A stretch of DNA of 64,000 nucleotides from an uncultured Gemmatimonadales bacterium (GTDB lineage: Bacteria > Gemmatimonadota > Gemmatimonadetes > Gemmatimonadales > GWC2-71-9). Shown piece after piece: positions 1 to 64,000 of this stretch. The stretch is taken from positions 2,660,209-2,724,208 of the forward strand of contig CAWCMH010000001.1 in assembly GCA_963796635.1 (NCBI GenBank), read 5' to 3'. A program made the position numbers and the translations under genes. Every line of letters begins with the position of its first letter. Position 1 is the stretch's first letter. Below the pieces are notes generated by a model. It did no database searches. It saw only the letters and a program-made list of their open reading frames with translations, and had not been told where the DNA came from.

Positions 1-2637
1 ACCATCCTGATCGCGGCGTCGCTTGCGCTGCCCGCGTGCGCAACGCACTCGGCGCCCGATACGCCGCGCATTGAAACGGTGACCGTGCAGCGCGCCGCCG
101 GATTCGACCGCTCGCCGCCGCTCGCCGCGATGCCATCACCATCGACGTCACTCGACCCGCCGGACTGCGGCCAACCCGCCTGCGGCACGTCGCCCGATCC
201 CGACGTCGATGCGTCGCGCGACACCGACGCGATCATGGTCGCACCGCCTGTCGCCGCCGCCGCCGTGAATGTCGAGCAACGTGCGCAAGGTCCGCGCGCG
301 CCCCTGCCGGTCCTCACCGAGTTCGACGGGCTCGGCGCAGGTTTCAGCGGACCGCAGGGCGGCCGCCGCTTTGGCAATCCGTCGGACAACACGCTCGCCG
401 TCGGACCCGATCACATCGTGCAGATCGTCAACGGCGGCATGGCCGTGTTCACCCGGAAGGGCGCGCTGTTCGACACCACCGGCAAGGTGCTCTACGGTCC
501 CAATCGCAGCAATGCGATCTTCACCGGCTTTGGCGGGCCGTGCGAAACCCGCAGCAGCGGTGACGCCGTGGTGCGTTACGACCAGCTCGCGCACCGCTGG
601 CTGTACGTGCTGCCGGTCTTTCAGCGCGGCGAGACGCCGCCGATTCCCGTCACGCGTGAAAGCCAGCCTGGACAGACCGGACAGCCGGGCGACGCCGGCC
701 CGCGCGGGTTGATCAACGCACCGGTGCCGCCCGCCGTGCCGCCTCGCGCCCCCAACGCCGCGGGACGCGGGCGCGGGCGCAACCCCGGCGTGCCGCCGCT
801 GGAGCAAGCTCCGCCGCCGCAACCGCCGTACTCGATGTGTTACGCCGTGAGTGTGACCAGCGATCCGCTGGGCCCCTATTACCGCTACGAATTCCTGCGG
901 CCCCTCTTTCCCGATTACCCCCGGCCGGCCATCTGGCCCGATGGGTATTACGTGCCGAGCAGCACGAGCGACAACTTCATCCAGAAGCACGCGTGTGTCG
1001 TCGATCGCAACCGGATGTTGCAAGGCCTGCCGGCCACCGAGCAGTGCATCGTGATCGACGGCGTCAACTTCCTCAACAACGCCGACATCGACGGGCAGGC
1101 GTTGCCGCCGGCCGGTGCGCCCAACATCGTCATGGCGGCCGGCGGCGAGCAGCTGCACCAGCGCTTTGCCGACGACGCGATCTACGCGTGGCAGTTTCAC
1201 GTCGACTGGAACGATCCGGGCAAGACCGGCCTGCGCGGGCCGGTGCGGATTCCCGTCGCACCATATCACTATCTCTGCAACGGTCAGCTCACCAACTGCG
1301 TGCCGCAGCCCGACACCACGCGTCGTCTCGACGCGCAGGGCGACAAGCTGATGCAGCGGCTGGTCTACCGGAATGTCGACGGACACGAATCGATTGTCGC
1401 GGTGCACTCGATCAACACGTCGGCGGGCGGGGGCGGCGTGCGCTGGTATGAATTCCGCCTCGATGCCAACCGCACGCCGGTGCTCTATCAGCAGGGCACC
1501 TATGCCCCCGACAGCCTCTACCGCTGGCTGGGGAGTGCCGCGATGGATCGTCGCGGCAACATCGGCATCGGCTACTCGTTCGGGGGCAGCGCCGAGTATC
1601 CCGGTCAGCGATTCGCCGGCCGCCTGGCCGGCGATCCGCGCGGCCAACTCACGTTTCACGAAAGCGTGCTCGCGCAGGGCGAGGCATCACAGGGCAACCA
1701 GATGCGCTGGGAGGACTACACCACCACCGCGATGGATCCACGCGATGATTGCACCATGTGGTACGTCGGCGACTACCTCAAGCACGGCGAGACGAACTAT
1801 TCCACCCGCATCGGCGCGTTCCGTTTTCCCGGCTGCCGCCAGGGCACCGTCGCGGGGTCGGCGTTCTTTGATGTCAATCACGACGGCGTGCGCGACGGCA
1901 AGGAGCCGGGCCTGCCGCATGTCGACGTGCACTACGCCGGTGCGCAATCGGGGAAGCTCGTCACCGACGCCCACGGCGACTTCACCATCACGCTGCCGGC
2001 CGATTCGGTATACGCGAGCGTCGACTACCGCTTTGCCGCGGCCCCGGTCGCGCGCCGTGGCTGGACGTCGACGGCACCGCTGCACTCGCTTCCCGATGGC
2101 GTGACGCATTCCGACGCCGGCTTTCGGGTGCACCTGTCGCACGATGATCACGTGACCGCCGTCGCGTTCGGCAGCGTGTGCACCGTGCCGAGTCGCGGGG
2201 CGCGCGATGCCGCGTTCTGGACCAGCAATGTCGGCGCCGCCATCATGGCGAAACTTGATTCCAACTGGACCCGACTCTTCGATTCCATCGACGTGGTCGA
2301 TTCGGCGGGCGCGCGTTTGCGGACGCCGCGCGGGCCGGCCGGGTACGATGCGCTGCGCGCGTGGCTTCCGGGCGCACTCACCGGGACCCCGATGCAGCGG
2401 CAATCCGCCGCACTGGTGGTCGCCGGGCTCAACGTGGTGTCCGAGACGATCGACGGGAACGCAACGATCCAGGACCCGGTCGAACGCGACTGGCCGCAGG
2501 TGCGCGGCATCCTCGGCCGCGCCAGTGTGGCGCTGGCAACCGGCGACACCAGCGTGCCGCAGTACATCGCGCTGGTACGCGCGTTGAATGCCAACACCGC
2601 GCTGATCACGCCGGTGGACCCGGGAGGTTGCCGATAG
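1..2637 (+). CDS. Secreted lipoprotein of unknown function, 5'-partial at window edge, with SdrD-B/Cna-B-like C-terminal domain
   Basis: Frame 1 is open from nt 1. TILIAASLALPAC is the end of a lipoprotein signal peptide (lipobox L-P-A-C) upstream of the track start at 79. High GC3. FFDVNHDGVRDGKEPGLPHVDVHY..TDAHGDFTI resembles SdrD B-type repeats. The rest is unrecognised. Confidence 0.6.
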   Translation, partial: TILIAASLALPACATHSAPDTPRIETVTVQRAAGFDRSPPLAAMPSPSTSLDPPDCGQPACGTSPDPDVDASRDTDAIMVAPPVAAAAVNVEQRAQGPRAPLPVLTEFDGLGAGFSGPQGGRRFGNPSDNTLAVGPDHIVQIVNGGMAVFTRKGALFDTTGKVLYGPNRSNAIFTGFGGPCETRSSGDAVVRYDQLAHRWLYVLPVFQRGETPPIPVTRESQPGQTGQPGDAGPRGLINAPVPPAVPPRAPNAAGRGRGRNPGVPPLEQAPPPQPPYSMCYAVSVTSDPLGPYYRYEFLRPLFPDYPRPAIWPDGYYVPSSTSDNFIQKHACVVDRNRMLQGLPATEQCIVIDGVNFLNNADIDGQALPPAGAPNIVMAAGGEQLHQRFADDAIYAWQFHVDWNDPGKTGLRGPVRIPVAPYHYLCNGQLTNCVPQPDTTRRLDAQGDKLMQRLVYRNVDGHESIVAVHSINTSAGGGGVRWYEFRLDANRTPVLYQQGTYAPDSLYRWLGSAAMDRRGNIGIGYSFGGSAEYPGQRFAGRLAGDPRGQLTFHESVLAQGEASQGNQMRWEDYTTTAMDPRDDCTMWYVGDYLKHGETNYSTRIGAFRFPGCRQGTVAGSAFFDVNHDGVRDGKEPGLPHVDVHYAGAQSGKLVTDAHGDFTITLPADSVYASVDYRFAAAPVARRGWTSTAPLHSLPDGVTHSDAGFRVHLSHDDHVTAVAFGSVCTVPSRGARDAAFWTSNVGAAIMAKLDSNWTRLFDSIDVVDSAGARLRTPRGPAGYDALRAWLPGALTGTPMQRQSAALVVAGLNVVSETIDGNATIQDPVERDWPQVRGILGRASVALATGDTSVPQYIALVRALNANTALITPVDPGGCR

Positions 2638-2770
2638 GCGCCCGCACGTGACCAAAGCCCGGCGCGCGGCGACACCGCAAACGCGTTCGCCGTGGGCCAG
2701 GGCATGTGGGCTGTTGCGTGCGAACCACCGGGGCAGAAAACGTCACTCGGGTATCCACCGGGAGGACGTC

Positions 2771-3046
2771 ATGGCAGCCAGGCGTTGGTCAGGAAAGGTG
2801 ACGAAGCACAGCCACGCACTCGATCTCGATCCGGGCGTGTTCACCCGCGACGATCCGAAAAGCATCGCCCGGTCGCTCAAGCGCTCGGCGGAGCGGAGCA
2901 CCCAACGCAAGTCCGATCCGTATCGCTCCGCCATGAGCATGCTCACGTTCTACATCAATCGCGCGGGCACATCACTGCCAGCGCGGACGAAGCGCCGGCT
3001 GGAATCCGCCAAGACCGAGTTGCGGCGCCTCTACCACAAGCCATGA
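2771..3046 (+). CDS. DUF3175-family small protein
   Basis: ATG at 2771 preceded by GGAGGA at 2761-2766. Sequence WSGKVTKHSHALDLDPGVFT..SAMSMLTFYINRAGTSL..AKTELRRLY matches my recollection of the DUF3175 signature. Confidence 0.6.
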   Translation: MAARRWSGKVTKHSHALDLDPGVFTRDDPKSIARSLKRSAERSTQRKSDPYRSAMSMLTFYINRAGTSLPARTKRRLESAKTELRRLYHKP

Positions 3047-3148
3047 GAGAAGGAGAGAAGGAGAGACGATGGCGAAGGCGGGAGAGGCGCGGTTTTCGTT
3101 TTCTCTTTCTCTTTTTCTCCTTTTCTCCTTCTCTCTCCTTCTCTCCCG
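3045..3148. repeat. Polypurine/polypyrimidine (GA-rich then TC-rich) inverted repeat between convergent genes
   Basis: gagagaaggagagaaggagaga (3045-3066) is complementary to tctctccttctctcc near 3133-3147. The intervening ttttcgttttctctttctctttttctccttttctcc is a pyrimidine tract. It lies exactly between the stop codons at 3046 (+) and 3150 (-). Confidence 0.8.
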
Positions 3149-3149
3149 C

Positions 3150-4346
3150 CTACTTTCCGCCGCGCACCACGAACATCGCCACGCCGTGCGGCGGCACCCC
3201 CGCCGTGAGGACGTCGTTGACCGGCTGCTCGAAGTGACTCCACAGGTCACGCGCGACGTAACTGTGCGCGGGCGCCATGGCGAGATCCGCGAGGGTGATC
3301 GACATCGACTTGGCGACGGTATCGAGATTGAGGAACACGATCGCGCGCGAGCCATCGTGCATCGGCTTGGTCCAGATCTCGGTGTGCGCCGCCGAATCGA
3401 CGCGAAACCGCGATCCCTGTTCCCCGCCCCAGTCCTGGTCGACGGCAATGACGTCGGGATTGGTCAGGATGAAGCGCGTCGAATCATCCATGTGCCGCAG
3501 GTCGTTGCCGGCGATCAATGGCGCGTTGAGAATCGCCCAGAGCGAGAAGTGCGCGATGTACTCGTTGAATGTCATGTGCCCGTTGCCGACTTCGAGCATG
3601 TCGGGGTCGTTCCACCCGCCGGGACCGGAATATTTCGCGATCGGCACCTGTTGTTCGAGGTTGTCGATCATCGACTTCCAGTTGTCGCTGATGTCGCCGG
3701 TGGTCCGCCACAACTTGCCGCCCACCGACCGGCCCCACAACCACGGCACGCTGTCGCCCCACTCGCAGAGTGAGAAGACGATCGGCTTCCCTGTGGCCTT
3801 GAGCGCGTTGCCCATCGCCGTGTACCGCTCGATTTCCGGACGGTGCTCGCCATTGCAGTTGTCGTACTTGAGGTAATCGACGCCCCACTCGGCAAACTTC
3901 TTCGCGTCGGCCGCCTCGTGATCGAGCGATGCCGGGTAGCCCGCGCAGGTCTTCACGCCGGCCGATGAATAGATGCCGAGCTTGAGTCCCTTGGCGTGCA
4001 CGTAGTCGGCGACGCCCTTGATGCCCTGGGGGAAGGTGACCGAGTCGGCCTGGAGATTGCCTTGGGCATCGCGTTGCTTCGCCATCCAGCAGTCGTCGAT
4101 GTTGACATAGCGATACCCGGCGTCACGCATGCCGGAACTCACCATGGCGTCGGCGGTCTGCTCGATCAGCGCCGCACTCACGTGACAGCCGAACTTGTTC
4201 CAGCTGTTCCATCCCATCGGGGGCGTGGCGGCGAGCTGTCCGCCGCTCGGCAGCGGGGCCGTGGAGGCGTGGGAGCCGCCACAGGCGGCGAGGAGGGCGA
4301 GGGTGAGGGGTAGGCAGAATCTGTGTTGCATGGCTTCTCCGTTCAT
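3150..4346 (-). CDS. Alpha-galactosidase, glycoside hydrolase family 27, lipoprotein signal
   Basis: PPMGWNSWNKFGCHV, YVNIDDCWM and LKYDNC motifs typical of GH27. N-terminal LTLALLAACGG lipobox. The true start may be the ATG at 4331 (MQHRF). Confidence 0.85.
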   Translation of the reverse strand: MNGEAMQHRFCLPLTLALLAACGGSHASTAPLPSGGQLAATPPMGWNSWNKFGCHVSAALIEQTADAMVSSGMRDAGYRYVNIDDCWMAKQRDAQGNLQADSVTFPQGIKGVADYVHAKGLKLGIYSSAGVKTCAGYPASLDHEAADAKKFAEWGVDYLKYDNCNGEHRPEIERYTAMGNALKATGKPIVFSLCEWGDSVPWLWGRSVGGKLWRTTGDISDNWKSMIDNLEQQVPIAKYSGPGGWNDPDMLEVGNGHMTFNEYIAHFSLWAILNAPLIAGNDLRHMDDSTRFILTNPDVIAVDQDWGGEQGSRFRVDSAAHTEIWTKPMHDGSRAIVFLNLDTVAKSMSITLADLAMAPAHSYVARDLWSHFEQPVNDVLTAGVPPHGVAMFVVRGGK

Positions 4347-4821
4347 GTCATCCCGAGCGCAGCGAGGGATCGCTTTCCGGTCACGGCCGTCACCCGAAGC
4401 AGCGCGAGGGATCGCTTACCAACCGCGCGATCTGTCCCGCGTAATGATGTAACCCAATGCGTTGAAACATGCCAGCCTGCTCGCCCCGGTCGCCTACGAT
4501 GCGGCATGGCCCGGACCTACTTCGTCTACATCCTCGCTGGCCGCACACGCGTGCTCTATGTTGGCGTGACCAACAACGTCGTGCGCCGCGTTCACGAGCA
4601 CCGTGCGGGTGTCGGATCGCGGTTCACGAGACGATATGGGGTACATCAGTTGGTATATGTCGAATCAACCGCGAAAGTTGTCGCTGCTATTCGCCGCGAG
4701 AAGGAGATCAAGGGCTGGACCCGCTCCAAGAAAATGGCGCTGATCGAGAGCGCCAATCCTGGATGGGAGGATGTGATGATCGGCTTGACGGAGAACGATC
4801 CCTCGCTGCGCTCGGGATGAC
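4347..4821 (+). mobile_element. Candidate small mobile unit: GIY-YIG nuclease gene bracketed by inverted copies of the dispersed 25-27 nt repeat
   Basis: Forward repeat gtcatcccgagcgcagcgagggatcgc at 4347-4373, with a degenerate second forward copy at 4389-4415. Reverse copy gatccctcgctgcgctcgggatgac at 4797-4821 contains the nuclease stop codon. Confidence 0.45.
4506..4820 (+). CDS. GIY-YIG nuclease family protein (UPF0213-like)
   Basis: MARTYFVYILAGRTRVLYVGVTNNVVRRVHEHR..GSRFTRRYGV..LVYVE carries the GIY/YIG motifs and conserved Arg/Glu. The last 7 codons (DPSLRSG) are encoded by the repeat. The track ORF from 4323 reads through repeat copies and is an artefact. Confidence 0.85.
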   Translation: MARTYFVYILAGRTRVLYVGVTNNVVRRVHEHRAGVGSRFTRRYGVHQLVYVESTAKVVAAIRREKEIKGWTRSKKMALIESANPGWEDVMIGLTENDPSLRSG

Positions 4822-4862
4822 AGCGGCGGCCGGAGAGCGACCCCGAGCGCAGAAATCCGCGT

Positions 4863-7208
4863 CTATTCGGACCACGTCGTCGCGAGTACCTTCTTGCGAA
4901 GCGCGACGTAGCGCGGATCGCTGTCCATGCTGCGGAGCCACGGCATGTCCCATCCCAGAAAAAGCCGGATTCCGTACGTCTTCATCTGGTACGCCTCGTC
5001 GAGCATCGCCATGGCCTTGTCGCGGTCGCCAACGGCCGCGTACGAAATCGCCAGAAAATCCGGGTCGACCCACTGCCGCCGAGCGCGCGCCTCCATGGCG
5101 TGAATTTCGCGCAGCGCGTCATCGCGCCGACCCATGCGCGCATAGGTCATCACCAGCCCGTAGGACGGCAGATCGGACATCTTCTTGAAGTCCTCGAATG
5201 CCGCCAGCGATTCATCGAGCCGCCCGAGTTCGCGCAATGCATTGCCATCGGTGACATCGATCAGGACAACAGTGGGATCGATCTTCTTCGCGGCGATCTT
5301 CTGGTGCAGCGCCGCCTCGTACTGGCCGTCCCACAGCAATGCCTCGGCGCGCAAATGCGGTCCCAGCGGTGACAGGGGATCGACCTGAATCAGCGAATCC
5401 GCCAGGCCGATTGCCCGCTTGGTGTTTCCCGAAAGAAATGAAAACGTCGCCACCATGAACAGCGCGTCCGGCGAGCCTGGGTTGATGGCCAGACCGCGAT
5501 TCATCTCGGCGATGCCTCGCGGGAAATCCCAGTTGGCCGCAGCCAGCTCAAATCCGTAGATCACGCGTGCTTCAGGTAGCAGTGAGTCGGCGGCCAGCGC
5601 CAGGCGCGCTTGCTGGAGGGCAAGCGTGTGATACTCGTGCGACGGGGCGTAGGTGTCGGCGAGAATGTCGTACGAAAAAGCGAGTCCAGCGCGGGCCTGG
5701 GCATAGCCAGGATCGATGGCGAGCGCCTGCTGAAAGTAGTTCACGGCGCGCGCGAGTCCCGCCGAGTCGACCTTGTTTTTTTCGAATTCGCCGTGCATGA
5801 ACAAGTCGTGCGCCTCGGGGCTTTCGGTGCGCCCGGTCCGCGCGGCCGGCGACAGCGCGACGCGCATCTCGCTCGCGACGGCAGCGGCCACTTCGTCCTG
5901 CAGCGCGAAGTTGTCCTTCATCTCGCGGTCGAACTTCTTCGACCAGAGCAGCTTGCCCGATGCGTCGTTCAGCTGCATCTGCAGCCGGATGGCATTGCCC
6001 TGCGACTGCAGCGTGCCGCTCACCAGCATGCCGACGTGCAACTGGGAGGCGATGTCGTTCGGTGCAAGCCGAGTATGCTTGAACCGTGACGTGCTCAAGT
6101 CGCCGACCACCTCAAGTCCCGGGGTCTGCCGCAAGTTGCTGGCGAGTTCGCTGGTCATGCCGTCGGCCAGGTACTCCTTGGCTGAATCGCCGCCCGCGTT
6201 CTCGATCGGCAGCACGGCGAGCGATCGCGCCAGCGTGTGCGATGCTCCGGCTGACGGCCGTTTCACGATCATCACAGTCGCAATCGCGGCGATAGCAACC
6301 GCCGCTGCGTACCACGGCCAGCGCACACGACGGCGATTCGGCGGGGAGAAGGCAGCCGCTCCGCTCACTGGAACGCTATCCAGTGCGCGAGCAACATCCT
6401 CGGCGTGTTGCGGACGACGGTCGGGATCCTTCTCCAGGCACTGCGTCACCACGGCCGCGAGGGTTGGCGGCGTGTCGGCCCGCACGTCGCCGATCGGCAC
6501 CGGCGTCTCGGTCAACTGGGCGGCCATGACCCGCTGCAAATTGTCGCGAACGAATGGCGGTGTTCCCGCGAGTAGTTCGTAGGCCATGCACCCGAGGGAA
6601 TAGATGTCCGCGCGCTGATCGATGTGCGGATCACCCGCCGCTTGCTCAGGAGCCATGTAGGCGGCGGTCCCGATCGACATGCCGGTCTGGGTGAGATTCG
6701 CCGCCTCGCCGTGGGTGCGCGCGGCGCTGATCGCCTTGGCGATGCCGAAATCGGTCACGACAGCCGCTCCGGCCGACAGCAGCACGTTGTCGGGCTTGAT
6801 GTCGCGATGCACGACCCCGTGCTGGTGCGCGTAACTCAATGCTCGCGAGACATCACGAAGGACGTTGACCACGTCCGCAACTGGTAACGGGCCCTGCGCG
6901 AGGTGATGCCGCAACGATTCGCCGTCGACGAACGGCATGGTGAAATAGGGCAGACCATCGATGTCGCCGGCTGCCAGCACTGGGACAATGTTGGCCTGAT
7001 TCAGCGACGCCGCGAGCTGGATCTCGCGCTCGAAGCGCTCGAGCGACAACCCCTGGGCCAGCTCCGGCGACACGACCTTGATCACCACCTTCCGGTGCAG
7101 CCGCGTTTCCTCGGCGACGTAGACCCGCGACATGCCGCCGCCGCCGAGTTCACGGTCGATGACGTACTGGCCCGAGAGCGACACGCGGAGTTGCTCGAGG
7201 TGATCCAT
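4863..7208 (-). CDS. Ser/Thr protein kinase with C-terminal TPR-like repeats
   Basis: GGGGMSRVYVAEE..K (ATP site), HRDIKPDN, DFG and APE motifs. One predicted TM segment (WYAAAVAIAAIATVMIV), then a TPR-like helical region. ATG at 7208 (MDHLEQL) is preferred over the ATG at 7274. Confidence 0.85.
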   Translation of the reverse strand: MDHLEQLRVSLSGQYVIDRELGGGGMSRVYVAEETRLHRKVVIKVVSPELAQGLSLERFEREIQLAASLNQANIVPVLAAGDIDGLPYFTMPFVDGESLRHHLAQGPLPVADVVNVLRDVSRALSYAHQHGVVHRDIKPDNVLLSAGAAVVTDFGIAKAISAARTHGEAANLTQTGMSIGTAAYMAPEQAAGDPHIDQRADIYSLGCMAYELLAGTPPFVRDNLQRVMAAQLTETPVPIGDVRADTPPTLAAVVTQCLEKDPDRRPQHAEDVARALDSVPVSGAAAFSPPNRRRVRWPWYAAAVAIAAIATVMIVKRPSAGASHTLARSLAVLPIENAGGDSAKEYLADGMTSELASNLRQTPGLEVVGDLSTSRFKHTRLAPNDIASQLHVGMLVSGTLQSQGNAIRLQMQLNDASGKLLWSKKFDREMKDNFALQDEVAAAVASEMRVALSPAARTGRTESPEAHDLFMHGEFEKNKVDSAGLARAVNYFQQALAIDPGYAQARAGLAFSYDILADTYAPSHEYHTLALQQARLALAADSLLPEARVIYGFELAAANWDFPRGIAEMNRGLAINPGSPDALFMVATFSFLSGNTKRAIGLADSLIQVDPLSPLGPHLRAEALLWDGQYEAALHQKIAAKKIDPTVVLIDVTDGNALRELGRLDESLAAFEDFKKMSDLPSYGLVMTYARMGRRDDALREIHAMEARARRQWVDPDFLAISYAAVGDRDKAMAMLDEAYQMKTYGIRLFLGWDMPWLRSMDSDPRYVALRKKVLATTWSE

Positions 7209-7398
7209 GGATGCCGCTAATGGTACCTGTGGAGTGGCAGCGGGGCGAATCCGCCGTGCGAGAAGGTTGACCATACTGAATGCACGGCCTGTACCCCAGA
7301 CCCCGACTTCTGCCGCTTCCCCCGCGGTGACCTGTTTCGCCCCAGGAATACGCTTTTAGGGGTGACTCGTATTGCCGCCACCCGTTTCGGGAGATCCC

Positions 7399-9870
7399 AT
7401 GCAGCGCCTCGCGTCCCTGATCCTCGCCACCGCCTGCTGCCTGATTCCCGGGTGCAAGAGCAACTCCGGCGGCACCAGCGGCGGCAACGCTGTCGCCGCC
7501 GCCCAAGCCGCCACCGGCAGTGGCCAGACCGGCGAAGCAGGCGCCCAACTCGGCGCGCCGATCGTGATCTACGTCACCGACGGCAATGGCCAGGGGAAGG
7601 GCGGCGTGGTGGTCGAGGTGACCGTCACGGCGGGCACCGTCACGCCGGCGTCAACGACCACCGGCAACGACGGTAAGGCCAGCTTCACGTGGACCTTGGG
7701 CGACGTCATGGGTACCCAGACCTTCACCGCCCACGTCACCGGCCTCGATACCCCCGTCACTGTGACCGCAACCGCGACCGCTCCGGCATTGACGCTGGCG
7801 GCCGAAACGGGAAACAACCAGAGTGGCCCCGTCGGCATGCCACTGGCGCAACCGATCGTATTGCGCGTCACGCGAGTGCACGGCGGGGCCGGCGTCGCCA
7901 ACGTGCCGCTGACCCTCGCGGCTGGTAGCGACGGAACCCTGGATGTCACCAGCGTATCGACCGGCAGCGACGGCCGGGCGACGGTGCATTGGACGCTGGG
8001 GAGCACCGTGGGTTCGCAGAGCTTCACCGTGTCGGGGCCGAGCCTGACGACCCTCACGGTCAACGCCACCGGAACGGCTGCGCCAAACACATTGGCGGTC
8101 GATTCGGGAAATGGTCAGACCGGCGAAGTCGGCGCCGCGCTGGCGCACCAGATCGTCGCGCGCGTCACCCGGACGAGCGACGGCGGTGGAGTCGCCGGTG
8201 TGACGGTGTCATTCGCCGTGGCGACCGGCGGCGGCAGTGTCAGCGCGGCGACGGGAGTGACCGACGCCAATGGTCGCGCGCGCGTGACCTGGACGCTCGG
8301 TTCACTGGTTGGTGCGCAGACGTTGACGCTTTCGGCGCCGAACACCACGGGCCAGACCGTGACCGCCACGGCGACACCCGAAGCGCACGTGCTCCTGCTC
8401 GCAAGCGGTGGCGATCAGGCGGGCGCGGCCGGCGTGGCGCTGGCGCAGCCAATCGTCATCAAGGTGGCCCGAGCACGCGACAGCGCCGGCGTGGCGGGTG
8501 TGACCGTCAACTTCTCGGTGACTGCCGGTGGGGGCTCGGTCAACCACGCGTCGGTCACCTCTGCCGCCGATGGCACGACGAGCGTCATCTGGACCCTCGG
8601 CACAAGCGGAACCCAGACGCTGCAGGCCACCTCCACCGGACTCACCAGCGTGAACGTCAACGCAGTGGTCGGTTCGGCGTTGACGAACATCGTCCAGCTC
8701 TCGGCGGGTGATCAGCAGGTATGTGCCACGAACAGTGTGGGTGCCATCTATTGCTGGGGCGCCGACGGCTCCGATCAACTCGGTATTCCGGGCTACGGCG
8801 CCAACTACAGTCCCAGTCCGCTGCTGGTCCCGGCGAGCGGCAAGGTCTGGGCGCAGGCCGCCTCCGGGTACATCACCGGCTGTGGCCGCACCACCGCCGG
8901 CGCGGCGTACTGCTGGGGAGACAATGAGTACGGGTCGCTGGGAAACGGTTCGACCACGAGCACGGCGACGCCGACAGCGGTCGCCTCAAGCGGGCAGGTG
9001 TGGGCTCAGCTCGTCGGCGGGAGCTACTTCAACTGCGGTCGTACGACGGCCAATGTCGCGTGGTGCTGGGGCGACGACTATTACGGCGAGCTCGGCGACG
9101 GCGGTTCAGTCATCGAGCATGACTCGCCGATCATGGTGGCCGGCGGGCTGCAGTTCACCCAGCTGAGCACCAGTGGCGTCGATGGCGATGGCTACACCGT
9201 CTGCGGGTTGACGTCCGACGGATCGGCGTACTGCTGGGGATACAACGGCTACGGCGAATTCGGCGACGGCACGACCACCGACGAAAACGTCCCGACCGCA
9301 GTGGCCGGTGGTCACCACTTCGCGTCGATCGCCGCCGGCGCGTATCACACCTGCGGTGTGCTGCTCGGCGGCGCCGGTACGATGTGCTGGGGGTACAACG
9401 GCTACGGCGAGCTCGGCGACGGCACCACCATGGATCAGCTGACGCCGGTGATGGTGCAGACGTCACTCACCTTCGTGCAGGTGACGGCCGGCTATGAAAC
9501 GAGCTGCGGGCTCACCGCGACCGGGGCGGCGTATTGCTGGGGGAGCGGCGACTACGGCGAGATCGGCAACGGCGCCTACGACGACAGCAACGATCCGACG
9601 GCCGTCGCTGGCGGTCACGTCTTCGCGCAGCTCACGTCAGGGGACGAATTCACGTGCGGCGCCACCACCGGCGGTCTGGTCTACTGCTGGGGTGACAACT
9701 CGTATGGGCAGCTGGGGAACGACATCGATAACTGGAACGACCTGCCGTCGCTGGTGGGGGGTCCGGCGCTGCCGGGCTTGCGCCAACGCGTGGTGCTGCG
9801 GCGTAGCGCCGCAGCCGCATTGCGGGCCCCACGCGTGCCGCATTCGATCTTGCCGCCGCGTCATCCGTGA
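7399..9870 (+). CDS. Lipoprotein with about five Ig-like (Big_1-type) repeats followed by RCC1-like beta-propeller repeats
   Basis: MQRLASLILATACCLIPGC lipobox. Repeated units GNxQSG.VG..LAQPIV.RVTR..G.AGV..V...F.V..G...TGSDGRA.V.WTLGS.VG.Q. Then repeated YCWG.N.YG.LG.G blades. Confidence 0.8.
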   Translation: MQRLASLILATACCLIPGCKSNSGGTSGGNAVAAAQAATGSGQTGEAGAQLGAPIVIYVTDGNGQGKGGVVVEVTVTAGTVTPASTTTGNDGKASFTWTLGDVMGTQTFTAHVTGLDTPVTVTATATAPALTLAAETGNNQSGPVGMPLAQPIVLRVTRVHGGAGVANVPLTLAAGSDGTLDVTSVSTGSDGRATVHWTLGSTVGSQSFTVSGPSLTTLTVNATGTAAPNTLAVDSGNGQTGEVGAALAHQIVARVTRTSDGGGVAGVTVSFAVATGGGSVSAATGVTDANGRARVTWTLGSLVGAQTLTLSAPNTTGQTVTATATPEAHVLLLASGGDQAGAAGVALAQPIVIKVARARDSAGVAGVTVNFSVTAGGGSVNHASVTSAADGTTSVIWTLGTSGTQTLQATSTGLTSVNVNAVVGSALTNIVQLSAGDQQVCATNSVGAIYCWGADGSDQLGIPGYGANYSPSPLLVPASGKVWAQAASGYITGCGRTTAGAAYCWGDNEYGSLGNGSTTSTATPTAVASSGQVWAQLVGGSYFNCGRTTANVAWCWGDDYYGELGDGGSVIEHDSPIMVAGGLQFTQLSTSGVDGDGYTVCGLTSDGSAYCWGYNGYGEFGDGTTTDENVPTAVAGGHHFASIAAGAYHTCGVLLGGAGTMCWGYNGYGELGDGTTMDQLTPVMVQTSLTFVQVTAGYETSCGLTATGAAYCWGSGDYGEIGNGAYDDSNDPTAVAGGHVFAQLTSGDEFTCGATTGGLVYCWGDNSYGQLGNDIDNWNDLPSLVGGPALPGLRQRVVLRRSAAAALRAPRVPHSILPPRHP

Positions 9871-9912
9871 CCGGTGCGGCGGGGTGAGCCGTGTCGAACT
9901 CGCCGAGCGCGC

Positions 9913-11709
9913 CTACGCGATCCCCGCGCGCGCCTTCGCCTTCGCGCAGATCGCCGCCATCACGTCGCGATACTTATCGAACGTGTCGTCGACCACTTGC
10001 AGCGTGGGAATCGCCGTCGGCGACAACGACAGGGTGTCGGGGTTGAAGCGCGAGAAGCCCGACTCGTGCACGCCACTGCTGCCGCGGCCCGGCGCGGGCG
10101 ACGAGAGATGCTGGAAGTTGCGCCCGTATTGCTGCAAGCGGCCGAGCCCCACTTGGTACATCGGAATGAATTCGAGTAGTGCGTCGTAAGGCATTTCGCC
10201 CACGCAGGGCACGCCAGGATGCTTCGCGCGCAGATCGAGCACCAGTTGCCGCACGCCGTCGTGCATATCGCCGCTGGTGTTGTTCATCCAGCCGCCGACG
10301 ATGTCGAGAAAGTATGCGTCGGCGCCGTAGTTCGTGATCATCTCGTCGATGCGTCCCGCAAGCCAGTTGCGCCATGACGGGACACCCAGGTTCATGTACG
10401 ACAGCCACCCTTCCTGGTGGCGATCGTTGTCCCAGTCGACCCAGTTGATGTCGAGCACATCGCCGTCGATCTTCTGCACGGCCGCGTCCTGCAGCCGCTT
10501 GAACACCGGCTGGCGGCGATTGGCCGCGTTGGTGCCGAACATCGGCAGCATGCGGAAGCCCAGCTTGTGGGCACCGTCCATCAGCCGGCGAAAGCCGTCG
10601 GCACCGCCCATCCGCGCGTCAACCTGATAATTCGGATAGTTCCAGTAGTAGCGGCCATCCCACGCCGACAGAAACACCATGACGCGATCGGGCGGGATCT
10701 GTGTCGCGATCCACCGCAGAATGTCGAGTTGTCGCGCGTAGTCGTTGAAGATGTAGCCGGTGTAGTGCTGACCGTGCAGCGTCGTGACCATCGCCAGGTT
10801 GCGCATCCATGTGGGAACATCGGTCCGCGCATCCCACGTCGAGAGGTGAAAGGCGCGCTCGACGTGCGCGTAATGTGCGTTGACCGCGGCATCGGGCGTG
10901 GCGTGTGTCGCGAGACTCCACGTCGGTACGGTCCATTTCTTCTGCTGATTCCAGCCGTCGGCTTCGGCAATCATCTCGACGCGATAGCCGTCGGGTCCGG
11001 GCTGGAAGTAGAAGCGCTTGGCACCCACGCGCGAGTCGAGCGAGCGCAGCGCGAGATACTTGTCGTCGCCCGTCTTGACGATCGCGAGCGGCGTGCCCAG
11101 GCTGCCGGCTGTGTTCTCGCCCCAGAGATCGCCGGCGCCGAAGGGATAGCCGACCAGCAGTTCGTCGTCGCTGTCGCGGCCGAAATGCGTGCCCCCGCCG
11201 AACGCGATCGGCCCGCGCGGGATCCCGCGGAGGACCGTGGTCACCGCTTTGACCGGACGATCCATCGACACGGTCACATCCCACGTGATCGCGTTGTCGC
11301 TCTTCCGCAGCGTCGCCTCGAATCGACCCTGTGCCTTCTGCTGTCCACCGGCCCAGTCCAGGCCATCGCACGTCAGGCGCATCACGTCGCCATCGACCTC
11401 GGCCTTCATGTTCGCCTGATCGAGGCCGTAGGCGTTCTCGAAGGTGTAGACCATGAACCCGAACTGATAACCCCCAAACGCCACCGACGGCTCGGGAAAG
11501 TCGAACGAGAACTTGTCGAACCCGCGTCCGCGCGGCGGAATGAATACGTCGCTGGTGGACGTCTTGGGTAGAATGTCTACCAGAGCGGGTACTCTCGTCG
11601 CGTTGACCAGAGTGACCGCGTGGCGAATGGCGTCCGACGGAGCGAGCGCGCCCGCAGATGCGGCACCTATCAGCTTGACGGCGTTACGGCGGGAGAGTGG
11701 GTCGGGCAT
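9913..11709 (-). CDS. Exported (Tat-like signal) protein, possibly a TIM-barrel glycosidase-like enzyme
   Basis: N-terminal SRRNAVKLIGAASAGALAP resembles a twin-arginine signal. High GC3. Located in a sugar-utilisation cluster. I do not recognise the family, so the function is inferred from context only. Confidence 0.55.
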   Translation of the reverse strand: MPDPLSRRNAVKLIGAASAGALAPSDAIRHAVTLVNATRVPALVDILPKTSTSDVFIPPRGRGFDKFSFDFPEPSVAFGGYQFGFMVYTFENAYGLDQANMKAEVDGDVMRLTCDGLDWAGGQQKAQGRFEATLRKSDNAITWDVTVSMDRPVKAVTTVLRGIPRGPIAFGGGTHFGRDSDDELLVGYPFGAGDLWGENTAGSLGTPLAIVKTGDDKYLALRSLDSRVGAKRFYFQPGPDGYRVEMIAEADGWNQQKKWTVPTWSLATHATPDAAVNAHYAHVERAFHLSTWDARTDVPTWMRNLAMVTTLHGQHYTGYIFNDYARQLDILRWIATQIPPDRVMVFLSAWDGRYYWNYPNYQVDARMGGADGFRRLMDGAHKLGFRMLPMFGTNAANRRQPVFKRLQDAAVQKIDGDVLDINWVDWDNDRHQEGWLSYMNLGVPSWRNWLAGRIDEMITNYGADAYFLDIVGGWMNNTSGDMHDGVRQLVLDLRAKHPGVPCVGEMPYDALLEFIPMYQVGLGRLQQYGRNFQHLSSPAPGRGSSGVHESGFSRFNPDTLSLSPTAIPTLQVVDDTFDKYRDVMAAICAKAKARAGIA

Positions 11710-11760
11710 CGTGGCTCCTGTGTGAACGCCGGCGCGGCCAAGGCCGCGGCTCGGCCGTGC

Positions 11761-12040
11761 GAAGCGTCATGAATGACGCTGTCGATCCCAGCCCGCAGGG
11801 CTTCGCGGTGCCGAGCCGTCACTTCAGTGACGCCGGCATGAACGGCCATCCCCCGCGAAGCGTCATGAATGACGCTGTCGATCCCAGCCCGCAGGGCTTC
11901 GCGGTGCCGAGCCGTCACTTCAGTGACGCCGGCATGAACGGCCATCCCTCGCGAAGCGTCATGAATGACGCTGTCCATCCCAGCCCGCAGGGCTTCGCGG
12001 TGCCGAGCCGTCACGTCAGTGACGCCGGCATCGAAAGCTC
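11761..12040. repeat. Tandem repeat, 96 bp x about 3, each unit built from two short palindromes
   Basis: Unit starts (gaagcgtcatgaatgacgct...) at 11761, 11857 and 11953. Each unit holds agcgtcatgaatgacgct and cgtcacttcagtgacg palindromes. Intergenic between the ABC ATPase stop and the start of the 9913-11709 gene. Confidence 0.9.
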
Positions 12041-13548
12041 ACGCCGCCTCGAGCCCCGCCATCAACCGCAGCAGCGCATCCTGGCTCGCCATCTCGCGCG
12101 ACATCTGGCCCACAAGCCGGCCGTCGCGCAGCACGAGAATTCGATGCGACAGTGCCAGCAATTCCGGCAGCTCGCTCGAAATGAGCAGCACCGCCGCGCC
12201 ATCGTCGGCCAGGCGCGCGATCCACGCATGCAACTCGGCTTTCGCGCCTACATCGACGCCGCGCGTCGGCTCGTCGAGCAGCAACACGCTGCTTTCGGCC
12301 GCGAGCCACTTGGCAAGAACGATCTTCTGCTGGTTCCCCCCCGACAGCGTCAGGGTCGGAGTTTCCAGGACGGACGCGCGCGCTTGGGCGCCTTCGGCAC
12401 TGCGAGTCGCCACATCGCGTTCGGCAGTGCGATCGATCCACCCCTGATGGGCCACGCGATCGAGCACCGGCAGCGTGATGTTTTCGCGCGATCGCATGCC
12501 GAGCACCAGGCCTTGCCGCTTGCGATCTTCGGGCACCAGCCCGATGCCGTGCGCGAGCGCATCGCGGGGTGACGCGAGTGCGACCGGCTCGCCGCGCACG
12601 CTGACGCTGCCCGTCGACCTGTGAATCGAGGCCGAACAACGCCTGCGCCAGCTCGGAGCGCCCGGCGCCGGTCAGCCCCGCGACGCCAAGAATTTCGCCC
12701 GCGTGCAACGTGAACGACACGTCGCGAAAACGGCCCGGACTGGTGAGGTGGTCGACGCGCAGCACGGGTTTCGCGTGATCGGCGACCTGGACGGGCGCGG
12801 CCTCGTAGTGCTGCACGTCGCGCCCGATCATGCGCTGCACGATGGTCGGCTCGTCGACGAGCGACACCGGGTCAGTCGAGACATGACGCCCGTCGCGCAG
12901 CACGGTGACGTGATCGCAGAGCCGGAAGATCTCCGGCATCCGGTGCGAGATGTAGAGCAGCGTCACGCCGCGCGCGCGCAGCTGCGCCATCAGTGCGAAC
13001 AGCTGATCCGCCTCGCGCTCGCCGAGTGAGCTGGTGGGTTCGTCGAAGATGATCACCCGGGCCCCGCTGCCGATCGCGGCGGCGATCTGCACCAGCTGCT
13101 GCTGGGCGACGCTCAGTGTCTCCACCCGGCGCGCCGGGTCGATTTCGGCCCCGATCGACACGAGCAACGCACGCGCCTGTTCGCGCAATTGCGCGCGGTC
13201 GAGGAATCCGCCGTGCCGTGGTAGATGACCCAGGAACAGATTCTCGGCGACCGACAGGTTGTCGCAGAAGGCAAGTTCCTGGTGCACCATGGCGATGCCC
13301 GCGACCAGCGCATCGCGCGGCTCGCCGAACTCGACCGCCTCGCCGTGCAGAATGATTCGCCCGGCATCGGGCCGCATGATGCCGGCAAGGATGCGGCTGA
13401 GCGTGCTCTTGCCGGCGCCGTTCTCACCGCAGATCGCGTGGCACGATCCGGCCGCGACCTCGAACGACACCGCCGTCAGCGCCGCCACGCCGGGAAAGCG
13501 CTTGGTGATCGCGTCGAACCGGACGGCGGGAACGGGCGGCTCCGTCAC
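12039..13548 (-). pseudogene. Sugar (ribose/xylose-type) ABC transporter ATP-binding protein, two ATPase domains, interrupted by a 1-nt frameshift
   Basis: The N-terminal frame (13548 downwards) reads GENGAGKSTL..LSVAQQQLV..IIFDEPTSSL..GLTGAGRSELAQALFGLDS, then turns into Arg-rich nonsense. The second half (VSVRGEPVAL..LVPEDRKRQG..LSGGNQQK..LLLDEPTRGVD) continues in the +1 frame (track ORF 12039-12599). Confidence 0.75.
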
Positions 13549-13555
13549 TGAGTGC

Positions 13556-13720
13556 GATCCCTCGCCCTGCTGCGCACGGCTCGGGATGACCGGCGGTGCT
13601 GAGGCGAGAGATCCTCGTCGTGCTGCGCACGGCTCGGGATGACCGGCGGTGCTGAGGCGAGAGATCCCTCGTCGTGCTGCGCACGGCTCGGGATGACCGG
13701 CGCACTGGTGCGCCGGTCAT
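13556..13720. repeat. Tandem repeat, 53-54 bp x 3, variant of the dispersed palindromic repeat, ending in a perfect palindrome
   Basis: gatcc(c)tcg..ctgcgcacggctcgggatgaccggcggtgctgaggcgaga units start at 13556, 13610 and 13663. The terminal atgaccggcgcactggtgcgccggtcat overlaps the binding-protein stop codon. Lies inside the ABC operon. Confidence 0.85.
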
Positions 13721-14715
13721 TGCGGCAGCGCGAGATAGGTCGAATCGACGTCGGTGAATCCCCACGACTTGAGCTGCCGGGCCCAGATACCAAGGTTGTC
13801 CTTCGACACCCGGATCAGGTCCATCTGCACATGCGCCGGCACCGCCTGCTTGAGGTACACATGATCGATGATGGTGCGCACCGACACGCTGCCCCAGAGG
13901 TACACCGGCTGGGCGAGCAGCACCGGCGCGAGGCCCTTGGCGACATACGCGAGTTCGGCGGGCAGCGCGTCGACAGCGACGATCTTGACCTTGTTCGGAT
14001 TGAGGTCGCCCAGCAGCGCATCGGTGAACAGCGGCCAGCCGCCGATCATCGCCCACCCCTGGATGTTCGGATTCGCGTTCTGCGCCCGCAACACTTCGGC
14101 GGCGGCGTCCTGCGGCGTCTCCGGATGATTGAACACGCCGATGATGTGGATGCCGGGATACTTGGCCGCCTCATCCTTCACCCCTTGCACGCGCTTCTGC
14201 AGGTTGGTGGCGTTCTGGTTGCCGGCCAGGATCGCGACGTTGCCACTGTCGTGCATCTGGGCGGCAAGTTCCGACATCACCTGCGCGCCGATCGCATGAT
14301 CGTCGCCACCGTAGAACGCGAATCGCTTCGAGTCGGGCGCGTCGCTGTCGAACATCATGACCGGCACGCCGCGGTTGACGGCGTCGTTGATCGCACCGGT
14401 CACCTTGCCGGCGTCGCTCGCCGACATCAGGATGGCATTGTCGCCCGCGTTGACCGCCTGCTCGATGCGTTGCGCCTGCACCTGACCATCTTCCGTCGGC
14501 GGCGTGAGCCAGTCGATCACGATGGTGATGCCGAGCGAATCGCCCAGCTGCTTGGCCATGGCCTCGGCGCCGGTGCGCGCCGCGAGAAACACCGGATTGG
14601 TCGAACTCTTGGCGATCATGCCGATGCGGAAGGTCTTGCTGCCATTACTGGCACCCTTGCTGCACGCGGCCAGCGCCACGAGTCCAACGATTGCGAACGC
14701 ACGTTGACGAGTCAC
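13717..14715 (-). CDS. Sugar ABC transporter substrate-binding lipoprotein (RbsB-like periplasmic binding protein)
   Basis: MTRQRAFAIVGLVALAACSKG lipobox. Periplasmic-binding-protein type I pattern (FRIGMIAKSSTNPVF...GVPVMMFDSD...). Confidence 0.85.
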   Translation of the reverse strand: MTRQRAFAIVGLVALAACSKGASNGSKTFRIGMIAKSSTNPVFLAARTGAEAMAKQLGDSLGITIVIDWLTPPTEDGQVQAQRIEQAVNAGDNAILMSASDAGKVTGAINDAVNRGVPVMMFDSDAPDSKRFAFYGGDDHAIGAQVMSELAAQMHDSGNVAILAGNQNATNLQKRVQGVKDEAAKYPGIHIIGVFNHPETPQDAAAEVLRAQNANPNIQGWAMIGGWPLFTDALLGDLNPNKVKIVAVDALPAELAYVAKGLAPVLLAQPVYLWGSVSVRTIIDHVYLKQAVPAHVQMDLIRVSKDNLGIWARQLKSWGFTDVDSTYLALPQ

Positions 14716-14738
14716 GTGGATCTCCAGTTGAGGTGTGT

Positions 14739-14841
14739 GTCATCCCGAGGAAGCGTAGCGACCGAGGGATCGCTGTCACCCGGGCCGATCCCTCGCTGCG
14801 CTCGGGATGACATGCTGCGCGAGCGCTTCGCTCAGGATGAC
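14739..14841. repeat. Cluster of dispersed palindromic repeat copies (one forward, one reverse, one degenerate reverse)
   Basis: gtcatcccgaggaagcgtagcgaccgagggatcgc (14739-14773), gatccctcgctgcgctcgggatgac (14787-14811) and gagcgcttcgctcaggatgac (about 14821-14841), between the permease and binding-protein genes. Confidence 0.85.
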
Positions 14842-15962
14842 ACTGCTGTCCGCGCCAGCCGCTTCGCCAGCAATTTGCGTCCACTCTGATCGAGCACCAC
14901 AGCCAGGATCATCGCCGATCCGATGATGATCCATTCGTAATTCTGGTCCAGGTGCAGCGTCCGGATGGCCTGGCGGATCAGCACGATCAGCAGCGCGCCA
15001 AGCATCGCACTGAGCGCGCTGCCGCGGCCGCCGGTGAGCGACGCGCCGCCGACCACGGCCGAGGCGATCACGTACAACTCGTAACCGGTGCCGTCCGACG
15101 ACGTCGCGGAGCCGTAAAAGCCGGCCCCGAGAAACGCGGCGATGCCCGCAGTCAAGCCGGACCAGATGAAGACGCCGAGTTCGATACGCTTGACATTGAG
15201 TCCCGAAAAGCGGCTCGCTTCGGCGTTGCCGCCCACCGCAAAGATATGCCGACCCATCACCGTTCGAGTCAGGTAGATCGCGCCGACGACGGTCACCAGG
15301 ATCATCCCCAGCAATGGCACGGGCGACAGGGTCTTGCCGAGTCCGAGCGACGCCTTGGCGAAATTCGTCAACGACATCGGCACGAGAATGCTCTCGGCGT
15401 TGCTGATGACGAACGCCAGGCCGCGCAGGATCCACATCGTGCCCAGCGTGATGATGAAGGAATGCACGCCGAGACCGACCGTCATGACACCGTTGGCGAG
15501 GCCGCACAGCAACGACACCGCCATGCACACGCCCAGTCCGGTGACGACCGTAAGCACCGGGTTCATCGGGCCAAGGGCGCGCAGGGTCAGCGCCATCACG
15601 ACGCCCGCCAGGGCGTACACCGACCCGACCGACAGGTCGATGCCGCCCGCGATGATCACCATGGTGGCGCCGACGCCCATGATCGCGAACGTGCTCGCAT
15701 CGGTGGCCATCTGGATCAGCGTGTGCGCGTTGAGAAAGTTGTTGACCGTCCTGCCGGTCAACGCATCGGTGTGCGACCCCGCCACCGCCGTCAGCAGTGC
15801 GCCCATCGCGAGCAGAACGAGCGCCAGCCCCGCCGACTGGGACCGCAGAAACGACCGATGCACGTGCGGAAAGTCCTCGTGGAAGCGGATGCAAGAGTAT
15901 GGCGCGCCGGTGGGACTGTCAATAAAGAAGGCGGCCAGCCGTGAGCCCCCGCCTGTCGCCAC
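14832..15962 (-). CDS. Sugar ABC transporter permease (RbsC/branched-chain type)
   Basis: Multi-TM protein with the pattern IDLSVGSV..GLANG..ITLGTM..GGN.EA.R.SG typical of ribose-type permeases. The likely true start is the GTG at 15863 (VHRSFLRSQ); the upstream extension is uncertain. Confidence 0.85.
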   Translation of the reverse strand: MATGGGSRLAAFFIDSPTGAPYSCIRFHEDFPHVHRSFLRSQSAGLALVLLAMGALLTAVAGSHTDALTGRTVNNFLNAHTLIQMATDASTFAIMGVGATMVIIAGGIDLSVGSVYALAGVVMALTLRALGPMNPVLTVVTGLGVCMAVSLLCGLANGVMTVGLGVHSFIITLGTMWILRGLAFVISNAESILVPMSLTNFAKASLGLGKTLSPVPLLGMILVTVVGAIYLTRTVMGRHIFAVGGNAEASRFSGLNVKRIELGVFIWSGLTAGIAAFLGAGFYGSATSSDGTGYELYVIASAVVGGASLTGGRGSALSAMLGALLIVLIRQAIRTLHLDQNYEWIIIGSAMILAVVLDQSGRKLLAKRLARTAVSS

Positions 15963-16008
15963 TGCATCTATTCACCTCCATATTTGTATTCTCGTCCCGG
16001 AGCCCTCC

Positions 16009-17463
16009 ATGCCACTGCCCCAATTCACGCCCCCCGCGCCGCCCCCGCCACAGCCACTGCCCCCGGTCACGCTGGGGCTGGTGGTCGGCAACCGCGGCTT
16101 CTTCCCGGGCCATCTGGCCGAGCGGGGGCGTCGCGACATGCTGGCGGCCCTGGAGCAGGCCGGATTCCGGGTGGTGGTCCTCGATGCGGGCGACAGCCGC
16201 CACGGCGCGATTGAATCGCGCGACGAGGCCAAAGCCTGTGCGGCGCTCTTCCGCCAGCATCGCGACGCGATCGCCGGCATTGTCGTCACGCTGCCGAATT
16301 TCGGCGACGAGCGCGGTGTCGCCGAAACCCTCCGCCTCGCCGACCTGCGCGTCCCGGTGCTGATCCACGCCTGGGCCGACACGCCCGACCGGATGCTGAT
16401 CACCGATCGCCGCGATTCCTTCTGCGGCAAGATTTCGGTGTGCAACGTGCTCACGCAATACGGCATCCCGTTCACGCTCACCACGCGGCACACCGACACG
16501 GCCGGCAGCGAGACGTTCCGCGACGATCTCGCCCGGTTCGCGGCCATCTGTCGCGTGGTGCACGGCCTGCGTACCGCCCGGGTCGGCGCGATCGGCGCGC
16601 GGCCGGCCGCGTTCAAGACCGTGCGCTACAGCGAGAAGATCCTCGAAGCGAGCGGGATCGCCGTCGAGCCGATCGACCTGTCGGAGATTCTCGGCCGCAC
16701 CACCCGCATGGCCGACGACGATGCGCGCGCGGTCGCCAAGCTCGCCAGCATCCGCCAGTATGTCCCGACGCAGGGCATTCCCGAGGCGGCGTTGCTCAAG
16801 ATGGCCAAGCTCGGCGCCGTGATCGACGGGTGGATGGTCGAAGCCGATGTCACGATCAGCGCGGTGCAGTGCTGGACGTCGCTGGAGGAGTTCTTCGGCG
16901 TCGTGCCGTGCACGCTGATGAGCATGATGAGCAACGAGTTGTTGCCGAGCGCCTGCGAGGTCGACGTGTGCGGCACCGTCAGCATGTACGCGCTCGCACT
17001 CGCCTCGGGCAGCCCGAGTGCGCTGCTCGACTGGAACAACAATTACGGCGACGATCCCGACAAGGCCGTCTGCTTTCATTGCAGCAACCTGCCGAAGCAT
17101 TTCTTCGAATCGGCGCGGATGGACTACCAGGAGATCATCGCCGGCACGGTCGGCAAGGACAACACCTACGGCACGGTGGTGGGGACGGTGCGCGCCAGCC
17201 CGATGACGTTCGCCCGCTTCTCGACCGACGATCGTGCCGGGCGAATGCGCGGGTACGTGGGCGAGGGGCAATTCACCAGCGATCCGCTGACGACGTTCGG
17301 CGGCGCGGGTGTCGTGGCCATCCCGAATCTGCAACACCTGCTGCACGTCATCTGCCAACAGGGTTTCGAGCACCATGTCGCGGCCAATCTTTCGACAGTC
17401 GCGGCGGCGTTGCACGAGGCCACGACGCGGTACATGGGGTGGGATGTCGTGAGGCACGGGTGA
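16009..17463 (+). CDS. L-fucose/L-arabinose isomerase family protein
   Basis: ATG at 16009 (MPLPQF). The track ORF from 15334 is an antisense extension over the permease gene. LGLVVGNRGFFP, FCGKISVCNVL, MSNELLPSACEVDV and FHCSN segments resemble the FucI-like isomerase family. Confidence 0.75.
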   Translation: MPLPQFTPPAPPPPQPLPPVTLGLVVGNRGFFPGHLAERGRRDMLAALEQAGFRVVVLDAGDSRHGAIESRDEAKACAALFRQHRDAIAGIVVTLPNFGDERGVAETLRLADLRVPVLIHAWADTPDRMLITDRRDSFCGKISVCNVLTQYGIPFTLTTRHTDTAGSETFRDDLARFAAICRVVHGLRTARVGAIGARPAAFKTVRYSEKILEASGIAVEPIDLSEILGRTTRMADDDARAVAKLASIRQYVPTQGIPEAALLKMAKLGAVIDGWMVEADVTISAVQCWTSLEEFFGVVPCTLMSMMSNELLPSACEVDVCGTVSMYALALASGSPSALLDWNNNYGDDPDKAVCFHCSNLPKHFFESARMDYQEIIAGTVGKDNTYGTVVGTVRASPMTFARFSTDDRAGRMRGYVGEGQFTSDPLTTFGGAGVVAIPNLQHLLHVICQQGFEHHVAANLSTVAAALHEATTRYMGWDVVRHG

Positions 17464-17468
17464 GGAGT

Positions 17469-17532
17469 GTCATCCCGAGCGAAGCGAGGGATCGCTTCGT
17501 GACCATGGGATCCCTCGCTTCGCTCGGGATCA
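17469..17532. repeat. Inverted pair of the dispersed repeat forming a long hairpin
   Basis: gtcatcccgagcgaagcgagggatcgc (17469-17495) and ggatccctcgcttcgctcgggatca (17508-17532), separated by about 12 nt. Fills the gap between the isomerase stop (17463) and the araB start (17537). Confidence 0.9.
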
Positions 17533-17536
17533 GTAC

Positions 17537-19117
17537 GTGACCCTCGTCGCCGGCGTCGATTTCGGCACGCAGAGTGTCCGCGTCTCCATTGTCGATCATC
17601 TCGACGGGGTGATCGGATTCGGCGTCGCCGAATATCCCGTGCTGCGCGATCGGGCGGATCCCGACTTCGCCACGCAGGCGCACGACGCGCACATGCATGC
17701 ACTCGTCGACGCGATGCATCTCGCGCTGGCCGACGCCGGGGTCGATGGCCGCACCGTTCGCGCCATCGCGCTCGACACCACCGGATCGACCGTGATCCCC
17801 GTGGGCGCCGGTCTGCGTCCACTCAACGACTATTACCTGTGGTGTGATCACCGCGCCGCCACAGAGGCCGCGCGCATCACGGCATGCGCCCGCGAGCAGG
17901 ATCTGCCGGCGATCCGCGCGTGCGGCGGCGTGTATTCGTCGGAGTGGGGGTTTGCCAAGCTGCTGCACTGGCTCCGGCAGCATCCCGAGTTGCGCGGCGA
18001 GTTCGTCACCGCGCTGGAGCACTGCGACATGGTGGCGGCCGTGCTGTGCGGCATCAGCGACCCGGCCGACCTGCCGCGCAGCGTCTGCGCCATGGGACAC
18101 AAGTGGCTCTGGCGCGCCGCCGCCGGCGGACTGCCGTCCGACGAGTTCCTCACCAGCGTGGATCCGGCGCTCGCCGGCGTGCGCGACCGGATGCAGGGGC
18201 GGTATCACACGTCCGACGTCATCGCCGGCCACCTGACGCCTGCGTGGGCCGAGCGGCTGGGCCTGTCTCCCGGCATTCCGATTCCCGTCGGGGCGTTCGA
18301 CGCGCACTGGGATGCGGTCGGTGCCGGGATCGCCGAGGGTGACGTGGTCAACGTGATCGGCACGGCCACCTGCATCATGGCCATCGCGCGCGCGACGCCC
18401 GATATCCCCGGGCTCTGCGGCATTGTCCCCGGGTCGATTCATCCGGAATTCGTGGGCATCGAAGCGGGATTGTCGGCCACGGGATATCTGTTCGAGGCCA
18501 TCGCCCGGCGCGCCGGCGTGGCACCCAGCGAACTCGCCGCACAAGTACAAGAGCATCGCGCCGGGGAAACCGGACTGCTGCGGCTCACCTGGGACAACGG
18601 CGACCGCACCGTCCTGGTCAACCCGGCACTCGGTGGCGTGACACTCGGCTGGAATCTCAATCACACCGCCGCCGACGAACTGTTCGCGGCGATCGAAGGC
18701 ACCGCACTGCACACGCGGATCATCATCGATCGCATGCGCGAGTACGGTGTGCCGGTGCGACGGATGATTCATGCCGGGGGCATCCCGCAGAAGAACGAGG
18801 CGCTCAACCGCGTCTACGCCAGCGTGCTCAACACGCCGGTGCTCGTGCCCGAGCGTCCCATCACATCGCTGGGCTCGGCCATCTTCGCATGCGTCGCCGC
18901 CGGACTGCACCCGACCATCGAAGCCGCGCAGGCGGCACTCTGCCCGCCCTATCGCGAGGTGCCGCCCGACCCCGCAGCCGTCGCGGTCTATGACCGTCTG
19001 TACGGCCTCTATCGCTCGCTGTATTTCGCGCTGGGAGCAACCGGATCCGCGCCGATCGAACTGGGTGGCATATTGCCGACGTTACGCGAGATCGCCGCCA
19101 CTGCGCGTAACCGCTAG
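17537..19117 (+). CDS. araB: Ribulokinase (FGGY carbohydrate kinase family)
   Basis: GTG start. VAGVDFGTQSVRV N-terminal FGGY motif. C-terminal HAGGIPQKNEALNRVYASVLNTPV as in AraB. Adjacent to araD. Confidence 0.8.
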   Translation: MTLVAGVDFGTQSVRVSIVDHLDGVIGFGVAEYPVLRDRADPDFATQAHDAHMHALVDAMHLALADAGVDGRTVRAIALDTTGSTVIPVGAGLRPLNDYYLWCDHRAATEAARITACAREQDLPAIRACGGVYSSEWGFAKLLHWLRQHPELRGEFVTALEHCDMVAAVLCGISDPADLPRSVCAMGHKWLWRAAAGGLPSDEFLTSVDPALAGVRDRMQGRYHTSDVIAGHLTPAWAERLGLSPGIPIPVGAFDAHWDAVGAGIAEGDVVNVIGTATCIMAIARATPDIPGLCGIVPGSIHPEFVGIEAGLSATGYLFEAIARRAGVAPSELAAQVQEHRAGETGLLRLTWDNGDRTVLVNPALGGVTLGWNLNHTAADELFAAIEGTALHTRIIIDRMREYGVPVRRMIHAGGIPQKNEALNRVYASVLNTPVLVPERPITSLGSAIFACVAAGLHPTIEAAQAALCPPYREVPPDPAAVAVYDRLYGLYRSLYFALGATGSAPIELGGILPTLREIAATARNR

Positions 19118-19128
19118 TCCGCGCGGTC

Positions 19129-19815
19129 CTACTGTCCGTAGGTGGCGGCCTCGCCGTGCTTGCGCTGGTAGTGCCGATCGTGCAACGCCGGGGAGATCGC
19201 GCCGACGTCGCGATTGAGCGTCACGGTGTGGTAGGCCATCCGCGCGATCTCTTCCAGCATTGATGCCGTCTCCAGCGCCAGCTGCACCGACCTGCCCCAG
19301 CAGAACGGCGCGTGGCCAGTGACCAGCACCGCCGGCACCTGCATCGGATCGATGCCCGCAAACCGCTCGACAATGGCGTGCCCGGTGTTGGCTTCGTATT
19401 CGCCCGCAATCGCTTCGTCCGTCATTGGTCGCGTCACCGGCACGGGCCCGGCAAAGTGATCTGCGTGGGTGGTGCCCAGGCACGGCATGTCGCGACCGCA
19501 CTGGGCCCACGCCGTCGCGAAATGTGAATGTGTGTGCACCACCCCGCCGATCGCGGGGAACGCGCGATACAAGGCGAGGTGCGTCGGGAGATCCGACGAC
19601 GGCCGCAGCGTTCCCTCGACCACCTTCCCGTCGAGATCGGTAATCACCAGCATGTCGGCCGCGATCTGGCTGTATGGCACCCCGCTCGGCTTGATCACCA
19701 CCATCCCCGTCTCGCGATCGATGGCGCTCGCGTTGCCGAACGTGAATGGCGCCAACCCGCGGCGCACCAGCTCCTGGTTGGTATGCATGATGTCGCGGCG
19801 CAGGTTGCTCAACAT
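19129..19815 (-). CDS. araD: L-ribulose-5-phosphate 4-epimerase
   Basis: FGNASAIDRETGMVVIKPSGVPY, HTHSHFATAWAQ and class II aldolase/adducin fold motifs. Confidence 0.85.
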   Translation of the reverse strand: MLSNLRRDIMHTNQELVRRGLAPFTFGNASAIDRETGMVVIKPSGVPYSQIAADMLVITDLDGKVVEGTLRPSSDLPTHLALYRAFPAIGGVVHTHSHFATAWAQCGRDMPCLGTTHADHFAGPVPVTRPMTDEAIAGEYEANTGHAIVERFAGIDPMQVPAVLVTGHAPFCWGRSVQLALETASMLEEIARMAYHTVTLNRDVGAISPALHDRHYQRKHGEAATYGQ

Positions 19816-19821
19816 GGGCGG

Positions 19822-21030
19822 TTATTTCTCCACGCCAAAGGCAAAGACGGTGAACGCCCGGAACTCATGATTCGGCCGCAGGATGGTCGACGGAAAGCTG
19901 GCATGATTCGGCGAATCGGGGAAATGCTGGGTCTCCAGCGCCAGGCCGCCGCGGAAGCCGTACACCTTGCCGCCCTTCCCCACGATGGTGCTGTCGAGAA
20001 AGTTGCCGGTGTAGAACTGCAAGCCCGGTTGGGTGGTCGAGACGGTCAGCACGCGCCCGCTCCCGGGGTCGACCACGCGCGCCGCAAGCACCGTGTCGGC
20101 ACCGTGCTTGTGATTGAGGACGAAGTTGTGGTCGTAGCCGTTGGCGTACTTGAGCTGGGTATTGTGCTCGGCGATCCGGGCGCCGATCACCGTCGGCGTG
20201 CGGAAGTCGAGCGGCGTCCCCGCCACCGGCGCGAGCGCGCCGGTCGGGATCAGGGTCGAGTCGACCGGGGTGTAGCGATCGGCGTTGATCATGAGGGTGT
20301 CGCCGAGAATGTCGCCGTGCCCCTCGCCCGCGAGGTTGAAATACGAGTGCTGCGAGATGTTGAATGGCGTCGCCGCAGTCGCGGTCGCCATGTACGTGAT
20401 CTCCAGCGCGTTCGCGGGGGTCAGCGCATAGGTGACGCCCACCGCCACTGCGCCGGGATAACCCTGATCGCCGTCGGGGCTCAGGTGTGACAGCGTCACG
20501 CCGACCGTGCTGTCGCGATGAAACGAGTCGGCTTGCCAGACGACCTTGTCGAATCCCTGCACGCCGCCGTGAAGCGCGTTGGGGCCGTTGTTGGTCGCCA
20601 GCTGATAGGTCTTGCCGTCAAGCGTGAAGCGGCCCTTGGCAATCCGGTTGGCGTACCGCCCGACCACCGCGCCGAAGTACGGCACGTTGTGCAGATACCC
20701 CGCCAGCGAGTCATAACCCAGGACGACATCGCCGAACTGGCCGTTGCGATCGGGCACCTTGATCGACTGAATGATCCCGCCGTACGTGATCACCCGCACC
20801 TGCATGCCGTGCGGATTGGTCAGCGTGTACACGTGGATCGAATCACCACTCGGCATCACACCGAACGGCGCTTCGACAATCGATCCCAAAGGCGGCGTGG
20901 CAGACATGACGCTGGTGCTTTCGGCCGGAGCCTGGCTCGTGGTGGGGGGAGGTGCGCTGCGGTGACAGGCGCTGGCAGCAAGCGCTGCCAGCGCGCCGAG
21001 CGCGGCGGAACGAACAGTGCGTGTGGTCAT
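19822..21030 (-). CDS. galM: Aldose 1-epimerase (galactose mutarotase), secreted
   Basis: Signal peptide. GPNALHGGVQGFDKVVW, YPG...VTY, ISQHSYFNL and ETQHFPDSPN motifs of the mutarotase family. Confidence 0.85.
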   Translation of the reverse strand: MTTRTVRSAALGALAALAASACHRSAPPPTTSQAPAESTSVMSATPPLGSIVEAPFGVMPSGDSIHVYTLTNPHGMQVRVITYGGIIQSIKVPDRNGQFGDVVLGYDSLAGYLHNVPYFGAVVGRYANRIAKGRFTLDGKTYQLATNNGPNALHGGVQGFDKVVWQADSFHRDSTVGVTLSHLSPDGDQGYPGAVAVGVTYALTPANALEITYMATATAATPFNISQHSYFNLAGEGHGDILGDTLMINADRYTPVDSTLIPTGALAPVAGTPLDFRTPTVIGARIAEHNTQLKYANGYDHNFVLNHKHGADTVLAARVVDPGSGRVLTVSTTQPGLQFYTGNFLDSTIVGKGGKVYGFRGGLALETQHFPDSPNHASFPSTILRPNHEFRAFTVFAFGVEK

Positions 21031-23270
21031 GGGGTGATCGTCTCGTCGAGTCCGACGTCGATGTACTGACCGCCGGTGGTCTGATGCACGTGCACGGCCA
21101 GCGTGTTGATGCCGGGCTTGAGCAGCGCGCGCGCGCGGGAATCGAGCGGAATGCGGCGATAGCCGCCGGTATACCCGGCCTGATGCAGTGCCAGCGTGCC
21201 GTTGATATACAGGTCGACATCCTCATCGTGGTGGAGGCGCCACTGCAGGTGGGCCGGGACGGTGGCACCGAGCGTGAAGGTGCGGCGCAGCCAGATGTCG
21301 GCCGTGTTCCAGGTGGTCCGCACCACCGCGCCCGGCGTGCCGGTAGTGCCGAAACCGCCCGGTCCCGTCGACCAGCCGGCATCGTCGAAGGGCACCGCCA
21401 TCCAGCCGGCGGCCGGCGCACTGGTGGTGTAGCGCCACGATTGCGGGGTGACCTGCGACGTCGGCATGATCACGCGTGTCACCGGCAGCGGTGCCCACAG
21501 CGTCCTGATGGTCGCAATCGCCGACGGCGGCAACTTGATGATGGCCCGGTCGTAGGTCATCAAGCCGTTGACTTCGCTTTCGACGTCGGTGGTCTGCGTG
21601 TACACTGCCGCGGACAGTCCGTCGGCCACCAGCCAGCGCAATTGCTGCATCAGGTCGCCGAACGCCTGACCCAGCGTCGCGCGGGACGTGAAGCTGCGAT
21701 ACCCCCAGCTCTTGCTCGGAATCCACGTGTGTCCGGCGAGCGGCAGGCCGAGTCCGCCGAATTCACCGAGTACCGCGGCGCGATCCGGCTCCGGCGCCGG
21801 CATCCCGGGACCGGGATAATCGTGCATGTCGACGACATCACCGACATGCTGGTCGGTCCAGCCGCTGGCGTTGTCGACCAGGCGGCTCGGATCGTGGGTC
21901 TTGATCCACGTCACGTACATAGGCGTGTCGTGCTGGCCCCACCCCTCGTTGAACGGCACCCACATCACGATCGAGGGGTGATCGCGCAGCGCGTCGACGA
22001 CCCGATGCAATTCCGACGCGAATTCCGCCTTCCCGGCATCGGTGTTGTTGTCGCCGCTGGGCATGTCCTGCCAGACCAGCATGCCGATCCGGTCGGCCTC
22101 GGCGTACCACCGGGCCGGTTCGACCTTGACGTGCTTGCGGATCAGGTTGAATCCCAGCCGCTTCATGGTCAGCAGGTCGAACCGCATCGCCACATCGGTG
22201 GGCGCGGTGTACAGGCCATCCGGCCACCAGCCCTGGTCGAGCAGGCCGAACTCGAACAGCGGATGATTGTTGAGAAACATGCGGGTGACGCCCGCCGAAT
22301 CGCGGCCCAGCGAAATCTTCCGCATGCCGAAGTAGCTCTGCACCGTGTCGCCCGTCGACAACGTGACTCGCAGATCGTAGAGAAACGGATCCGACGGCGA
22401 CCAGAGATGCGCGCGCGGAACGCGAAGGACCAGCGTGGAGTCGTCGCTGCCGACGCCCGATGCCACCAGCCGACCATGACGGAGCGCCGTGGCGCGGAGC
22501 TGTGTCCCCGGGTTCGCGCTGTCGATGGCGACGTGCAGCGTGATCGTGCCGGCGTCGATGTCGGGCACCGCGTTGATGGCGCGGATGTGTTCGGCGCGCA
22601 CCGGCTCGAGCCAGACAGTCTGCCAGATGCCGGTGACCGCGGTGTACCAGATCCCGCCCGGCTTGAGCACCTGCTTGCCGCGAGGCTGCGGACTGCGATC
22701 GGTCGGATCGTACACCGAGACCACCAGATCCTGGTCGCCGGTGCCGCGCAACGCGCTGGTGATGTCGAAAGTGAACGGATCGTACCCGCCGCGATGCTCG
22801 CCGACCTCGACGCCGTTGACGATCACGCGCGCGTCCCAGTCGACCGCACCGAAATGCAGCAGCAGGCGATCGCCAGCCGGCAGCGCCGGTGCCTGGAAGC
22901 TGCGGTGATACCAGAGGCGTTGCGAGTCGCCGACCGCACGCGTGACGCCGCTCAACTGCGATTGAATCGGAAACGGCACCAGGATGATGCCGTCCCACCG
23001 CGGCGGCTGTGCCGCATCCAGCGCGGTGACGGCGTAGTCCCATCTGCCGTTGAGGTTGGTCCACGCCGTGCGGACCAGTTGCGGCCGCGGATACTCCGGC
23101 CACGGATGCTCGGCCGACACCGTCGCAGCCCAGCGGGTACGCAAGTGATGCGTCGCCGCGGCCGAATCGGCGGTCGCCGCCTGCGCCGGTGCGACGCACG
23201 GCGCGCCGATGACCAACAGCGCGGCGAGCCACTCGAACGGCGGCCGGACTGCTCGCGCATTCGTCAGCAT
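21027..23270 (-). CDS. Glycoside hydrolase family 2 protein (beta-galactosidase/mannosidase-like), secreted
   Basis: FNLIRKHVKVEPARWYAEADRIGMLVWQDMP and PSIVMWVPFNEGWGQ (catalytic NE) are typical of the GH2 TIM barrel. Signal peptide from the ATG at 23270 (MLTNARAV..APAQA). Confidence 0.75.
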   Translation of the reverse strand: MLTNARAVRPPFEWLAALLVIGAPCVAPAQAATADSAAATHHLRTRWAATVSAEHPWPEYPRPQLVRTAWTNLNGRWDYAVTALDAAQPPRWDGIILVPFPIQSQLSGVTRAVGDSQRLWYHRSFQAPALPAGDRLLLHFGAVDWDARVIVNGVEVGEHRGGYDPFTFDITSALRGTGDQDLVVSVYDPTDRSPQPRGKQVLKPGGIWYTAVTGIWQTVWLEPVRAEHIRAINAVPDIDAGTITLHVAIDSANPGTQLRATALRHGRLVASGVGSDDSTLVLRVPRAHLWSPSDPFLYDLRVTLSTGDTVQSYFGMRKISLGRDSAGVTRMFLNNHPLFEFGLLDQGWWPDGLYTAPTDVAMRFDLLTMKRLGFNLIRKHVKVEPARWYAEADRIGMLVWQDMPSGDNNTDAGKAEFASELHRVVDALRDHPSIVMWVPFNEGWGQHDTPMYVTWIKTHDPSRLVDNASGWTDQHVGDVVDMHDYPGPGMPAPEPDRAAVLGEFGGLGLPLAGHTWIPSKSWGYRSFTSRATLGQAFGDLMQQLRWLVADGLSAAVYTQTTDVESEVNGLMTYDRAIIKLPPSAIATIRTLWAPLPVTRVIMPTSQVTPQSWRYTTSAPAAGWMAVPFDDAGWSTGPGGFGTTGTPGAVVRTTWNTADIWLRRTFTLGATVPAHLQWRLHHDEDVDLYINGTLALHQAGYTGGYRRIPLDSRARALLKPGINTLAVHVHQTTGGQYIDVGLDETITP

Positions 23271-23301
23271 GGCAGAATGTACTGCCCCATCGCGCGCGAG
23301 A

Positions 23302-23994
23302 CTATGTGGCGTTCTCACGCTTCGACGTCATCATCCGCACCGAATCGACGCCGTGCACTTGCCGCAGACGGGCGACGGCTGCCATCACCCGGTGTTGTGT
23401 CGCGGGCGCCAGCGCCACCGCGACCTGCTCGGTCGCGTCGTCCGGTCCGGCGGTCACCGTGATCTGATCGACTGCCACGCCGCCGATCGCCTGCGTGATC
23501 GCCGCGAGGTCGAGTCCGTCGCGTTGCACGATCAGTTCCAGATTCGAGCCGATCCGCAGGTAGCGACGCAAGCGCTGCTCGACGGGCTTGAGGCCGGCAA
23601 GAATCAGGAGGATGAGCACCGTGGCCGAAATCGCCGTCACATACAGGCCGCCGCCGACGGCCAGCCCGACAGCCGCCACCGCCCAGAGACTCCCCGCCGT
23701 CGTGAGTCCGTGGATCACTTCGTGACGCAGCAGAATGGTGCCCGCGCCGAGGAAGCCGATCCCGCTCACGACCTGGGCCGCCACGCGTGACGGATCGAGC
23801 ACGGTATTCGGATGGGTCAGCGCGTCACGAAAACCATACGCCGACACGATCATGATCAATGCGGCGCCCACGCACACCAGCATGTGGGTGCGCAATCCTG
23901 CCGCCCATGTCAGGCGCTCGCGATCGATGCCGATCAGCGAACCCAGCACGGCGGCGAGCAGGAGGCGCAGCACGATCTCCCGGTCGAGCGGCAT
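23302..23994 (-). CDS. mgtC: MgtC/SapB family membrane protein
   Basis: LLLAAVLGSLIGIDRE...GLRTHMLVC.GAAL...VVSGIGFLGAGTI signature of the MgtC family. Confidence 0.85.
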   Translation of the reverse strand: MPLDREIVLRLLLAAVLGSLIGIDRERLTWAAGLRTHMLVCVGAALIMIVSAYGFRDALTHPNTVLDPSRVAAQVVSGIGFLGAGTILLRHEVIHGLTTAGSLWAVAAVGLAVGGGLYVTAISATVLILLILAGLKPVEQRLRRYLRIGSNLELIVQRDGLDLAAITQAIGGVAVDQITVTAGPDDATEQVAVALAPATQHRVMAAVARLRQVHGVDSVRMMTSKRENAT

Positions 23995-24360
23995 CTATCC
24001 CCCCGCGCGCCGGGCGCGAAATCCGAGTGTGAGCAGCTGCGCCACGATCGCGTCACGGTGATCGCCCTGGATTTCGATGGCGTCAGCCTTGACCGTCCCG
24101 CCGGAGCCGCAGCGTTTCTTGAGCTGCGTCGCCAGCGTGCCGAGCTCTGCGGCAGTCACCGGCAGGCCGGTAATGACGGTGACACCCTTGCCGGCGCGGC
24201 CCTTGGTCTCACGCGACACCCGGACGTTGCCGTCACCGAGCACCCGCGATGCGTTGGCGGCGCAACGGCAGTGGGCGAGCGACTGCCGGCAGGCAGGACA
24301 GGTGCGGCCCAGTTCGGTGGAGTAGACCAGCGCGCGATCGCGCGGACGCGGTGGGGCCAT
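23995..24360 (-). CDS. yciH: Translation initiation factor SUI1/YciH family
   Basis: VRVSRETKGRAGKGVTVITGL..LKKRCGSGGTVKADAIEIQGDHRD. Start ATG at 24360 (MAPPRPRD); the longer track ORF is an extension. Confidence 0.8.
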   Translation of the reverse strand: MAPPRPRDRALVYSTELGRTCPACRQSLAHCRCAANASRVLGDGNVRVSRETKGRAGKGVTVITGLPVTAAELGTLATQLKKRCGSGGTVKADAIEIQGDHRDAIVAQLLTLGFRARRAGG

Positions 24361-24421
24361 GCGTGATGATAGCGCGACGGCCGGCCGGACAGAAGCGCCG
24401 CCGATGCCGGTACCTTTCGTC

Positions 24422-25627
24422 ATGACTCCACTGGGCGGCTGGTGGCTGGCGTTGCTGGCAGGCATGCTGATCGGCGCGCTGCTGGTCTGGCTGGCGCTGC
24501 GTGGTCGCGCCACCGATTCGGCCGCACAGACCGCCAGGATGCGCGACGCATTCGCGGCGGTGTCACAGGACGCATTGCGCGACAATCACCGCGCCTTTCT
24601 CGAGCTCGCGTCGCTCCGTTTCGGCGAGTTGCAGGCGCAGGCACACGGCGACCTCGCGGCCCGGCAGCAGTCCGTCGATGAACTGGTCAAGCCGATCCGC
24701 GAACGCATGGATCAGGTGCTCGAAACGCTCGCACGCGTCGACGTGTCGCGCGCCGAATCCCACGCGGCCCTCCGCCAGCAGCTGGCATCGGTGGCCGAAA
24801 CCCAGCTCCGACTGCGCGACGAGACCGACAATCTCGTGAAGGCGCTGCGGGCGCCGCAGGTGCGCGGCCGCTGGGGGGAGATGCAGTTGCGTCGCGTGGT
24901 GGAAATGGCCGGCATGCTGCCCAACTGCGATTTTGCCGAACAGCGCAGCGTCGACACCATCGATGGGCGGCTCCGGCCCGACCTGATCGTGCACCTGCCG
25001 GGCGACAAGCTGATCGTGGTCGACGCCAAGGCGCCGCTCGATGCGTACCTCTCCGCGATCGAAGCCGGTGACGACGACAGCCGCGACGCGCTGCTCGATC
25101 GGCACGCGCGCCAGGTGCGAGACCATATCGACATGCTGGCCGCCAAGGATTACGCCGCACAGTTCACCGAATCGCCCGATTTCGTCGTGCTGTTCCTGCC
25201 CGGCGAGACCTTTTTCAGCGAGGCCTGCCGCCGCGATCCGGCGCTCATCGATTACGCCGTGGCGCGGAGCGTCATTCCCGCCAGTCCCACGACGCTGATC
25301 ACGCTACTCAAGGCGGTCGCATTCGGCTGGCAGCAGGAACGCATCGCGCGCGATGCCGAACACTTGCGCGACCTCGGCATCGAACTGCACGATCGCGTGG
25401 CGAAGGCCGCCGATCACATCGCGGCGGTGGGGCGCGGCCTCAACACCGCCGTGCAGGCCTTCAATCACGCCGTGGGGTCGCTGGAATCCCGCGTGCTTCC
25501 CACGGCGCGACGGTTTCGCGATCTTGGCGCGGGCGGTCGCCAGGAGATCGCGCCGCTGTTGCCCGTCGATCTGGTTGCGCGGGACCTCACCGCGCCCGAA
25601 CTGGCGCCCCCCGCCGACGTCGATTAG
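24422..25627 (+). CDS. rmuC: DNA recombination protein RmuC
   Basis: N-terminal TM helix, coiled-coil region and RGRWGEMQLRRVVEMAGML..CDF core typical of RmuC. Start is uncertain (24359, 24404 or 24422). Confidence 0.8.
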   Translation: MTPLGGWWLALLAGMLIGALLVWLALRGRATDSAAQTARMRDAFAAVSQDALRDNHRAFLELASLRFGELQAQAHGDLAARQQSVDELVKPIRERMDQVLETLARVDVSRAESHAALRQQLASVAETQLRLRDETDNLVKALRAPQVRGRWGEMQLRRVVEMAGMLPNCDFAEQRSVDTIDGRLRPDLIVHLPGDKLIVVDAKAPLDAYLSAIEAGDDDSRDALLDRHARQVRDHIDMLAAKDYAAQFTESPDFVVLFLPGETFFSEACRRDPALIDYAVARSVIPASPTTLITLLKAVAFGWQQERIARDAEHLRDLGIELHDRVAKAADHIAAVGRGLNTAVQAFNHAVGSLESRVLPTARRFRDLGAGGRQEIAPLLPVDLVARDLTAPELAPPADVD

Positions 25628-25840
25628 AGCGTCGGTTCCGCGGACCGCCGGCGCCACGACGCGGACCTAGAGCACGTGCCGGGAGAAGAGTCCCCAGACA
25701 CCGGACACCAGGAAATAGACGCCCAGCGACTGCGTGAAGCGGCGTGCCACAACATGCCAAACTCGCTCGAAGAGGTCGCCGGAGGGACGCCGCGCCGCGG
25801 CCCGGACGCACGCAAGGGGCCGCGCCATTAGAATCACGCC

Positions 25841-26335
25841 ATGCCCGCACTCACCCCGTATCGCACGCTCTCCACGGCGCAGCGCCTGGCGCTGGTGACG
25901 CACGACATCACCCGGAATCGCCCGTCGCGCGACGGGTACATCAGCCGGATCGTGGCACGCGGCGGCGGGTTTCGCGCCGACAAGCTGCGCCGCTGGCCGC
26001 CGGAGCAGCTCGCGCGCGAAGTGGTGCGGCACAACCTCGAAACCGCACAAGACGAACTCAACCTGCTGGTGGCCTTGTACGTCGAACTCGAGCCGCAGTT
26101 GCAGATCAGCTTTCTCGACGCAAGCGGTGTGGCCCATGACGGCGGCGCGATCCCCGAATCGCTGGAGCTCCCGTACGCCGACGCCGACCGCGTGCGCCGC
26201 GCCGCCGACATGCTGATCGCGCAGCACGGCGACGACGCGCGCCGCTATCTGCGGACCATCGCCATCTACAACGGCGACGCCTGGCCCGGCCTGGCCGAGC
26301 ATGTCACCGACCACGCCGGCGCGCCGCATGGATGA
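25841..26335 (+). CDS. Hypothetical protein
   Basis: High GC3 in this frame. The stop overlaps the next gene's start region (ATGGATGA). No recognised domain. The antisense ORF 25667-26437 was judged a shadow. Confidence 0.5.
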   Translation: MPALTPYRTLSTAQRLALVTHDITRNRPSRDGYISRIVARGGGFRADKLRRWPPEQLAREVVRHNLETAQDELNLLVALYVELEPQLQISFLDASGVAHDGGAIPESLELPYADADRVRRAADMLIAQHGDDARRYLRTIAIYNGDAWPGLAEHVTDHAGAPHG

Positions 26336-26810
26336 CAAGATCCTGCGTACCCACCTGGCCGACGCCCTGGGCTGGCACGAGGCACACGTCGACTTCGAGC
26401 GGGCCACCGCCGATCTCCCGGCCGCCGCGCGTGGCAAGGCACCCGCCGGCCTCCCCTACTCGCCGTGGCAGGTGGTCGAACACATTCGCCGGGCACAGCG
26501 CGACATTCTCGAATTCTGCACCCGCCCGGACTATCACGAACTCGACTGGCCCGACGACTACTGGCCCACGGAAGCGGCCCCCCCGCATGACGCCGCGTGG
26601 GAGCAGGCCGTGCGCGACGTCGCGCGCGACCGCGCTGCGCTGCAGGCGATGGTGCGCGACGCGCACACCGCCCTCGACGGCAAGGTCCCGCACGGCAAGC
26701 GGCAGACGTACCTGCGCGAAGTGCTGCTGGTGCTCGACCACACCGCCTATCACGTGGGCGAGTTGATCGTGATGCGCCGACTCCTCGGCGCGTGGCCCGC
26801 CGAGTCCTGA
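26328..26810 (+). CDS. DinB-family (four-helix-bundle metalloenzyme-like) protein
   Basis: PWQVVEHIRRAQRDIL...LDHTAYHVGELIVMRRLLG pattern of DinB/YfiT-like proteins. Confidence 0.7.
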   Translation: MDDKILRTHLADALGWHEAHVDFERATADLPAAARGKAPAGLPYSPWQVVEHIRRAQRDILEFCTRPDYHELDWPDDYWPTEAAPPHDAAWEQAVRDVARDRAALQAMVRDAHTALDGKVPHGKRQTYLREVLLVLDHTAYHVGELIVMRRLLGAWPAES

Positions 26811-26820
26811 GAGCAAAGCG

Positions 26821-27993
26821 ATGACGCGGTACCTCATCGTCGGCGGCGGGATGACGGCCGATGCCGCGGCCCACGCGATTCGCGAACGCGATCCCGACGG
26901 CGCTATCGTGATGGTCAGCGCCGAACCCGACCCGCCGTACAATCGCCCGCCGCTCACCAAGGGGCTGTGGAAGGGCGACGCCTTCGACACGATCTGGCGC
27001 CCGCCCGCACCTGGCAACGTCGATGTGCATCTCGGCCGTCGCATCGTCTCGCTGCGGCTCGCCGCCCACGAGGCCGTCGACCAGACCGGCGCCGTGCATG
27101 CGTTCGACAAGCTGCTGCTGGCGACGGGCGCCGCGCCTCGCCGACTGCCGTTCGGCGGCGACGACATCATCTATTACCGCACCGTCGCCGATTATAGGCG
27201 ACTCCGCACCGTCGCCGACGGGCACGGCTCGGCAATCGTGATCGGCGGCGGGTTCATCGGATCGGAAATCGCCGCGGCGCTCACGATGAACGGGTGCCGG
27301 GTGACCATGATCTTCCCCGAAGCCGGCATCGGTGCTCGTCTCTTTCCCGCGGATCTCGCCGCCCACCTGCTCGCATATTACCGCGACAAGGGCGTGACCG
27401 TGCTCGCGGGCGCACACGTGCGGAACATCCAGCGGACTGGCGCCAGCGTGACGGTGACCCTCGACGATGGGACGCAGCACGCCGCGGACGTCGTGGTGGC
27501 GGGCATCGGCGTGGCTCCCGACACGCAGCTTGCGGAGGCCGCAGGCATCGCGACCGACGACGGCATCCTGATCGATGCGCAGCTGCGCACCTCCGCGCCC
27601 GATGTGTTTGCCGCCGGCGATGTGGCCCGCTTTCACTCCCCGCAACTCGGCACGCTGATGCGCGTGGAGCACGAGGACAACGCGCTCACCATGGGGACGG
27701 CGGCCGGCCACGCCATGACGGGCGATGCCACGGCGTACACGCACCTGCCCTTTTTCTATTCCGACCTCTTCGAGCTCGGGTACGAAGCGGTGGGCGAGCT
27801 GGACCCGCGACTCGACGTCGTGGCCGACTGGAAGACGCCGTTCCGGGAAGGCGTGATCTACTACCTGCAACGCGATCGCGTGCGCGGCGTGCTGCTCTGG
27901 GGAATCTTCGGCAAGGTCGACGACGCGCGCGCGCTGATCGCAAATCCCGCATCGACCAGCGCCGCCGGGTTGCGCGGCCGGATCGTGACCTGA
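26821..27993 (+). CDS. FAD-dependent pyridine nucleotide-disulfide oxidoreductase (ferredoxin-reductase/AIF-like)
   Basis: YLIVGGGMTADAAA (FAD GxGxxA), VIGGGFIGSEIAA (NAD), FAAGDVA motif. Confidence 0.8.
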   Translation: MTRYLIVGGGMTADAAAHAIRERDPDGAIVMVSAEPDPPYNRPPLTKGLWKGDAFDTIWRPPAPGNVDVHLGRRIVSLRLAAHEAVDQTGAVHAFDKLLLATGAAPRRLPFGGDDIIYYRTVADYRRLRTVADGHGSAIVIGGGFIGSEIAAALTMNGCRVTMIFPEAGIGARLFPADLAAHLLAYYRDKGVTVLAGAHVRNIQRTGASVTVTLDDGTQHAADVVVAGIGVAPDTQLAEAAGIATDDGILIDAQLRTSAPDVFAAGDVARFHSPQLGTLMRVEHEDNALTMGTAAGHAMTGDATAYTHLPFFYSDLFELGYEAVGELDPRLDVVADWKTPFREGVIYYLQRDRVRGVLLWGIFGKVDDARALIANPASTSAAGLRGRIVT

Positions 27994-27998
27994 CCGCG

Positions 27999-28889
27999 AT
28001 GCAATACCGCCGCCTCGGCCGGAGCGGTATCCCGGTGTCGGTGATCGGCATCGGCACCTGGCAACTGGGCGGCGAGTGGGGCCATCAATTCACGCAGGAC
28101 GAAGCCGACGCGATTCTCGACGCCGGCGCCGATTGCGGCATCGACCTGATCGACACGGCAGAATGTTATGGCGACCACCTGTCGGAGCGGCTGGTGGGCG
28201 ACTATCTGGCGCGGCGCGACCGGTCGCGCTGGGTCGTGGCCACCAAGTTCGGCCACGAGTTCGAGGGCTTCCTCAAGCGTCGCGACGATTTTTCGGTCGA
28301 CGGCGTGCGCCGTCAACTCGAAGCATCGCTGCGGGCGTTGCGGGTCGATTGCATCGACCTGTACCAGTTCCATTCCGGGCCCGATCGCGCCTTCGCCGAC
28401 GATGCATTGTGGTCGATGCTCGATACGCAGCGTCGGGCCGGCAAGGTGCGCGCGCTGGGAGCGTCCCTCAACAAGACGACCACCGCGCAAGCCGACTGGG
28501 CGGCCCAGCGCGGCGTCGATGTCATCCAGGTGGTGTACAACCGGATCGATCGCGCCGCGGAAACGGTGCACTTTCCGTTTGCCGAACGCGACAACCTCGG
28601 TGTGCTGGCGCGCGTGCCGCTGGCGAGTGGATTGCTGTCGGGAAAATACGGCCCGGATGCGCACTTCCCTGCCGACGACGTGCGCGCACGGTGGTCCGTC
28701 GAGACGCTGCAGCGCCAGCTCGATGCCGTGGCGGAGGTCCGGCGCAGCGAAGTCCCGGCGGGTACCGCGATGGCGCCGTGGGCGATTGCGTGGTGTCTCC
28801 GGCATCCCCGGGTGACCGCGGTGATTCCCGGATGTCGCACCGCAGCGCAGGTGCGCGACAACGCGGCGGCGGTGGCCTTGATGGAGTGA
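27999..28889 (+). CDS. Aldo/keto reductase
   Basis: MQYRRLGRSGIPVSVIGIGTWQLGG, IDTAECYG, VVATKFGH and IPGCRTAAQVRDNA motifs. The track ORF from 27294 is an out-of-frame extension. Confidence 0.85.
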   Translation: MQYRRLGRSGIPVSVIGIGTWQLGGEWGHQFTQDEADAILDAGADCGIDLIDTAECYGDHLSERLVGDYLARRDRSRWVVATKFGHEFEGFLKRRDDFSVDGVRRQLEASLRALRVDCIDLYQFHSGPDRAFADDALWSMLDTQRRAGKVRALGASLNKTTTAQADWAAQRGVDVIQVVYNRIDRAAETVHFPFAERDNLGVLARVPLASGLLSGKYGPDAHFPADDVRARWSVETLQRQLDAVAEVRRSEVPAGTAMAPWAIAWCLRHPRVTAVIPGCRTAAQVRDNAAAVALME

Positions 28890-28924
28890 GAAGCGACTCG
28901 ACCGCGCGGGTGTCGTACCGGTCC

Positions 28925-29068
28925 CTCGATCACCGTCTCCGCCGGTCGCGCCGGTGTTGCCAAGCGACGCACGAGCCGGCGCGTGACGCGAATGCCTTCG
29001 GCGCGGCACCACGCCATCACGTCGCGCGCAATGGCACGCTGCGACAGCGTGGCGGCGGCGTCCGGCAT
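28925..29068 (-). pseudogene. 3'-truncated third copy of the 95-aa module gene
   Basis: MPDAAATLSQRAIARDVMAWCRAEGIRVTRRLVRRLATPARPAETVIE matches the first half of the 95-aa proteins at 31472-31759 and 33663-33950. Homology stops near 28925, about 35 nt from the aldo/keto reductase stop, and the frame then runs into antisense of that gene. Confidence 0.6.
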
Positions 29069-29784
29069 GCATCACGTCCCGTACACGCTTGCGCGGTGTC
29101 GCGCAGGGCATACGTCGGCGGCTCGTCGGGGCCGTGATACTGCACGACCCCATTCCGCCGCAGCGCTTCCGATTCCCCGTCCGCCTCGGCGCGCACGCGC
29201 GCGAGATACGGATCAACCCACGGGCCGGTGTACCGCGGCACTGTGACGGGATCATTGCGACGCGGTGGTGACACTGGCGGCTCCGGTCCCCACGGATACT
29301 GCAGCGGCGCGTGTGGCCGCCGCCAACTCGATGGCACCGAGCGCCGCAAGGGGGGCCGGCCCCAGCCGGGGAGCTCGAGACCAGTGGCGAGGCGGTGCGC
29401 GTCGGGTGTCTTCGCTGTCGCGCTCGGCGCGGAGTGTTCGACCGGATCCTTCGGTCGCCGCCGCCCGATGCGGAAGCCCACCGCGCCGGTTTCCAGTGCC
29501 AGATGCAGCGTACGCAGCTGCTTCAGGACCTTGGCCAGCGCGTCGACATCCAGATGTGCATACGCCGCGACGCCGTCCCGCTCCAGGGCCGCGCCCACCT
29601 GCTGCGCGGCCCAGGTCGCGGGGAGGGCTTCCACCAACCGCGCTGCGCCCGCGTGTGCAACTGCCAGGCACGAGTGAGGCGGGCGGGGTCGTGATTGTTG
29701 GTCATCGCAAATCCCGTGTCTAATCCCGAACGGCGCGGATGTCGCCGTTCGGGTAGCTTGATCTGGTTCCGCTACGCTGGCCAC
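29017..29784 (-). CDS. PGWGRP-motif module protein, paralog 1 (probably degenerating)
   Basis: The C-terminal GLELPGWGRPPLRRSVPSSWRRPHAPLQYPWGPEPPVSPPRRNDPVTVPRYTGPWVDPYLARVRAEADGESEALRRNGVVQYHGPDEPPTYALRD is conserved with the other two paralogs. Where the paralogs have a stop codon (TAA in the 33983 copy) this copy has CAA, giving a read-through tail. A paralog-like N-terminus (MTNNHDPARL, from 29705) sits in another frame. Confidence 0.45.
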   Translation of the reverse strand: MASVAEPDQATRTATSAPFGIRHGICDDQQSRPRPPHSCLAVAHAGAARLVEALPATWAAQQVGAALERDGVAAYAHLDVDALAKVLKQLRTLHLALETGAVGFRIGRRRPKDPVEHSAPSATAKTPDAHRLATGLELPGWGRPPLRRSVPSSWRRPHAPLQYPWGPEPPVSPPRRNDPVTVPRYTGPWVDPYLARVRAEADGESEALRRNGVVQYHGPDEPPTYALRDTAQACTGRDACRTPPPRCRSVPLRAT

Positions 29785-29805
29785 ATGGCTGCGCCGCCAC
29801 GCTGT

Positions 29806-30327
29806 TCAGTCCCACAGCAGCAGCAACGAACTGCTTGCGAGTGGATCGCCGTGTTGATCGAACAGGGTAATTCGGACGCCGGTGGGTGCCTTCACGTCGG
29901 GTACGGCGTACCGAGCGAATAACGCTCCTGGCGACAATACCGCTACGACGTACCCACCAGCCCAACGGGCCAGATTCTCAATGGACAAGGTGCGCTCGCT
30001 GACGGTGACGTAGCTCCCGGGACGGTTATCGCCACCGCCCCCTGCTTCCTTCGGGATAGGCGAAACGAATACCTCTTCACGAACTCTACCAACGAATCGG
30101 CTTGGTAATCCGAACGCAGCTACCTGGACAGTATCCGAATCATCGTTTTGCGACCATTCCGAATCGGGTGGCGGGTTGACCTCGTGTTGCCCTAGGAGCA
30201 GTCGAGGAAAAAACTGCACCATAACGTGTTCCGGATAACCGGCCCGCGATCCAATCGGTGCGCGTGTGCGTTCACAGGACGCTCCGCTAGACACGCAGGC
30301 GATGAGCAAGAGGATGCGATATTTCAT
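29806..30327 (-). CDS. Lipoprotein, putative immunity protein for the orphan LAS/M15-like toxin
   Basis: MKYRILLLIACVSSG lipobox. Its ATG overlaps the toxin stop (ATGA at 30324-30327). Visibly more A/T-rich than the flanks. Confidence 0.6.
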   Translation of the reverse strand: MKYRILLLIACVSSGASCERTRAPIGSRAGYPEHVMVQFFPRLLLGQHEVNPPPDSEWSQNDDSDTVQVAAFGLPSRFVGRVREEVFVSPIPKEAGGGGDNRPGSYVTVSERTLSIENLARWAGGYVVAVLSPGALFARYAVPDVKAPTGVRITLFDQHGDPLASSSLLLLWD

Positions 30328-31475
30328 GGCCACGCCAAGTGAATGTGATTCATGTGTTCGGCACGCAGCGGGTTGTTGACGATCGGCAGCGGACCTCGAC
30401 CGTTTTCGTATTTTCCAGCAGGACCCAGGTCTCCCCCGACCGCACGAAGTCCGCCCAGAGAATTGGCGACGGCTTGGACTCGTCCCGCGATTGCACCCAT
30501 GCCGGGGTTCGTGTGCCGGCCGTTGCCAATGTCCCTGCCGTTAATCCAACCGATGTCGGCTGCTAGCCCTTGCGCGTGGGCGCTCGACAGATGATGACCG
30601 TTTGTGGTCGCGTTTAGACCCAGATCGACATCGGCGGCGTCGGCAACTGCTTGCAAATGGGCCAACGTACTCCGTCGAAGCCCCGCGAGCGAAGCGCCTA
30701 ACACGCGGCCTTCAGGGCTGATCGTTACCTGACAGGCCCTCGGCTTGCCACTTGGATCTTCACAGGCCGCCAACCCCACCGGATCCCGGAAGCTATTGGG
30801 ATCATTCCCGTTGTACTCGTACAGATTGGTGCCGCCCGCCAGACCCGCGTGATCCTCCTGCAGCCAGCTCCCCGTGGCCGGATCATACTGCCGGGTTCGG
30901 AAACTCGAGATGGCACTCGTCGTATCCGTCGCCAGCCGGCGCGGGTCGAACGTCTGCGCCCGCTGCGTGATCCCGCTGGTCGCCCACGTGCCGCTCGCAT
31001 ACGTCGACGGGTTCTCGTACACATTGTTGTACGTCCCCGCCGAGTCCGCGATCGACACCAGCTGGCCCATCCCATCGGACACCAGCGACAATCGGGCCTG
31101 CGCCAGCTTCGTGTCGCCCACCCGCTTGATCGCCACCAGCGGCTCGTCGAGCCCGGGGGCGTACACGTAAAACCACCCCAGCTGCGGCGCCCGGATGGCG
31201 TCGTGGCCCAGGAGCGAGAACGGTGCGCCGCCGCAGCCCTGATACATCCGGCCGTCGGGATCGTAGCTGCAGCTGTTGGGCGCCGTGTTCAGGTTGTGCG
31301 TATAGCCCACCATCCGGCCGGCGCCGTCGTACTCGAACCCATTCACGTTCGTGAACGTGGCGTTGTAGTCGTCGCGCCGGGCACCATCGCGATCGTACTC
31401 GTAATACTGCGACGCCGTGCCGGCACCGACCAGCGTCCCGAGATCCGGTGATTCGCGCCACGGCGTACCTGTCAC
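30324..31475 (-). CDS. Orphan RHS C-terminal fragment (core tip + LAS/peptidase-M15-like toxin domain)
   Basis: Residues from TLVGAGT to [10 protein letters not shown] are near-identical to the main RHS protein. After DPVG a unique domain carries SAHAQGLAAD (SxHxxGxAxD) and EHMNHIHLAW (HxH), as in LAS-fold peptidoglycan peptidases. Confidence 0.8.
   Translation of the reverse strand: MTGTPWRESPDLGTLVGAGTASQYYEYDRDGARRDDYNATFTNVNGFEYDGAGRMVGYTHNLNTAPNSCSYDPDGRMYQGCGGAPFSLLGHDAIRAPQLGWFYVYAPGLDEPLVAIKRVGDTKLAQARLSLVSDGMGQLVSIADSAGTYNNVYENPSTYASGTWATSGITQRAQTFDPRRLATDTTSAISSFRTRQYDPATGSWLQEDHAGLAGGTNLYEYNGNDPNSFRDPVGLAACEDPSGKPRACQVTISPEGRVLGASLAGLRRSTLAHLQAVADAADVDLGLNATTNGHHLSSAHAQGLAADIGWINGRDIGNGRHTNPGMGAIAGRVQAVANSLGGLRAVGGDLGPAGKYENGRGPLPIVNNPLRAEHMNHIHLAWP
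30774..31437. repeat. rhs core-tip repeat (copy in orphan 1), 664 bp near-identical to 36304-36967
   Basis: Direct reading of the aligned sequence. Identity starts at ccccaccggatcccggaagc (the DPVG codons) and ends at caccgaccagcgtc. Confidence 0.9.
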
Positions 31476-31759
31476 CCCGTCTCGATCACCCGCGCGATGG
31501 CCGCCACTACCTGCACGACGTCACCCGCCTGGTACGACCACGTCGCTGTCCGATGCGGCATCCGCACCTCGACATGCTCCGTGTACACGGCGACCACGGT
31601 GTCATCGAGTTCCAGTTCGATCACCGTCTCCGCGGGCCGCACCGGCGCCGCCAGTCGACGCACGAGCCGGCACGTGACGCCAATCCCCTCGGCCCGGCAC
31701 CACGCCATCACATCGCGCGCGATGGCGCGCTGCGACAACGTGGCGGCGTCGTCCAGCAT
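31472..31759 (-). CDS. 95-aa module protein (unknown function), copy A
   Basis: High GC3. Differs from the copy at 33663-33950 at only a few residues. Its stop overlaps the orphan rhs GTG start (GTGA). Confidence 0.65.
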   Translation of the reverse strand: MLDDAATLSQRAIARDVMAWCRAEGIGVTCRLVRRLAAPVRPAETVIELELDDTVVAVYTEHVEVRMPHRTATWSYQAGDVVQVVAAIARVIETG

Positions 31760-31779
31760 GCATCAAGTGCCGCGCACGC

Positions 31780-32355
31780 TTACACGTTGTCGCGCAGGGC
31801 ATACGTCGGCGGCGCATCCGGGCCGTGATACTGCACCTCGCCGTGCCGTCGCAGCGCTTCCAATTCCCCGTCCGCCTCGGCGCGCACGCGCGCGAGCCAG
31901 GGATCAACCCAGTACGGGCCCGTGTACCGCGGCACCGTGACAGGATCACTGCGACGCGGCGGTGAGACCGGTGGCTCTGGTCCCCACGGGTACCGCAGCG
32001 GCGCGTGCGGGCGCCGCCAACTCGATGGCACCGAGCGCCGCAAGGACGGCCGGCCCCAGCCGGGGAGACCGGGACCGGACGCCTGATGGTGCACGCGCGG
32101 TGCGGGCGCTGGCAGCGTCGCTGCCGCCAGCCCCGTGTTGATCTTCCCGTTGCGACCCACGCCGAGCGCGCGAGCCAGGCGGTCGACTTCGTGGAGCAAA
32201 CCTCGAAAGCCGGTGAAATCGTTGTGGGCGATGTATCCCGTCGCACGGCGGCGCCACGCCCGTTCCAGGGGCTGCACGGCGGCGAGCCGCGGCAACGCTT
32301 CCAGCAGCATGCGCAACCGGTCGTCGAGTTTCAGGATGTCGTAGTTGAAGGGCAT
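31780..32355 (-). CDS. PGWGRP-motif module protein, paralog 2 (full length, 191 aa)
   Basis: High GC3. Variable N-terminal half (..HEVDRLARALGVGRNGKINTGLAA..) and conserved Pro/Trp/Arg-rich C-terminal half. 20 nt upstream of the 95-aa gene. Confidence 0.6.
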   Translation of the reverse strand: MPFNYDILKLDDRLRMLLEALPRLAAVQPLERAWRRRATGYIAHNDFTGFRGLLHEVDRLARALGVGRNGKINTGLAAATLPAPAPRVHHQASGPGLPGWGRPSLRRSVPSSWRRPHAPLRYPWGPEPPVSPPRRSDPVTVPRYTGPYWVDPWLARVRAEADGELEALRRHGEVQYHGPDAPPTYALRDNV

Positions 32356-32588
32356 GGTTCACCTCGGTTTCTTCTCGAGATCAGTTGCACTCGGCACAGC
32401 AGCGCTGGCGGCGTTACCGCCGCCACCGCCGTGTTGGTGTGTCCATTGCGGCCCACGTCCGGCGTGCAGGCCGTTGCATCCACTTCCTCGGCAACGCGAG
32501 GAACTCTGCCTCGTCGCGCTGCCGTTCGTACGCCGTCACCCCCGGCCTCGTCATGCGATTCGCCGAGTCCACGCAGGCAGTGCATCAA
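32331..32588 (-). other. Diverged N-terminal fragment of a PGWGRP-family gene
   Basis: EEVDATACTPDVGRNGHTNTAVAA aligns with HEVDRLARALGVGRNGKINTGLAA of the full-length paralog. Lies between the DUF2283-like gene and paralog 2. Coding status is uncertain. Confidence 0.35.
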
Positions 32589-32824
32589 TGGAATTCCACC
32601 ATCCGGACGACGCCATCGCGGTCGACATCGAGGATGACCATGAGGCCGTTGACTGATTCGAATACCGTCGAGTTCAATCCAACATCGGCGGTCGTCGACA
32701 CAGCTCCCTCAGCGATTACAATTCGCAGCGAGACGTCGGCCGGCGTGCGCCCGTCAAAATCCGTTTGGTACCGTGGACTGGCTTCGACAAGCTTGATTAA
32801 ATCTTCGAGCAGGATTCTTGCCAT
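32585..32824 (-). CDS. DUF2283-like small protein, putative immunity/antitoxin for orphan 2
   Basis: 79 aa ending LMVILDVDRDGVVRMVEFH, like the DUF2283 C-terminal strand pair. GAGG lies 5 nt upstream of its ATG and 8 nt after the toxin stop. Confidence 0.65.
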   Translation of the reverse strand: MARILLEDLIKLVEASPRYQTDFDGRTPADVSLRIVIAEGAVSTTADVGLNSTVFESVNGLMVILDVDRDGVVRMVEFH

Positions 32825-32832
32825 GGCAACCT

Positions 32833-33666
32833 CTAAGGAATTGGAGTCCAGCGCGGAGCACCGTCGAACAACGTTTCCGGGATAAATGTCATCTTTATGC
32901 TGGTGACGACGTTCGTGCTGGTAGCGTCGGTCACCACGTAGAGATCCTTACCGCTGGCCATGCCACCGCGAATTACATGCGCGATAGTGCCAGGATGTTT
33001 CGCATCCATGTATTTCTCGCCAACCCGAATAGCAGCCTTGGACATATCGGCCGATATCCCACGCTCCGCGTTGTCGACGGCTTGATGTCGACTTATACTG
33101 ACTGCGGCGTCGGTCGCTTCAACGGCATCGCCCACGGCGGATGTCAAGAGGCCCACGGCCCCAGAAACCAAAACGAGGATAGGGTCGTTGCCAGCTGAAA
33201 CTGGCCTGATCTCTCCGGGATCAGGATGGATTACATGCTTTGCACAGTCTGGACAATCGTCAGGCTGCAGACCCACCGGATCCCGGAAGCTATTGGGATC
33301 ATTCCCGTTGTACTCGTACAGATTGGTGCCGCCCGCCAGACCCGCGTGATCCTCCTGCAGCCAGCTCCCCGTGGCCGGATCATACTGCCGGGTTCGGAAA
33401 CTCGAGATGGCACTCGTCGTATCCGTCGCCAGCCGGCGCGGGTCGAACGTCTGCGCCCGCTGCGTGATCCCGCTGGTCGCCCACGTGCCGCTCGCATACG
33501 TCGACGGGTTCTCGTACACATTGTTGTACGTCCCCGCCGAGTCCGCGATCGACACCAGCTGGCCCATCCCATCGGACACCAGCGACAATCGGGCCTGCGC
33601 CAGCTTCGTGTCGCCCACCCGCTTGATCGCCACCAGCGGTTCGTCGAGCCCGGGGGCGCCGATCAC
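32833..33666 (-). CDS. Orphan RHS C-terminal fragment (short core tip + DUF4258-like toxin domain)
   Basis: [16 protein letters not shown]...[10 protein letters not shown] is identical to the main RHS tip. The unique tail contains SRHQAVDNAERGISADMSKAAI...LYVVTDATSTNVVTS, resembling the DUF4258 pattern (H.A..R...RgIs...v). Confidence 0.75.
   Translation of the reverse strand: MIGAPGLDEPLVAIKRVGDTKLAQARLSLVSDGMGQLVSIADSAGTYNNVYENPSTYASGTWATSGITQRAQTFDPRRLATDTTSAISSFRTRQYDPATGSWLQEDHAGLAGGTNLYEYNGNDPNSFRDPVGLQPDDCPDCAKHVIHPDPGEIRPVSAGNDPILVLVSGAVGLLTSAVGDAVEATDAAVSISRHQAVDNAERGISADMSKAAIRVGEKYMDAKHPGTIAHVIRGGMASGKDLYVVTDATSTNVVTSIKMTFIPETLFDGAPRWTPIP
33272..33658. repeat. rhs core-tip repeat (copy in orphan 2), 387 bp near-identical to 36305-36691
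   Basis: Direct reading. Same DPVG-side boundary as the other copies; the upstream boundary is at cccgggggcg. Confidence 0.9.
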
Positions 33667-33950
33667 CCCGTCTCGATCACCCGCGCGATGGCCGCCACTA
33701 CCTGCACGACGTCACCCGCCTGGTACGACCACGTCGCTGTCCGATGCGGCATCCGCACGTCGACATGCTCCGTGTACACGGCGACCACCGTGTCATCAAG
33801 CGCGAGCTCGATCACCGTTTCCGCGGGCCGCACCGGCGCCGCCAGTCGACGCACGAGCCGGCACGTGACGCCAATCCCCTCGGCCCGGCACCACGCCATC
33901 ACATCGCGCGCGATGGCGCGCTGCGACAGCGTGGCGGCTTCGTCCAGCAT
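33663..33950 (-). CDS. 95-aa module protein (unknown function), copy B
   Basis: Near-identical to 31472-31759. Same GTGA overlap with the downstream orphan rhs fragment. Confidence 0.65.
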   Translation of the reverse strand: MLDEAATLSQRAIARDVMAWCRAEGIGVTCRLVRRLAAPVRPAETVIELALDDTVVAVYTEHVDVRMPHRTATWSYQAGDVVQVVAAIARVIETG

Positions 33951-33982
33951 GCATCACGTCCCGTGCACTGACCAGGTGCGTC

Positions 33983-34333
33983 TTACGCGGTGTCGCGCAG
34001 GGCATACGTCGGCGGCTCATCCGGGTGACACTGCACCTCGCCATGCCGTCGCAGCGCTTCCAATTCCCCGTCCGCCTCGGCGCGTACGCGCGCGAGCCAG
34101 GGATCAACGAAACCCGGCGGACCGCTCCCGCGGGACACACAGGGATCGCTGCGACGCGCTGGCGAAACCGGCGGTTCATTGCCCCAGGGATACTGGAGCG
34201 GTGGCGCCTCGCGCGGACCGCTGTCCATCACCCGCTTGTTTCGCGCGCCGGACCGGCCCCAGCCGGGAAGGCCGGGACCAGTGGCGAGCCGATCAACCGC
34301 CTCGCGAACCCCTGAATTTATTGGGCTCATCAT
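33983..34333 (-). CDS. PGWGRP-motif module protein, paralog 3 (C-terminal part only, 116 aa)
   Basis: DRLATGPGLPGWGRS...YPWGNEPPVSPARRSDP...FVDPWLARVRAEADGELEALRRHGEVQCHPDEPPTYALRDTA. Its ATG overlaps the stop of the 171-aa gene (ATGATGA). Confidence 0.5.
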   Translation of the reverse strand: MMSPINSGVREAVDRLATGPGLPGWGRSGARNKRVMDSGPREAPPLQYPWGNEPPVSPARRSDPCVSRGSGPPGFVDPWLARVRAEADGELEALRRHGEVQCHPDEPPTYALRDTA

Positions 34334-34845
34334 AAGAGATGATATTCATGTCGCCGGATCGCGCGCTGCCAAGCCGACTTACAATGCCGCAAGTCCGCGA
34401 ACGAAGCGGACGGCTGTATATCGCCAGCCCAGTGTTGCAACCCCGATCCCGATTCCACGTAGGCGACGTTCTTGAGGGCCTCGTAGCATAGTATCCCGAC
34501 AAGTACGCGTTGTCCGCCGATCGTAGCACGAGCTCGCACCGGCCTGTCCAAGCACTCCACCAACTCCCTGACAGCTCGATCTCCGAAGGGCGCGATCGTC
34601 CGAAAGAGGCGCCGGTTACCGTCGAAGCGCCATGTACGGGCCGGTTGCGGCACGAAGGTGCCTGTGAGGGTATCCAGTTGTCGGACCAGCCAAGTCAACG
34701 AGTCAAGTCGAGCGCGTTCGCCACCTCCACTCACGACAACGCGATGCTCAACTTGCAGGCCTACGGTCACTGGCACGGTCTGAGCCGCCGCGAACAGCGC
34801 GGCCCAGAGGCACAACGGCAATTGTGGCGTGCTCAAGATTAGCAT
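34330..34845 (-). CDS. Secreted 171-aa protein (signal peptide), possible second immunity protein
   Basis: MLILSTPQLPLCLWAALFAAAQT signal peptide. GAGGAG upstream of the ATG. A/T-richer than the genome. Sits between the N- and C-terminal parts of a PGWGRP-family gene. Confidence 0.55.
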   Translation of the reverse strand: MLILSTPQLPLCLWAALFAAAQTVPVTVGLQVEHRVVVSGGGERARLDSLTWLVRQLDTLTGTFVPQPARTWRFDGNRRLFRTIAPFGDRAVRELVECLDRPVRARATIGGQRVLVGILCYEALKNVAYVESGSGLQHWAGDIQPSASFADLRHCKSAWQRAIRRHEYHLL

Positions 34846-34857
34846 GTTCTCAACTCC

Positions 34858-35061
34858 TCAGTGACATGACATCACTGCATAGTGGACGTGACTCCGATGT
34901 TCTAACATCAGGTCGCGCAAACGCTGGTCCGCCGCCAGCCCTGTGTTGACCTTTCCATTGCGGCCCATGTCCAACGCGCGGGCCACCGACTCGACTTCTT
35001 CGGACGTGCCGTTCGTCGTGGTGCTTATCCCCCGTGTCGAAATCCGTTGCCATCGCGCCAC
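34858..35061 (-). other. N-terminal fragment of a PGWGRP-family gene (67-aa ORF)
   Basis: EEVESVARALDMGRNGKVNTGLAA aligns with paralog 2 residues around GRNGKINTGLAA, then diverges and stops. The 5' part is overlapped by the lipoprotein gene end. Confidence 0.35.
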
Positions 35062-35828
35062 TTCGCGCTTCCACTCGAGCTCTCATGAACCGGCGTACGC
35101 GCCGGTCGCATTCGGTCTGCACCCGCCAATTGCGCGGCCCTATGCTCTAGACCGTCGATTGCCTGTAGCATGTCGCCGTTACAGCGTGCAGCCGGTGTGT
35201 GTCCGGCGCGCAACGCTTGCGCCAGTGCATTTGCACTGGCGCGATATACTGTTGACAAGCTGTCGTAAAACCTCGCGCCGGCAGCGGCGTCTTGCGCAAA
35301 AGCTCCATCAGGACCTTGGAATAGCACACGCTCCCAAGTCAGGTGATATGCGTGTACGCAAGGAGCGGCGGCGGCGTCTCCGCGACATTCGCCCCGACCG
35401 ATCGCACCGGCCAAGTGCTCAATGATGTCAATTCGACCATCACGGTTGACGTCACGGAGCTCCGGGAGCGCGCATGTACCCAGACCGGACTCGTATCGCT
35501 TGCTAACAGAGTCATGCAGGTCCAGAAGCAGCTCGGCGCTCAGCATCTCCTCAAAGTCGACCGTAACCCAGAGATCGGGCAGCGAGTCGTTGTTGGCAAA
35601 CAAAAGGCGGGCCGACGGCACGACAATCGCGCTGCCAGTAGACCACAACAACAATCGTCTGGCCGGGCTTGAGCGAAACCATTCCAAACGTCGTTCGGGA
35701 GTCTGAGCCACAACCACAGTATCCTGGCCCAGAGCCGTGACGACTGTGCCAAGCGGCGTCTGATCCGATCGTGGCGACGGCCGTCCGCACCCGAGAATGA
35801 CGAGAGTTGCGGCCAGAATCGTTCTCAT
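35025..35828 (-). CDS. Lipoprotein, putative immunity protein for the M23-like RHS toxin
   Basis: MRTILAATLVILGCG lipobox from the ATG at 35828. TAGGAGAAAGCACATG gives a strong SD 10 nt after the RHS stop. A/T-richer than the genome. Confidence 0.65.
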   Translation of the reverse strand: MRTILAATLVILGCGRPSPRSDQTPLGTVVTALGQDTVVVAQTPERRLEWFRSSPARRLLLWSTGSAIVVPSARLLFANNDSLPDLWVTVDFEEMLSAELLLDLHDSVSKRYESGLGTCALPELRDVNRDGRIDIIEHLAGAIGRGECRGDAAAAPCVHAYHLTWERVLFQGPDGAFAQDAAAGARFYDSLSTVYRASANALAQALRAGHTPAARCNGDMLQAIDGLEHRAAQLAGADRMRPARTPVHESSSGSAKWRDGNGFRHGG

Positions 35829-35838
35829 GTGCTTTCTC

Positions 35839-38800
35839 CTATGGCTGATCGACGTAAACGACAGGACCATACCCACTCAAGGAGCCGGCCACCACTACTG
35901 TTCCCGATATGGCTGCGTGAACCGGGGTACCAATTTGACTGCGGATGTCGATGCCTTGGTGTGTCCCGTACACTCCAGTAACGGGGTTCACGCGCGGCCC
36001 AAACGGGGACGTCACGTACTCGTTGCCCGAAATGGGATTCGTTCCGTGAATCCGTTGTAGCTCAATTTGTGGATCGACCGGCGTGCTTTGCCCATTCGCG
36101 AGCGCCGAACCGGCAACATTTATCACGCGTGTCTCGAAATGCAGGTGCGGTCCCGTCGAGCGCTCGCCACCTTCAGCGCCGCCACTCAATCCAATGACGT
36201 CGCCTTGATGAACCCGTTCGCCCTCATGCACGCAGATCTTTGAGAGATGACCGTATCGAGTCTGGACCCGCACGCTGTCATCATCAGGACTGTCTGGACA
36301 CGTCCCCACCGGATCCCGGAAGCTATTGGGATCATTCCCGTTGTACTCGTACAGATTGGTGCCGCCCGCCAGACCCGCGTGATCCTCCTGCAGCCAGCTC
36401 CCCGTGGCCGGATCATACTGCCGCGTCCGGAAGCTGGAGATGGCACTCGTCGTATCCGTCGCCAGCCGGCGCGGGTCGAACGTCTGCGCCCGCTGCGTGA
36501 TCCCGCTGGTCGCCCACGTGCCGCTCGCATACGTCGACGGGTTCTCGTACACATTGTTGTACGTCCCCGCCGAGTCCGCGATCGACACCAGCTGGCCCAT
36601 CCCATCGGACACCAGCGACAATCGGGCCTGCGCCAGCTTCGTGTCGCCCACCCGCTTGATCGCCACCAGCGGTTCGTCGAGCCCGGGGGCGTACACGTAA
36701 AACCACCCCAGCTGCGGCGCCCGGATGGCGTCGTGGCCCAGGAGCGAGAACGGTGCGCCGCCGCAGCCCTGATACATCCGGCCGTCGGGATCGTAGCCGC
36801 AGCTGTTCGGCGCCGTGTTCAAGTTGTGCGTATAGCCCACCATCCGGCCGGCGCCGTCGTACTCGAACCCGTTGACGTTCGTGAACGTGGCGTTGTAGTC
36901 GTCGCGCCGGGCGCCATCGCGATCGTACTCGTAATACAGCGACGACGTGCCCGCACCGACCAGCGTCGTGCGCGTCGAGTCGACGCGGTTGCTCGCCGCC
37001 GGATAGAACAGCGTCGTCAGCGTCGTGGCGAGTCCGTGACTGTTGTCGCCCGTGCGGTCGCCCGAGGCGTTGTAGCTGAAGGTGTCGGTCGTGGTGACGC
37101 CCGCCCGATTCATCAGCGCCTGCACGGCGATGCCGCCGGTGCGATAGTAGCGCGTCGTCGCCTCCGCGGGCATCCAGTCCCCGCAAGGATCGCCGGGGTC
37201 GCCGCCACCGTAGCTGCCTGCGCCAGTGCAATCCATCCATTGGTGCAGGACGCGGCCCATCACATCGACGCTGTCCTGCTTCAGGGCAAAGATGAACCGG
37301 TTGGGCGTGACACCCGAGGTGTTCGTCGACGACAGCTTGCGCAAGGTACCGAGACGGTCGTAGTGCGAGGTCACCGTCATGCCGTCGTACGGGTAGATGA
37401 TTTCGCGCCGACGCCCCAGTGTGTCCCAGAGAAATCGATACACTTCGCTGCGGGACCCTGCGCTCGTCGGCCACTGAGCCGCCAGGGTGTCCAGGTCACC
37501 CGTGCTGTAGTAGCTGTACGCAACGGACTCGCCGGCGCCCCACAACAGGGAATCCAGCTGGCCTTTGGCATTGTACGCCATACGCACCGAGTCGGTCACC
37601 AGCGGAGCCTCGGCGGGGAGATAGGTCGAATCGGGATAATCCGCCTCGGTGTGAATGGTGCCGTCGCTGAAGTAGGTACGCACGATCCGCCCGTGACGGT
37701 TCCGGTGTGTCAACAGATTGCCCACGATGTCGTACGTGCTCGTCACCGTGTCGGGCGGTGCGGTCAACAGTTCACCGCCGGTCGAGACGGTGTCGAACGG
37801 CATGGTCCACCGAGTCAATCGTCCAAGCGAATCGTAACGGAAGGTCAGCGTGTCGCCGAGGCGGGTCTTGCGCCACACCAACTGCCCCGTCGAGTCGTAG
37901 GTAAGCCGTTCGGCCTGCCCCGCTTCATCGGTGTCGGCGATCATCAAGCCACGCTGGTCGTAGCCGAAGCGCTGGGTGACACTGCGATAGTCCAGGACCC
38001 TGGTCAGGCGGCCCAACGTGAATTGGCGGTGAATCTGGATCGGGTGCGTGGTCAGATCATTCAGTATGGTTGGCGAGCACACGAATTCGTTGCCGAGACA
38101 GGCCGCACTGGTCGAATCGATGGTCCCATTGGCGATATCCAGCGTGTCGCGATCCATCGGGTCGTAGAAGTACGTCATCCGGAAATGCAGCGGATTGGTG
38201 ACACCCGTCACGCGACCGGCGCCGTCGCGATAGAAGAGCGTCGCACCACCAGCCGGGTTGTTGACGCGGGCGGAATTGCCGAGCGCATCGTAGCTGACGG
38301 TGGTGACCTGGTTGGTCGTGCTGTCGGCGGAAAGGCTCTGGATCCAGGTCGGCACCGACAGTTCGGTGACGCTGGTGAGCTGGCCCTCAAGCGTTCCACT
38401 GGTGTTGTAGGCATACCTGGTCGCATGCCCGCGCGGATCGAGGATCGAGTCGGTGAGCCCCATCGTGTTGTAGTGAAACTGCGTCACGGTCCCATCGGGC
38501 GCCGTGACCTGGCTCGGCGAGTCGTAGTCGTTGGCGTCGCCATAGACCCACGTGGTCACCTGCTTGGGGAACGCGCTGGTTCCCCACGCACTGTCGGTAA
38601 GCTGCGTCAGATTGCCGCGGGCATCGTATTGCATGAAGGCCTTGCGGCTGTTCGGATAATCGATCTCGCTCACCAACCCCGGTGCGTTGGCCGAGCCGCG
38701 CACATAGCTGGTGACGGTCCCGTAGGCATTCTTCTCCACAATCGGTGCGCCCCACCGGTCGACATGGAACACCGACACATGACCGCTGTTCGCCGGCGGA

Positions 38801-40626
38801 CCGTCGATCGTCGTCACCGCGTTCGCCGTGTCCGACGCACTGTAGCTGCCGCCGCCCGGCAGGCCGAATCCCGCCGCCTGCCATGCGGTGTAATTCGTGA
38901 CCGATGTCGCCGCCGCGCCATTCGACGTGTAGTACACGATCGACTGATCCACCAGCGCATCGGTGCCGTACGCCACCGCCACGGAGTCCTGCCCGCTGTA
39001 GGTCGACATCGCCAGGCGCCGGTCACCGTTGTAGGCAAAATGCATCTTCGTGCCGTCGGGCCAGACCCAGCTGGTCAACTCCGGCGTGCCGCTTACCGTG
39101 ACGGTCGTGTCGACGATGTTGCGCCCGTCGAGCCGCACTCCACTCAGCCGCCCGCTGGCATACTGCACCTTGAATGCCTTGCCGCTGCCACTGGGCGGCA
39201 ATAGCACGCTGTCCAGCTGGGTCGCGCTCGACCACGCAAAGGTCGTGATCTGTCCGGCTCGGTTCCTGGTCTGCACGTGCCGGCCCGTATTGTCGAACAG
39301 CACTTGCACCCCGTGCCGCGTCGTCAGGGTGTACTGGCTGCTCGCGTACGCGATGCTGTCCTGCCCATCGTCGGCTGCCGACATCCACTTGTTGCTCCCA
39401 TCGGCCCGGTAGAAACGTGTCGATCCGTCCCCGTCGACCCACAGAATGCCGGTCCCCGTGCCGGCGGGCTGGCTCAGCACCAGCCGCTCGACGCCAAGCC
39501 ATTCGAACCCGGCGCCGTAGGGACTCTGGTTGCGGTTGACGACCGTGCTGAGCCCGCTGATGCTGGCCGACACCGAATCACCGGACGACGCCGCATACAC
39601 CGTCAGCGTATATGGGTAGATCCCCGTCGCGGTGTTCACCGCGTTCCAGCTCAGTGCAATCTGCCGCGTGGCGTTCTTCCAGCCACCGTACTGCACAGTG
39701 GTTCGCACCGTGTCGTTCACGGTGAGCACCGCCGTGAGGTGATCCGGCACGGGGCCGAGCGGCATGCGGATGTTGGCCGTGATGACCGGCGCCGGCGCCG
39801 CGGTGTTCGACGCATACACGAGCGTCATGCTGCGATCGCGGTCCAGCGTGGTGTAACCGGGTGTCTCGAGGAAATACATCGCGTCGCCGCAGGACCAGGT
39901 GAGCGGACCGCGGCTCGTGGTGAGACAATGGCCACGATTGAAAACGGAATCGTTCTGCTGCGGTTGCGACAACACGGGCGTCGACGGCCCGGTGAATGTC
40001 ATCGCGTACCAGCCGGAGTCGCTGACCACGCCGTCGGTGGCGAAGAGCGAGATCGTGCCGGTGCCGCTCGACGCCGCGGGATAGTTGATGTCGATGTCGA
40101 CCTGCTCGTTGGGATCGAGCGAGACTTCTTCGATGTCGCTGCTGCACGACGGCACCACGCCGGAAACGTGGCAGCTGAGCGTGAACGTCCGCGTGGATGT
40201 CGTCGTGTTCTTGACGAAAAACGTCACGTCGCCGGCGGACCCGGCCCCGGCCGCGAGCGCGCTGTCATCGGGCGTGACGACCACCCATCCGATGATGAGT
40301 GGCCGCGCGGAGCCCTGGTTCGTGACGGGATTCTGCGCGCGCCCCGGCAACGGCAGGAGGGTGACGGCCGCGAAACCGGCGCACAGCGCGCCGGCTCCGA
40401 GCCGCAGGCGGGAACCCCCCGCAGCCACCGGACCGTCGGGGCGCATCGTGGATGCATCCCCGTTCCGATTCGGTCGAGCCGGCCACGGGTGGAGGGTCCG
40501 GTCGTCCAGGGGAGACAACCGGGGGAGCAGCGTCCGGTCCGGGACGGACCGGGGTGGGTGGTGGAGCGCCGCCGCCCAGCGGGCGGCGGTATCACGGGCG
40601 CGAAGCGCCAGTCCTCGGAAGTTCAT
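35839..40626 (-). CDS. RHS/YD-repeat polymorphic toxin with Sec-type signal peptide and M23-peptidase-like (permuted) C-terminal domain
   Basis: Many YD repeats ([40 protein letters not shown]). Core tip ...[16 protein letters not shown]. Signal-like [26 protein letters not shown] after the internal ATG at 40446, an alternative start. The C-terminal 150 aa carry M23 motifs. Confidence 0.9.
36304..36967. repeat. rhs core-tip segment of the full-length gene shared with both orphans
   Basis: Near-identical to 30774-31437 over its full length and to 33272-33658 over its first 387 bp, all in direct orientation. Confidence 0.9.
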
Positions 40627-40925
40627 TTTGCAACCTCGGCGTATGGGGGATACCGAAGAAACACCGTAACCCCACGATACTGCGAGTTTTTTCCGGCGTC
40701 AAGGGGCGCCGGAAAACGCGGGATCGACCGGACTTTTTCGCGAGCGAGTCCACGGAAGTGCCGTCGTGAGCGCGGTCGCGCGTGGCCGCGCGTGGGTGAG
40801 ATTCCTCGACGCAGCGCACTGCGTATGCGGCGTTCGGTTTGACAAGCGAGAAGGGGATTTCCGCGCGGAGTCGGACAGCGACCTGGCGGTCGCCGAGCCG
40901 CCACTTCAGTGGCGGGCGACCCGCG

Positions 40926-42656
40926 CTACCGTTTCTTCTTCACCACCACCGGGGTCGCAGCGCCCGCCGTAACCGGCTGCAGTTTCGCGCGCTCCTTCAT
41001 CACCAGCCACTGCTGCGGAATCGACGTGATGTTCTGCACGGCGTAGTACAGGTTGAGCCCCGCGGCAAAGCGCGCGAAGAAGATCAGCATCATCGCCGGC
41101 ATCATGTAGGTCATCATCTTGGTCTGCGGATTGGGCGGCAGCCCCATCTGGCCGATCTTCGACACCACCAGCATCGACGCCGCCATCACCACCGGAATGA
41201 TGTACAGCGGATCGGCCCGCGCGAGATCCGGCATCCAGAGAAACGTCACGCCGCGCACTTCGATGGTGTACGCCAGCACGAAGAACACCGCAACCAGCAC
41301 CGGATACGGCAGCAGCATCGGCCAGCAGCCGCCCAGCGGATTGACCTTGTTTTCCTTGTAGATCTTGAACGTTTCCTGCTGCAGTTGCTGCGGGTTGTCC
41401 TTGTACCGGGCCTGCAGCGCGGTGAGCTGCGGCTGGATCGCCTGCATCCTTGCCATCGACCGCATCGCGATCCGGCTCAACGGCCACAGCAGGATCCGCA
41501 CGATCAACCCGAACAGCACGATCACCAGGCCGTAGCCCAGGCCGAGTGCCGTGTGCATCCAGACGAAGATGGCGCGGATGTAGACCGCAATCGGCCGGAT
41601 CATCCAGCGCAGCCACGCCCAGCCGTAGGGATTGACGTCGTCGAACCCATGTCCCATATGGCTCAGCCGGTCGTATTCCATCGGGCCCAGGTACATGGTC
41701 CAGTGGAAATTGCCGGCCGACGTGACCGCCAGCGACGCCGCCACATGCGCGCGCGTGGGCTTGCTCTGCGTGTCGGCGGCAAACGCCTGCACCCCGCCGA
41801 TGTCGCCCCGCGTGCCCTGCGCCGTCGAGTCGTAGGCGAACAGCCCGGCCACGAAATACTTGGACTTGACCGCCGCCCACTCGAACGGCCCGCTCAAGGT
41901 CGTGGCGATCCGGGGCTTGAGGCTGCGGAACAACGTGACGCTGGTCTTGTCCAGCTTGGTCACCACGCCACTGTAATTCCAGTCATCGGCGGGTGTCCAC
42001 TCGGTCGCGCGGAAGCCGTCGCCCAGGTTGACCAGCAGCGTCCCGCCGGCCGGACCCAGGCCGCCGACGTGGCCAGTGACACCGATGCGATAGTCGGTAT
42101 TCGAGAAGGTGTAGGTGAGGTCGACCGTGTAACCGCCCGACTGGCCATGCAGCGTCAACGTGGCCGGCGCATGGACGGCGCTCAACGAATCCGCGCTCGC
42201 GGTGAAATGCATCCGCGACAGTTGCAGCGAGTCGCTGCCGGTCACCAGCGTGCCGCCGAGGAGGCCGTCTCCCGGCGGCAGTAGATGGAGCGTGTCGCGG
42301 TGGTCGGCCTCGGCGAGCGATTGATAGTTCAGGAACCAGCTCGAGATGATCTGACCGCCGCGCGTCGACACGCCATAGCGATACAGCGACGACCGGATCA
42401 CCACCGTGTCGGCCGGCCCGGCGTCGCGGCTGGTATCGGTCACCATTGCGGTCGGGGTCGGCGGGAGTGCGCGCGTCGAGTCGGGCGCCGCAGCCGCCCC
42501 GGCGGGCGATGTCCCGGTCGTGTCGCGCAACCCGGCGCTATCGGCCGCCGCCGCAGCGGCGGTCTGCCGCAGCGCAGCGCGTTTCATGAAGATCGTCGGC
42601 ACCACGGCGATCAGTACGATGGCGGCGAGCGCCAGCATCAGGCGGCGGTCGTTCAT
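40926..42656 (-). CDS. yidC: Membrane protein insertase YidC
   Basis: Large periplasmic domain followed by the conserved WGWAWLRWMIRP...LWPL...MQAIQP....KYKDNPQ...E..K.YKE..VNPLGGC.P.LLQ.P core. Synteny with yidD-rnpA-rpmH. Confidence 0.9.
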   Translation of the reverse strand: MNDRRLMLALAAIVLIAVVPTIFMKRAALRQTAAAAAADSAGLRDTTGTSPAGAAAAPDSTRALPPTPTAMVTDTSRDAGPADTVVIRSSLYRYGVSTRGGQIISSWFLNYQSLAEADHRDTLHLLPPGDGLLGGTLVTGSDSLQLSRMHFTASADSLSAVHAPATLTLHGQSGGYTVDLTYTFSNTDYRIGVTGHVGGLGPAGGTLLVNLGDGFRATEWTPADDWNYSGVVTKLDKTSVTLFRSLKPRIATTLSGPFEWAAVKSKYFVAGLFAYDSTAQGTRGDIGGVQAFAADTQSKPTRAHVAASLAVTSAGNFHWTMYLGPMEYDRLSHMGHGFDDVNPYGWAWLRWMIRPIAVYIRAIFVWMHTALGLGYGLVIVLFGLIVRILLWPLSRIAMRSMARMQAIQPQLTALQARYKDNPQQLQQETFKIYKENKVNPLGGCWPMLLPYPVLVAVFFVLAYTIEVRGVTFLWMPDLARADPLYIIPVVMAASMLVVSKIGQMGLPPNPQTKMMTYMMPAMMLIFFARFAAGLNLYYAVQNITSIPQQWLVMKERAKLQPVTAGAATPVVVKKKR

Positions 42657-42671
42657 CGGTCGCTCATGCGT

Positions 42672-42902
42672 TCAAGGTACCGGATCATAGCCACCTGGAT
42701 TCCAGGGGTGGCACCGCGCCAGCCGGCGGGCGGCCAGCCAGGTGCCGCGCACCGCGCCATGACGCCGCACGGCGTCGAGCGCGTACTGCGAGCACGACGG
42801 CGTGAACCGGCACGACGGCGGCAGCATCGGCGAGATCACCAGTTGGTAGCCGCGGATCAGGCCCGCCAGCAGCGCCGACGGAAGCCGGCTCAGTCGTCGC
42901 AT
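42672..42902 (-). CDS. yidD: Membrane protein insertion efficiency factor YidD
   Basis: [35 protein letters not shown]...[16 protein letters not shown] is the YidD signature. Confidence 0.9.
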
Positions 42903-42908
42903 GCCGAT

Positions 42909-43238
42909 TCACCCCGCCCGCGCCCCGCGCCACGCGTGCAGATCCTGACGCAGCTCGTCGAAGGTTCGCTGGTACGTGACACTCCGGGCGCGCAACACCA
43001 CGTCCCAGGCCGGCATGCTCGCCTGGAGCTCGCGCCGCCAGAGCTCCTTGAGCCGGCGCCGCAACTGGTTGCGTTCGACGGCGGTGTGCCGGAACCGGGG
43101 CACGATCACACCCAGCCGCGGGTGGCCCGCGACGCTGTCGGCCCAGAAAATGTCGAGATGAGTCTCGCGGGAACTACGACCGGACGTGAGCACGCGGCGC
43201 AGATCGGCAGCGCGAACCAACCGGCGCGAGCGCGGCAA
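42909..43238 (-). CDS. rnpA: Ribonuclease P protein component
   Basis: LPRSRRLVRAADLRRVL...RLGVIVPRF.HTAVERNQLRRRLKE. Start assigned to the in-frame TTG at 43238 just after the rpmH stop (uncertain). Confidence 0.8.
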   Translation of the reverse strand: MPRSRRLVRAADLRRVLTSGRSSRETHLDIFWADSVAGHPRLGVIVPRFRHTAVERNQLRRRLKELWRRELQASMPAWDVVLRARSVTYQRTFDELRQDLHAWRGARAG

Positions 43239-43252
43239 GCGCTCGGCGCCGG

Positions 43253-43411
43253 TCAGACGCGGGCGTGCTTGGAACCGATGGACACCGTCAGCCGCTTCCG
43301 CCCCTTCTTGCGGCGACGCGACAAGACGGCCCGACCCCAACGGTCGGCCATCCGCGTCCGGAATCCGTGCTTGGCAATCCGGCGCTTGTTCCGCGGTCGG
43401 TATGTCGGCAT
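43253..43411 (-). CDS. rpmH: 50S ribosomal protein L34
   Basis: Not in the ORF track (52 aa). My translation is [52 protein letters not shown], matching the L34 consensus (..HGFR.RM....GR.VL..RR.KGRK.L). Confidence 0.85.
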
Positions 43412-43477
43412 CATCGCGGTTAACTCCCTCCTGAAGAGCCGGGCAAGCTACCGGGCTGCGCCCGGAAAGGTCAAGGT

Positions 43478-43506
43478 TTGACTTTTCCACATGCGGACCG
43501 TAGAAT
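43478..43506 (+). promoter_or_regulatory. Candidate dnaA promoter with embedded DnaA box
   Basis: TTGACT (43478-43483), 17-nt spacer, TAGAAT (43501-43506). The spacer contains TTTTCCACA (43483-43491), 8/9 match to the TTATCCACA DnaA box. 48 nt upstream of the dnaA ATG. Confidence 0.55.
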
Positions 43507-43553
43507 CGGCCTCCCGAAATCACCGCGTTCCCTGCTCCCAAGAAATCGCCACG

Positions 43554-44942
43554 ATGCCGCTGTCAGCCAAAGATCTCTGGAAGCGCGTTCTCGATGGCGC
43601 CAAGCGCGACATCCCCGAGGCGATGATCCAGACCTGGCTGGCGAGCAACGAAGCTGTTTCGTTCGAAGGCGGCACCCTCGTCGTCACCACGCCGGATGAT
43701 TTTGCCAAGCGCTGGAACGAGGAAAAATACGGCGGTGCACTGACGTCTGCTGCCACCGAAGCGGCCGGCGAAACCGTCACCGTGGCGTTCCGCGTCGCGG
43801 CCGATCGGCAGAAGCGGCCGCAGATGGATCTGTTCGTCCCGGCGGCACCGATGGAAGCGCCCACGACGCCGCTGGTACCGGTCAACCCCAGCGCGCAGCC
43901 GCTCAATCCGCGGTATGCCTTCAATGCGTTCGTCATCGGCAAGTCGAACGAGCTCGCCGCCGCGGCCGCGCACGCCGTCGCCGAAGCGCCCGGTCGCCAG
44001 TACAATCCGTTTTTCATCTACGGCCCGACCGGCCTCGGCAAGACCCACCTGATGCAGGCGATCGCGCACGAGGTGGTCTTCAAGGCGCCCCTCACCCGGG
44101 TGCTCTACGTCGGCGCCGAACAGTTCATCAACGAGGTCATCGAGGGAATCCACTCGCGCACCATGGCCGACCTGCGCCGGCGCTATCGCACCGACGTCGA
44201 TCTCTTCCTGGTCGACGACGTGCACTTTCTCGAAGGCAAGGAAGCGACGCAGGAAGAGTTCTTTCACACCTTCAACGCGCTGTATGAGGCCGGCAAGCAG
44301 ATCGTCCTGACATCGGACCGCCAGCCCAAGGAGATCCCCGGCCTCGAAGCCCGGCTGGTGTCGCGCTTCGAATGGGGCATGGTGGCCGACGTCAAGCAGC
44401 CCGACCTCGAGCACCGGATCGCCATCCTGCGCAAGAAGCAGGAGCAGGATCACCTCGAAACCACGATGCCCGACGACGTGCTGCGTTTTATTGCCGAGAA
44501 CGTGCGTTCGAATGTGCGAGAGCTCGAGGGCTGCATCATCAAGTTGCTGCTCTACGCGTCGCTGCGGCACCGCGAGATCTCGATCGACCTCGCCCGCGAG
44601 GCGCTGGCCGACCGGATCCGACCGGGCGATGACGGCGACGCCAAGGGGCACACGCTCCCGTCGATCGAGAAGGTGCAGGAAGTCGTGGCCCGTCGCTGGG
44701 GTGTCACGCCCGAGGGGCTGCGCTCCAAGGCGCGGATCAAGACGCTGACGGTGCCGCGCCAGATCGCCATGTTTCTCGCGCGCGAACTGTTGCAGATGCA
44801 ACTGGTCGAGATCGGCCAGGCGTTCGGCGGGCGCGATCATTCGACAGTAATTCACAGCGTCGACAAGGTGCAGACGCAGCTCGGCCGCGACCGCCAGTTC
44901 CGCGAGCGGGTGGAATCGGCCCGCGCGGAGCTCCTCACGTGA
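43554..44942 (+). CDS. dnaA: Chromosomal replication initiator protein DnaA
   Basis: NPFFIYGPTGLGKTHL (Walker A), LFLVDDVHFL (Walker B), SNVRELEG, and the C-terminal DNA-binding region PRQIAMFLARELL..IGQAFGGRDHSTVIH. Confidence 0.92.
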   Translation: MPLSAKDLWKRVLDGAKRDIPEAMIQTWLASNEAVSFEGGTLVVTTPDDFAKRWNEEKYGGALTSAATEAAGETVTVAFRVAADRQKRPQMDLFVPAAPMEAPTTPLVPVNPSAQPLNPRYAFNAFVIGKSNELAAAAAHAVAEAPGRQYNPFFIYGPTGLGKTHLMQAIAHEVVFKAPLTRVLYVGAEQFINEVIEGIHSRTMADLRRRYRTDVDLFLVDDVHFLEGKEATQEEFFHTFNALYEAGKQIVLTSDRQPKEIPGLEARLVSRFEWGMVADVKQPDLEHRIAILRKKQEQDHLETTMPDDVLRFIAENVRSNVRELEGCIIKLLLYASLRHREISIDLAREALADRIRPGDDGDAKGHTLPSIEKVQEVVARRWGVTPEGLRSKARIKTLTVPRQIAMFLARELLQMQLVEIGQAFGGRDHSTVIHSVDKVQTQLGRDRQFRERVESARAELLT

Positions 44943-44958
44943 CGCGGGTCCCCGTCGG

Positions 44959-44979
44959 GGGCGCATCGATGATGCGCCC
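44959..44979. terminator. Conserved-sequence hairpin downstream of dnaA
   Basis: gggcgcatc-gat-gatgcgccc, a 9-bp stem with no U tract. The same motif recurs at 48448, 51409 and 51458. Confidence 0.45.
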
Positions 44980-44984
44980 GGCAT

Positions 44985-45209
44985 GTGCAGGTTGTGGATC
45001 GCGATGACGTGGACGCCGTGGGTGAATGCGGAAAGCGGTGGGTAACCGGCGGCACCGTCCCCATCATCCACGGAGAGTTCACAGCGACCGCGGGCCGCAT
45101 GCCGGTGCCGTCACGCGGGTTAGCCAGCGGGTCCACATGTGCGGGCCCTCTACTACTGCTACTAGAATCAGTTAACTGGTAATGCAGGTAGTTTTTACAG
45201 CAACCTGGG
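44985..45209. other. Candidate oriC (DnaA-box-like sites plus A/T-rich unwinding element)
   Basis: TGTGGATcg (44993-45001, reverse complement cgATCCACA), TCATCCACg (45064-45072), ggGTCCACA (about 45130-45138), then the locally A/T-rich tactactgctactagaatcagttaactggtaatgcaggtagtttttac (about 45150-45198) just before dnaN. Confidence 0.5.
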
Positions 45210-46328
45210 GTGCCGATGAAGTTCACCATCACGCGTGAACAGCTGCACGATGGATTGACCGCCGTCTACGCCGCCGTTCCGACCAAGACGACGCTGCCGG
45301 TGCTCGCGAACATCCTGCTCGAAGCCACGCGTGATGGCCTGCGTCTCTCCGGCACCGATCTCGACATCGCCGTCGGCACCACAGTACCCGCTGCGGTCGA
45401 CCAGGAGGGCGCTGTGACGCTGCCGGGTCGCAAGCTGATCGAACTGGTCCGCGAACTTCCCAGCGCCGGCATACGGGTCACCACGCAGGGTGAACAGCGG
45501 GTCACCATCGAGTGCGGTCGCTCGCGCTTCAAGCTCCTCGGCATGCCCCGCGAGGAATATCCCAGCTTTCCGCAGGTCACCTTCGACGGCGCCTCGAAGA
45601 CCACTGCGCGGGAACTCCAGAAGCTGATCGCGCACGTGTCGTTTGCCGCCAGCACCGAGGAAAGCCGGCCGGTGCTCAACGGCGTGCTCTGGCAGTTGCT
45701 TCCCGACCGGATGCGCATGGTCGCGACCAACGGGCACCGGCTCGCCAAGATGGAGATTCCGGTCCAGAGCACCGCCGAACAGCAGGGACAACTCATCGTG
45801 CCGCCCAAGGCGCTCGAGCAGTTCCGCAAGCTGTTCAACCCCGATGACGAAATCGAGATCGGCCGCTCCGACAACCACCTGGGCTTCCGGTCGGCGACGA
45901 CGCAGGTCTTTACCCGGTTGATCGAAGGACCGTATCCCAACTACGAGCAGGTCATTCCGCGCGAGAACGACAAGGTGGCGACCGCCGAAAAGTCCTCGCT
46001 GATGGCTGCGATCAAGCGGATGAACATTGTCGCGAGCGACCAGACGCACCGGATCCGCATGGCGTTCGGCGATGGATCGTGCCGCCTGTCGGTGACCACG
46101 CCCGACCTGGGTGAGGCGCAGGAAGAGATCACGGTCTCGTACGAAGGCGAACCGATCGACATCGGGTTCAACGCGAATTACCTGGTCGAAGTGCTCAAGT
46201 TCATGCCGACCGACGAGGTCCGGCTGACCTTCAAGGCCCCGGAACGCGCCGCCACCATCGAACCGGTGGGCTGGGACGATCCGGCAGCGTATCTCACGCT
46301 GGTGATGCCCCTGCGGCTGCTGGATTGA
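45210..46328 (+). CDS. dnaN: DNA polymerase III beta subunit (sliding clamp)
   Basis: MKFTITREQL...LPVLANILLEA...LSGTDLDI...NGHRLA...RLIEGPYPNYEQVIP...NANYL.E.L pattern of DnaN, following dnaA. Confidence 0.92.
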   Translation: MPMKFTITREQLHDGLTAVYAAVPTKTTLPVLANILLEATRDGLRLSGTDLDIAVGTTVPAAVDQEGAVTLPGRKLIELVRELPSAGIRVTTQGEQRVTIECGRSRFKLLGMPREEYPSFPQVTFDGASKTTARELQKLIAHVSFAASTEESRPVLNGVLWQLLPDRMRMVATNGHRLAKMEIPVQSTAEQQGQLIVPPKALEQFRKLFNPDDEIEIGRSDNHLGFRSATTQVFTRLIEGPYPNYEQVIPRENDKVATAEKSSLMAAIKRMNIVASDQTHRIRMAFGDGSCRLSVTTPDLGEAQEEITVSYEGEPIDIGFNANYLVEVLKFMPTDEVRLTFKAPERAATIEPVGWDDPAAYLTLVMPLRLLD

Positions 46329-46338
46329 CGGCGTAGCC

Positions 46339-46550
46339 GTCATCCCGAGCGCAGCGAGGGATCGCTCGCCGCACGCACTGATGTCATCCCGAGCGCAGCG
46401 AGGGATCGCTTTCCGGTCACGTGTCATCCCGAGCGCAGCGAGGGATCGCTTTCCGGTCACGCGATCCGTTGCACACCGTGACGGAGTGGTTCCCCGCAAC
46501 GCTATAGTTCACGTCCTGTCGCAGCGATCCCTCGCTGCGCTCGGGATGAC
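46339..46550. repeat. Cluster of four copies of the dispersed palindromic repeat (3 forward, 1 reverse)
   Basis: gtcatcccgagcgcagcgagggatcgc at 46339-46365, 46383-46409 and 46423-46449; the last two carry the tttccggtcacg extension also seen at 4374. Reverse copy gcgatccctcgctgcgctcgggatgac at 46524-46550. Confidence 0.9.
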
Positions 46551-46576
46551 ATTTTTACTCTCCGCTCGAGACCCTC

Positions 46577-48442
46577 ATGCGCTCCACGTACTTCGCCATT
46601 CCCTTGCTCTGCGCCGTCGGCGCGACGCCACTGATCGCACAAACCACGACGCACCCCACCCGCAAGTCGCCGAACACCGCGCCACTCGCGTGGCCCGATC
46701 AATCGGGTCCGATGAAGTGGGCGCCGCGCCCCACCGTGCCGGCGATCACCGCCAACGACCTGCGGACGCGGCTCTATCAATTCGCCGACGATTCGATGCT
46801 GGGGCGCAAGGTCGGCGAACTCGGTGATTACAAGGCAACGGCGTACATCGCGCGCGAGTTCAAGCGCCTGGGACTCAAGCCGGCCGGCGACAACGGCGGC
46901 TACTTCCAGGAGCTCGATTACGGTCCGCTCGGTTTCGACAGCACCACCGTTGCGCTGAGCATCGCCGGCCAGCCGCTGCGGCCGCGCGAAGACTGGATTC
47001 CGGTCGCGCCGACGGCGGCCAACGGCGCCGCCGTCCACGCCGACTTGCACGACGTGCCGGTCGTCTTCGCCGGCGAGCTCAACGACACCACGCCGCTCGA
47101 TCCCGCCGTCTACCGCGGCAAGGTCGCCGTGTTCATCGCGCCGCCGAGTCAGTTCCGCTTCGGCGGCCGGGGCGCGGGCAGCGAGGCAAGTTGTCCGGCC
47201 GATCTCGGGATGCCGAATCAGCGCGGCGCGGCCTATTCGCTGGCGCTGGCGGCGAGTGCCGCCGGTGGGGGTCGTGGTCGCGGCCGCGTCGGCGGCGCCG
47301 GCGGCACTCGCCGCGCCGAAGCGGCGGGCGTTGCCGGTGTACTGCTGATCGAGGACTCGATTGCCCCGGCGGCGGCGAATCTCGCCTTTGGCTCGCGCCA
47401 GGGGATGAAACCGGAATTGCCGGAGGGCGGCATTCCGACCGCGACCGTGCGCAGCGACGTGGTGCGCCAATTGCTCGGCAAGCCGGTGGCCGAACTGACG
47501 CCTGGCACGTCGGGCCGGAGCATCAGCGGCCGCTGGGCCTACAGCTGGCACAAGTCAGCGACGCCCGCGCGCAACGTGATCGGAATTCTCCCCGGCTCTG
47601 ATCCCGCGCTCGCCGGCGAATACGTGCTGCTCAGCGCGCACAACGATCACAACGGTGTCAATGCCGTTGGCGTCGATCACGATTCGCTGCGCGCCTGGAA
47701 TCGCGTGATGCGGCCGCAAGGCGCCAACGATCGTCCCACCTGCCCGCCGACGGCGTTGCAGCAGCACCTGATCGATTCGATGATCGCGCACGCGCGCAGC
47801 ATTCGTCCGCCGCGGCGTGACTCGATCAACAACGGCGCCGAAGACGACGGATCGGGCACCGTCATCCTGCTCGAGGTCGCCGAAAAGTTCGCCAGCGAAC
47901 ATCCGCACCCGAAGCGGTCGCTGATCTTCGTCTCCCACACCGGCGAGGAAGCCGGTCTCCTCGGCTCGGCCTGGTTCACCAGTCACCCGACGATTCCGCT
48001 CGATTCCATCGTCGCGGCGAACAACATGGACATGGATTCGCGTGGCCGCACGACCGACGTCGAGTTTGGCGGCCCGCACTCGATCCAGACGCTGGGATCA
48101 CGCCGACTGTCGCGCGCCTTCGGGGACATCATCGATTCGGTCAACGCGCTGTCGCCCACGCCCATGGCGATCGACAAGACCTGGGACGTGTCGGCCAATC
48201 CGTCCAACCGCTTCTGCCGCAGCGACCAGGTCAATTACGTCCATCACAATGTGCCGGTGACCTACTACTCGACCGGCTATTACGAGGACTATCACCAGGT
48301 CACCGACGAGCCCGAATACATCGACTACGACCACGGCGCAGCGGTGGGCAATTTCATGCACAGCATCATGACGGCATTGGCGAATCGAAAGGACAAGCCG
48401 GCGATCGACGGGCCGGACCCGACGTATCCGGCGTGCCGATGA
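46577..48442 (+). CDS. M28-family metallopeptidase with PA domain, secreted
   Basis: Signal peptide. ARNVIGILPGSDP..EYVLLSAHNDH, EDDGSGTVILLEVAEKF and SHTGEEAGLLGSAWF zinc-ligand motifs. Confidence 0.85.
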   Translation: MRSTYFAIPLLCAVGATPLIAQTTTHPTRKSPNTAPLAWPDQSGPMKWAPRPTVPAITANDLRTRLYQFADDSMLGRKVGELGDYKATAYIAREFKRLGLKPAGDNGGYFQELDYGPLGFDSTTVALSIAGQPLRPREDWIPVAPTAANGAAVHADLHDVPVVFAGELNDTTPLDPAVYRGKVAVFIAPPSQFRFGGRGAGSEASCPADLGMPNQRGAAYSLALAASAAGGGRGRGRVGGAGGTRRAEAAGVAGVLLIEDSIAPAAANLAFGSRQGMKPELPEGGIPTATVRSDVVRQLLGKPVAELTPGTSGRSISGRWAYSWHKSATPARNVIGILPGSDPALAGEYVLLSAHNDHNGVNAVGVDHDSLRAWNRVMRPQGANDRPTCPPTALQQHLIDSMIAHARSIRPPRRDSINNGAEDDGSGTVILLEVAEKFASEHPHPKRSLIFVSHTGEEAGLLGSAWFTSHPTIPLDSIVAANNMDMDSRGRTTDVEFGGPHSIQTLGSRRLSRAFGDIIDSVNALSPTPMAIDKTWDVSANPSNRFCRSDQVNYVHHNVPVTYYSTGYYEDYHQVTDEPEYIDYDHGAAVGNFMHSIMTALANRKDKPAIDGPDPTYPACR

Positions 48443-48447
48443 CCGTC

Positions 48448-48469
48448 GGGGCGCATCTTGATGCGCCCC
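48448..48469. terminator. Conserved-sequence hairpin between convergent genes
   Basis: ggggcgcatc-tt-gatgcgcccc, a 10-bp stem between the M28 stop (48442) and the mtgA stop (48494). Confidence 0.5.
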
Positions 48470-48493
48470 ATTCGGGGGAGCGCGTCGTCCGCG

Positions 48494-49291
48494 TTATCGG
48501 TAGCCCATCCGCGCCAGGATCAGATCGCGGCGCCACTCCATCCGCGCCGGGTGATAATCCGGATTGCTGCTGCGCGGAAACGGCAATAACGCGGCGAGCG
48601 TCGCAGCGTCCTCGGCGGTGAGGGCGCGCGCGGGCACATGGAAGTACGCTTCGCTGCCGGCCTGCACGCCCCAGATTTCGTTGCCCATTTCGACCGTGTT
48701 GAGATAGAGCTCGAGGATGCGATCCTTGGGCAGCCAGAGTTCGAGTCGCCAGGCGGTGACCGCTTCCTTGAGCTTGCGCAGCGGATTGCGGGTGGGCGAC
48801 AGGTAGAGATTCTTCGCGAGCTGCTGCGTGATGGTACTCGCGCCTCGCACCCCGCTCGGATGTTCCACGCTCCGCACGACGGCGTGCCACAGGTCCGCGC
48901 GATCGCGGCCGCTGCGCCACGCGAAAGTATCGCGCGGATACCCCATCGCACGTCGCAGCTCGACGTAGTCGACGCCGTGATGCTGGTAGAAGCGGATGTC
49001 CTCGCCGATCAGCGCGGCGCGGCCCATGTCGGGCGCGATCGCGCTCAACGGCACTGGCGCGTACCGGCGATGTTCGGCGGCCACCGGATTCTGGTGACGC
49101 CGCATCGCCATGAACGCGGTTTCGTGCGGGAAGTGCCAGCGATACCAGAGTGGTGGCGGCCAGACGAGGAACAGCCAGGCGAAGAATCCCGCCAGCAGCA
49201 ACGCGCTGCCAACGACGATCCGGCGCGGCCATCTGCGGGTACTAATCCGGGTTCGCTCCCGTGGTGAGATACCGGACCGAGGTGCGGGCAA
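48494..49291 (-). CDS. mtgA: Monofunctional biosynthetic peptidoglycan transglycosylase
   Basis: EDIRFYQHHGVD, GASTITQQLAKNLYL, RKLKEA...LE..L.K.RILELYLN and the GT51 signature. The start is uncertain because it overlaps the upstream gene by 50 nt. Confidence 0.85.
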   Translation of the reverse strand: MPAPRSGISPRERTRISTRRWPRRIVVGSALLLAGFFAWLFLVWPPPLWYRWHFPHETAFMAMRRHQNPVAAEHRRYAPVPLSAIAPDMGRAALIGEDIRFYQHHGVDYVELRRAMGYPRDTFAWRSGRDRADLWHAVVRSVEHPSGVRGASTITQQLAKNLYLSPTRNPLRKLKEAVTAWRLELWLPKDRILELYLNTVEMGNEIWGVQAGSEAYFHVPARALTAEDAATLAALLPFPRSSNPDYHPARMEWRRDLILARMGYR

Positions 49292-50093
49292 AACGCTGCG
49301 TGGGAACCACTTGCCGGTTGGCCGGCACGCTGATCAGCATCGCGACGGAATCATTCACCTCGGCCGACGTGAGCTGTCCCGCGCGGGTGACATAATACAC
49401 GGCACTGCGGCGTCCCTGCGCGGTCATCGTCATCCGGGTGCCACTTTCGGACCCGTCGCCCAGTTGCTCGAACGATTCGCGCATCCGGACCGGCAGCACC
49501 GCCGTCCCCTCATGCTGCGTCAAGGCGCCGGCCGACCAGGTGTCGATGCGCCGTTCATTCGCGTTGAACACGTCGACGCGCACGTGGCCCTGCGATGAAT
49601 CACTCCACGTCGTGTTGCTCTGTGCGCCGCCCGAGGGCAGCGTCGGCAAGAGGTCGCGCACCATGCGAGTGAGCCGGGCGGCCGCGTCGCCGCCCTGTTC
49701 CAGATGCACGCCGTCGATCTGGCTGTTGTCGAGGTCGGCACTCCAGGTGGCGCCGACGGGATCGTCGCGGTTCGGCTCCGCCGGCGTGGTGGCCAGCGAA
49801 TCGAGCCGCACCAGCACGTGTCCGTCGCGCGCCACGTCGATGGCGAACACGGCGCGCCGAGTGTAGCGCTGCAGCTGGCGATCACCCGACGGCAATGTCA
49901 GCACGATCGAATCGGTGCGTTCAAGCTGGGCAGTGGCGTGCCAGTCGCTGTGGAGCGCCATCGGCGGCGTATAGCTGCCGCCGCGACCGGCGATCGGATG
50001 GGGCGTGGGTGGGGGCGACGACGGCGCGCACGCGGCTATTGCCGCGAGCGCGAGCATCAGGGGTCCCAGTCGTTGTGCGCGGGGCTGCATCAT
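49242..50093 (-). CDS. Hypothetical lipoprotein
   Basis: LMLALAAIAACAPS lipobox. High GC3. No recognised domain. Confidence 0.55.
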   Translation of the reverse strand: MMQPRAQRLGPLMLALAAIAACAPSSPPPTPHPIAGRGGSYTPPMALHSDWHATAQLERTDSIVLTLPSGDRQLQRYTRRAVFAIDVARDGHVLVRLDSLATTPAEPNRDDPVGATWSADLDNSQIDGVHLEQGGDAAARLTRMVRDLLPTLPSGGAQSNTTWSDSSQGHVRVDVFNANERRIDTWSAGALTQHEGTAVLPVRMRESFEQLGDGSESGTRMTMTAQGRRSAVYYVTRAGQLTSAEVNDSVAMLISVPANRQVVPTQRFARTSVRYLTTGANPD

Positions 50094-50138
50094 GCCCCGA
50101 ACGACGTTGCCCGCACGGCCGCGCGCACATCCCGCCGC

Positions 50139-50903
50139 TCAGGGCGCCGGCGTCAACTCCAGCGAGCCACTGGTCTTGCCCGGGATCGGGTTGGACAGTT
50201 GCGGCGCGGTCAGCGAGAGGTCGTTCGACGTCTGGATCGAGGCGCGGCGTACCGGTCCCGTTGGCGGCACCACCATATGTTCCTGGCTGGTGCCGTTCAT
50301 GGTGATCACCTGCCCGTTGCCGTCGTCGGCGCGGGTGTGCGATTCCGAGGTCCCGTCGAGCACCAGCGCATCGCCTTCGGCGCTGGACACCTTCCACGTG
50401 GCGATGACTTCGCCGGTGCGGGCGCCGGGGCCGCCCTGGTTGGCGAGGTGGGTGGTGTCGGCCCAGTGGTCCCCGACTTTCACGCCGCGGCGTACGCCGG
50501 GATAGAGTACGCCAATCGCCTGGGTCACCACCGAGATGACCGGATTGGTGGAGTCGGAGAGCACCATCGGGCCGCTGACCTTGCCGTGCGACACGTAGAC
50601 GCTCACCGAACTGCCGGCGGCGTCGTGCGCCGCGGTGGGATGCTGCTGCAACTGTTCGGCGACCGTGCCGGTGGGCGTCAGGGTCACCGAATCCAGCGTC
50701 ACCTTGACGATCATCCCGTCGGCGCTGTCGGTCGAACTCACGGTGATACGAGCGTCGGCGTCGAGTGTCCCGCTCACCTTGCCGTGGCCTTGCGACGTCA
50801 GATCCTGTTCACCCGAGGTCTTGACGACCAGGTGGTAGTGTTGCGGTGGCGTGGCGGGGGCCGGGGCCGGCGGGATCGCCAGCAGCGCGAACCATGCGAA
50901 CAT
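50139..50903 (-). CDS. Hypothetical secreted protein
   Basis: N-terminal hydrophobic segment MFAWFALLAIPPAPAPA. High GC3. Beta-rich composition. No recognised domain. Confidence 0.5.
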   Translation of the reverse strand: MFAWFALLAIPPAPAPATPPQHYHLVVKTSGEQDLTSQGHGKVSGTLDADARITVSSTDSADGMIVKVTLDSVTLTPTGTVAEQLQQHPTAAHDAAGSSVSVYVSHGKVSGPMVLSDSTNPVISVVTQAIGVLYPGVRRGVKVGDHWADTTHLANQGGPGARTGEVIATWKVSSAEGDALVLDGTSESHTRADDGNGQVITMNGTSQEHMVVPPTGPVRRASIQTSNDLSLTAPQLSNPIPGKTSGSLELTPAP

Positions 50904-50962
50904 GTCGAGTCATCCACGAAGAAAATGTGATGGTGCTGGTCCGCGCCGCTGGTGTGCGGCGC

Positions 50963-51336
50963 GGTTGGGCAGAACCGTAAGCCGAGTTCTGTTGCCCGCC
51001 GAAGCGGGCGATGATCATCTCTCTACGGCGGTCGTCGCCGACCGCCTCCAGCGGCCTACCCGCGGCTCAGACGGTGCGGGCCGCACCTTGCCGCTTATTT
51101 GGCCTTGCTCCGACCGGGGGTTGCCGTGCCCCCTTGCTTGCGCTCGGGGCGGTGAGCTCTTACCTCACCGTTTCACCCTTACCCCTTGCGCCGCTTGCGC
51201 GTCACTCGGGGCGGTCTGCTTTCTGTTGCCCTGTCCGTCGCCTCTCGGCGCCCAGGCGTTACCTGGCGGTCTGCCCTGCGGAGCTCGGACTTTCCTCGGT
51301 CCCTCGCGGAACCGCGATCATCGCGTTCTGCCCGCG
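50963..51336 (-). ncRNA. rnpB: RNase P RNA, bacterial type A
   Basis: The reverse complement contains GGAAAGUCCGAGCUCC, CAGGUAACGCCUGGG, GUAAGGGUGAAACGGUGAGGUAAGAGCUCACC, GAGCAAGGCCAAAUA and ACAGAACUCGGCUUAC. P1 pairs gggcagaac (5') with gguucugccc (3'). TATATT lies just upstream, and the ccgcgccgc/gcggcgcgg hairpin just downstream (50941-50964). Confidence 0.85.
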
Positions 51337-51360
51337 CCAAATATAACGCGCGACCGGTAA

Positions 51361-51479
51361 GGGCGAATGATCATTCGCCCCTACTTCCGCACGCCGCGAT
51401 CTCTGTACGGGCGCATCATCGATGCGCCCCTACCCCCGCACGCCGCGATCTCTGTACGGGCGCATCGTCGATGCGCCCC
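51361..51479. repeat. Three tandem hairpin units (about 49-bp period) between the OMP gene and rnpB
   Basis: gggcgaatgatcattcgccc (51361-51380), gggcgcatcatcgatgcgccc (51409-51429) and gggcgcatcgtcgatgcgccc (51458-51478). The first two are each followed by ctac..ccgcacgccgcgatctctgtac; the third runs into the OMP gene stop codon at 51479. Confidence 0.8.
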
Positions 51480-52138
51480 TAGAACCTCGCGACCAGCCCG
51501 AACGAAATGACCGGATACACCTTGGCGTACTTGTCGACGTCGGTTTGTGTCTTCTTCTGCTGCGCGGCGATGTCGCTCTGCAGATTCGGATCCTGATTGG
51601 TCGAGCTCAGCGTGATGGTCGGCTTGCCGATCGCCGCGCCCAGGTCGAACACGAACTTGAGCCCGAAGTGCTTGGCGGCCGGCGTTCCCCATCCCAGCCC
51701 CGCGTATGGCGACGTCTTGTACGCGGCATGCCCCGACAGCGTCCCCACCTGGGCGCCCGTATACGTCGTGCCGTTGATGTCGTAGGTGCCGTTGCCGCTC
51801 GGTACCGCGGTCGCGTCGACGGTCACCGGGTTGCTGATGACGCCGCCGGTGAGATGAAAGGAACCCCGGTTCGACGGGTAGATGTCGACCAGTCCGGTGA
51901 ACGCCTTGAGCTTGATGTGGGCGTCGAAGTTGAGATCCGACTGGGTCTGGGTGGTACTCGCCGAGAAGGTGTTGACGCTGGCGCGGACACCGAAGTGTCC
52001 GGTGATCAGCTTGTTGACTTCGGCGCCGATGCCGAGCGTACCGGCGCGCACGCCAATGGAAAGATCGGTGCTCTGCTGGGCCGGCAGCGTTACGAAAGGC
52101 ACTGCGGCCACGATAACCATCAGGAAACGCGCGCGCAT
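51479..52138 (-). CDS. Outer-membrane beta-barrel protein (OmpW/porin-like)
   Basis: Signal peptide MRARFLMVIVAAVPFVTLPAQ. Alternating amphipathic strands. C-terminal ...ISFGLVARF ends in Phe as in OMP beta-signals. Confidence 0.75.
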   Translation of the reverse strand: MRARFLMVIVAAVPFVTLPAQQSTDLSIGVRAGTLGIGAEVNKLITGHFGVRASVNTFSASTTQTQSDLNFDAHIKLKAFTGLVDIYPSNRGSFHLTGGVISNPVTVDATAVPSGNGTYDINGTTYTGAQVGTLSGHAAYKTSPYAGLGWGTPAAKHFGLKFVFDLGAAIGKPTITLSSTNQDPNLQSDIAAQQKKTQTDVDKYAKVYPVISFGLVARF

Positions 52139-52450
52139 GCAACCTCCGGAAGAGGGATAGACGCCCGGAAGTCTGCACGAGTTGTGCCGGAGCGGTCGGG
52201 ACTGTCCGCCGTCATCCTTGCGCCGCAGGGTTCGGATCCTTGGAATCGGTGGCGTGATGATTTGAGCGTATCGCGTGCGGTCACGGAACGGCTCTTCCCA
52301 TGGGCGCAGCTCGACGTCACGGATGCATCAGGCGCACGACGTAACTGACGACTTCGTCCGGGTTCGCGTTGATCGGTCACCCCACTCGCTTGATCCGTGG
52401 TTGACACCCTCTCGCCATCCTGTGGCACCCTTCCCATCGGAGTCTGCCGC

Positions 52451-53290
52451 ATGCCGGTATCGGTTACCCCCACCGTCGCTGCTGTGCTCGAACCGGGTGA
52501 ACGGACGCGTGTCGACGCGGCAGGCGCCGGCTGTTTTGCGCTGGTCCACCGCGAATCGCTGCGCGACGCCCTGCACGTGGTGCGCGAGCGACCGGTCGAT
52601 GCGGTCCTGGTCTCGGTCCGACGTTGCATGGCCGACGCCCCGGGACTGCTCGAACAATTCAGTCGCAGCTTTCCCGGGGTGCCCACCGTTGCACTGGTGA
52701 CCAGTCGCGAACCCGGTGACGCGGAAGCATTGCTGCGGCTGGGTGCGACGGGTGTGCGCCAGGTCATCGACGCCTGCGACGCCTCGGGCTGGCGTCGCCT
52801 TCGCGAAGTCCTCAGCGCGCCACCCAATGAACGCGCGCAGGCGATCCTGCAACCGGTGCTCACCGCGCTCGGGCCGATCACGCCGAGCGGTCGTCGATTC
52901 TGGGATGAGCTGGTCAAGTCCGCGCCGCAGACGACCACCGTGCGCCAACTCGCGCGGGCCTTGTCGATCGGCCCGTCGACGTTCGTGTCCCGCTTTGTCC
53001 GCGCGAACATACCCAGCCCCAAGGATCACCTGGTGGCGGTGCGCATCTGCCACGCGGCCCGCTTGTTCGACGAGGGCGATCTCAGTGTGGCCGACGTCGC
53101 CTACCGGCTCGATTACGCCAGTTCACAGTCTTTCGGTCGCCACCTGCGCATCGTGCTCGGCATCACGCCCACCGAGTTCCGCGCACGGTTTCCCTTCTGC
53201 TCGGTCCTGGACCGCTTTCTCGACCATTTCGTGCGACCGTACAAGCTCGTCTGGCGGGAGTTCCGGCCGCTGATTCCGGGGCGGGGGTGA
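52451..53290 (+). CDS. AraC-family transcriptional regulator with receiver-like N-terminal domain
   Basis: The C-terminal TTTVRQLARALSIGPSTFVSRF....VADVAYRLDYASSQSFGRHLRIVLGITPTEFR is a double HTH_AraC. Start ATG at 52451, or the GTG at 52397. Confidence 0.75.
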   Translation: MPVSVTPTVAAVLEPGERTRVDAAGAGCFALVHRESLRDALHVVRERPVDAVLVSVRRCMADAPGLLEQFSRSFPGVPTVALVTSREPGDAEALLRLGATGVRQVIDACDASGWRRLREVLSAPPNERAQAILQPVLTALGPITPSGRRFWDELVKSAPQTTTVRQLARALSIGPSTFVSRFVRANIPSPKDHLVAVRICHAARLFDEGDLSVADVAYRLDYASSQSFGRHLRIVLGITPTEFRARFPFCSVLDRFLDHFVRPYKLVWREFRPLIPGRG

Positions 53291-53475
53291 CGGCAGTCAT
53301 CGTCCGCGCGTCGTGCGCGGGCTCTCCGGGCGCCGCCACGCGCCGGCCTGGGCCGGCCCTCGATCGTGCTCCGAGTTCGCTACAGTAGATTTCGCGACCT
53401 TCGGCTGCACTGACCGGGAGTTCGTGTGAACGAACAGCGACGCTCGTTGGGCAGGCATCGCCGGACCGCTCTCGC

Positions 53476-54441
53476 GTGACCGCCACCGAGCCATTCGCCG
53501 GTTCGTCCCGGGGCGATGCCTCTGCCGGCACGGGCGCGCCGCTGGTATCGGTGATTACGCCGTGCTACACCCACGCGCACTTTCTCGCCGACGCGTTGCA
53601 GAGCGCGCTGGCTCAGCAACACCCCGCGATCGAACTGCTCGTCGTCAACGATGGCTCGCCGGACAGCGACATCATCGAGGGCGTCCTCGCCGCACTGCCG
53701 CATCCGGTCGTGTACATCCGGCAGGAGAACGCCGGCATCGGCGCGGCGCGCAATGCCGCCCTCGCCCGCGCCCGCGGCACGTTCATCCAGTTCCTCGATG
53801 CCGACGACCGCCTCCTGCCCAACGCCGTGCGTGACGGTCTCGCCGCCTTTGCGCGTCATCCGGCGTGCGGACTGGTCTGGGGACTGCGGCGTACGATCGA
53901 CGGCCATGGCGACGTGATGTATGACAACGTCGGCCAGCTCCCGCAGGAATGCGGCTACATCGATCTGCTCGAGACCAACATCGTCGGTCCGCCGGTCGGA
54001 GTTCTGGTGCGGCGCGATTGCCTGGTCGATATCGGCGGCTTTTCGACCGAGCGATGCGTCGAGGACTACGAGATGTACCTCCGCATGGCGTCCCGGTACC
54101 CGATCCACTGCCACCGCAGCGTGGTGGCCGAGTATCGCTGGCACAGCCACAATCTGTCGCGCGACAACGCATTGATGCTGCGTGGCGTGCTGCGCGCGCT
54201 CGAGCTGCAGCGCGCGCAGGTCGGTCGCGATCCCGGCTTGCGCCGTGCGCTGCGCCGCGGTCACCGCGATGCGTGGCTGCGTTACCACTGGCATCCCGGC
54301 GTCGCCCGCATTGGTGAGCATGTCCGCGCCCGACAGTGGGGCGCTGCGCTCCGGAGCGGTGCGCCACTCGCGCTGCGGTATCCGTGGCGGTTTACCCGCG
54401 CGGTGTTGCGTTCGTTGGGCCGCTCGTTCCGGCGCCGCTAG
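53476..54441 (+). CDS. Glycosyltransferase family 2
   Basis: VSVITPCYTHAHFL..AL.S.L.Q......LLVVNDGSPD...FLDADD... GT-A fold motifs. GTG start. Confidence 0.8.
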   Translation: MTATEPFAGSSRGDASAGTGAPLVSVITPCYTHAHFLADALQSALAQQHPAIELLVVNDGSPDSDIIEGVLAALPHPVVYIRQENAGIGAARNAALARARGTFIQFLDADDRLLPNAVRDGLAAFARHPACGLVWGLRRTIDGHGDVMYDNVGQLPQECGYIDLLETNIVGPPVGVLVRRDCLVDIGGFSTERCVEDYEMYLRMASRYPIHCHRSVVAEYRWHSHNLSRDNALMLRGVLRALELQRAQVGRDPGLRRALRRGHRDAWLRYHWHPGVARIGEHVRARQWGAALRSGAPLALRYPWRFTRAVLRSLGRSFRRR

Positions 54442-56029
54442 CGAGCAATTCCGACACGATTCTGCCGTCGTCCGTCGGCATGTCGCATCCCATGATCCAG
54501 GCCATGGTGGGTGCGAGGTCGTGTACCGAGATGTCGCGCTCGATCCGGCCCGACGCGAATGCCGGCCCGCGAGCCACCAGGAATCCGTGCGGCCGGTGTT
54601 CGCCCGTGCGCCCCTCCGTGTTCACCGCCTCGACCCGACCCGCGCGCGGTGACTCAACCCGGATCATGGCGCCTTGTCCGTTGCCCGCACGCGTCGAGCC
54701 AAACGACGTGCCCAAGTTCCATTCAACCAGCAGGTCCGGAAGTCGGTCGATCAGGGGCCCGTGACAGACATCGGCGATGCGCAGCACGCGCTGCACCGCG
54801 GGCTGCCCGGTGTCCGGGTCGACAAGCGCGAGAAGATCCTGGGTCAGCCGTTCGCAGAACGCCGCCGCGTCGTCGCCGGCGGTCAGCGTCCCCGCTGGCT
54901 CGCGGCCGCGGATATTGAGCCGGATCCCGCCGACCATCGGCCCCAGCTCGACCGGGAAGCAGTAGCTCCGGCCGGGATCGAGATTCACTCCGTGGCTCGA
55001 TCCGGTCCGCCGTCGAGTCGCTGCCTCACGCATCCGGAAAATCGGCATCCGGATCGCCAGCGGCAGTCGCCGGTATGCGCCCTTGACTCGGCCTCGCCAT
55101 CCGGGCGGCGGCGGCGGCGGCGGCGGCGACGCTTGGGCATCGGTCGGTCGCGTCATCACACCGAGTCGCACCAACAGCTCGGCCAGCAGCCGGCTGCGTC
55201 CTGCGAGTGCCGCCATGCCGTGCAATGAGCACACCATGACAGTGGTGTCGGAGGGCACGACGGCAAGGATTCTCGCGATCGCCGCATCGATCGCGGCGTA
55301 CACGGCGCGCAGCAGGTCTCCTTGGTCGGCCACCGCGGCCGGATCGGCGCCAGGGTGGTCGAGATCGTGGTAGTGCCAGAGCTGATGACCGGCGCAGTGC
55401 GCTTCGCTGAACACCTGGATGGCGAAATCCCACGGCTCCTCGCGCAGTAGCTCGGTCGCCAGACTTGCCCGCGCCTGCGTACCCCGAATCAGCTGGTCTG
55501 CGAAAGCGCCGTACTCGGCTGCTGTTCGGTCGAGCCGATCGCACGCACCCGACAGCGGGTGAGCACCCACGAGTTGGCGGATCCGTTGCTCGAGCTCTGG
55601 AGGTGTTGTCCGGTGGCCGAACAGATGATCGTGGGTGCCCCATTCAACGATCTGCAAACCATTCAGATCGGGCGACAGCCGGCACACCGGCGCGTCGAGC
55701 ACCAGCACGCGATGCCCCGCGGCACTCAGCACGTCCCACAGCGGCGGATTCATGGCGAAATCCGCTTCCTGCGCCGGGCCGATCCGGTACGTTCCCGGAA
55801 TCAGTCGTTCAAGCCAGTAGACCCCGTGCTCGCCCGGGTTGCGGCCGGTATAGAAGTTGGGCCACGCCGAGCCGTTGAACAGACCGGCGGAGTTCCGTAC
55901 CCGGGCCACCACGCCGCCATCGATCAGGGCGCCGAGTGTGGGCATGGTGCCGTCGGCCGCCCACCGCTGCAGCAGCTCCGGACTGGCAGCATCGATCACC
56001 AGCGCCAGCAGCTTGCGCGTGTTGGTCAT
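54392..56029 (-). CDS. Alkaline-phosphatase-superfamily protein (nucleotide pyrophosphatase/phosphodiesterase-like)
   Basis: MTNTRKLLALVIDAASPELL...MPTL..L...G........FNGSAWPNFYTG..PGEHG N-terminal metal-site pattern. An unusual internal PPPPPPPP run. Start ATG at 56029. Confidence 0.65.
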   Translation of the reverse strand: MTNTRKLLALVIDAASPELLQRWAADGTMPTLGALIDGGVVARVRNSAGLFNGSAWPNFYTGRNPGEHGVYWLERLIPGTYRIGPAQEADFAMNPPLWDVLSAAGHRVLVLDAPVCRLSPDLNGLQIVEWGTHDHLFGHRTTPPELEQRIRQLVGAHPLSGACDRLDRTAAEYGAFADQLIRGTQARASLATELLREEPWDFAIQVFSEAHCAGHQLWHYHDLDHPGADPAAVADQGDLLRAVYAAIDAAIARILAVVPSDTTVMVCSLHGMAALAGRSRLLAELLVRLGVMTRPTDAQASPPPPPPPPGWRGRVKGAYRRLPLAIRMPIFRMREAATRRRTGSSHGVNLDPGRSYCFPVELGPMVGGIRLNIRGREPAGTLTAGDDAAAFCERLTQDLLALVDPDTGQPAVQRVLRIADVCHGPLIDRLPDLLVEWNLGTSFGSTRAGNGQGAMIRVESPRAGRVEAVNTEGRTGEHRPHGFLVARGPAFASGRIERDISVHDLAPTMAWIMGCDMPTDDGRIVSELLASGAGTSGPTNATPRG

Positions 56030-56103
56030 CGCCGAACTGCTGCCGCAGCGGTGTGACGGAGCATGCGGGTATAATAGCTCTTGCCCTCCGGCCAAAGGCC
56101 CAT

Positions 56104-57627
56104 GTGGATCTCCACGCACACTCCCTCGACGATGGTACCGTCCTCGCCGCGGATTTTTGCGTGGTGGGGGCCGGACCGGTTGGCCTGACGCTGGCCAACG
56201 CGCTGCGACAGCGGGGCCGCACCGTCGTGCTGGTGGAAAGCGGCGATCGTCCCGGCAGCGCCGAACACGACGCACTCAACATCGGCGAAGTACACGGGGT
56301 ACCGGGGCCACCATTGCACACCACACGCGCGCGCGGCGTGGGCGGCACGGCCAACGTGTGGAACACGACGGCCCACAACGCGATCTTCGCCAAGCTCGCT
56401 CCGCTCGACGCGTGCGACTACCCGGTGCGTGACTGGGTCGATTTCAGCGGATGGCCGTTCGATGCGTCCGAGATGGAGCCGTGGTATGCGCGCGCTCACG
56501 AGGCCCTCGGCATCGGCCCGTTCGACGACCGCGACACCCGGTGGCGCGACGCCATGCATCCGTCGCTCGACCTGGCCGACGGTCTGTTCCGTAGTGCCGC
56601 CTTTCAATGCGTTCCCACGACGCGGTTCACGGTGCAGTTGCCGGCCATGTTGCGCGATGCGTCGAACGCGACCCTGCTGCGCGGTGCCACGGTGGTGGCG
56701 CTGCCGCGCCGCAGCGACGGCGCGGTAGAGGCGGTCCGCTGGCGCACCATCGCGGGCACGAGCGGCATCGTCCGTGCCGGAGCGTTCGTTCTTGCGCTCG
56801 GCGGAATCGAGAATGCGCGGATGCTGCTGATCGATGCCCAGCAGCGCGGTGACATCGCGGCAGCGGCGGGGTGGCTCGGTCGTGGATTCATGGGACATCC
56901 GCGGGACGTGACGCTCGACCTGTTCACCCGCGCGCCGGCACTCACGACAGTCCCCGGCTTCTACACGCCGCACCGCGGACCCGACGGCGTCGTGGTCGCC
57001 GGGCGCCTGGCGGTGTCGAGCACGGCGCTGCAGCAGCTGCGGTGCTCCAATGCGTCGGTTCAGCTGGTCAACGACGATGAGGCGAGGTGGGCGGCGGCAG
57101 CGGAACGCCAGTCCCGGTGGCGTTCAGGCCCGCGGCGTGCCGTGCGCAAGCTCACGCGTGTCGTCGGACCACATGTCATGCGGGCGCGCCAGGCGGTGGT
57201 GGGACACCACTACCAGGTCATCATCAACCTCGAAGAGCGTCCCCATCGCGACAATCGCGTGGAGCTCACGGCGGAGGTGGATCATTTCGGGATGCCGCGC
57301 GCTGCACTGCATTGGCGTTGGCACGACGACGACGAACGTTCGCGTGTCGCGATTCGCCGCACCGTGGTCGATGAATTCGCACGTCTGGGTCTCGGGCGCG
57401 TGCGCATCACGCCCGCCCGTCCGCTCGACCCGGACGCGCATCACCACGCCGGCACCACGCGGATGCACGTCAACCCGGCGTCCGGCGTCCTCGACGCCGA
57501 TTGCCGAGTGCACGGCGAACACAATCTGCATGTCGCCGGCTCGTCGGTATTCCCGACGGCGGGCTGGGCCAATCCGACCCTGACCGCGATTGCGCTCGGC
57601 CTGCGGCTCGCCGCGCGCTTGCCGTGA
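56104..57627 (+). CDS. GMC-family FAD oxidoreductase
   Basis: ADFCVVGAGPVGLTLANAL (FAD GxGxxG). C-terminal HHAGTTRM...GVLDADCRVHGEHNLHVAGSSVFPT. GTG start at 56104, divergent from the 56029 gene. Confidence 0.8.
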   Translation: MDLHAHSLDDGTVLAADFCVVGAGPVGLTLANALRQRGRTVVLVESGDRPGSAEHDALNIGEVHGVPGPPLHTTRARGVGGTANVWNTTAHNAIFAKLAPLDACDYPVRDWVDFSGWPFDASEMEPWYARAHEALGIGPFDDRDTRWRDAMHPSLDLADGLFRSAAFQCVPTTRFTVQLPAMLRDASNATLLRGATVVALPRRSDGAVEAVRWRTIAGTSGIVRAGAFVLALGGIENARMLLIDAQQRGDIAAAAGWLGRGFMGHPRDVTLDLFTRAPALTTVPGFYTPHRGPDGVVVAGRLAVSSTALQQLRCSNASVQLVNDDEARWAAAAERQSRWRSGPRRAVRKLTRVVGPHVMRARQAVVGHHYQVIINLEERPHRDNRVELTAEVDHFGMPRAALHWRWHDDDERSRVAIRRTVVDEFARLGLGRVRITPARPLDPDAHHHAGTTRMHVNPASGVLDADCRVHGEHNLHVAGSSVFPTAGWANPTLTAIALGLRLAARLP

Positions 57628-57660
57628 GGTCGCGGCGTTGACGACCCCGACGCGCCATCG

Positions 57661-58212
57661 CTACAACACGAACGGCAGCAGCATCCGGGTGCGGGCGCGA
57701 TACGCGGGATACGCATCGGGAAATTGTGTGGTGAGGTACTGCTCCTCGGTGCGGGCGCTCCAGATGAAATACGCCGTCATCAGGATCAGCAGGATGCCCC
57801 ACGCGGACCCCATGACCAGCGCCGTGCCGAACATCGCGAGCAGCACGCCACTGTAGATGGGATGCCGCACGTAGCGGTAAGGCCCCCCGGTGACGAGGTC
57901 CGGTTCCGCTTTCCGGGTCATCGGCATCCCCCAGTTGCGTCCGATGAAGAAGCGCGCCCAGAAGGCGATGGCAATGCCGGCCATGCACAGCACGACGCCA
58001 ATGACCCCGATCGTGAAGTTGCCCGTCAGCGCCGATGGCGTGCCGTGCGCGGGTCGGCGCATTGCATACACGATCAACACGACGACCGCGATGCGCATCA
58101 GCCAGAAGCGTGACGCCCAGCCCGTGGCGCGCTTGGCAAACAGGCTCGACACGAACCAGACCACGATGAACGCGGTCCACGTGAAGCCGATCAGCGCGCC
58201 CAGGAATCTCAT
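57661..58212 (-). CDS. Isoprenylcysteine carboxyl methyltransferase (ICMT/PEMT) family membrane protein
   Basis: Multi-TM with LVTGGPYRYVRHPIYSGVLL.MFG, the family signature. Confidence 0.8.
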   Translation of the reverse strand: MRFLGALIGFTWTAFIVVWFVSSLFAKRATGWASRFWLMRIAVVVLIVYAMRRPAHGTPSALTGNFTIGVIGVVLCMAGIAIAFWARFFIGRNWGMPMTRKAEPDLVTGGPYRYVRHPIYSGVLLAMFGTALVMGSAWGILLILMTAYFIWSARTEEQYLTTQFPDAYPAYRARTRMLLPFVL

Positions 58213-58424
58213 GTCGCGGCTCCTCGCCGCCTCATTGCCTCGGCACCGCTCCCGGCGCCGGCCAGTCGGTGCCGCCGACGCGCGTGAGGTGCATTCGCGA
58301 GTGTGAACACGGGACGCGGTGACAACATGCGGGCTCCGCCGTGTAGGTGGTCAGGCACGAGTACGGTGGATGATAGCGTCCGGAGCTGATGTCTGTTCTG
58401 CTCGTCGCGGTGCGACGGCAACGC

Positions 58425-59234
58425 CTACGGTTGAGAGATAGCCCGGCCCGTAAGTTCCGGCAACACTCCGCCGGCGCGGCCGTAATGGGGGACGACATCG
58501 CCAGATGCATCGCCGGCACTGGTCATCACGAAGCGGTCGCGGGACCTGGAGTAGTACAGGCAGCCGGCTTCGTTAGCTGGTCTCGAACGGATCCAGTCGT
58601 CGGCACGGTCAAGCGCGCCGAGCCACTGGTGCTTGGCGGACTGCAGGTCGAATGGCACGACGAGGTCGAGACGTTCGAAGTCGACGGCCTGGTAACGGCC
58701 TCGCCGCTTGAGCAACTCAAGCAACGACAGCGGATTGAAGCCGGGATCCTTGCCGACCGCGGCCCAGATCAGGCCGCCGAGCGGCAGCACAGTGCGGTCG
58801 ACATAGAGGATGTCGACAAAGTCGCGCGCTTCGTCGCGGCCGGCGAGCGCCAGGGTCTTGTTGACCGCGAGATCGACGTCGTGCAACAGGAACCCGCCCA
58901 GCGGATCGATCACCGTCGGCATGAACCGCCAGGCGGAATCGTGCGCCCAGTCAATTCGCGTGACGGAATCGTCGCGACGAATGATGGCGCGCACAAATCC
59001 CGGCTGGCTGATTTCTGTCTCGACGTCGATTCCGGCACCGACCAGCGTGTCGGCATCCTCGGCGAAAGCGGATGCCACGCGAGCCACCGAGTCGTGAAAG
59101 AAGCCGAGGTCGTTGCTGATGCGCTCCGAATTTGGCGCGAAGTGCAGCGCCGCACCGCCAGCGAGATAACTGTCGGGAGTGCGATGACCGGCCAGCAATG
59201 CGAGCACCTCGTGCTGGAATCCGCTCAGCGGCAT
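58425..59234 (-). CDS. Nucleotidyltransferase AbiEii/AbiGii-like toxin family protein
   Basis: LAGGAALHFAPNSERISNDLGFF (GGxAL..R.S.DlDfF) and later ARDFVDILYV resemble DUF1814/AbiEii. Confidence 0.65.
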   Translation of the reverse strand: MPLSGFQHEVLALLAGHRTPDSYLAGGAALHFAPNSERISNDLGFFHDSVARVASAFAEDADTLVGAGIDVETEISQPGFVRAIIRRDDSVTRIDWAHDSAWRFMPTVIDPLGGFLLHDVDLAVNKTLALAGRDEARDFVDILYVDRTVLPLGGLIWAAVGKDPGFNPLSLLELLKRRGRYQAVDFERLDLVVPFDLQSAKHQWLGALDRADDWIRSRPANEAGCLYYSRSRDRFVMTSAGDASGDVVPHYGRAGGVLPELTGRAISQP

Positions 59235-59491
59235 AGCGCATTTCCGATCCGCCAGGATTCGCGGTCACCGTGCTTCATCAGCTGCTCGGCCACCCACGCC
59301 ACATCATCCTTGCCGATCTCGAGGTCGGCACGATACGACCAGAAACAGGTCGCGTGAAATCGGCGGAAGGCGCGCCGCGCTTCGCGGACCTGCACCATCC
59401 GGCGGGCGTCGGCCGGTTCGAGGCGGCGCCGGCTCTTGATGCCACCCTTCCGCCCGATCTTCGCCAGATATCGACCGACATGATTCGACAT
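59225..59491 (-). CDS. Small basic protein, candidate cognate antitoxin/partner of the AbiEii-like gene
   Basis: 88 aa. A 10-nt overlap with the downstream nucleotidyltransferase gene. N-terminal KIGRKGGIKSRRRL basic motif. Preceded by the most A/T-rich intergenic stretch of this part of the window. Confidence 0.45.
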   Translation of the reverse strand: MSNHVGRYLAKIGRKGGIKSRRRLEPADARRMVQVREARRAFRRFHATCFWSYRADLEIGKDDVAWVAEQLMKHGDRESWRIGNALCR

Positions 59492-59798
59492 GGCTGCAAC
59501 GTAACTCGCTTATGATCGCAAGTCAATGAAAACAAGATGGATAATGACGATGACGAAATGATATTCTGACGCGCGCTGGACGCCGTGGCTGCGTCATATT
59601 CTCTCAGTCATCGGATCTTCCGCGCACACCACCCGGATGACGCCGATGCCGCGGGGCACGCCGCTGCACGTGCTTGCCGTACGCACGACCCAGCCCTGGG
59701 TCCAGCGACCGGCTCTGCTGATCGACGAGAGCACCGGCACGTCGCGATTGCCTTACTATTGAGCCATCCCCCGCCCCGCTGCTCAGGAGAAGGTCGCC

Positions 59799-62700
59799 GT
59801 GCGTGCCTCGCTGATCCCGTCCGCTGCTGCCGCCGTGTTCGCCGCAATCTTTTGCGCACCTCTCGCCGCTCAATCCACCCCCATCACCTTCGATTCCGCC
59901 CTGCACTGGCGCGAGATCGGGCCCACGCGCGCCGGTCGCGCGCGCGCCGTGGAAGGCGTGCCGAGCCAGCCGGGAACGTTCTACGCCGGCTATGATGACG
60001 GCGGCGTGTGGCGCACCACCGATTACGGTGCCAACTGGGAGCCGATCTTCGACGCCGAACCCACCGGCTCGATCGGGGCCATCGCGGTGTCGCCGTCGGA
60101 TCCCAACGTGATTTACGTCGGCACCGGCGCCGGGATCATCCGGCCCGACCTCGCCACCGGTGACGGCGTCTACAAATCCACCGACGCCGGCAAGACCTGG
60201 ACGCACCTGGGCCTCGACAACACGCAGATGATCGCCATGATCGACATCGACCCCAAGGACCCGAATCGCATCTTCGTCGCGGCACTCGGGCATCCGTACT
60301 CGCCCAATCCCGATCGCGGCATCTATCGCTCGACCGATGGCGGCAAGACGTTCGAGAAGGTGCTGTACAAGGACGAGTACACCAGCGGCAACGATGTGCG
60401 CATCGATCCCGATCATCCCAACATCGTCTACGCCGTGCTCTGGCAGCAGCAGGAATCGTTTTCGGAGAATGGCGCGTCGTTCGGCGGCAGTAGTGGCGGC
60501 ATCTTCAAGTCGACCGACGGCGGCACCAACTGGACTCAGCTCACCGAGGGTCTCCCCGTGGTGCAGCAAGCCAACCTCGGCATCTCCGCCAGCAATCCCG
60601 ACGTGATCTACGCCATGGTCGCGGAGGCGGCCGTCCCGAACGCCGGCGGTCGCGGCGGCTTTGGCGCCGCACGCGGCGGTACGGTGGGTCTGTTCAAGTC
60701 GACCGACGCCGGAGCGCACTGGGCCCCGGTCGACCCGAACCCCGCGGATCGCTCGACCGCCGACAATCGTCCGCTGGCCCGTATCGGCGGCGGCGACCTG
60801 CCCACGCTCGCGGTCGACCCGAAGAACCCCGACGAGCTGTACAGCTGCTCGACCGTGTTCTGGCGCAGCGACGACGGAGGCGTCACCTGGACTGCCGTGC
60901 GCGGTGCGCCTGGCGGCGACGACTACCAGAAGACCTGGATCAACCCCGACAACACCAACCTGATCGTCGTGGTGTCCGACCAGGGCGCCGTCGTGTCGGG
61001 CAATCACGGCAAGTCGTGGAGCAACTGGTACACGCAACCCACCGCGGCGATGTATCACGTCTCGACCGACGATGGCTTCCCGTACAGCGTCTGCGGCGGC
61101 CAGCAGGATTCGGGCTCCGCCTGCGTCGCCAGCCGGTCGAACGACGGCGAGATCACCTTCCACGACTGGCACCCGGTCAACATTCAGGAATACGGCGAAG
61201 CGGCACCCGACCCGCGCGATGCGACCTGGGTGTACGGCAGCGGGCGCACCAGCGTGTCGCTCTACAATCGCACCACCGGCCAGACGACGCAGGTCGGTCC
61301 CGATCTCGGCGGCCGCGGCGGGCCGGGCGCGCCGAGCTTCAGTCGCAATGTGCGCACCATGCCGATCGAGTGGTCGCCGATCGATCACAACACGCTGTAC
61401 TACGCGTCAAACGCGGTGTGGAAGACCACCGATCATGCGCACAGCTGGACGCGCATCTCCCCCGATCTCGCGCGGCAGACATGGCCTGTGCCCGCCACCA
61501 CCGGCAAGTACGGCGAAACCGTCAAGCCGGCGCCGATCGGCACGATCACGGCGCTGTCGCCCTCGCCGCGCAGCATCAGCATCATCTGGGCAGGCACCGA
61601 CGACGGCAACATCCAGGTGACCACCGATGGCGGCGTCAAGTGGACCAATGTGACGCCGGCCGCGATCAAGCCGTGGAGCCGCATCTTCAATCTCGACGCA
61701 GGCCACTTCAGCGCCGCCACCGCCTACGTGGCCGCCAACACGCTGCGGCTCGACGACATGAATCCGCACTTCTGGCGTACGCACGACGGCGGCAGGACAT
61801 GGACCGAGATTGACAACGGCATCGCGCCGGGCGCGCCGTCGAACTCGATCCGCGAAGATCCGCACACGCCCGGCCTGCTCTACGCCGCCACCGAAACCCA
61901 GACCTGGGTCTCGTTCGACGACGGCGATCACTGGCAATCGCTTCGGCTCAACATGCCGGCGATTTCGGTGCGCGACATCGAACTCAAGGACGACAGCACC
62001 TGCATGTGCTCCGACCTGATCGCCGGTACCCACGGCCGCGGCTACTGGATCCTCGACGACGTGACACCGCTGCGCGCCATGGCGGCGATCCGCAAGGCGC
62101 AGGCAAGTGGTGCGGCCTATCTCGTCAAGCCCGCCACCGCGATCCGGGTGCGCTACGGCACCAACGATCCGACGCCGTGGCCCCCCGAAGTGCCGGCCGG
62201 TGAGAATCCGCCTCCCGGTGCATTGATCGACTACTACCTCGGAGGCAACGCGTCGAGTCCGGTGACGCTCGACGTGCTCAACGCGACCGGGCATGTGATC
62301 CGCTCCTACACCAGCGCCGATACGGTGTTGAATCCCGATCCCGCTCGCGATCCAGTGGCGTACAACGCGCTCTGTCAGCGCACGCCGACGGCCGCCGATT
62401 GCTCCGTTCCGCTCTACTGGCCCGCGCCGTCGACCGCGCTGTCGAGCAGCGCCGGGTTGCACCGCTTCAGCTGGGACATGAAATACGATGCCGTTGGTCC
62501 CGCCGGTGGCGGCTCCGGTGCCGTGGTGCCGGGCCACACCTATCCGTCGCTCAATTCGCCGTGGGTGCCACCGGGGCAGTACACCGTCCGTCTCACGGTC
62601 GACGGCAAGGCATACACGCAACCGATCACCGTGCGCATGGATCCGCGCGTCACGACATCGACGGTGGCGATCGCACAGGTGAGCACGTTGACGCGCGAGT

Positions 62701-63134
62701 TGCGCAGCGACGCCCAGTCGGCGCAGACGGCGTACGAACAGGCGCGTGGGTTGGCTGCCGAACTTGCCGATGCCAGTGATAACGCGTCAACCGCGTTTCG
62801 GGCCAGGCTCGATTCGCTGGCGCCGCCGCCGCCCGCAGCGGGGCGCGGTGGTCGCGGCGGGCGCGGTGGATTTGGTGGCGGCCGCGGTCGCGGGGGCCCC
62901 ACCACGGCGCCGAGCACCCTCGACGGTGTCAGCTCCGCGCTGGTCGCCGCCGCGATGCCGATGCAGGCGGCCGATATCGCGCCGACCGCGAATGACCTGA
63001 ACACGATCACGCACGCCCGCGCCGACTATGCCGCGGTGATGGCGCGCTGGATGGCGATGAAGTCGACCGGACTGGCGGCGCTGAACGTCCGCCGCAAGGC
63101 GGCGGGCGAGCCGGCGATCGCGATGCCGCAGTAG
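59799..63134 (+). CDS. BNR/Asp-box repeat, sortilin/VPS10-like two-propeller secreted protein
   Basis: Signal peptide. About 10 Asp-box-like motifs (STDAGKTW, STDGGKTF, STDGGTNW, STDAGAHW, SDDGGVTW, TTDGGVKW, THDGGRTW...). C-terminal helical region containing an RGG tract. Confidence 0.8.
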   Translation: MRASLIPSAAAAVFAAIFCAPLAAQSTPITFDSALHWREIGPTRAGRARAVEGVPSQPGTFYAGYDDGGVWRTTDYGANWEPIFDAEPTGSIGAIAVSPSDPNVIYVGTGAGIIRPDLATGDGVYKSTDAGKTWTHLGLDNTQMIAMIDIDPKDPNRIFVAALGHPYSPNPDRGIYRSTDGGKTFEKVLYKDEYTSGNDVRIDPDHPNIVYAVLWQQQESFSENGASFGGSSGGIFKSTDGGTNWTQLTEGLPVVQQANLGISASNPDVIYAMVAEAAVPNAGGRGGFGAARGGTVGLFKSTDAGAHWAPVDPNPADRSTADNRPLARIGGGDLPTLAVDPKNPDELYSCSTVFWRSDDGGVTWTAVRGAPGGDDYQKTWINPDNTNLIVVVSDQGAVVSGNHGKSWSNWYTQPTAAMYHVSTDDGFPYSVCGGQQDSGSACVASRSNDGEITFHDWHPVNIQEYGEAAPDPRDATWVYGSGRTSVSLYNRTTGQTTQVGPDLGGRGGPGAPSFSRNVRTMPIEWSPIDHNTLYYASNAVWKTTDHAHSWTRISPDLARQTWPVPATTGKYGETVKPAPIGTITALSPSPRSISIIWAGTDDGNIQVTTDGGVKWTNVTPAAIKPWSRIFNLDAGHFSAATAYVAANTLRLDDMNPHFWRTHDGGRTWTEIDNGIAPGAPSNSIREDPHTPGLLYAATETQTWVSFDDGDHWQSLRLNMPAISVRDIELKDDSTCMCSDLIAGTHGRGYWILDDVTPLRAMAAIRKAQASGAAYLVKPATAIRVRYGTNDPTPWPPEVPAGENPPPGALIDYYLGGNASSPVTLDVLNATGHVIRSYTSADTVLNPDPARDPVAYNALCQRTPTAADCSVPLYWPAPSTALSSSAGLHRFSWDMKYDAVGPAGGGSGAVVPGHTYPSLNSPWVPPGQYTVRLTVDGKAYTQPITVRMDPRVTTSTVAIAQVSTLTRELRSDAQSAQTAYEQARGLAAELADASDNASTAFRARLDSLAPPPPAAGRGGRGGRGGFGGGRGRGGPTTAPSTLDGVSSALVAAAMPMQAADIAPTANDLNTITHARADYAAVMARWMAMKSTGLAALNVRRKAAGEPAIAMPQ

Positions 63135-63155
63135 GCATCGCGACCGCCGCCGGGC

Positions 63156-63695
63156 TCAGTGCTTCGGGGCGCCCGGGATGTTCTTGAACAACGGCAGGTA
63201 CTTGCCGTATCCGTCGGCGGCGAGCTTGTCGACCGGGATGAACAGCATGGCCGCGGAATTCATGCAGTAGCGCAGCCCGGTCGGCTTGGGACCGTCGTCG
63301 AACACGTGGCCCAGGTGCGAGTTCGCGTGGACCGACCGCACCTCGGTGCGGTCCATGCCCAGGCTGCGATCGTCAGCGACCTTGATGTCGGCCGGCTCCA
63401 GCGGTTTGGTGAATGACGGCCATCCGGTGCCCGACTCGAACTTGTCGAGTGAACTGAACAACGGCTCGCCCGACACCACGTCGACATAGATCCCGGCCGC
63501 GTGATTGTTCCAGTAGGCGTTGTGGAATGGCGTCTCGGTGGCGGCGTTCTGCGTCACGTCGTACTGCTCGGGAGTGAGCTTCGTGCGGAGCACGGCGTCG
63601 CTGGGCTTGGTGTATGTCTGTGCCGACGCTAGCGTGGCGGCGCCGGCGATCGCGGCAACAGCGACAAGTGCGGAGCGGACGGCGGTGCGCATCAT
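63156..63695 (-). CDS. msrB: Peptide-methionine (R)-S-oxide reductase, exported form
   Basis: Signal peptide. [35 protein letters not shown] signature of MsrB. Confidence 0.9.
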
Positions 63696-63782
63696 GACCT
63701 CGGCTTCGGGATCGTCAAGTCTTCGACAGTACAGAGATAACGACGCGAAACCGCGATCGGTTTCTTTCCCTGCCCGGTTGCG

Positions 63783-63974
63783 TCAAGGTCGATCAACGCC
63801 CGCCGAGCTCGGGCCGCCGCCGCAACGATGGGGCGCTTTCGCCGTGAGCCACGCGTCGCCGATCGCTTGCTGGATCGCGAATCCCTTGATCGCCTCGCAG
63901 GCTTCGTCGCCCTGATCGAGCACCAGGATGAATCGGCGCAAGCCGCCCAGCGCATCAATCAACTTGGACCGCAT
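63783..63974 (-). CDS. Short ORF with PPC/DUF296-like N-terminus, possibly truncated or frameshifted
   Basis: MRSKLIDALGGLRRFILVLDQGDEACEAIKGFAIQQAI resembles the start of PPC-domain proteins, and GGAAGG lies upstream of the ATG. The ORF stops after 63 aa, much shorter than that family. Confidence 0.3.
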   Translation of the reverse strand: MRSKLIDALGGLRRFILVLDQGDEACEAIKGFAIQQAIGDAWLTAKAPHRCGGGPSSAGVDRP

Positions 63975-64000
63975 GGCACCTTCCCCGCTCGCGCTCGCCT

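Follow-up and report, generated by a model that had tools for sequence, protein, structure and literature searches.

A hairpin repeat recurrently flanks SLX1-like GIY-YIG nuclease genes across bacterial phyla: a candidate REP/RAYT-like partnership

An oriented association between a gene for a small GIY-YIG nuclease and a family of short hairpin repeats was observed across more than 10 bacterial phyla, and comparison with relatives shows turnover of the repeats and stability of the gene at its site. The association was recognised in a 64,000-nt stretch of DNA from an uncultured Gemmatimonadales bacterium, hereafter called the window. The explanation that we favour, with a probability of roughly 0.55, is a partnership resembling that of REP elements with RAYT proteins, in which a GIY-YIG nuclease would be the repeat-tied enzyme in place of a Y1 transposase.

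In the window, the GIY-YIG gene is located in a chromosomal context, with an alpha-galactosidase gene on one side and a Ser/Thr kinase gene on the other, and its ORF starts with the ATG at 4506, not 4507 (Table 1). The initial annotation described the gene as bracketed by inverted copies of a repeat, and all of its coordinates hold: GTCATCCCGAGCGCAGCGAGGGATC has exact matches at 4347(+) and 4797(-), and with up to 3 mismatches allowed the window contains nine matches, where shuffled sequence predicts 0.00. The TGTCAT head of the upstream unit is directed away from the gene, and the inverted arms (4346-4379 and 4789-4822; inverted repeat I2) comprise 34 nt with 94% complementarity. The inverse copy does supply the end of the coding region, as had been proposed, since the last seven codons and the TGA stop (GAT CCC TCG CTG CGC TCG GGA TGA, encoding DPSLRSG*) lie wholly within the inverted unit. 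The degenerate second upstream copy reported earlier was also recovered as a repeat; it was missed by the covariance model at E<=1, and a relative (L092), in which the gene may be lost or frameshifted, carries an intact unit in its place. The candidate partial unit downstream was detected by none of the search tools used, and a sigma-70 promoter scan of 4200-4950 gave no match.

Table 1. Hairpin units and the GIY-YIG gene in the window
Feature	Position	Strand	Basis
Upstream hairpin unit	4345..4373	+	exact pattern match; covariance model 44.3 bits, E = 2.6e-9
Degenerate second upstream unit	4389..4420	+	78% identity to 4347-4378 (repeat D1)
GIY-YIG nuclease gene, 104 aa, UPF0213 / prokaryotic SLX1-like	4506..4820	+	Pfam PF01541
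Downstream inverted hairpin unit	4795..4823	-	exact match; covariance model 44.7 bits
Candidate decayed partial unit (gaccccgagcgcagaaatc), from downstream unit to kinase gene end	4835..4860	+	read by eye; weak
Three tandem variant units, longer loop (GTCATCCCGAGCCGTGCGCAGCA..GGGATC)	13554..13699	-	covariance model 27.9, 17.2, 26.7 bits
Heads-outward doublet	14737-14773 / 14785-14813	+ / -	covariance model
Decayed copy beside 14737 doublet	14815-14841		
Heads-outward doublet	17467-17495 / 17507-17533	+ / -	covariance model 45.1, 32.6 bits
Cluster: forward units 46337, 46381, 46421; inverted unit 46524-46552	46337..46552		covariance model

In total, 13 units at five intergenic sites of the window were detected by the covariance model, and all dispersed copies fall between ORFs with Pfam domains. 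The intergenic copies listed in the initial annotation, including a variant form near 13556, were found again at 13554-13699, 14737-14813, 17467-17533 and 46337-46552. The variant units form direct-repeat family D12, with a period of 53 nt, in the interval from an ABC ATPase gene to a sugar-binding protein gene; the site at 14737-14841 occupies the interval from a binding-protein gene to a permease gene; and the doublet at 17467-17533, which has an 11-nt spacer, is flanked by divergent genes. The cluster at 46337-46552 directly follows dnaN, and its forward units 46381 and 46421 are spaced by 40 nt. Both of these units are close copies of the one upstream of the GIY-YIG gene: a 33-nt stretch of the latter is 100% identical with 46383-46415 and 46423-46455 (direct-repeat family D9), and its inner flank, GCTTTCCG(GTCACG), is common to the three copies. 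Inverted doublets in the window are 14737/14785, 17467/17507 and 46421/46524.

The unit is an imperfect palindrome of about 25-40 nt, with a core of 25 nt, composed of a conserved head, (T)GTCAT, which is taken as single-stranded, a 5-bp stem that is free in its letters if paired, tandem G.A and a GC-GNA-GC tip. The conserved interior therefore reads GA-GC-GNA-GC-GA, with the tandem G.A around a GCGNAGC mini-hairpin. The head is present in all 95 core-defined units, and G3, T4, C5, A6 and T7 are invariant in 51 seed sequences. The hairpin structure is under selection, and its support comes from the covariation of stems across species, not from folding energy, as the predicted folding energy of single units is no better than that of shuffled sequence. 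The stem letters vary between lineages and fall into six stem types, while pairing is constant: the stems are fully Watson-Crick in 95 of 95 core-defined units, compared with 25 on average and 40 at most when the stem partners were shuffled. Units are arranged singly, as heads-outward inverted doublets, or in tandem or alternating arrays, and their placement is intergenic. The sole match in the window at the Rfam 15 gathering score was RNase P, with none near the units, and nothing meaningful was obtained in 4200-4950 at E<=10. Integron attC sites, ends of DDE-type MITEs and IS200/IS605 ends, as they are generally described, were set aside: every unit forms a covarying hairpin of its own, units on the two sides of the gene face opposite ways instead of running in direct order, and the loci contain no such transposase.

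For comparison across bacteria, 80 homologue loci from other species (46-62% identity) were gathered with a 13-sequence alignment; these loci span Gemmatimonadota, Acidobacteriota, Chloroflexota, Cyanobacteria, Verrucomicrobiota, Planctomycetota, Clostridia, candidate phyla radiation (CPR) lineages, Bacteroidota and Proteobacteria. Whether other GIY-YIG homologues lack flanking repeats had been named as a check, and most of them do not: a correctly oriented unit is present at 61 of the 80 loci by the strict pattern, on both sides in 34, and at 65 once the covariance model is added. For 11-19 of the 80, either no unit was detected or its orientation was not the expected one. Over the 300 nt upstream of the gene, plus-strand units reach 2.93/kb, and at its 3' end minus-strand units reach 2.5/kb, about 50-60 times the background of 0.05/kb per strand (1.03 Mb, at least 900 nt from the gene). 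In 40 of 55 loci the nearest upstream unit lies on the plus strand, and in 40 of 54 the nearest downstream unit lies on the minus strand. The stop codon lies inside the repeat in 15 loci, as in the window. Among the best 150 of the 50%-identity cluster representatives, 34 have repeat-derived terminal peptides, which come from minus units in 22 cases and plus units in 3 at the C-terminus, and from plus units in 9 cases and minus units in 3 at the N-terminus. Among 76 dnaN loci taken for control, just 2 showed a unit in the 400 nt downstream, and no other gene family with a peak of unit density was found in the 1.19 Mb of these loci.

Within this common arrangement the details vary. In 10 of 27 bracketing pairs the upstream and downstream units differ in subtype, and the distance from unit to gene varies among loci. 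Two paralogues from one Chloroflexota genome, 66% identical, are accompanied by CCT stems (L012) and TCC stems (L014), respectively. Protein identity is higher within a stem class (58.4% vs 54.9%), a difference that is confounded by host relatedness. At one locus (L066) the whole gene-bearing unit is present in tandem triplicate, in near-identical copies. GIY-YIG homologues with the same flanking units also occur in the cultured Planktothrix agardhii p1 and Spirosoma oryzicola. In 80 IMG/VR loci (775 kb), 97 units were found, none of them (0/97) near a GIY-YIG homologue; the isolated doublets there are heads-outward in 31 cases and heads-inward in 8, the same polarity as in the gene-bearing unit. 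If the favoured partnership holds, units without a nearby GIY-YIG gene would reflect action in trans.

Turnover of the repeats is seen next to dnaN: there are four units in the window and none in the closest relatives, L216 and L217 (DnaN identity 88% and 83%); the order dnaN to M28-peptidase gene is kept in both. The spacers of these relatives are too diverged to be aligned base by base, so that only presence or absence is stated, and in that respect this orthologous intergenic site is polymorphic, a property that the initial annotation had asked about. The GIY-YIG gene, in turn, occupies the same spot upstream of the alpha-galactosidase gene in relatives (alpha-galactosidase identity 90% and 72%). 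In the 72% relative (L094), the gene is in the same place and both the flanking and the dispersed units are of the CCT/AGG type, compared with CCC/GGG in the window. Another homologue, P0036, stays at one locus throughout 10 metagenome samples, and comparison of two of its loci (L083 vs L088) places a rearrangement breakpoint some 85 nt upstream, outside the unit boundary and hence uninformative about it. The GIY-YIG gene behaves as a long-term resident of its site.

Sequence and modelled fold mark the 104-aa protein as a minimal, SLX1-like (UPF0213) member of the structure-specific nucleases, its catalytic residues intact. It matches the Pfam GIY-YIG domain PF01541 with E = 4.7e-13 (49.7 bits vs a curated cut-off of 22.6) and has the GIY and YIG motifs along with the Arg and Glu typical of the superfamily; Y8 (YFVYIL), Y18-V-G20, R28, H32 and E65 are invariant among 37 homologues. 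Profile matches were obtained to PDB entries 1zg2 (E = 3.2e-11) and 1ywl (E = 3.7e-7), and a Foldseek search with the AF2 model (pLDDT 90.4) gave 1zg2 first, then the Slx1 structures 6seh, 4xlg and 7cq3, with UvrC (1yd6) behind. The protein consists of one Pfam domain only, with no auxiliary domain, and thus agrees with the stand-alone UPF0213 / prokaryotic SLX1-like proteins in sequence, fold and the single domain of about 100 aa; its subfamily has in addition a conserved C-terminal helix region, KGW.R..K..LIE..NP.W.DL. This subfamily comprises 9,527 cluster representatives at 50% identity (E<=1e-10), within a wider 'GIY-YIG nuclease family protein' group of 26,533 (E<=1e-3). The protein has no match in NCBIfam, none among the PHROGs families and none among the PADLOC defence-system models at E<=0.01, and therefore no reading as a defence-system or phage-family protein is made. 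Identification as a homing endonuclease was rejected given the lack of a NUMOD, IENR1 or HTH module and of a PHROG family and the chromosomal context, and identification as an insertion sequence or transposon was rejected since the unit, despite its inverted ends, shows no target-site duplication and encodes nothing but the GIY-YIG nuclease.

We propose that a small stand-alone SLX1-like GIY-YIG gene resides within one heads-outward pair or array of units, and that the nuclease would recognise the extruded or single-stranded hairpin together with the GTCAT head. It would nick at the hairpin/head, in trans on copies throughout the genome, after which host replication or repair may duplicate, delete or convert units; doublets without the gene would represent a non-autonomous form. 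Since GIY-YIG enzymes act by hydrolysis and are not known for strand transfer, any copying must fall to host processes. Nicking in trans followed by host repair would account for both the turnover of units and their uniformity within a genome. Against the partnership count the homologues that have no suitable unit, the mixed subtypes of some flanking pairs, the unremarkable folding energy and the direct order of the mosaic elements beside the S. meliloti homologue described below. Binding, cleavage, the strand and site of the cut, mobilisation and the role of this enzyme, not another, in driving the spread are the steps that we infer.

The initial annotation went further and considered the 475-bp unit as a mobile or homing element. 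Its terminal inverted repeat architecture is borne out by the arms described above, and such a cassette, in which the nuclease cuts an uninterrupted doublet and repair copies the gene into the spacer, would make solo units and doublets either targets or internally deleted derivatives. The shared heads-outward polarity of gene-less doublets (31:8), the tandem triplication at L066 and the existence of GIY-YIG domains in free-standing homing endonucleases (PMC1564403) are in line with this reading, as are homologues from other phyla (58-62%) that are as close as the same-site one in a related Gemmatimonadales genome (56%), which fits horizontal spread or re-invasion. We nevertheless consider an autonomous cassette unlikely. 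The 475-bp unit lacks a target-site duplication (gttca precedes TGTCAT at one end and gcggc follows ATGACA at the other), and no fixed element length or unit-gene distance is kept. The position next to alpha-galactosidase and the single locus of P0036 are stable, the flanking subtypes are mismatched in 10 of 27 pairs, and no second GIY-YIG gene copy is present in the 64-kb window. The protein, moreover, is a bare 104-aa domain of the SLX1 lineage with no homing DNA-binding module and no PHROG match, and only 32 of 72,556 plasmids carry a homologue. What stands of the earlier interpretation is thus a real, oriented and recurrent link between gene and repeat; a currently mobile or homing cassette, and the seeding of the dispersed copies from its ends, are doubtful.

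Less probable again is that the repeats form an independent REP-like family, spread by another enzyme or kept for host use (mRNA 3'-end protection, termination or binding of nucleoid proteins), with the GIY-YIG gene as a favoured landing site or as a host nuclease that polices hairpin or cruciform DNA and does not propagate the repeats. Units are found between the cistrons of an ABC-transporter operon and directly after dnaN, positions that resemble those of REP/BIME elements in E. coli, and most units are distant from any GIY-YIG gene, as in the IMG/VR loci. SLX1-type enzymes resolve branched DNA, according to the descriptions of PDB 6seh and 4xlg, which would suit a policing role. Such a landing bias, however, would need to arise repeatedly, in more than 10 phyla, and each time keep one polarity to either side of a particular 300-bp gene. 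Paralogues of the same genome each have their own unit subtype, and in the 1.19 Mb covered other gene families show no comparable density peak. The least probable of the explanations considered is that the units act as RNA, with the GIY-YIG protein binding or cutting transcribed hairpins and so regulating its own and other mRNAs, and with the two flanking copies pairing in the transcript to enclose the ORF. The ends of a transcript of 4340-4865 are indeed predicted to pair in a long duplex (z = -4.7), but such pairing is automatic in any inverted repeat. In favour of an RNA role, the first unit that follows dnaN is sense-oriented, as are those that follow the genes for the binding protein and the permease; against it, at the 3' end of the GIY-YIG gene itself the unit is antisense, so that the mRNA carries the weaker complement. 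The GCGNAGC motif conserved at the tip is noted for exceptional stability as DNA and not as RNA, and, to our knowledge, every characterised GIY-YIG enzyme cuts DNA; both points argue against an RNA function, as does the lack of a matching Rfam family. A role in RNA metabolism was suggested by Dunin-Horkawicz et al. for a prokaryotic fusion of a Slx1-like domain with an RNA methyltransferase (PMC1564403), which speaks for the RNA explanation.

Beyond the favoured partnership, we tentatively suggest, at slightly under even odds, that these repeats represent a pan-bacterial, undescribed class of REP/REPIN-like elements with a minimal SLX1-like GIY-YIG nuclease as the cognate enzyme. Such a class would be recognised by the (T)GTCAT head, the free stem and the GA-GCGNAGC-GA interior, with related TCAT-headed variants and possibly the rhizobial mosaics. 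No prior description of a partnership between GIY-YIG nucleases and hairpin repeats was found in the searchable literature. If the class is real, bacteria would possess a second route for carrying and propagating extragenic palindromes, one that differs in mechanism by being hydrolytic and non-HUH, and there would be a first functional assignment for the large 'GIY-YIG nuclease family protein' group. Many bacterial genomes contain extragenic palindromes without RAYT, a gap that a second enzyme class would fill. Few uncharacterised small nucleases are as widespread as the stand-alone SLX1-like GIY-YIG proteins, for which the proposal supplies a concrete candidate substrate; with a 104-aa protein and a 25-nt hairpin, biochemical and structural work would also have very simple components. 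For annotation, reading through the repeat produces spurious ORF extensions (DPSLRSG, VIPSAARD, HPERSEG) in many predicted proteins.

The closest known counterpart is the REP/REPIN-RAYT system. Passages in PMC3116915, PMC3337134 and PMC2817692 describe REP elements as short imperfect palindromes, extragenic and multi-copy, with a RAYT partner, and the RAYT gene as stably placed and flanked by repeats. The units described here are likewise imperfect palindromes within 20-40 nt, extragenic and multi-copy (13 units at 5 sites in 64 kb), with a conserved head beside a variable stem, uniformity within a genome and a partner gene that is apparently stable and repeat-flanked. Inverted pairs with a short spacer predominate, as in REPINs, both among the doublets of the window and in IMG/VR (31 heads-outward vs 8 heads-inward). 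The contrast with RAYT-linked REPs that was drawn initially is apt, as the flanked gene encodes a hydrolytic GIY-YIG nuclease, whereas RAYT is a Y1 (HUH) transposase with a covalent intermediate. At the head, (T)GTCAT takes the place of the GTAG or CGTC given for REPs in the relevant passage of PMC3733652. The GA-flanked GCGNAGC mini-hairpin interior is a further difference, and the unit family occurs in many phyla, not in Proteobacteria alone. Similarity to BIMEs is seen in the alternating opposed subtypes of L009 and L034 (TCC+/TTC-), L043 (TCT+/CCT-) and L015 and in the units between cistrons of transporter operons, although enterobacterial BIMEs belong to another sequence family.

A homologue in S. 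meliloti has on either side another kind of element, a high-copy mosaic of about 125 nt found in 1313 places in 139 replicons, which we presume may be RIME (rhizobial intergenic mosaic repeat). It is made of two opposed palindromes, starting with TCAT-CCC/TCC and ending with GGG/GGA-ATC, and its flanking copies are in direct, not inverted, order. The palindrome interior, TGTG...CACA, differs from that of the hairpin units, and the covariance model does not detect these mosaic elements; a link of these elements to the hairpin-unit class is a lead.

On the protein side, the free-standing GIY-YIG homing endonucleases (I-TevI, Seg, Mob) share the catalytic domain and the appearance of small, selfish-looking genes between host genes. 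The protein studied here, in contrast, belongs to the SLX1 and not the UvrC/homing endonuclease lineage, has no NUMOD or other DNA-binding domain and no PHROG match, and is positionally stable. Its nearest relatives are the UPF0213 proteins (BH0048, 1zg2; EF2693, 1ywl) and eukaryotic Slx1, with which it shares the domain, fold, catalytic residues and minimal size, although it has neither the Slx4 partner nor the RING domain of the eukaryotic protein. The prokaryotic Slx1 family was described as minimal in size and devoid of auxiliary domains in PMC1564403, where an association of these proteins with hairpin repeats is not mentioned. The subfamily considered here is distinguished from UPF0213 and Slx1 by its conserved C-terminal helix region and by its tie to hairpin repeats.

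The initial annotation described a GIY-YIG gene bracketed by inverted repeats, and every detail of it that could be checked was right: pattern matches, complementary arms, the Pfam domain and a stop codon within the repeat. In a pattern scan of the window, GTCATCCCGAGCGCAGCGAGGGATC had 9 matches at ≤3 mismatches, compared with none in shuffled sequences, and the inverted arms (4346-4379 and 4789-4822) extend over 34 nt with 94% complementarity. The inverted copy contains the final seven codons (DPSLRSG) and the TGA of the ORF, and this single gene-bearing unit, consisting of hairpin, gene and inverted hairpin, nearly fills the 516-bp spacer between the alpha-galactosidase and kinase genes.

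Features of the window and their coordinates
Feature	Position	Strand	Remarks
Alpha-galactosidase gene	3150-4346	-	Pfam-domain annotation
Forward repeat	4345-4373	+	spacer upstream of GIY-YIG ORF; covariance model
Decayed second repeat copy	4389-4420		between forward repeat and ORF
GIY-YIG ORF	4506-4820	+	104 aa; Pfam E = 4.7e-13
Inverted repeat	4795-4823	-	overlaps ORF 3' end; covariance model
Ser/Thr kinase-TPR gene	4863-7274	-	Pfam-domain annotation
Three tandem copies of a 96-nt unit	11759-12046		99%, 89% identical; 3' end of ABC ATPase gene
Sugar ABC-transporter operon	12016-15962		hairpin units separate permease, binding-protein and ATPase cistrons
Three tandem long-loop variant units	13554-13699		covariance model
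Unit doublet	14737-14813		covariance model
Unit doublet	17467-17533		covariance model
Repeated region with RHS gene	28900-40626		300-nt repeats at 30774, 33271, 36304
RHS-repeat protein with M23 peptidase domain	35839-40626	-
dnaN	45210-46328
Three forward units and one inverted unit	46337-46552		covariance model
Bacterial RNase P RNA class A	50962-51334	-	265 bits
Tandem repeat, 2 x 49 nt	51373-51470		adjoins RNase P RNA

A covariance model seeded with 51 units from many species located 13 units at five sites of the window, one being the GIY-YIG flanks. All sites lie between ORFs bearing Pfam domains, which confirms the intergenic position initially claimed for the other copies; two separate cistrons of the sugar ABC-transporter operon, and another is directly 3' of dnaN, a gene whose presence makes it probable that the replication origin region is close by. 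The consensus of the unit is (T)GTC-AT-xyz-GA-GC-GNA-GC-GA-z'y'x'-AT-C. The nearest-neighbour folding energy of the unit is not better than that of shuffled sequence. When units were defined by head and interior only, with the stem triplets left unconstrained, stems were fully Watson-Crick in 95/95 units from 32 sources (mean 25, maximum 40 with shuffled partners), and six stem types were present: TCT, CCC, CCT, TCC, GTT, and TTC. Since all of these stems pair across species though their letters vary, the hairpin is under selection; the stem letters are free, and the GTCAT head and GA/GNA interior are conserved. Each copy of the 96-nt tandem unit carries two further palindromes, GCGTCATGAATGACGC and CCGTCACTTCAGTGACGG, and these have the look of another, GTCA-headed family of hairpin repeats in this genome. 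Elsewhere in the window, the 300-nt repeats after the RHS gene are 100% identical, related segments are 83-93% identical, and ORFs in the repeated part of this region have no Pfam match; the layout is reminiscent of Rhs toxin loci that carry orphan tip cassettes.

A word-indexed search identified 460 homologues of the GIY-YIG protein at E<=1e-3; going by what the nearest of them are called, the source genome of the window is Gemmatimonadales-like. The sample of 80 homologue loci, drawn from species-representative genomes, covered Gemmatimonadota, Acidobacteriota, Chloroflexota, Cyanobacteria, Verrucomicrobiota, Planctomycetota, Clostridia, candidate phyla radiation (CPR) lineages, Bacteroidota, and several proteobacterial classes. 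By the strict pattern, a forward unit lies within 300 nt upstream of the gene in 48 of these loci and an inverted unit at or past its 3' end in 47. Both units occur together in 34/80 loci, neither in 19/80. With strict-pattern and covariance-model matches tallied together, 65 of the 80 loci have at least one correctly oriented unit, and 69 have a unit of whichever orientation. Unit density is 2.93/kb (+) and 1.23/kb (-) in the 300 nt upstream of the gene, and 2.5/kb (-) and 1.48/kb (+) at its 3' end, against a background of 0.05/kb per strand (1.03 Mb at >=900 nt distance). Intergenic DNA typically makes up ~12% of a genome, and the excess is still several-fold when all background units are placed in that share. 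The nearest upstream unit is forward in 40/55 loci, the nearest downstream unit is inverted in 40/54, and the stop codon of the gene falls within the repeat in 15/80. As a control for gene-following spacers in general, 76 dnaN loci of related metagenomic genomes were scanned, and only 2 contain a unit in the first 400 nt downstream.

The same polarity is visible in the proteins themselves. DPSLRSG or a variant terminates many homologues at 52-81% identity, and some over-extended ORFs start with VIPSAARD or VILSAAKDL, which is the repeat translated. In a search without word index the family numbers 26,533 members at E<=1e-3 and 9,527 at E<=1e-10, counted as representatives of 50%-identity clusters. 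Among the best 150, repeat-derived peptides occur at ORF ends in 34, with 22 inverted and 3 forward at the C-terminus, and 9 forward and 3 inverted at the N-terminus. Over-extended database ORFs include the predicted proteins P0008, P0034, P0040, P0043, P0062, P0081, P0097, P0109 and others, and the recurrent pseudo-peptides are VIPSAARD, VILSAAKDL, HPERSEGS, DPSLRSG, and DPSHPLGMT; repeat read-through thus inflates protein predictions in this family. Among cultured organisms, plasmid p1 of Planktothrix agardhii and Spirosoma oryzicola likewise carry the gene with units to either side. In the former (L296, record 17350-20622) the gene and its two-sided arrays have an MmeI-type restriction-modification gene on one side and drmA, which encodes the DISARM helicase, on the other, and therefore lie within a defence island.

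Profile comparison, based on 13 homologues, links the protein to two UPF0213 structures, BH0048 (1zg2, E = 3.2e-11) and EF2693 (1ywl). The structural neighbours of the AlphaFold model (pLDDT 90.4) are, in order, 1zg2, Slx1 of Slx1-Slx4 complexes (6seh, 4xlg, 7cq3), and the UvrC N-terminal domain. The active site is intact: the GIY-YIG catalytic positions Y8, Y18, G20, R28, H32, and E65 do not vary among 37 homologues, and a C-terminal stretch, K69..W71..R73..K76..N84-P85-x-W87-x-D89-L90, is also conserved. Profile, model and residues place the protein in the "non-eukaryotic Slx1" group of stand-alone minimal domains, for which Dunin-Horkawicz et al. (PMC1564403) gave the role as unknown; their paper is silent on a repeat association. 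NCBIfam, PHROG and PADLOC had no match to the protein.

Units turn over while the GIY-YIG unit keeps its position. At the dnaN site, the window has four units, whereas L216 and L217, the closest dnaN relatives (88% and 83%), have none in the conserved dnaN-M28-peptidase order, which is the presence/absence polymorphism anticipated initially; the more distant L218 and L219 (dnaN 77%) have a single doublet. In L217 the spacer between dnaN and the M28 peptidase gene (1084-1330), which in the window is the site of the hairpin units, contains a long inverted low-complexity repeat made up of a G-rich run (gggagagggg...) and its C-rich complement. In L092, the closest relative possessing the GIY-YIG locus (alpha-galactosidase 90% identical), the unit occupies the corresponding kinase/alpha-galactosidase site. 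Its gene (5526-5821) is in two reading frames, with pieces 82-83% identical to the predicted protein P0002 and flanking units retained, reflecting either a real frameshift (recent pseudogene) or an assembly indel. L093 (alpha-galactosidase 83%) has neither GIY-YIG gene nor units, and a different neighbour. In L094 (72%) a gene for a 56% identical protein is directly upstream of, and divergent from, alpha-galactosidase, and the other neighbour is different; its flanking units and one dispersed unit are all CCT/AGG versus all CCC/GGG in the window, so units of one genome change jointly. Another homologue, P0036, keeps to one locus across ten metagenome samples; in one of the ten (L088 versus L083) a methyltransferase replaces DprA upstream, with the unit and downstream genes shared. 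A rearrangement at the repeat boundary was rejected here, the breakpoint being ~85 nt upstream of the unit.

Two paralogues of a single Chloroflexota assembly, 66% identical, each have their own stem type on both flanks (L012 CCT, L014 TCC), which hints at subtype matching between unit and protein. Protein identity is 58.4% within the same stem class and 54.9% otherwise, a difference reached in 0/2000 permutations, although this correlation is confounded by host relatedness and GC content. Long two-sided arrays in L009, L034, L043 and L015 alternate two subtypes in opposite orientation around the gene, as BIMEs do. The unit pattern is also found in at least 120 IMG/VR contigs. Among isolated opposite-orientation pairs in 80 fetched IMG/VR loci, 31 are heads-outward and 8 heads-inward; heads-outward is also the polarity of the gene-bearing unit, and the doublet therefore looks like that unit minus its gene, or else the unit resembles a doublet whose spacer has gained a gene. 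In an Acidobacteriota assembly (L066, 8530-10380) the hairpin-gene-hairpin unit is in near-identical tandem triplicate with a period of ~600-745 nt, which could stem from unequal exchange between flanking units. The flanks of the Sinorhizobium meliloti homologue have no units detectable by the covariance model; a ~125-nt mosaic element of two opposed palindromes (TCAT-CCC...GGG-ATC and TCAT-TCC...GGA-AT) lies on both sides in direct order (L297, 1296-1428 and 1795-1925). This element is present in no fewer than 1313 copies across 139 rhizobial replicons; it is possibly a RIME element, of the kind published in the 1990s.

We favour, with a probability of roughly 0.55, a reading in which the nuclease would recognise the extruded or single-stranded hairpin together with its GTCAT head and nick it, after which host replication or repair would copy, delete or convert units. 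The data establish the association and its orientation, stem covariation, unit turnover, a stably placed gene and an intact active site; binding, cleavage and causation are what we infer here. An autonomous homing or mobile cassette, as initially proposed, accords with inverted ends around a nuclease gene and is unlikely: sequence inspection found no flanking direct repeat at the two outer ends of the window's gene-bearing unit, and only 32 of 72,556 plasmid records hold homologues, mostly megaplasmids. The 80 IMG/VR loci (775 kb) contain 97 units and no GIY-YIG homologue. From these gene-less units, a nuclease serving the repeats would act in trans.

Slightly less credible are independent repeats, where the gene would be either a place at which they land or a host nuclease that polices hairpins; the polarity of the flanks and the separate subtypes of the paralogues speak against this. 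An RNA-level function of the units is the most doubtful reading. Gaps between transporter-operon cistrons are the classic E. coli REP/BIME location, and units placed there in the operon of the window might influence differential mRNA stability. The sequence d(GCGNAGC) is a well-known DNA mini-hairpin of unusual stability, and this interior would point to DNA rather than RNA structure.

In the full-text literature, with most subscription journals outside it, no paper linking GIY-YIG/UPF0213 proteins to REP-like repeats was found; we rate as new the enzyme class and the very widely distributed repeat family within a repeat-and-nuclease partnership. The anatomy of the preferred nuclease-and-hairpin system resembles REP/REPIN-RAYT point for point: a hairpin with conserved head and free stem, doublets and mosaic arrays, within-genome uniformity, and a repeat-flanked resident gene with dispersed gene-less copies. 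The difference lies in the enzyme, which is a Y1 transposase there and a hydrolytic, SLX1-like structure-selective GIY-YIG nuclease here.

Follow-up and report, generated by a model that had tools for sequence, protein, structure and literature searches.

Toxin release by self-cleavage at a DPxG motif is an established property of the Rhs family. In E. coli, Dickeya dadantii and Salmonella Typhimurium, orphan rhs-CT/rhsI modules can recombine with the main gene, and in Salmonella the fusion of a stored toxin by recombination has been shown experimentally (PMC3150448, PMC3967940). RHS toxins with a signal peptide ('T2SS-type') form a recognised class (PMC3482391), and long arrays of displaced toxin/immunity genes have been described for the Rhs loci of bee-gut bacteria and for Vibrio cholerae, where effectors are displaced sequentially (PMC5727410, PMC5361080).

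Here, we analysed a 64,000-nt stretch of DNA (the window) from a Gemmatimonadota-like genome with a GC content of 66.5%. Positions 28925-40626 hold a Rhs/YD-repeat polymorphic-toxin locus with every gene on the minus strand; it represents a well-known type of bacterial competition weapon, here in a phylum that has received little study, and a few of its details are unusual. Very probably, the whole is a Rhs competition locus with stored cassettes, whose foreign payloads are swapped between a resident rhs core and a resident gene pair, A-B.

Architecture and genomic setting

The island is flanked by an aldo/keto reductase gene and yidC, with dnaA 2.9 kb away. Distally, repeat homology stops at 28925, at the end of the truncated B3 gene and 35 nt short of the reductase stop (28889); proximally, the Rhs start (40626) and the yidC stop (40926) are 299 nt apart. 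The limits given in the initial annotation (35 nt after the reductase stop, ~300 nt before yidC) were accurate. The flanking aldo/keto reductase, YidC, YidD, RnpA, DnaA and DnaN were verified with Pfam, and rpmH by reading its translation. As to the proposed position a few kb from the origin, the window contained dnaA but no GC-skew switch and a single DnaA-box-like site, so that nearness to the origin follows from the position of dnaA only. That the island interrupts the rpmH-rnpA-yidD-yidC block was overstated: the block is intact, and the island lies immediately downstream. Synteny with L001, the sole relative compared (67% YidC identity) and the closest in the collections searched, runs to the yidC stop and then ends; as the genes downstream of yidC in L001 are absent from the entire window, no empty site is reconstructable.

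Besides one full-length rhs gene, the island holds two orphan 3′ fragments of rhs. It encodes three C-terminal toxins, all different, together with four immunity-type genes and three copies of a two-gene module, A+B, the last of them decayed. In order of increasing distance from yidC, its features are:

35839-40626 (−): full-length rhs, 1595 aa, with leader, Ig-like N-terminal region, YD-repeat shell, Rhs-associated core and CT0
36304-36967 (−): 3′ part of the main rhs core, repeated in both orphans
35839-36303 (−): CT0, M23 (LytM/lysostaphin-type) zinc peptidase toxin, assigned from sequence matches
35025-35828 (−): imm0, predicted lipoprotein (MRTILAATLVILGC...), read from the sequence
34930-35052 (−): A gene remnant, equivalent to A2 residues 34-78 (tblastn E=3.5e-7; 75-nt repeat family D5)
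34330-34845 (−): p171, 171 aa with a signal peptide, from ORF and translation
33983-34333 (−): A1, 116 aa, N-terminally truncated (61-67% aa identity to A2 and A3)
33663-33950 (−): B1, 95 aa (97% aa identity to B2)
32833-33666 (−): orphan rhs fragment 1 with CT1 (TIGR03696, Rhs_assc_core, E=1.4e-12)
32585-32824 (−): imm1, 79 aa, cytosolic, candidate immunity protein for CT1
32385-32495 (−): second A gene remnant, equivalent to A2 residues 53-89 (tblastn E=0.002; repeat family D5)
31780-32355 (−): A2, 191 aa, intact copy (GC3 0.81)
31472-31759 (−): B2, 95 aa
30324-31475 (−): orphan rhs fragment 2 with CT2 (TIGR03696, Rhs_assc_core, E=1.4e-12)
29806-30327 (−): imm2, predicted lipoprotein (MKYRILLLIAC...), candidate immunity protein for CT2
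29092-29705 (−): A3, decayed: frameshifted near the 5′ end and without its stop codon (60% aa identity to A2)
28925-29068 (−): B3, first 48 codons only (tblastn 87.5% identity over B residues 1-48)

The initial annotation had described a Rhs toxin island with a 1595-aa YD-repeat protein, two orphan C-termini bearing different toxins, adjoining immunity candidates and module genes, and this outline held in every test that could be run. The 1595-aa ORF is present and carries RHS_repeat and the Rhs-associated core; Rhs_assc_core also matched both orphan ORFs, and the core repeats were recovered. Overlooked were the third, decayed module copy (28925-29705) and the two A remnants.

The main Rhs protein matched RHS_repeat (E=5.8e-19), Peptidase_M23 (E=4.5e-20), TIGR01643 and TIGR03696, and resembles the Rhs cores of PDB entries 7q97 and 8qjb-d. 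Its leader consists of ~75 conserved aa followed by a hydrophobic signal segment (aa 78-98; ...GRA|QNP), by which the protein would be exported via Sec; the start at 40626 is backed by N-terminal conservation, a homologue in the related island L015 aligning from M1. A search of the protein for PAAR, VgrG and SpvB domains returned none, and T6SS signatures were not found. By analogy, the YD repeats would form a shell around the C-terminal toxin, to be freed by cleavage at DPxG. The core terminates in DPVGT (aa 1438-1442), and CT0 comes next.

Every cassette terminates in an A-B pair. The intact A2 has homologues in the related islands L014, L015 and L029 and no Pfam or PDB match. B is rare: 5.8e9 proteins contained just 6 clusters, and 1.84e9 representatives gave 9 matches; the AF2 model of B2 (pLDDT 85) adopts an alpha-beta5-alpha fold, for which a PDB search gave no match. 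Both are lineage-restricted genes.

Three toxins and their candidate immunity partners

CT0 contains all the catalytic motifs of its family (HxxxD, HxH, YGHL), with the order of the two halves swapped: the HxH half (GPHLHFE) precedes the HxxxD half (HQGID). In a phmmer comparison with PDB, CT0 residues 14-62 correspond to TagE 110-155, and residues 82-152 to TagE 32-104. In native order, CT0 aligned to canonical homologues in two swapped pieces; re-permuted in silico, it gave a single contiguous alignment with 120 of 120 of them (median 117.5 aa). At the level of sequence, CT0 is thus firmly identified as a circularly permuted M23 peptidoglycan peptidase, a payload that would cut peptidoglycan cross-links. 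Since no homologue among 5.8e9 proteins shares the permuted order, the permutation could be a recent, possibly inactive rearrangement. The imm0 ATG lies 10 nt past the rhs stop and is served by an AGGAGA ribosome-binding site. Without a match in Pfam or NCBIfam, imm0 is a candidate by position and predicted localisation, and would act as the periplasmic immunity protein for CT0.

Orphan 1 encodes 128 aa of core to DPVGL, then CT1 (144 aa), in which a hydrophobic linker leads to an alpha2-beta4 domain at the C-terminus. The top Foldseek matches of the modelled domain (AF2 pLDDT 70-79) were colicin E5, CdiA-CT NC101, MqsR and BrnT, with E-values of 0.03-0.7, below significance, and the CT1 homologue P0145 matched DUF4258 at E=1.2e-3, below the Pfam threshold. 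Judging from these matches, CT1 is probably a colicin-E5/RelE-like (BECR-fold) RNase. imm1 starts 8 nt past the orphan-1 stop, and in L029 a homologue with 54% identity directly follows the CT1 homologue.

Orphan 2 encodes 230 aa of core to DPVGL, then CT2 (148 aa), with the motifs SAHAQGLAAD ... HMNHIH. CT2 belongs to a small Rhs-linked family (P0140-P0143) and shares 30% identity (E=5e-15) with the toxin of a full-length Rhs in L029; an hhalign comparison with an M15_3-positive orphan toxin reached 96.8% probability, a score derived partly from the shared core tail. CT2 is probably a LAS/Peptidase_M15_3-like zinc peptidase. The imm2 ATG overlaps the orphan-2 stop (ATGA), and in L030 the CT2 homologue has a weak imm2 homologue (38%, E=1.8e-5) directly behind it.

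Predicted compartments agree within each pair: each of the two wall-acting toxins has a lipoprotein behind it, and the RNase a cytosolic protein. Signal or lipobox sequences occur on imm0, p171 and imm2, and none was found on imm1. p171 has no toxin beside it and no family match in Pfam or NCBIfam; this secreted protein may be a leftover, orphan immunity gene or, alternatively, a second periplasmic protein.

Core repeats, payload composition and competing explanations

The 3′ core segment of the main gene recurs in both orphans. By blastn, main rhs 36305-36691 is 99.0% identical to orphan-1 positions 33272-33658 over 387 nt, and 36304-36967 is 97.9% identical to orphan-2 positions 30774-31437 over 664 nt; the sequences past DPVG[L/T] are unrelated among the three. 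Base composition changes at the same point. Against a background of 400-nt windows outside the island (mean GC 0.669, sd 0.028, minimum 0.59), the 15 windows with the lowest GC in the 64 kb all lie in toxin/immunity segments. Toxin and immunity genes (GC: CT0 0.578, imm0 0.604, p171 0.607, CT1 0.558, imm1 0.550, CT2 0.616, imm2 0.581) have GC3 values of 0.58-0.67 (0.58 for CT0, 0.61 for imm0, 0.67 for p171), compared with 0.85-0.87 for the shell and core fragments and 0.82-0.89 for background genes. Both GC and GC3 step exactly at the DPxG core/toxin boundary, the core fragments having a GC of 0.666 and the A/B modules, at 0.69-0.71, host values. The compositional shift noted by eye in the initial annotation is therefore clear; of its A/T-rich intervals, 29.8-30.7 kb was accurate and 34.3-36.3 kb also covers the second secreted-protein gene.

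The low payload GC is compatible with horizontal origin, short of proof. The composition of A-B is host-like, and that of the toxin/immunity payloads has a strong AT shift. It would be most economical to take the rhs core and A-B as residents flanking a site at which foreign payloads are exchanged. The repeated 3′ core (387-664 nt at 98-99% identity) could serve as a substrate for homologous recombination, through which a stored toxin might be fused to the full-length gene. Two displaced downstream cassettes would be available, each with a 3′ piece of the rhs core, a different toxin and its own immunity gene: in cassette 1 a probable RNase with a cytosolic partner, in cassette 2 a lipoprotein and, as its toxin, a probable wall peptidase of LAS type. 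The immunity genes would guard against kin firing those toxins. Each orphan may have arisen by illegitimate joining of an incoming core-toxin-immunity-A-B unit just past B, with the cassette already there displaced further downstream.

In related metagenomic islands the same toxin families are found at other positions, which demonstrates cassette turnover, and these islands differ in cassette content and in A/B copy number; other assemblies hold different cassette sets rather than one identical island. For instance, the CT2 family sits on a full-length Rhs in L029, where CT1 was inherited with imm1, and CT2 with imm2, weakly, in L030. In L015, an orphan comes after an immunity gene with no A-B in between, so A-B is not obligatory in orphan formation.

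An internal tandem duplication of [core 3′ end-toxin-immunity-A-B], with payloads later replaced by double crossover, carries some weight as a minority explanation for the array. The repeat unit is arranged head-to-tail with both orphans adjoining a B end, the orphan cores are 99.7% identical to each other, and in L014 the sequence past both B copies is apparently the same. Yet the A-B copies share only 76-87% DNA identity (84% between copies 1 and 2, 87% between copies 3 and 2), compared with 98-99.7% for the core fragments, which fits different donors, or conversion continuing in the core only. The two B/core junctions also differ in both partners, lying 5 nt and ~35 nt past the B stop and entering the core at different points; this points to separate events, with at least two independent joins under either duplication or displacement. 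Duplication and serial displacement would both yield the structure seen today, and the one need not exclude the other. It is rather doubtful that the low GC reflects selection or mutation bias of fast-evolving toxin/immunity genes instead of horizontal acquisition: GC3 is nearly equal (0.58-0.67) in all three payloads despite unrelated toxins, and homologous payloads occur mainly within related Rhs islands, but composition shifts abruptly at both the DPxG codon and the immunity/A boundary, the same CT families recur in islands of different lineages at different positions, and the orphan core fragments of those very cassettes hold host GC3.

That only the full-length rhs and its immunity gene matter, the orphans and distal module being functionless debris, appears improbable. 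The orphans lack a shell and an export signal, no promoter or terminator signals above chance were found, and decay is evident in A3 (frameshifted, stop lost), B3 (truncated), A1 (no N-terminus) and the two A remnants. Both orphan frames, all immunity frames and B1/B2 are nonetheless intact and free of stop codons, substitutions between B1 and B2 favour the third codon position (B1 GC3 0.86), the start/stop coupling of toxin and immunity genes (ATGA overlap, 8-nt spacer) is kept, and the core fragments are still 98-99% identical to the main gene. Finally, the YD-repeat shell with a Sec-type leader in place of T6SS adaptors, together with faint precomputed TEN_YD-shell matches for homologues, would suit a BC-type cocoon of an insecticidal or otherwise eukaryote-directed ABC (Tc) toxin, or a teneurin-like adhesin. 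This is highly implausible, as no TcA, SpvB or beta-propeller domain was found in the main protein, no such gene occurs in the island or its immediate flanks, two payloads are assigned as peptidoglycan hydrolases, which lack a target in eukaryotes, and behind each toxin comes a small gene for a partner of matching localisation, the hallmark of bacterial self-protection.

Comparison with described systems

CT1 resembles BECR-fold RNase toxins (colicin E5, CdiA-CT NC101, BrnT, MqsR; DUF4258) in its predicted alpha2-beta4 domain and small cytosolic partner, a likeness that is resemblance only, with scores below significance and no assignable catalytic residues. With WapA of Bacillus subtilis, the locus has in common a Sec-type export signal, in place of a contractile injection system, and a polymorphic C-terminal toxin/immunity pair; WapA, however, is a wall-associated protein of a monoderm with tRNase toxins, whereas the host here is presumably diderm. 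Repeated front-end replacement and the occasional retention of toxin-less immunity genes (cf. p171) would be shared with the bee-gut and Vibrio cholerae arrays, which, unlike this locus, are T6SS-linked; we know of no conserved inter-cassette gene like A or B described for them.

Enterobacterial Rhs loci likewise combine a YD-repeat shell, a conserved core running to PxxxxDPxGL as the border between constant region and polymorphic toxin, an immunity gene directly behind the toxin, AT-shifted payloads, and downstream orphan fragments with core homology that are able to recombine. They differ from the present locus, which has a Sec-type leader extended by a long conserved stretch and no PAAR/VgrG/T6SS adaptor signature, a Gemmatimonadota-like host, a lineage-specific A-B pair punctuating its cassettes, and payloads including peptidoglycan peptidases, not the usual nucleases. 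Once its order is restored, CT0 shows up to ~50% identity to lysostaphin, LytM, ShyA and TagE (PDB 5j1l, 6ue4, 4qp5) and, like other M23/LytM endopeptidases, has both zinc motifs (HxxxD, HxH) and a catalytic His upstream; in contrast to these enzymes, its halves are swapped, its new termini lie in a beta-hairpin, and it is fused to a Rhs core as a toxin.

Gene content, composition and setting

All genes between 28925 and 40626 lie on the minus strand, led by a gene for a 1595-aa full-length Rhs protein and followed by two shorter rhs-like genes (the orphans), candidate immunity genes (imm0 to imm2, one per toxin) and up to three copies of a two-gene module, A–B, as listed below.

Genes of the island, numbered in the direction of transcription
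1, rhs (carrying toxin CT0): 40626..35839, minus
2, imm0: 35828..35025, minus
3, A remnant: 35052..34930, minus
4, p171 (toxin-less secreted protein): 34845..34330, minus
5, A1, truncated: 34333..33983, minus
6, B1: 33950..33663, minus
7, orphan 1, 277 aa (toxin CT1): 33666..32833, minus
8, imm1: 32824..32585, minus
9, second A remnant: 32495..32385, minus
10, A2: 32355..31780, minus
11, B2: 31759..31472, minus
12, orphan 2, 383 aa (toxin CT2): 31475..30324, minus
13, imm2: 30327..29806, minus
14, A3, with a frameshift and its stop codon gone: about 29705..29092, minus
15, B3, codons 1–48 only: 29068..28925, minus

Genes are tightly packed: a gap of 10 nt with an AGGAGA site separates rhs from imm0, 8 nt separate orphan 1 from imm1, and orphan 2 overlaps imm2 by ATGA. 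At both orphans the B stop overlaps the orphan start, a GTG at this overlap opening the reading frame in each case. Translational coupling of B to the orphan was considered as a conserved feature and rejected, as the corresponding orphan of the related locus L014 sits in another frame. Scans for promoters and terminators, Rfam families, tRNAs and inverted repeats returned nothing above chance. Likewise, marks of an integrative element were missing (no tRNA in the window, no terminal inverted repeats), and domain searches found no recombinase domain, including those of integrases and transposases, in any island protein.

Rhs identity was established by YD repeats (PF05593, E = 5.8e-19; TIGR01643, E = 4.6e-22) and by matches of the rhs sequence to solved Rhs cores and shells. 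The Rhs-associated core TIGR03696 was found in rhs and in both orphans (E about 1e-12 in the latter) and ends at a DPVG[T/L] motif, DPVGT in rhs and DPVGL in the orphans. Comparison of the region with itself (blastn) placed both orphan cores within 36304–36967 of rhs, with 387 nt at 99.0% identity for orphan 1 and 664 nt at 97.9% for orphan 2; over their common core stretch the orphans match each other at 99.7% identity. Past the motif, the three C-termini are mutually unrelated. Each orphan is hence a truncated rhs 3′ fragment that lacks shell and export region, keeps core homology and is followed by a small gene, the arrangement for which orphan rhs-CT/immunity modules were first defined (PMC3150448). 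Domains, core repeats and unrelated C-termini together confirm the Rhs toxin island with two orphan cassettes described in the initial annotation, and support its reading as a polymorphic-toxin locus with orphan C-termini and immunity candidates.

Composition gives an unusually sharp view of which parts of the island are resident and which probably imported. In 400-nt windows, GC outside the island was 0.669 ± 0.028 (minimum 0.59; 66.5% for the whole window), as against 0.550–0.616 in the toxin and immunity segments, which contain all 15 of the lowest-GC windows in the 64 kb. Third-position GC (GC3) divides the genes in the same manner.

GC3 of island and background genes
Rhs shell: 0.85
Orphan core fragments: 0.86–0.87
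B genes: 0.86–0.87
A2: 0.81
Background genes: 0.82–0.89
Three toxins: 0.58–0.61
Four immunity-type genes: 0.60–0.67

Given these GC and GC3 values, the compositional shift is real, large and sharply bounded, bearing out the A/T-richness of the variable segments relative to core and genome that had been noticed by eye. It is compatible with a division into imported payloads (toxins, immunity genes) and resident flanks (shell, core, A–B).

The island lies between an aldo/keto reductase gene, from whose stop codon its final homologous base is 35 nt away, and a block of housekeeping genes.

Genes flanking the island (identified by Pfam, except rpmH, which was read from the translation)
Aldo/keto reductase: 27975–28889, plus
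YidC: 40926–42656, minus
YidD: 42672–42902, minus
RnpA: flanking gene
rpmH: 43253–43414, minus
DnaA: 43491–44942, plus
DnaN: 45210–46328, plus

Contrary to the earlier proposal that the island interrupts the rpmH–yidC synteny, it adjoins this block but is not inserted within it. The closest YidC in a species-level genome collection (67% identical) belongs to a Gemmatimonadetes MAG and lies on a 5.7-kb contig (L001), while a metagenome scan with YidC gave a best match of 42%. Translated comparisons (tblastx) of L001, L002, L015 and L016 with the window were too noisy in this high-GC DNA; that of L001 showed shared synteny from dnaA to the yidC stop, where it broke off, with genes for a CDGSH-type protein and lactate utilisation downstream of yidC in place of rhs. 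Island proteins are all singletons at 90% identity, all from one 3.2-Mb contig, and searches for records with sequences identical to window proteins came back empty. As to a location near the origin, the island is indeed only 2.9 kb from dnaA, but no GC-skew polarity switch occurs across positions 1–64000, though dnaA and dnaN are both present, and the window scan found a single DnaA-box-like 9-mer beside dnaA, at 43483. GC skew and DnaA boxes thus did not locate a replication origin in the window, and the origin-proximal position is suggested by gene content only. After dnaN, where many bacteria carry recF/gyrB, comes a gene for an M28-family peptidase (621 aa, 46577–48442, plus).

Export, toxins and immunity candidates

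Searches of the rhs protein, and of residues 1–400 separately with a cut-off of E ≤ 1, found no PAAR or VgrG domain; nor was there a match to SpvB or another trafficking domain. Its gene neighbours in the window are yidC and the aldo/keto reductase gene, not genes for VgrG or Eag chaperones, so that neither the protein nor its surroundings resemble those of a T6SS-delivered effector. From residue 1, its N-terminus aligns to the homologue encoded at the related locus L015 (45% identical), and the leader starts with a conserved extension (about 75 residues), after which come a hydrophobic segment and a cleavage-type site of small residues (GRA|Q in rhs, AHA|Q in L015). The extension (AALHxPPRxxPxRT...; 40330–40626, minus, in rhs and 812–1100 in L015) makes for an unusually long leader. 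From the hydrophobic segment, the cleavage-type site and the lack of a trafficking domain, we infer export via Sec rather than a T6SS-type entry, in agreement with the class of signal-peptide RHS toxins that Zhang et al. (PMC3482391) catalogued. As for the BC subunit of an ABC (Tc) toxin, no TcB-type SpvB or β-propeller domain was detected in the rhs protein, nor was a TcA-like gene found in the island or in the genes directly beside it. By inspection, the core of rhs (EDHAGLAGG...DPVGT) retains the Asp residues of the aspartyl protease site, by which the toxin would be released autoproteolytically.

CT0, the C-terminal toxin of the full-length Rhs protein (35839–36303, minus), matches Peptidase_M23 in two pieces (PF01551, E = 4.5e-20). 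In a comparison with solved M23 enzymes, residues 14–62 align to positions 110–155 of TagE, i.e. the HxH half, and residues 82–152 to positions 32–104, the HxxxD half; the standard order, with HxxxD before HxH, is therefore reversed. When the last 76 residues were placed at the front in silico, CT0 aligned as one contiguous block with 120 of 120 canonical homologues (median 117.5 aa and 91 bits; identity up to 51%), whereas in native order it gave two swapped pieces with each of them. This difference between re-ordered and native sequence demonstrates that CT0 is a circularly permuted homologue of M23, with the catalytic motifs YGHL, HLH and HQGID still in place. Of 291 homologues retrieved in a search of 5.8 billion proteins, the best 120 included not one with the same order, the single high-coverage match (P0085) being a tandem M23-M23 protein, and the literature searched contained no description of permuted M23 domains. 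If CT0 is active, its permutation may be an adaptation, e.g. to threading into the Rhs shell or to unfolded storage there with refolding upon release. As a naturally permuted M23 peptidase, CT0 offers a lead for enzymologists and protein engineers.

CT2 belongs to a small family seen only on Rhs C-termini and gave no direct Pfam match. It contains the motifs SAHAQGLAAD (SxHxxGxAxD) and HMNHIH (HxH), and H-x2-G-x-A-x-D and HxNHIH are invariant across the family. Profile comparison (hhalign) with the M15_3-positive orphan toxin of L015 gave a probability of 96.8%, for an alignment that includes the shared core tail and ends at the first motif. An impression from tblastn of extended similarity between these two toxins was downgraded, as BLASTP shows likeness at the level of motifs only. 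CT2 is probably a LAS/Peptidase_M15_3-like zinc peptidase. CT1 has two homologues and no Pfam match of its own; one of the former (P0145) matched DUF4258 weakly and below the cut-off (E = 1.2e-3). The model of its C-terminal domain (pLDDT 70–79) had colicin E5, CdiA-CT NC101, MqsR and BrnT as top Foldseek matches, all of them BECR RNases and all non-significant (E ≥ 0.03). On this structural model, CT1 is probably a colicin-E5/RelE-like RNase.

Lipoprotein signals start both imm0 and imm2 and p171 begins with a signal peptide, while imm1 has neither. The localisation predicted for the candidate immunity proteins thereby fits the toxin assignments. Pairing is supported by co-inheritance: at the related locus L029 a CT1 homologue is followed by an imm1 homologue (54% identical) and, more weakly, at L030 the gene after a CT2 homologue encodes a 175-aa protein with slight similarity to imm2. 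No similarity was found between imm2 and the genes in immunity position at L015 and L029.

A lineage-restricted module at cassette ends

B encodes 95 aa, and its copies differ chiefly at third codon positions. Its family amounts to only 6 clusters in 5.8 billion proteins, and an exhaustive profile search of 1.84 billion representatives returned 9 matches, some of them spurious multi-stretch hits in long proteins. Neither Pfam nor NCBIfam matched B, and the sole PDB sequence match was at chance level (E = 0.059). Although AF2 modelled B confidently (pLDDT 85) as an α-β5-α fold, it had no structural neighbour in the PDB, with nothing below E = 0.07 in Foldseek. Every B gene found (31472–31759, 33663–33950 and 28925–29068, minus, and those of L014, L015 and L016) stands at the end of an Rhs cassette or locus. 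A combines a variable helical N-terminus with a conserved Pro/Arg/Trp-rich centre (GPGLPGWGRP...SWRRPHAPLQYPYG) and a conserved tail; profile searches found no Pfam or PDB match.

Homologues of A and gene order at related Rhs loci
Window: A at 31780–32355, minus
L014: A at 1976–2665; A, B, orphan, imm, A, B, orphan
L015: A at 7409–8119; Rhs, imm, orphan (M15_3), imm, A, 72-aa gene, B, convergent gene
L029: A at 7606–8127, 11670–12203 and 14648–15325; Rhs, imm, A, orphan, imm, orphan, imm1-like ... A ... orphan ... A, without B

Four or more related islands show A, or A–B in one sublineage, behind the immunity gene of every cassette; from the contexts in L014, L015 and L029, it is a recurrent feature of cassette or locus ends. 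A and A–B are of host-like composition and under purifying selection, and the A–B copies of the window are 76–87% identical in DNA, far below the core fragments. Rather than a passive flank, A or A–B may be a cassette-end module that promotes capture or exchange of cassettes or expression of the orphans. Taken jointly, it seems rather improbable to us that the CT0 permutation goes beyond a routine Rhs island and that A (or A–B) is also a dedicated module of this kind. In both intact copies, a 19-nt inverted repeat (84–89% complementary; 33918–33936/34039–34057 and 31727–31745/31839–31857) flanks the junction of A stop and B start, and may form an RNA hairpin or just have been carried along by duplication. 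Lineage-specific inter-cassette genes such as A and B could inform how toxin cassettes get captured.

Cassette turnover and comparison with known systems

The two B–orphan junctions are placed differently, 5 nt beyond the stop codon of B in one case and about 35 nt in the other, and they enter the core 387 and 664 nt before it ends, which identifies them as separate events. An incoming segment of core, toxin, immunity gene and A–B would cross over within the core on one side and join illegitimately beyond B on the other, displacing the resident cassette downstream. Tandem duplication may instead have given rise to the array, a route that yields the same structure. The A remnants, the toxin-less p171, truncated A1 and B3, and frameshifted A3 are, we infer, a record of subsequent deletions and of decay in the distal direction. 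Near-identical core repeats would furthermore permit a deletion that fuses a stored toxin onto full-length rhs, as was selected experimentally in Salmonella (PMC3967940).

Related islands show signs of cassette turnover. The CT2 family sits on a full-length Rhs protein in L029 (30% identity, E = 5e-15) and on an orphan in the window, the CT1 family on orphans in both, the L014 and L015 islands carry other toxins, and the L015 island has other gene neighbours. These differences in position, content and neighbourhood, together with the loss of synteny to L001 after yidC, support a locus that is variable and, as far as gene comparisons tell, relocatable. At the end of the L029 contig (17354–17802), blastn of the contig against itself revealed about 200 nt in direct tandem repetition (94% identity). 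L030 (GCA_022843235.1, JALHOB010000010.1, 1–12125), an unrelated Rhs locus, carries five or more short orphan toxin modules, among which lie toxin-antitoxin pairs (HigB/HTH_3 and DUF433/DUF5615) and a pair of Peptidase_M78 and DUF4411 genes.

To our knowledge, antagonism between bacteria has hardly been studied by experiment in Gemmatimonadota, a phylum for which the island provides a clean, fully resolved Rhs example. Of interest are this phylum and the Sec-type leader, as well as the partition into resident and imported parts, the permuted M23 toxin and the uncharacterised inter-cassette genes A and B. The island itself belongs to a well-known kind of system: as Rhs loci with orphan cassettes are a textbook case of weapon diversification with retention of antidotes, its main finding is confirmatory. 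If it does act as a cassette-end module, A or A–B would in role, though not in mechanism, resemble the cassette recombination sites of integrons.

Follow-up and report, generated by a model that had tools for sequence, protein, structure and literature searches.

The two-gene module (A-B) that is reiterated between the rhs toxin cassettes of this genome is probably the conserved end of a Sec-type, clade-specific Rhs toxin operon of the Gemmatimonadales, a passenger and boundary marker of the cassettes rather than the engine that moves them; we put the probability of this reading at roughly 0.6. The window (the whole stretch of DNA that was analysed) comprises 64,000 nt from an uncultured Gemmatimonadales bacterium (GWC2-71-9; GCA_963796635.1, contig CAWCMH010000001.1, positions 2,660,209-2,724,208 of the forward strand), and all related loci (labelled L001, L003 and so on) are on metagenomic contigs or MAGs.

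Organization of the rhs array

Three minus-strand A-B pairs (A of ~190 aa, B of 95 aa) are located between an rhs gene of full length and two 5'-truncated rhs-CT/immunity cassettes, and both the ORF list and the repeat alignments agree with the threefold gene pair of the original prediction. In a three-way DNA alignment, homology of the copies extends from the middle of A (motif GLPGWGR) to the B stop codon; the repeats are D2 (28926-29220, 31617-31911 and 33808-34102, the later copies with 87% and 61% identity to the first), D3 (31446-31745 versus 33637-33936, 93%) and D4 (29220-29417 versus 31914-32111, 83%).

The features that follow are on the minus strand unless stated otherwise. The full-length rhs gene (35839..40626; ORF and translation) encodes 1595 aa with a Sec-type signal-like N-terminus, RHS repeats (Pfam RHS_repeat, E=5.8e-19) and, after the core, a Peptidase_M23-type C-terminal toxin (Peptidase_M23, E=4.5e-20). 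A 283-aa ORF with a signal-peptide-like N-terminus (35025..35876) holds the immunity position of this current toxin; its homolog in L009 (39% identity, E=1e-45) is an orphan between two A-C modules. Within a 67-aa ORF (34858-35061) lies a remnant of the N-terminal domain of A (34930..35052; A2 residues 34-78, motif GRNGKVNTGLAA; tblastn E=8e-7, repeat family D5). Between that remnant and A3 is an ORF for a 171-aa signal-peptide protein (34330..34845), its stop overlapping the A3 start (ATGA), which from its position is probably an orphan immunity gene; family searches gave no match for it. A3 itself (33983..34333; ORF, alignments and tblastn) has 116 aa and is missing its N-terminal helical domain, which is located apart at 35052-34930. 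That the mid-region of A3 is degenerate was considered and rejected, the same allelic variant being present in P0008 and P0010. B3 (33663..33950; ORF) is intact, with 95 aa and three amino-acid differences from B2.

The middle cassette consists of 5'-truncated rhs fragment 3 with a putative CT toxin (32833..33666; blastn, junction sequence, and TIGR03696 Rhs_assc_core, E=1.4e-12) and a 79-aa ORF (32585..32824) assigned to the immunity position by location. A second remnant of the A N-terminal domain (32385..32495; A2 residues 53-89; tblastn E=0.004, also D5) lies just upstream of A2 (31780..32355; ORF, composition and alignments), which has 191 aa and a pI of 10.7 and is the sole fully intact A in the window. 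These remnants of the N-terminal half of A beside A copies mark A as a frequent breakpoint, a point that the passenger model leaves unexplained. B2 (31472..31759; ORF), likewise intact with 95 aa, has a pI of 5.3 and a predicted fold of a helix, five strands and a helix. The 34 nt behind its stop (31438..31471; junction sequence and blastn) are not core; judged by eye they look like the opening 34 nt that follow B in L003, and so probably represent the module's 3' untranslated part.

The oldest cassette carries rhs fragment 2 with a putative CT toxin (30324..31475; blastn and family search) and a 175-aa lipoprotein-like ORF (29806..30333), again placed in the immunity position by location. It is followed by A1 (29017..29784; ORF and alignments) and by B1 (28925..29068; junction sequence and tblastn), which ends after codon 48, at the cut originally placed at about 28925, 36 nt from the stop of a convergent aldo/keto reductase gene (28050..28889, plus strand; Pfam Aldo_ket_red, E=1.5e-52) that forms the right-hand flank outside the locus. 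The iterated order that had been proposed (full-length rhs, newest CT-immunity, module, truncated core with an older CT-immunity, module) is real.

Coding status, selection and decay

GC content by codon position in A2 (0.75/0.56/0.81) and B2 (0.73/0.49/0.87) is similar to that of the flanking aldo/keto reductase (0.72/0.49/0.81). Differences by codon position are 4/10/23 between the C-termini of A1 and A2 and 1/1/8 between B2 and B3 (three non-synonymous codons), with most changes at third positions, and dN/dS is 0.15-0.6 (0.15 for B2-B3). Taken together, composition, codon-position changes and dN/dS indicate that A and B are genuinely coding, and on dN/dS A, B and the alternative partner gene C of related loci are under purifying selection. 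Genes under such selection have a function and the passenger explanation does not name one, which counts against it.

The terminal module (A1, B1) is in decay: A1 no longer has its stop codon (TAA to CAA) and is apparently frameshifted near its N-terminus, where an ORF (29523..29705) holds residues that align with the N-terminus of P0010. Of the three copies of A that the window holds, A2 alone is intact and the other two are damaged.

Core fragments and their junctions with the module

Against the full-length gene, core homology in blastn covers 664 nt in fragment 2 (30774-31437, 97.9%) and 387 nt in fragment 3 (33272-33658, 99.0%), the same retained lengths as first reported. Fragment 2 has 9 differences from the full gene in its first 170 nt (~5%) and is nearly identical over the rest; fragments 2 and 3 differ from each other at one site, and the full gene departs from both at 4191-4203. 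The core fragments are mosaic, as expected of recombination in the core. The modules of the array are far more diverged (dS 0.10 for B2-B3 and 0.67 for A2-A1) than the cores (1-2%), so they would be imported or old rather than fresh duplicates.

The claim that both complete modules enter the core through an identical junction, GGGGTGA, did not hold: in this motif B simply ends (Gly-stop) and a GTG overlaps its final codons, and core homology starts 34 nt after the stop of B2 (31437) as opposed to 4 nt after that of B3 (33658), so the junctions differ. Across the loci, joins are found 4, 34, ~13 and ~121 nt after a B stop and ~10-12 nt after a C stop, and in L001 one is found 19 nt after the immunity gene imm77, with no module there; that is, joins lie just after whichever gene is last, and their core side is scattered (residues 1083, 1146, 1221, 1258, 1290 and 1313). 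The clustering of five or more independent joins in the ~120 nt behind the last stop might also reflect a defined DNA end, produced by some further mechanism, and this speaks against the passenger reading. In L010, units 1 and 2 share one colinear 1716-nt segment (82%) that spans A, C, the junction and the core fragment, and L009 shares its junction point (..DPCGDW..) with L010, which has it three times; in L010 the join of module to core has been passed on as one block and not re-made each time.

These junctions bear directly on the idea, central to the original prediction, that the pair is itself a mobility, recombination or maintenance machine. As an active cassette-capture system, the module would set the 3' end of a unit of core fragment, CT, immunity gene and module, and would promote its excision, circularisation or integration. 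Such activity would suit the strict association with rhs sequence, the repetition of the module between cassettes in each of four independent arrays (the window, L003, L009 and L010), the way in which left junction ends cluster tightly behind the final module gene and right ends are spread over the core, and L006, where a module and core fragment occur with no rhs upstream. We nonetheless consider it improbable, given that the junction sequences are not identical, that a junction can be inherited as a block, that A is damaged in two of its three window copies, that C, an immunity gene paralog, can replace or join B in relatives, and that an orphan core fragment in L001 arose without a module. 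In the window the module does abut both truncated cores, as predicted for all of them, but the L001 fragment breaks the rule. Family and structure searches with A and B detected no recombinase, transposase, nuclease, DNA-binding or other enzyme-like fold or family; neither terminal inverted repeats nor attC-like hairpins were found at the module boundaries, and viral contigs and plasmids held no copies of either gene. Overall, the earlier interpretation is partly supported: its architecture stands and its machinery does not.

Related loci

Wherever a contig extends far enough, rhs sequence adjoins the module, which is what the original prediction expected of homologs. Three loci (L004, L007 and L008) have the order rhs-CT-imm112-A-B followed by a convergent gene, L011 has rhs(Ntox21)-CdiI_N-A-C followed by a convergent gene, and L001 ends in A-C-B and a hairpin terminator. 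The slot after A is filled by B, C or both, and the number of modules tracks the number of cassettes, single-cassette loci having one terminal module and the arrays of L003, L009 and L010 two or three. In L006, with no rhs in the 10 kb upstream, A-B is followed directly by a core fragment; a complete operon thus does not in every case precede the module, which counts against the operon-end explanation.

The flanks beyond the rhs-to-module block are different in every lineage; A, together with B or C, makes up the whole set of genes that are conserved with the rhs family. This, the purifying selection, and the decay of extra copies while one stays intact would also fit A, B (and C) as accessory factors of the Sec-type Rhs protein (e.g., chaperones in the cytoplasm, or regulators that act on export, toxin loading or expression of the operon), with extra copies as redundant passengers. 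We hold that role to be unlikely: known Rhs accessory genes are found upstream and come from families that can be recognised (EagR/DUF1795, DUF4123, PAAR, VgrG), and no member of these was detected here (nor was an integrase or transposase signature, as had been noted at the outset); the exchangeability of B and C speaks against a fixed chaperone role; and the first cassette of L001 and the orphan immunity gene of L009 have no module of their own.

The A, B and C proteins

Among billions of proteins searched, A is represented by 13 proteins and B by ~6 clusters, all from Gemmatimonadales. A is basic (pI 9.3-11.3 in 9 of 10 copies, with truncated A3 and the A of L004 near neutral); a three-helix bundle at its N-terminus is followed by a long Pro/Arg/Trp linker, disordered, in which the motifs GLPGWGR and HAPLxYPWGxEPP are conserved, and then by a C-terminal helix. 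The acidic B is a small alpha/beta protein, for which structural comparison gave no confident match. B and C have pI values of 4.6-5.7 (6.9 for the B of L001). C has 73 aa, replaces or joins B in relatives, and shows 39% identity (E=4e-10) to the cassette immunity gene imm77, which follows the same CT (78% identical) in two genomes; by this similarity C is a paralog of the cognate immunity gene imm77. All three are small, cytoplasmic and non-enzymatic proteins.

Our best guess has A bound by its acidic partner (B or C), in an immunity- or antitoxin-type pair that would serve the Rhs system itself. A stronger version, in which A-B or A-C is in its own right a small pair of the toxin-immunity or toxin-antitoxin-like kind (with basic A as effector or addiction protein and acidic B or C to neutralise it) that hitchhikes at the cassette end and helps to stabilise the locus, seems to us a possible but distinctly less likely account. 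It draws on the toxin-immunity gene order (a basic protein, then a small acidic one), the paralogy of C with a cognate immunity gene, the exchangeable partner slot, and the antitoxin-like build of A, with its folded helical domain and long disordered region bearing conserved motifs. However, A has no enzyme-like fold and among its 13 relatives is never fused to Rhs or another delivery domain, and neither A nor B matches a TA or immunity family. Moreover, there are cases of A without intact B (unit 1 of the window) and of C without intact A (C0 of L009, unit 3 of L010), although other copies in the array could complement them.

How the array may have formed

For the passenger reading, the basic locus would be rhs-CT-immunity-A-B (A-C or A-C-B in relatives), followed by a terminator or a convergent gene. 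Now and then an illegitimate join would connect the short spacer that follows the final operon gene with some point within the rhs core and so create a CT-immunity-A-B unit with core on both sides. Homologous recombination in the core could then add such a unit to any related rhs gene, through either a linear double crossover or insertion of a Campbell circle. The topology is that expected of repeated recombination in the core and does fit the Campbell-type crossover of a circular element originally proposed; a linear donor with core on both sides, recombining by double crossover, is topologically equivalent. The resident toxin-immunity pair would then move downstream instead of being lost, so that immunity to kin is retained, and repetition would generate the series of full rhs, newest CT-immunity, module, core fragment, older CT-immunity and module. 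Core mosaicism and the block-inherited module-core junction fit cassette units that are bracketed by core repeats and stacked by homologous recombination. The position of the joins just behind a stop codon may have a similar explanation in selection of outcomes: joins farther upstream would destroy B or C, and joins farther downstream would import a terminator and silence the orphan immunity genes. We infer this exclusion of terminators; they were seen only in L001 and L009.

Comparison with known systems

Like integron cassette arrays, these loci seem to add cassettes at one end and have a repeated element between them; unlike integrons, they have no integrase, attI or attC-like imperfect hairpins, and the repeated element is protein-coding and ~0.9 kb long. 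The module resembles type II TA and toxin-immunity pairs in having a basic protein (folded N-terminal domain, disordered tail) beside a small acidic partner, one type of which (C) is an immunity gene paralog, but A and B have neither family membership nor a toxic fold, and the pair is never found alone away from rhs. In the T6SS loci of Vibrio cholerae, immunity-gene arrays arise from sequential effector displacement (Kirchberger et al., 2017, PMC5361080): new effector-immunity modules are placed at the expressed end, older immunity genes are kept downstream, and homologous recombination with rare illegitimate joins, without an integrase, has been proposed (PMC5361080). There, however, the earlier effector disappears and the stack consists of immunity genes alone, whereas here old toxin tips and a piece of core are kept and the conserved gene A, which is not an immunity gene, is repeated.

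C-terminal displacement gives rise to orphan rhs-CT/rhsI and cdiA-CT/cdiI arrays (Poole et al., 2011, PMC3150448; Koskiniemi et al., 2014, PMC3967940; with discussion by Ruhe et al., 2016, PMC4927057). They too have a full-length gene followed by 5'-truncated fragments in the same orientation, with core homology that permits recombination with the main gene and with differing toxin-immunity pairs. Their intervening DNA, if any, consists of transposase or integrase genes or of nothing conserved; here, in contrast, a conserved and selected two-gene module lies between the cassettes, and the arrangement recurs in several Gemmatimonadales lineages.

Organization of the rhs Array

The gene pair reiterated between the toxin cassettes of this locus (A, about 190 aa, and B, 95 aa; together, the module) is probably a conserved tail of the rhs operon in this clade that travels as a passenger with every stacked unit, a reading to which we assign a probability of about 0.6. 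The array runs along the minus strand and begins with a full-length rhs gene of 1595 aa (40626-35839), with Pfam matches to RHS_repeat and a conserved DPxG-type boundary that precedes a variable C-terminal toxin (CT) of the Peptidase_M23 type. Behind it come a 283-aa gene in immunity position (35876-35025), a remnant of the N-terminal domain of A (35052-34930), a 171-aa signal-peptide protein (34845-34330) and the module formed by A3 (34333-33983) and B3 (33950-33663), which leads into a truncated rhs core with its CT (33666-32833) and a 79-aa ORF (32824-32585). Next come a second remnant of the A N-terminal domain (32495-32385), A2 (32355-31780), B2 (31759-31472), another truncated core with CT (31475-30324) and a 175-aa lipoprotein-like ORF (30333-29806), before A1 (29784-29017) and a truncated B1 (29068-28925) close the array against a convergent, plus-strand aldo/keto reductase gene that ends at 28889. 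Directly upstream of rhs are yidC, rnpA, dnaA and dnaN (40926-46328), so that the toxin array adjoins the chromosomal replication origin region. A promoter and terminator scan of this part of the window gave nothing above shuffle expectation.

The two 5'-truncated fragments match TIGR03696 and share the core of the full gene but have different CTs, each with a small ORF behind it; from their position, these ORFs are putative immunity genes that would neutralise the toxin they follow. Core homology among the three copies stops exactly after one ten-residue stretch (not shown), and it extends over the lengths originally predicted, 664 nt (97.9% identity) and 387 nt (99.0%). The repetition of the gene pair is likewise borne out by repeat families D2, D3 and D4 and by a three-way alignment, in which the block common to the module copies reaches from the middle of A (the motif GLPGWGR) through the stop codon of B.

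The M23 toxin domain, in the C-terminal ~150 aa of the full-length Rhs (35839-36300), appears to have its halves in swapped order: an HxH-type motif (..GPHLHFE..) precedes an HxxxD-type motif (..THQGIDI..), and Pfam matches the domain in two separate stretches, with residues 1454-1501 corresponding to profile positions 45-89. This order suggests a domain that is circularly permuted or partly duplicated. The 283-aa putative immunity gene of this toxin (35025-35876) has a homolog of 39% identity in L009, one of the related loci carrying the module, where it stands (11286-12038) as an orphan between two A-C modules (C is described below) with no toxin fragment.

A and B Are Selected and Narrowly Distributed

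The G+C content of the region is 65-72%, at which long spurious ORFs are common, so the ORFs were checked frame by frame. The A and B frames are genuine: their GC content varies with codon position as in coding sequence, the copies differ mostly at third positions, dN/dS values are 0.15-0.39 (B) and 0.24-0.60 (A), and relatives at about 30% identity can be aligned from end to end. Of the three copies of A in the window, one alone is intact. The terminal module is decaying: A1 is without its stop codon and has an apparent frameshift close to the N-terminus, and B1 breaks off after codon 48. A3 is no decayed copy; it is an allelic form that lacks the N-terminal domain. Short remnants of the A N-terminal half are found immediately upstream of an intact or truncated A in the window (32385-32495 and 34930-35052) and also in related loci L003 (1878-2018) and L011 (4333-4416), so that recombination seems to break A repeatedly within its 5' half.

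Both families are very rare. Among 5.8 billion clustered proteins, B had six relatives and A four; an exhaustive B profile search of 1.84 billion representatives yielded about six real clusters, a count that leaves out the long-protein matches P0015, P0017 and P0018 (each matching as several short stretches), and the A profile found 13 proteins. All named sources of homologs are Gemmatimonadales MAGs, and viral contigs and plasmids gave no A or B matches. Homologs lying mostly away from rhs would have counted against the original prediction; instead, rhs sequence adjoins the module on every contig that extends far enough.

The simplest contexts are those of L004, L007 and L008, in which rhs, its CT, the immunity-position gene imm112, A and B are followed by a convergent gene, and of L011, in which an rhs gene with an Ntox21 toxin is followed by CdiI_N, A, a 73-aa gene that we call C, and again a convergent gene. 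L001 is more elaborate: rhs, CT and a 77-aa immunity-position gene (imm77), then a core fragment with its CT and imm194, then A-C-B and a hairpin terminator. In L009 and L010 the cassettes of the array are separated by two or three A-C modules. L003 reads A-B, core fragment with toxin and immunity gene, A-B, core fragment; the two B copies are not the same, so its end redundancy reflects a true tandem array rather than an assembled circle. In L009 the main rhs gene (2000-5887) is split into at least four consecutive ORFs, whether as a pseudogene or through assembly frameshift errors. In L005 the contig end cuts the sequence upstream of A-B, and just after this terminal module are two convergent small ORFs (1317-1956) that by eye look like an antitoxin-toxin pair of the BrnA/BrnT kind. 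L006 comprises an M28 peptidase, a 138-aa ORF, a 204-aa protein, A-B (its B without most of the C-terminal helix) and, directly after the module (8597-10995), a core fragment that begins with ..TSHYDRLG.., at about residue 1083 of the window Rhs. The 10 kb upstream contains no rhs, and its genes, the M28 peptidase among them, are apparently unrelated to it; L006 may represent an orphan array left stranded or an error of MAG assembly.

So close an association might suggest that A-B is an accessory factor of Rhs. Neither protein has a Pfam or NCBIfam match to the known Rhs accessory families VgrG, PAAR, EagR/DUF1795 and DUF4123, in agreement with the original prediction, and we hold this explanation to be highly improbable.

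Protein Features and the Slot After A

Whether searched singly or member by member, A and B have no match in Pfam, NCBIfam, PADLOC or PHROGs, and their profiles match no PDB sequence; both lack a signal peptide and any evident catalytic motif. The AlphaFold2 model of B (pLDDT 85) is a helix, five strands and a helix. Foldseek found no significant PDB match for it (best E=0.07), with no Hfq/Sm entry among the 50 PDB matches listed, and its BFVD matches, all to uncharacterised phage proteins, were borderline, with one annotated “Lsm C-terminal” (E=0.011, TM 0.54-0.60); B may have an Sm-like fold. A is modelled as an N-terminal three-helix bundle (pLDDT ~80-89) and a C-terminal helix at the very end, joined by a Pro/Arg/Trp-rich linker with the conserved motifs GLPGWGR and HAPLxYPWGxEPP; residues 71-147 have a low-confidence model with no regular structure and are predicted to be disordered. 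Its PDB matches were generic three-helix bundles only (E>2), the model being poor outside residues 5-63. A is basic, with a pI of 9.3-11.3 in nine of ten copies (7.8 for the A of L004 and 6.7 for the truncated A3), and B is acidic in most copies (5.2-5.7; 6.9 in L001).

The gene that follows A is not always B. The acidic 73-aa C takes its place in L009 (10622-10843 and 12827-13048), L010 (4866-5087, 10594-10815 and 13954-14175) and L011 (5562-5783), and L001 has both (C at 8234-8452); the window has no C. Comparison of B with C gives an hhalign probability of 0.2%, with no detectable relatedness. C is instead a paralog (39% identity, E=4e-10) of imm77, which in L001 and L010 comes right behind the main toxin. 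The toxins preceding imm77 at these two loci are 78% identical, the CT and the downstream gene co-varying, so imm77 behaves as a cognate immunity gene. Since C replaces or joins B and is a paralog of imm77, the slot after A appears to be occupied by exchangeable small acidic proteins, one type of which belongs to an immunity family. A itself had been considered as a decayed copy of the toxin paired with imm77, a derivation rejected on blastp values of E>0.5.

A basic, partly disordered protein next to a small acidic one might be taken for a self-standing toxin-immunity or addiction pair. The likeness to type II toxin-antitoxin systems is a general one of size, charge and disorder, and neither protein matches a known toxin or antitoxin family or fold; we consider a self-standing pair unlikely, and favor a reading in which A and an acidic neutraliser form a pair serving the Rhs system.

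Assembly of the Array

It is well known that rhs and cdi genes can be followed by arrays of orphan toxin-immunity pairs, and the mechanism by which a cassette is added without loss of the old immunity gene is still debated. In the window, the core itself is a mosaic: within the first 170 nt of fragment 2 (behind B2) there are nine differences from the full gene, and near identity thereafter, fragments 2 and 3 (behind B3) differ from each other at one site, and the full gene departs from both at 4191-4203, a pattern that fits what would be expected from crossovers inside the core. The modules are far more diverged than the cores (dS of 0.10 for B2-B3 and 0.67 for A2-A1, against a core divergence of 1-2%), so they are not fresh local duplicates and either arrived with their cassettes or are old. 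Two units of L010 align colinearly over 1716 nt (82%) through A, C, the junction and the core fragment, and the same junction point, ..DPCGDW.., is found once in L009 and three times in L010; the junction was thus inherited with the unit and not re-made at each insertion. The iterated architecture and its interpretation as a recombination scar, both part of the original prediction, agree with the core mosaicism, the more diverged modules and the block inheritance of the junction.

The locus and its relatives provide a clean example of cassette units with core on both sides, an arrangement for which plain homologous recombination can suffice as the means of addition. The unit would consist of a CT, its immunity gene and the module, bracketed by core sequence; a related rhs gene could acquire it by ordinary homologous recombination in the core, where linear DNA crossing over twice and a circle entering by Campbell insertion would lead to an equal product, and the resident toxin-immunity pair would shift downstream and be retained.

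The original prediction went further, proposing the module as a candidate cassette-mobility system that abuts every truncated core, in both complete copies through an identical GGGGTGA junction. Both truncated cores in the window do abut a module, and one orphan fragment in L001 has none. The GGGGTGA sequence is merely the end of B: core homology starts 34 nt past the stop codon in one copy and 4 nt in the other, so the two window junctions are not identical. At least six different junctions occur across the clade, with core-side positions at window Rhs residues 1083, 1146, 1221, 1258, 1290 and 1313; on the other side they lie 4, 34, ~13 and ~121 nt past the B stop (with differing sequences), ~10-12 nt past the C stop and, in L001, 19 nt past the stop of imm77 with no module. 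The join, then, follows whichever gene is last and not the module as such. Module boundaries have no notable inverted repeats or attC-like hairpins, and neither A nor B has a family, PDB sequence or fold match to tyrosine or serine recombinases or to DDE or HUH transposases, as the original prediction had noted for integrases and transposases. With proteins that have no enzyme-like feature, units that have no defined ends, junctions that are heterogeneous and inherited as a block, a module that is missing from one orphan fragment and an A that is intact in just one window copy, active capture by A-B seems very unlikely. L010 (6773-7189) has a Transposase_20 fragment (IS110-family C-terminal) between two array units, outside the module, which was seen at this locus only.

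The clustering of joins just past the last gene may be explained by transcription. Some 15-75 nt at most separate a terminal module from a hairpin terminator or the end of a convergent gene, and only joins in this short spacer would leave the last gene whole while keeping the terminator out, so that orphan immunity genes downstream would stay transcribed; alternatively, some mechanism that makes a defined DNA end may be responsible. Translational coupling of the core fragment to B had also been considered, and was put aside as inconsistent across loci: a GTG overlaps the B stop in frame in both window copies and L006 has an in-frame ATG, and the candidate coupled start is out of frame in L003 and L010 has no start.

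Significance

If A and B prove to be ordinary passengers, this is a modest addition to the knowledge of Rhs arrays. The units have a readable core mosaic and a junction inherited as a block. A, B and C are very narrow, selected families that have no known relatives and are strictly tied to Sec-type Rhs in the Gemmatimonadales, and they may have an accessory, immunity-like or regulatory function that has so far gone unrecognised. We know of no description, in the papers on such arrays that were consulted, of a conserved, selected, non-recombinase module reiterated between cassettes in several lineages. It is conceivable, if quite unlikely, that the module is a dedicated partner of the array, in which A would bind DNA or RNA and, with B or C, either mark the 3' end of the unit and promote additive capture or keep silent orphan cassettes expressed or stable. 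If so, no conserved factor other than a recombinase would have been linked earlier to the stacking of polymorphic-toxin cassettes, and the importance of these genes would rise sharply only if their proteins proved to act on cassette capture or on the expression of silent cassettes. Compared with the C-terminal displacement already described for such arrays (PMC3150448, PMC3967940, PMC4927057), the picture that emerges here is the same, and the route by which it would arise is more explicit.
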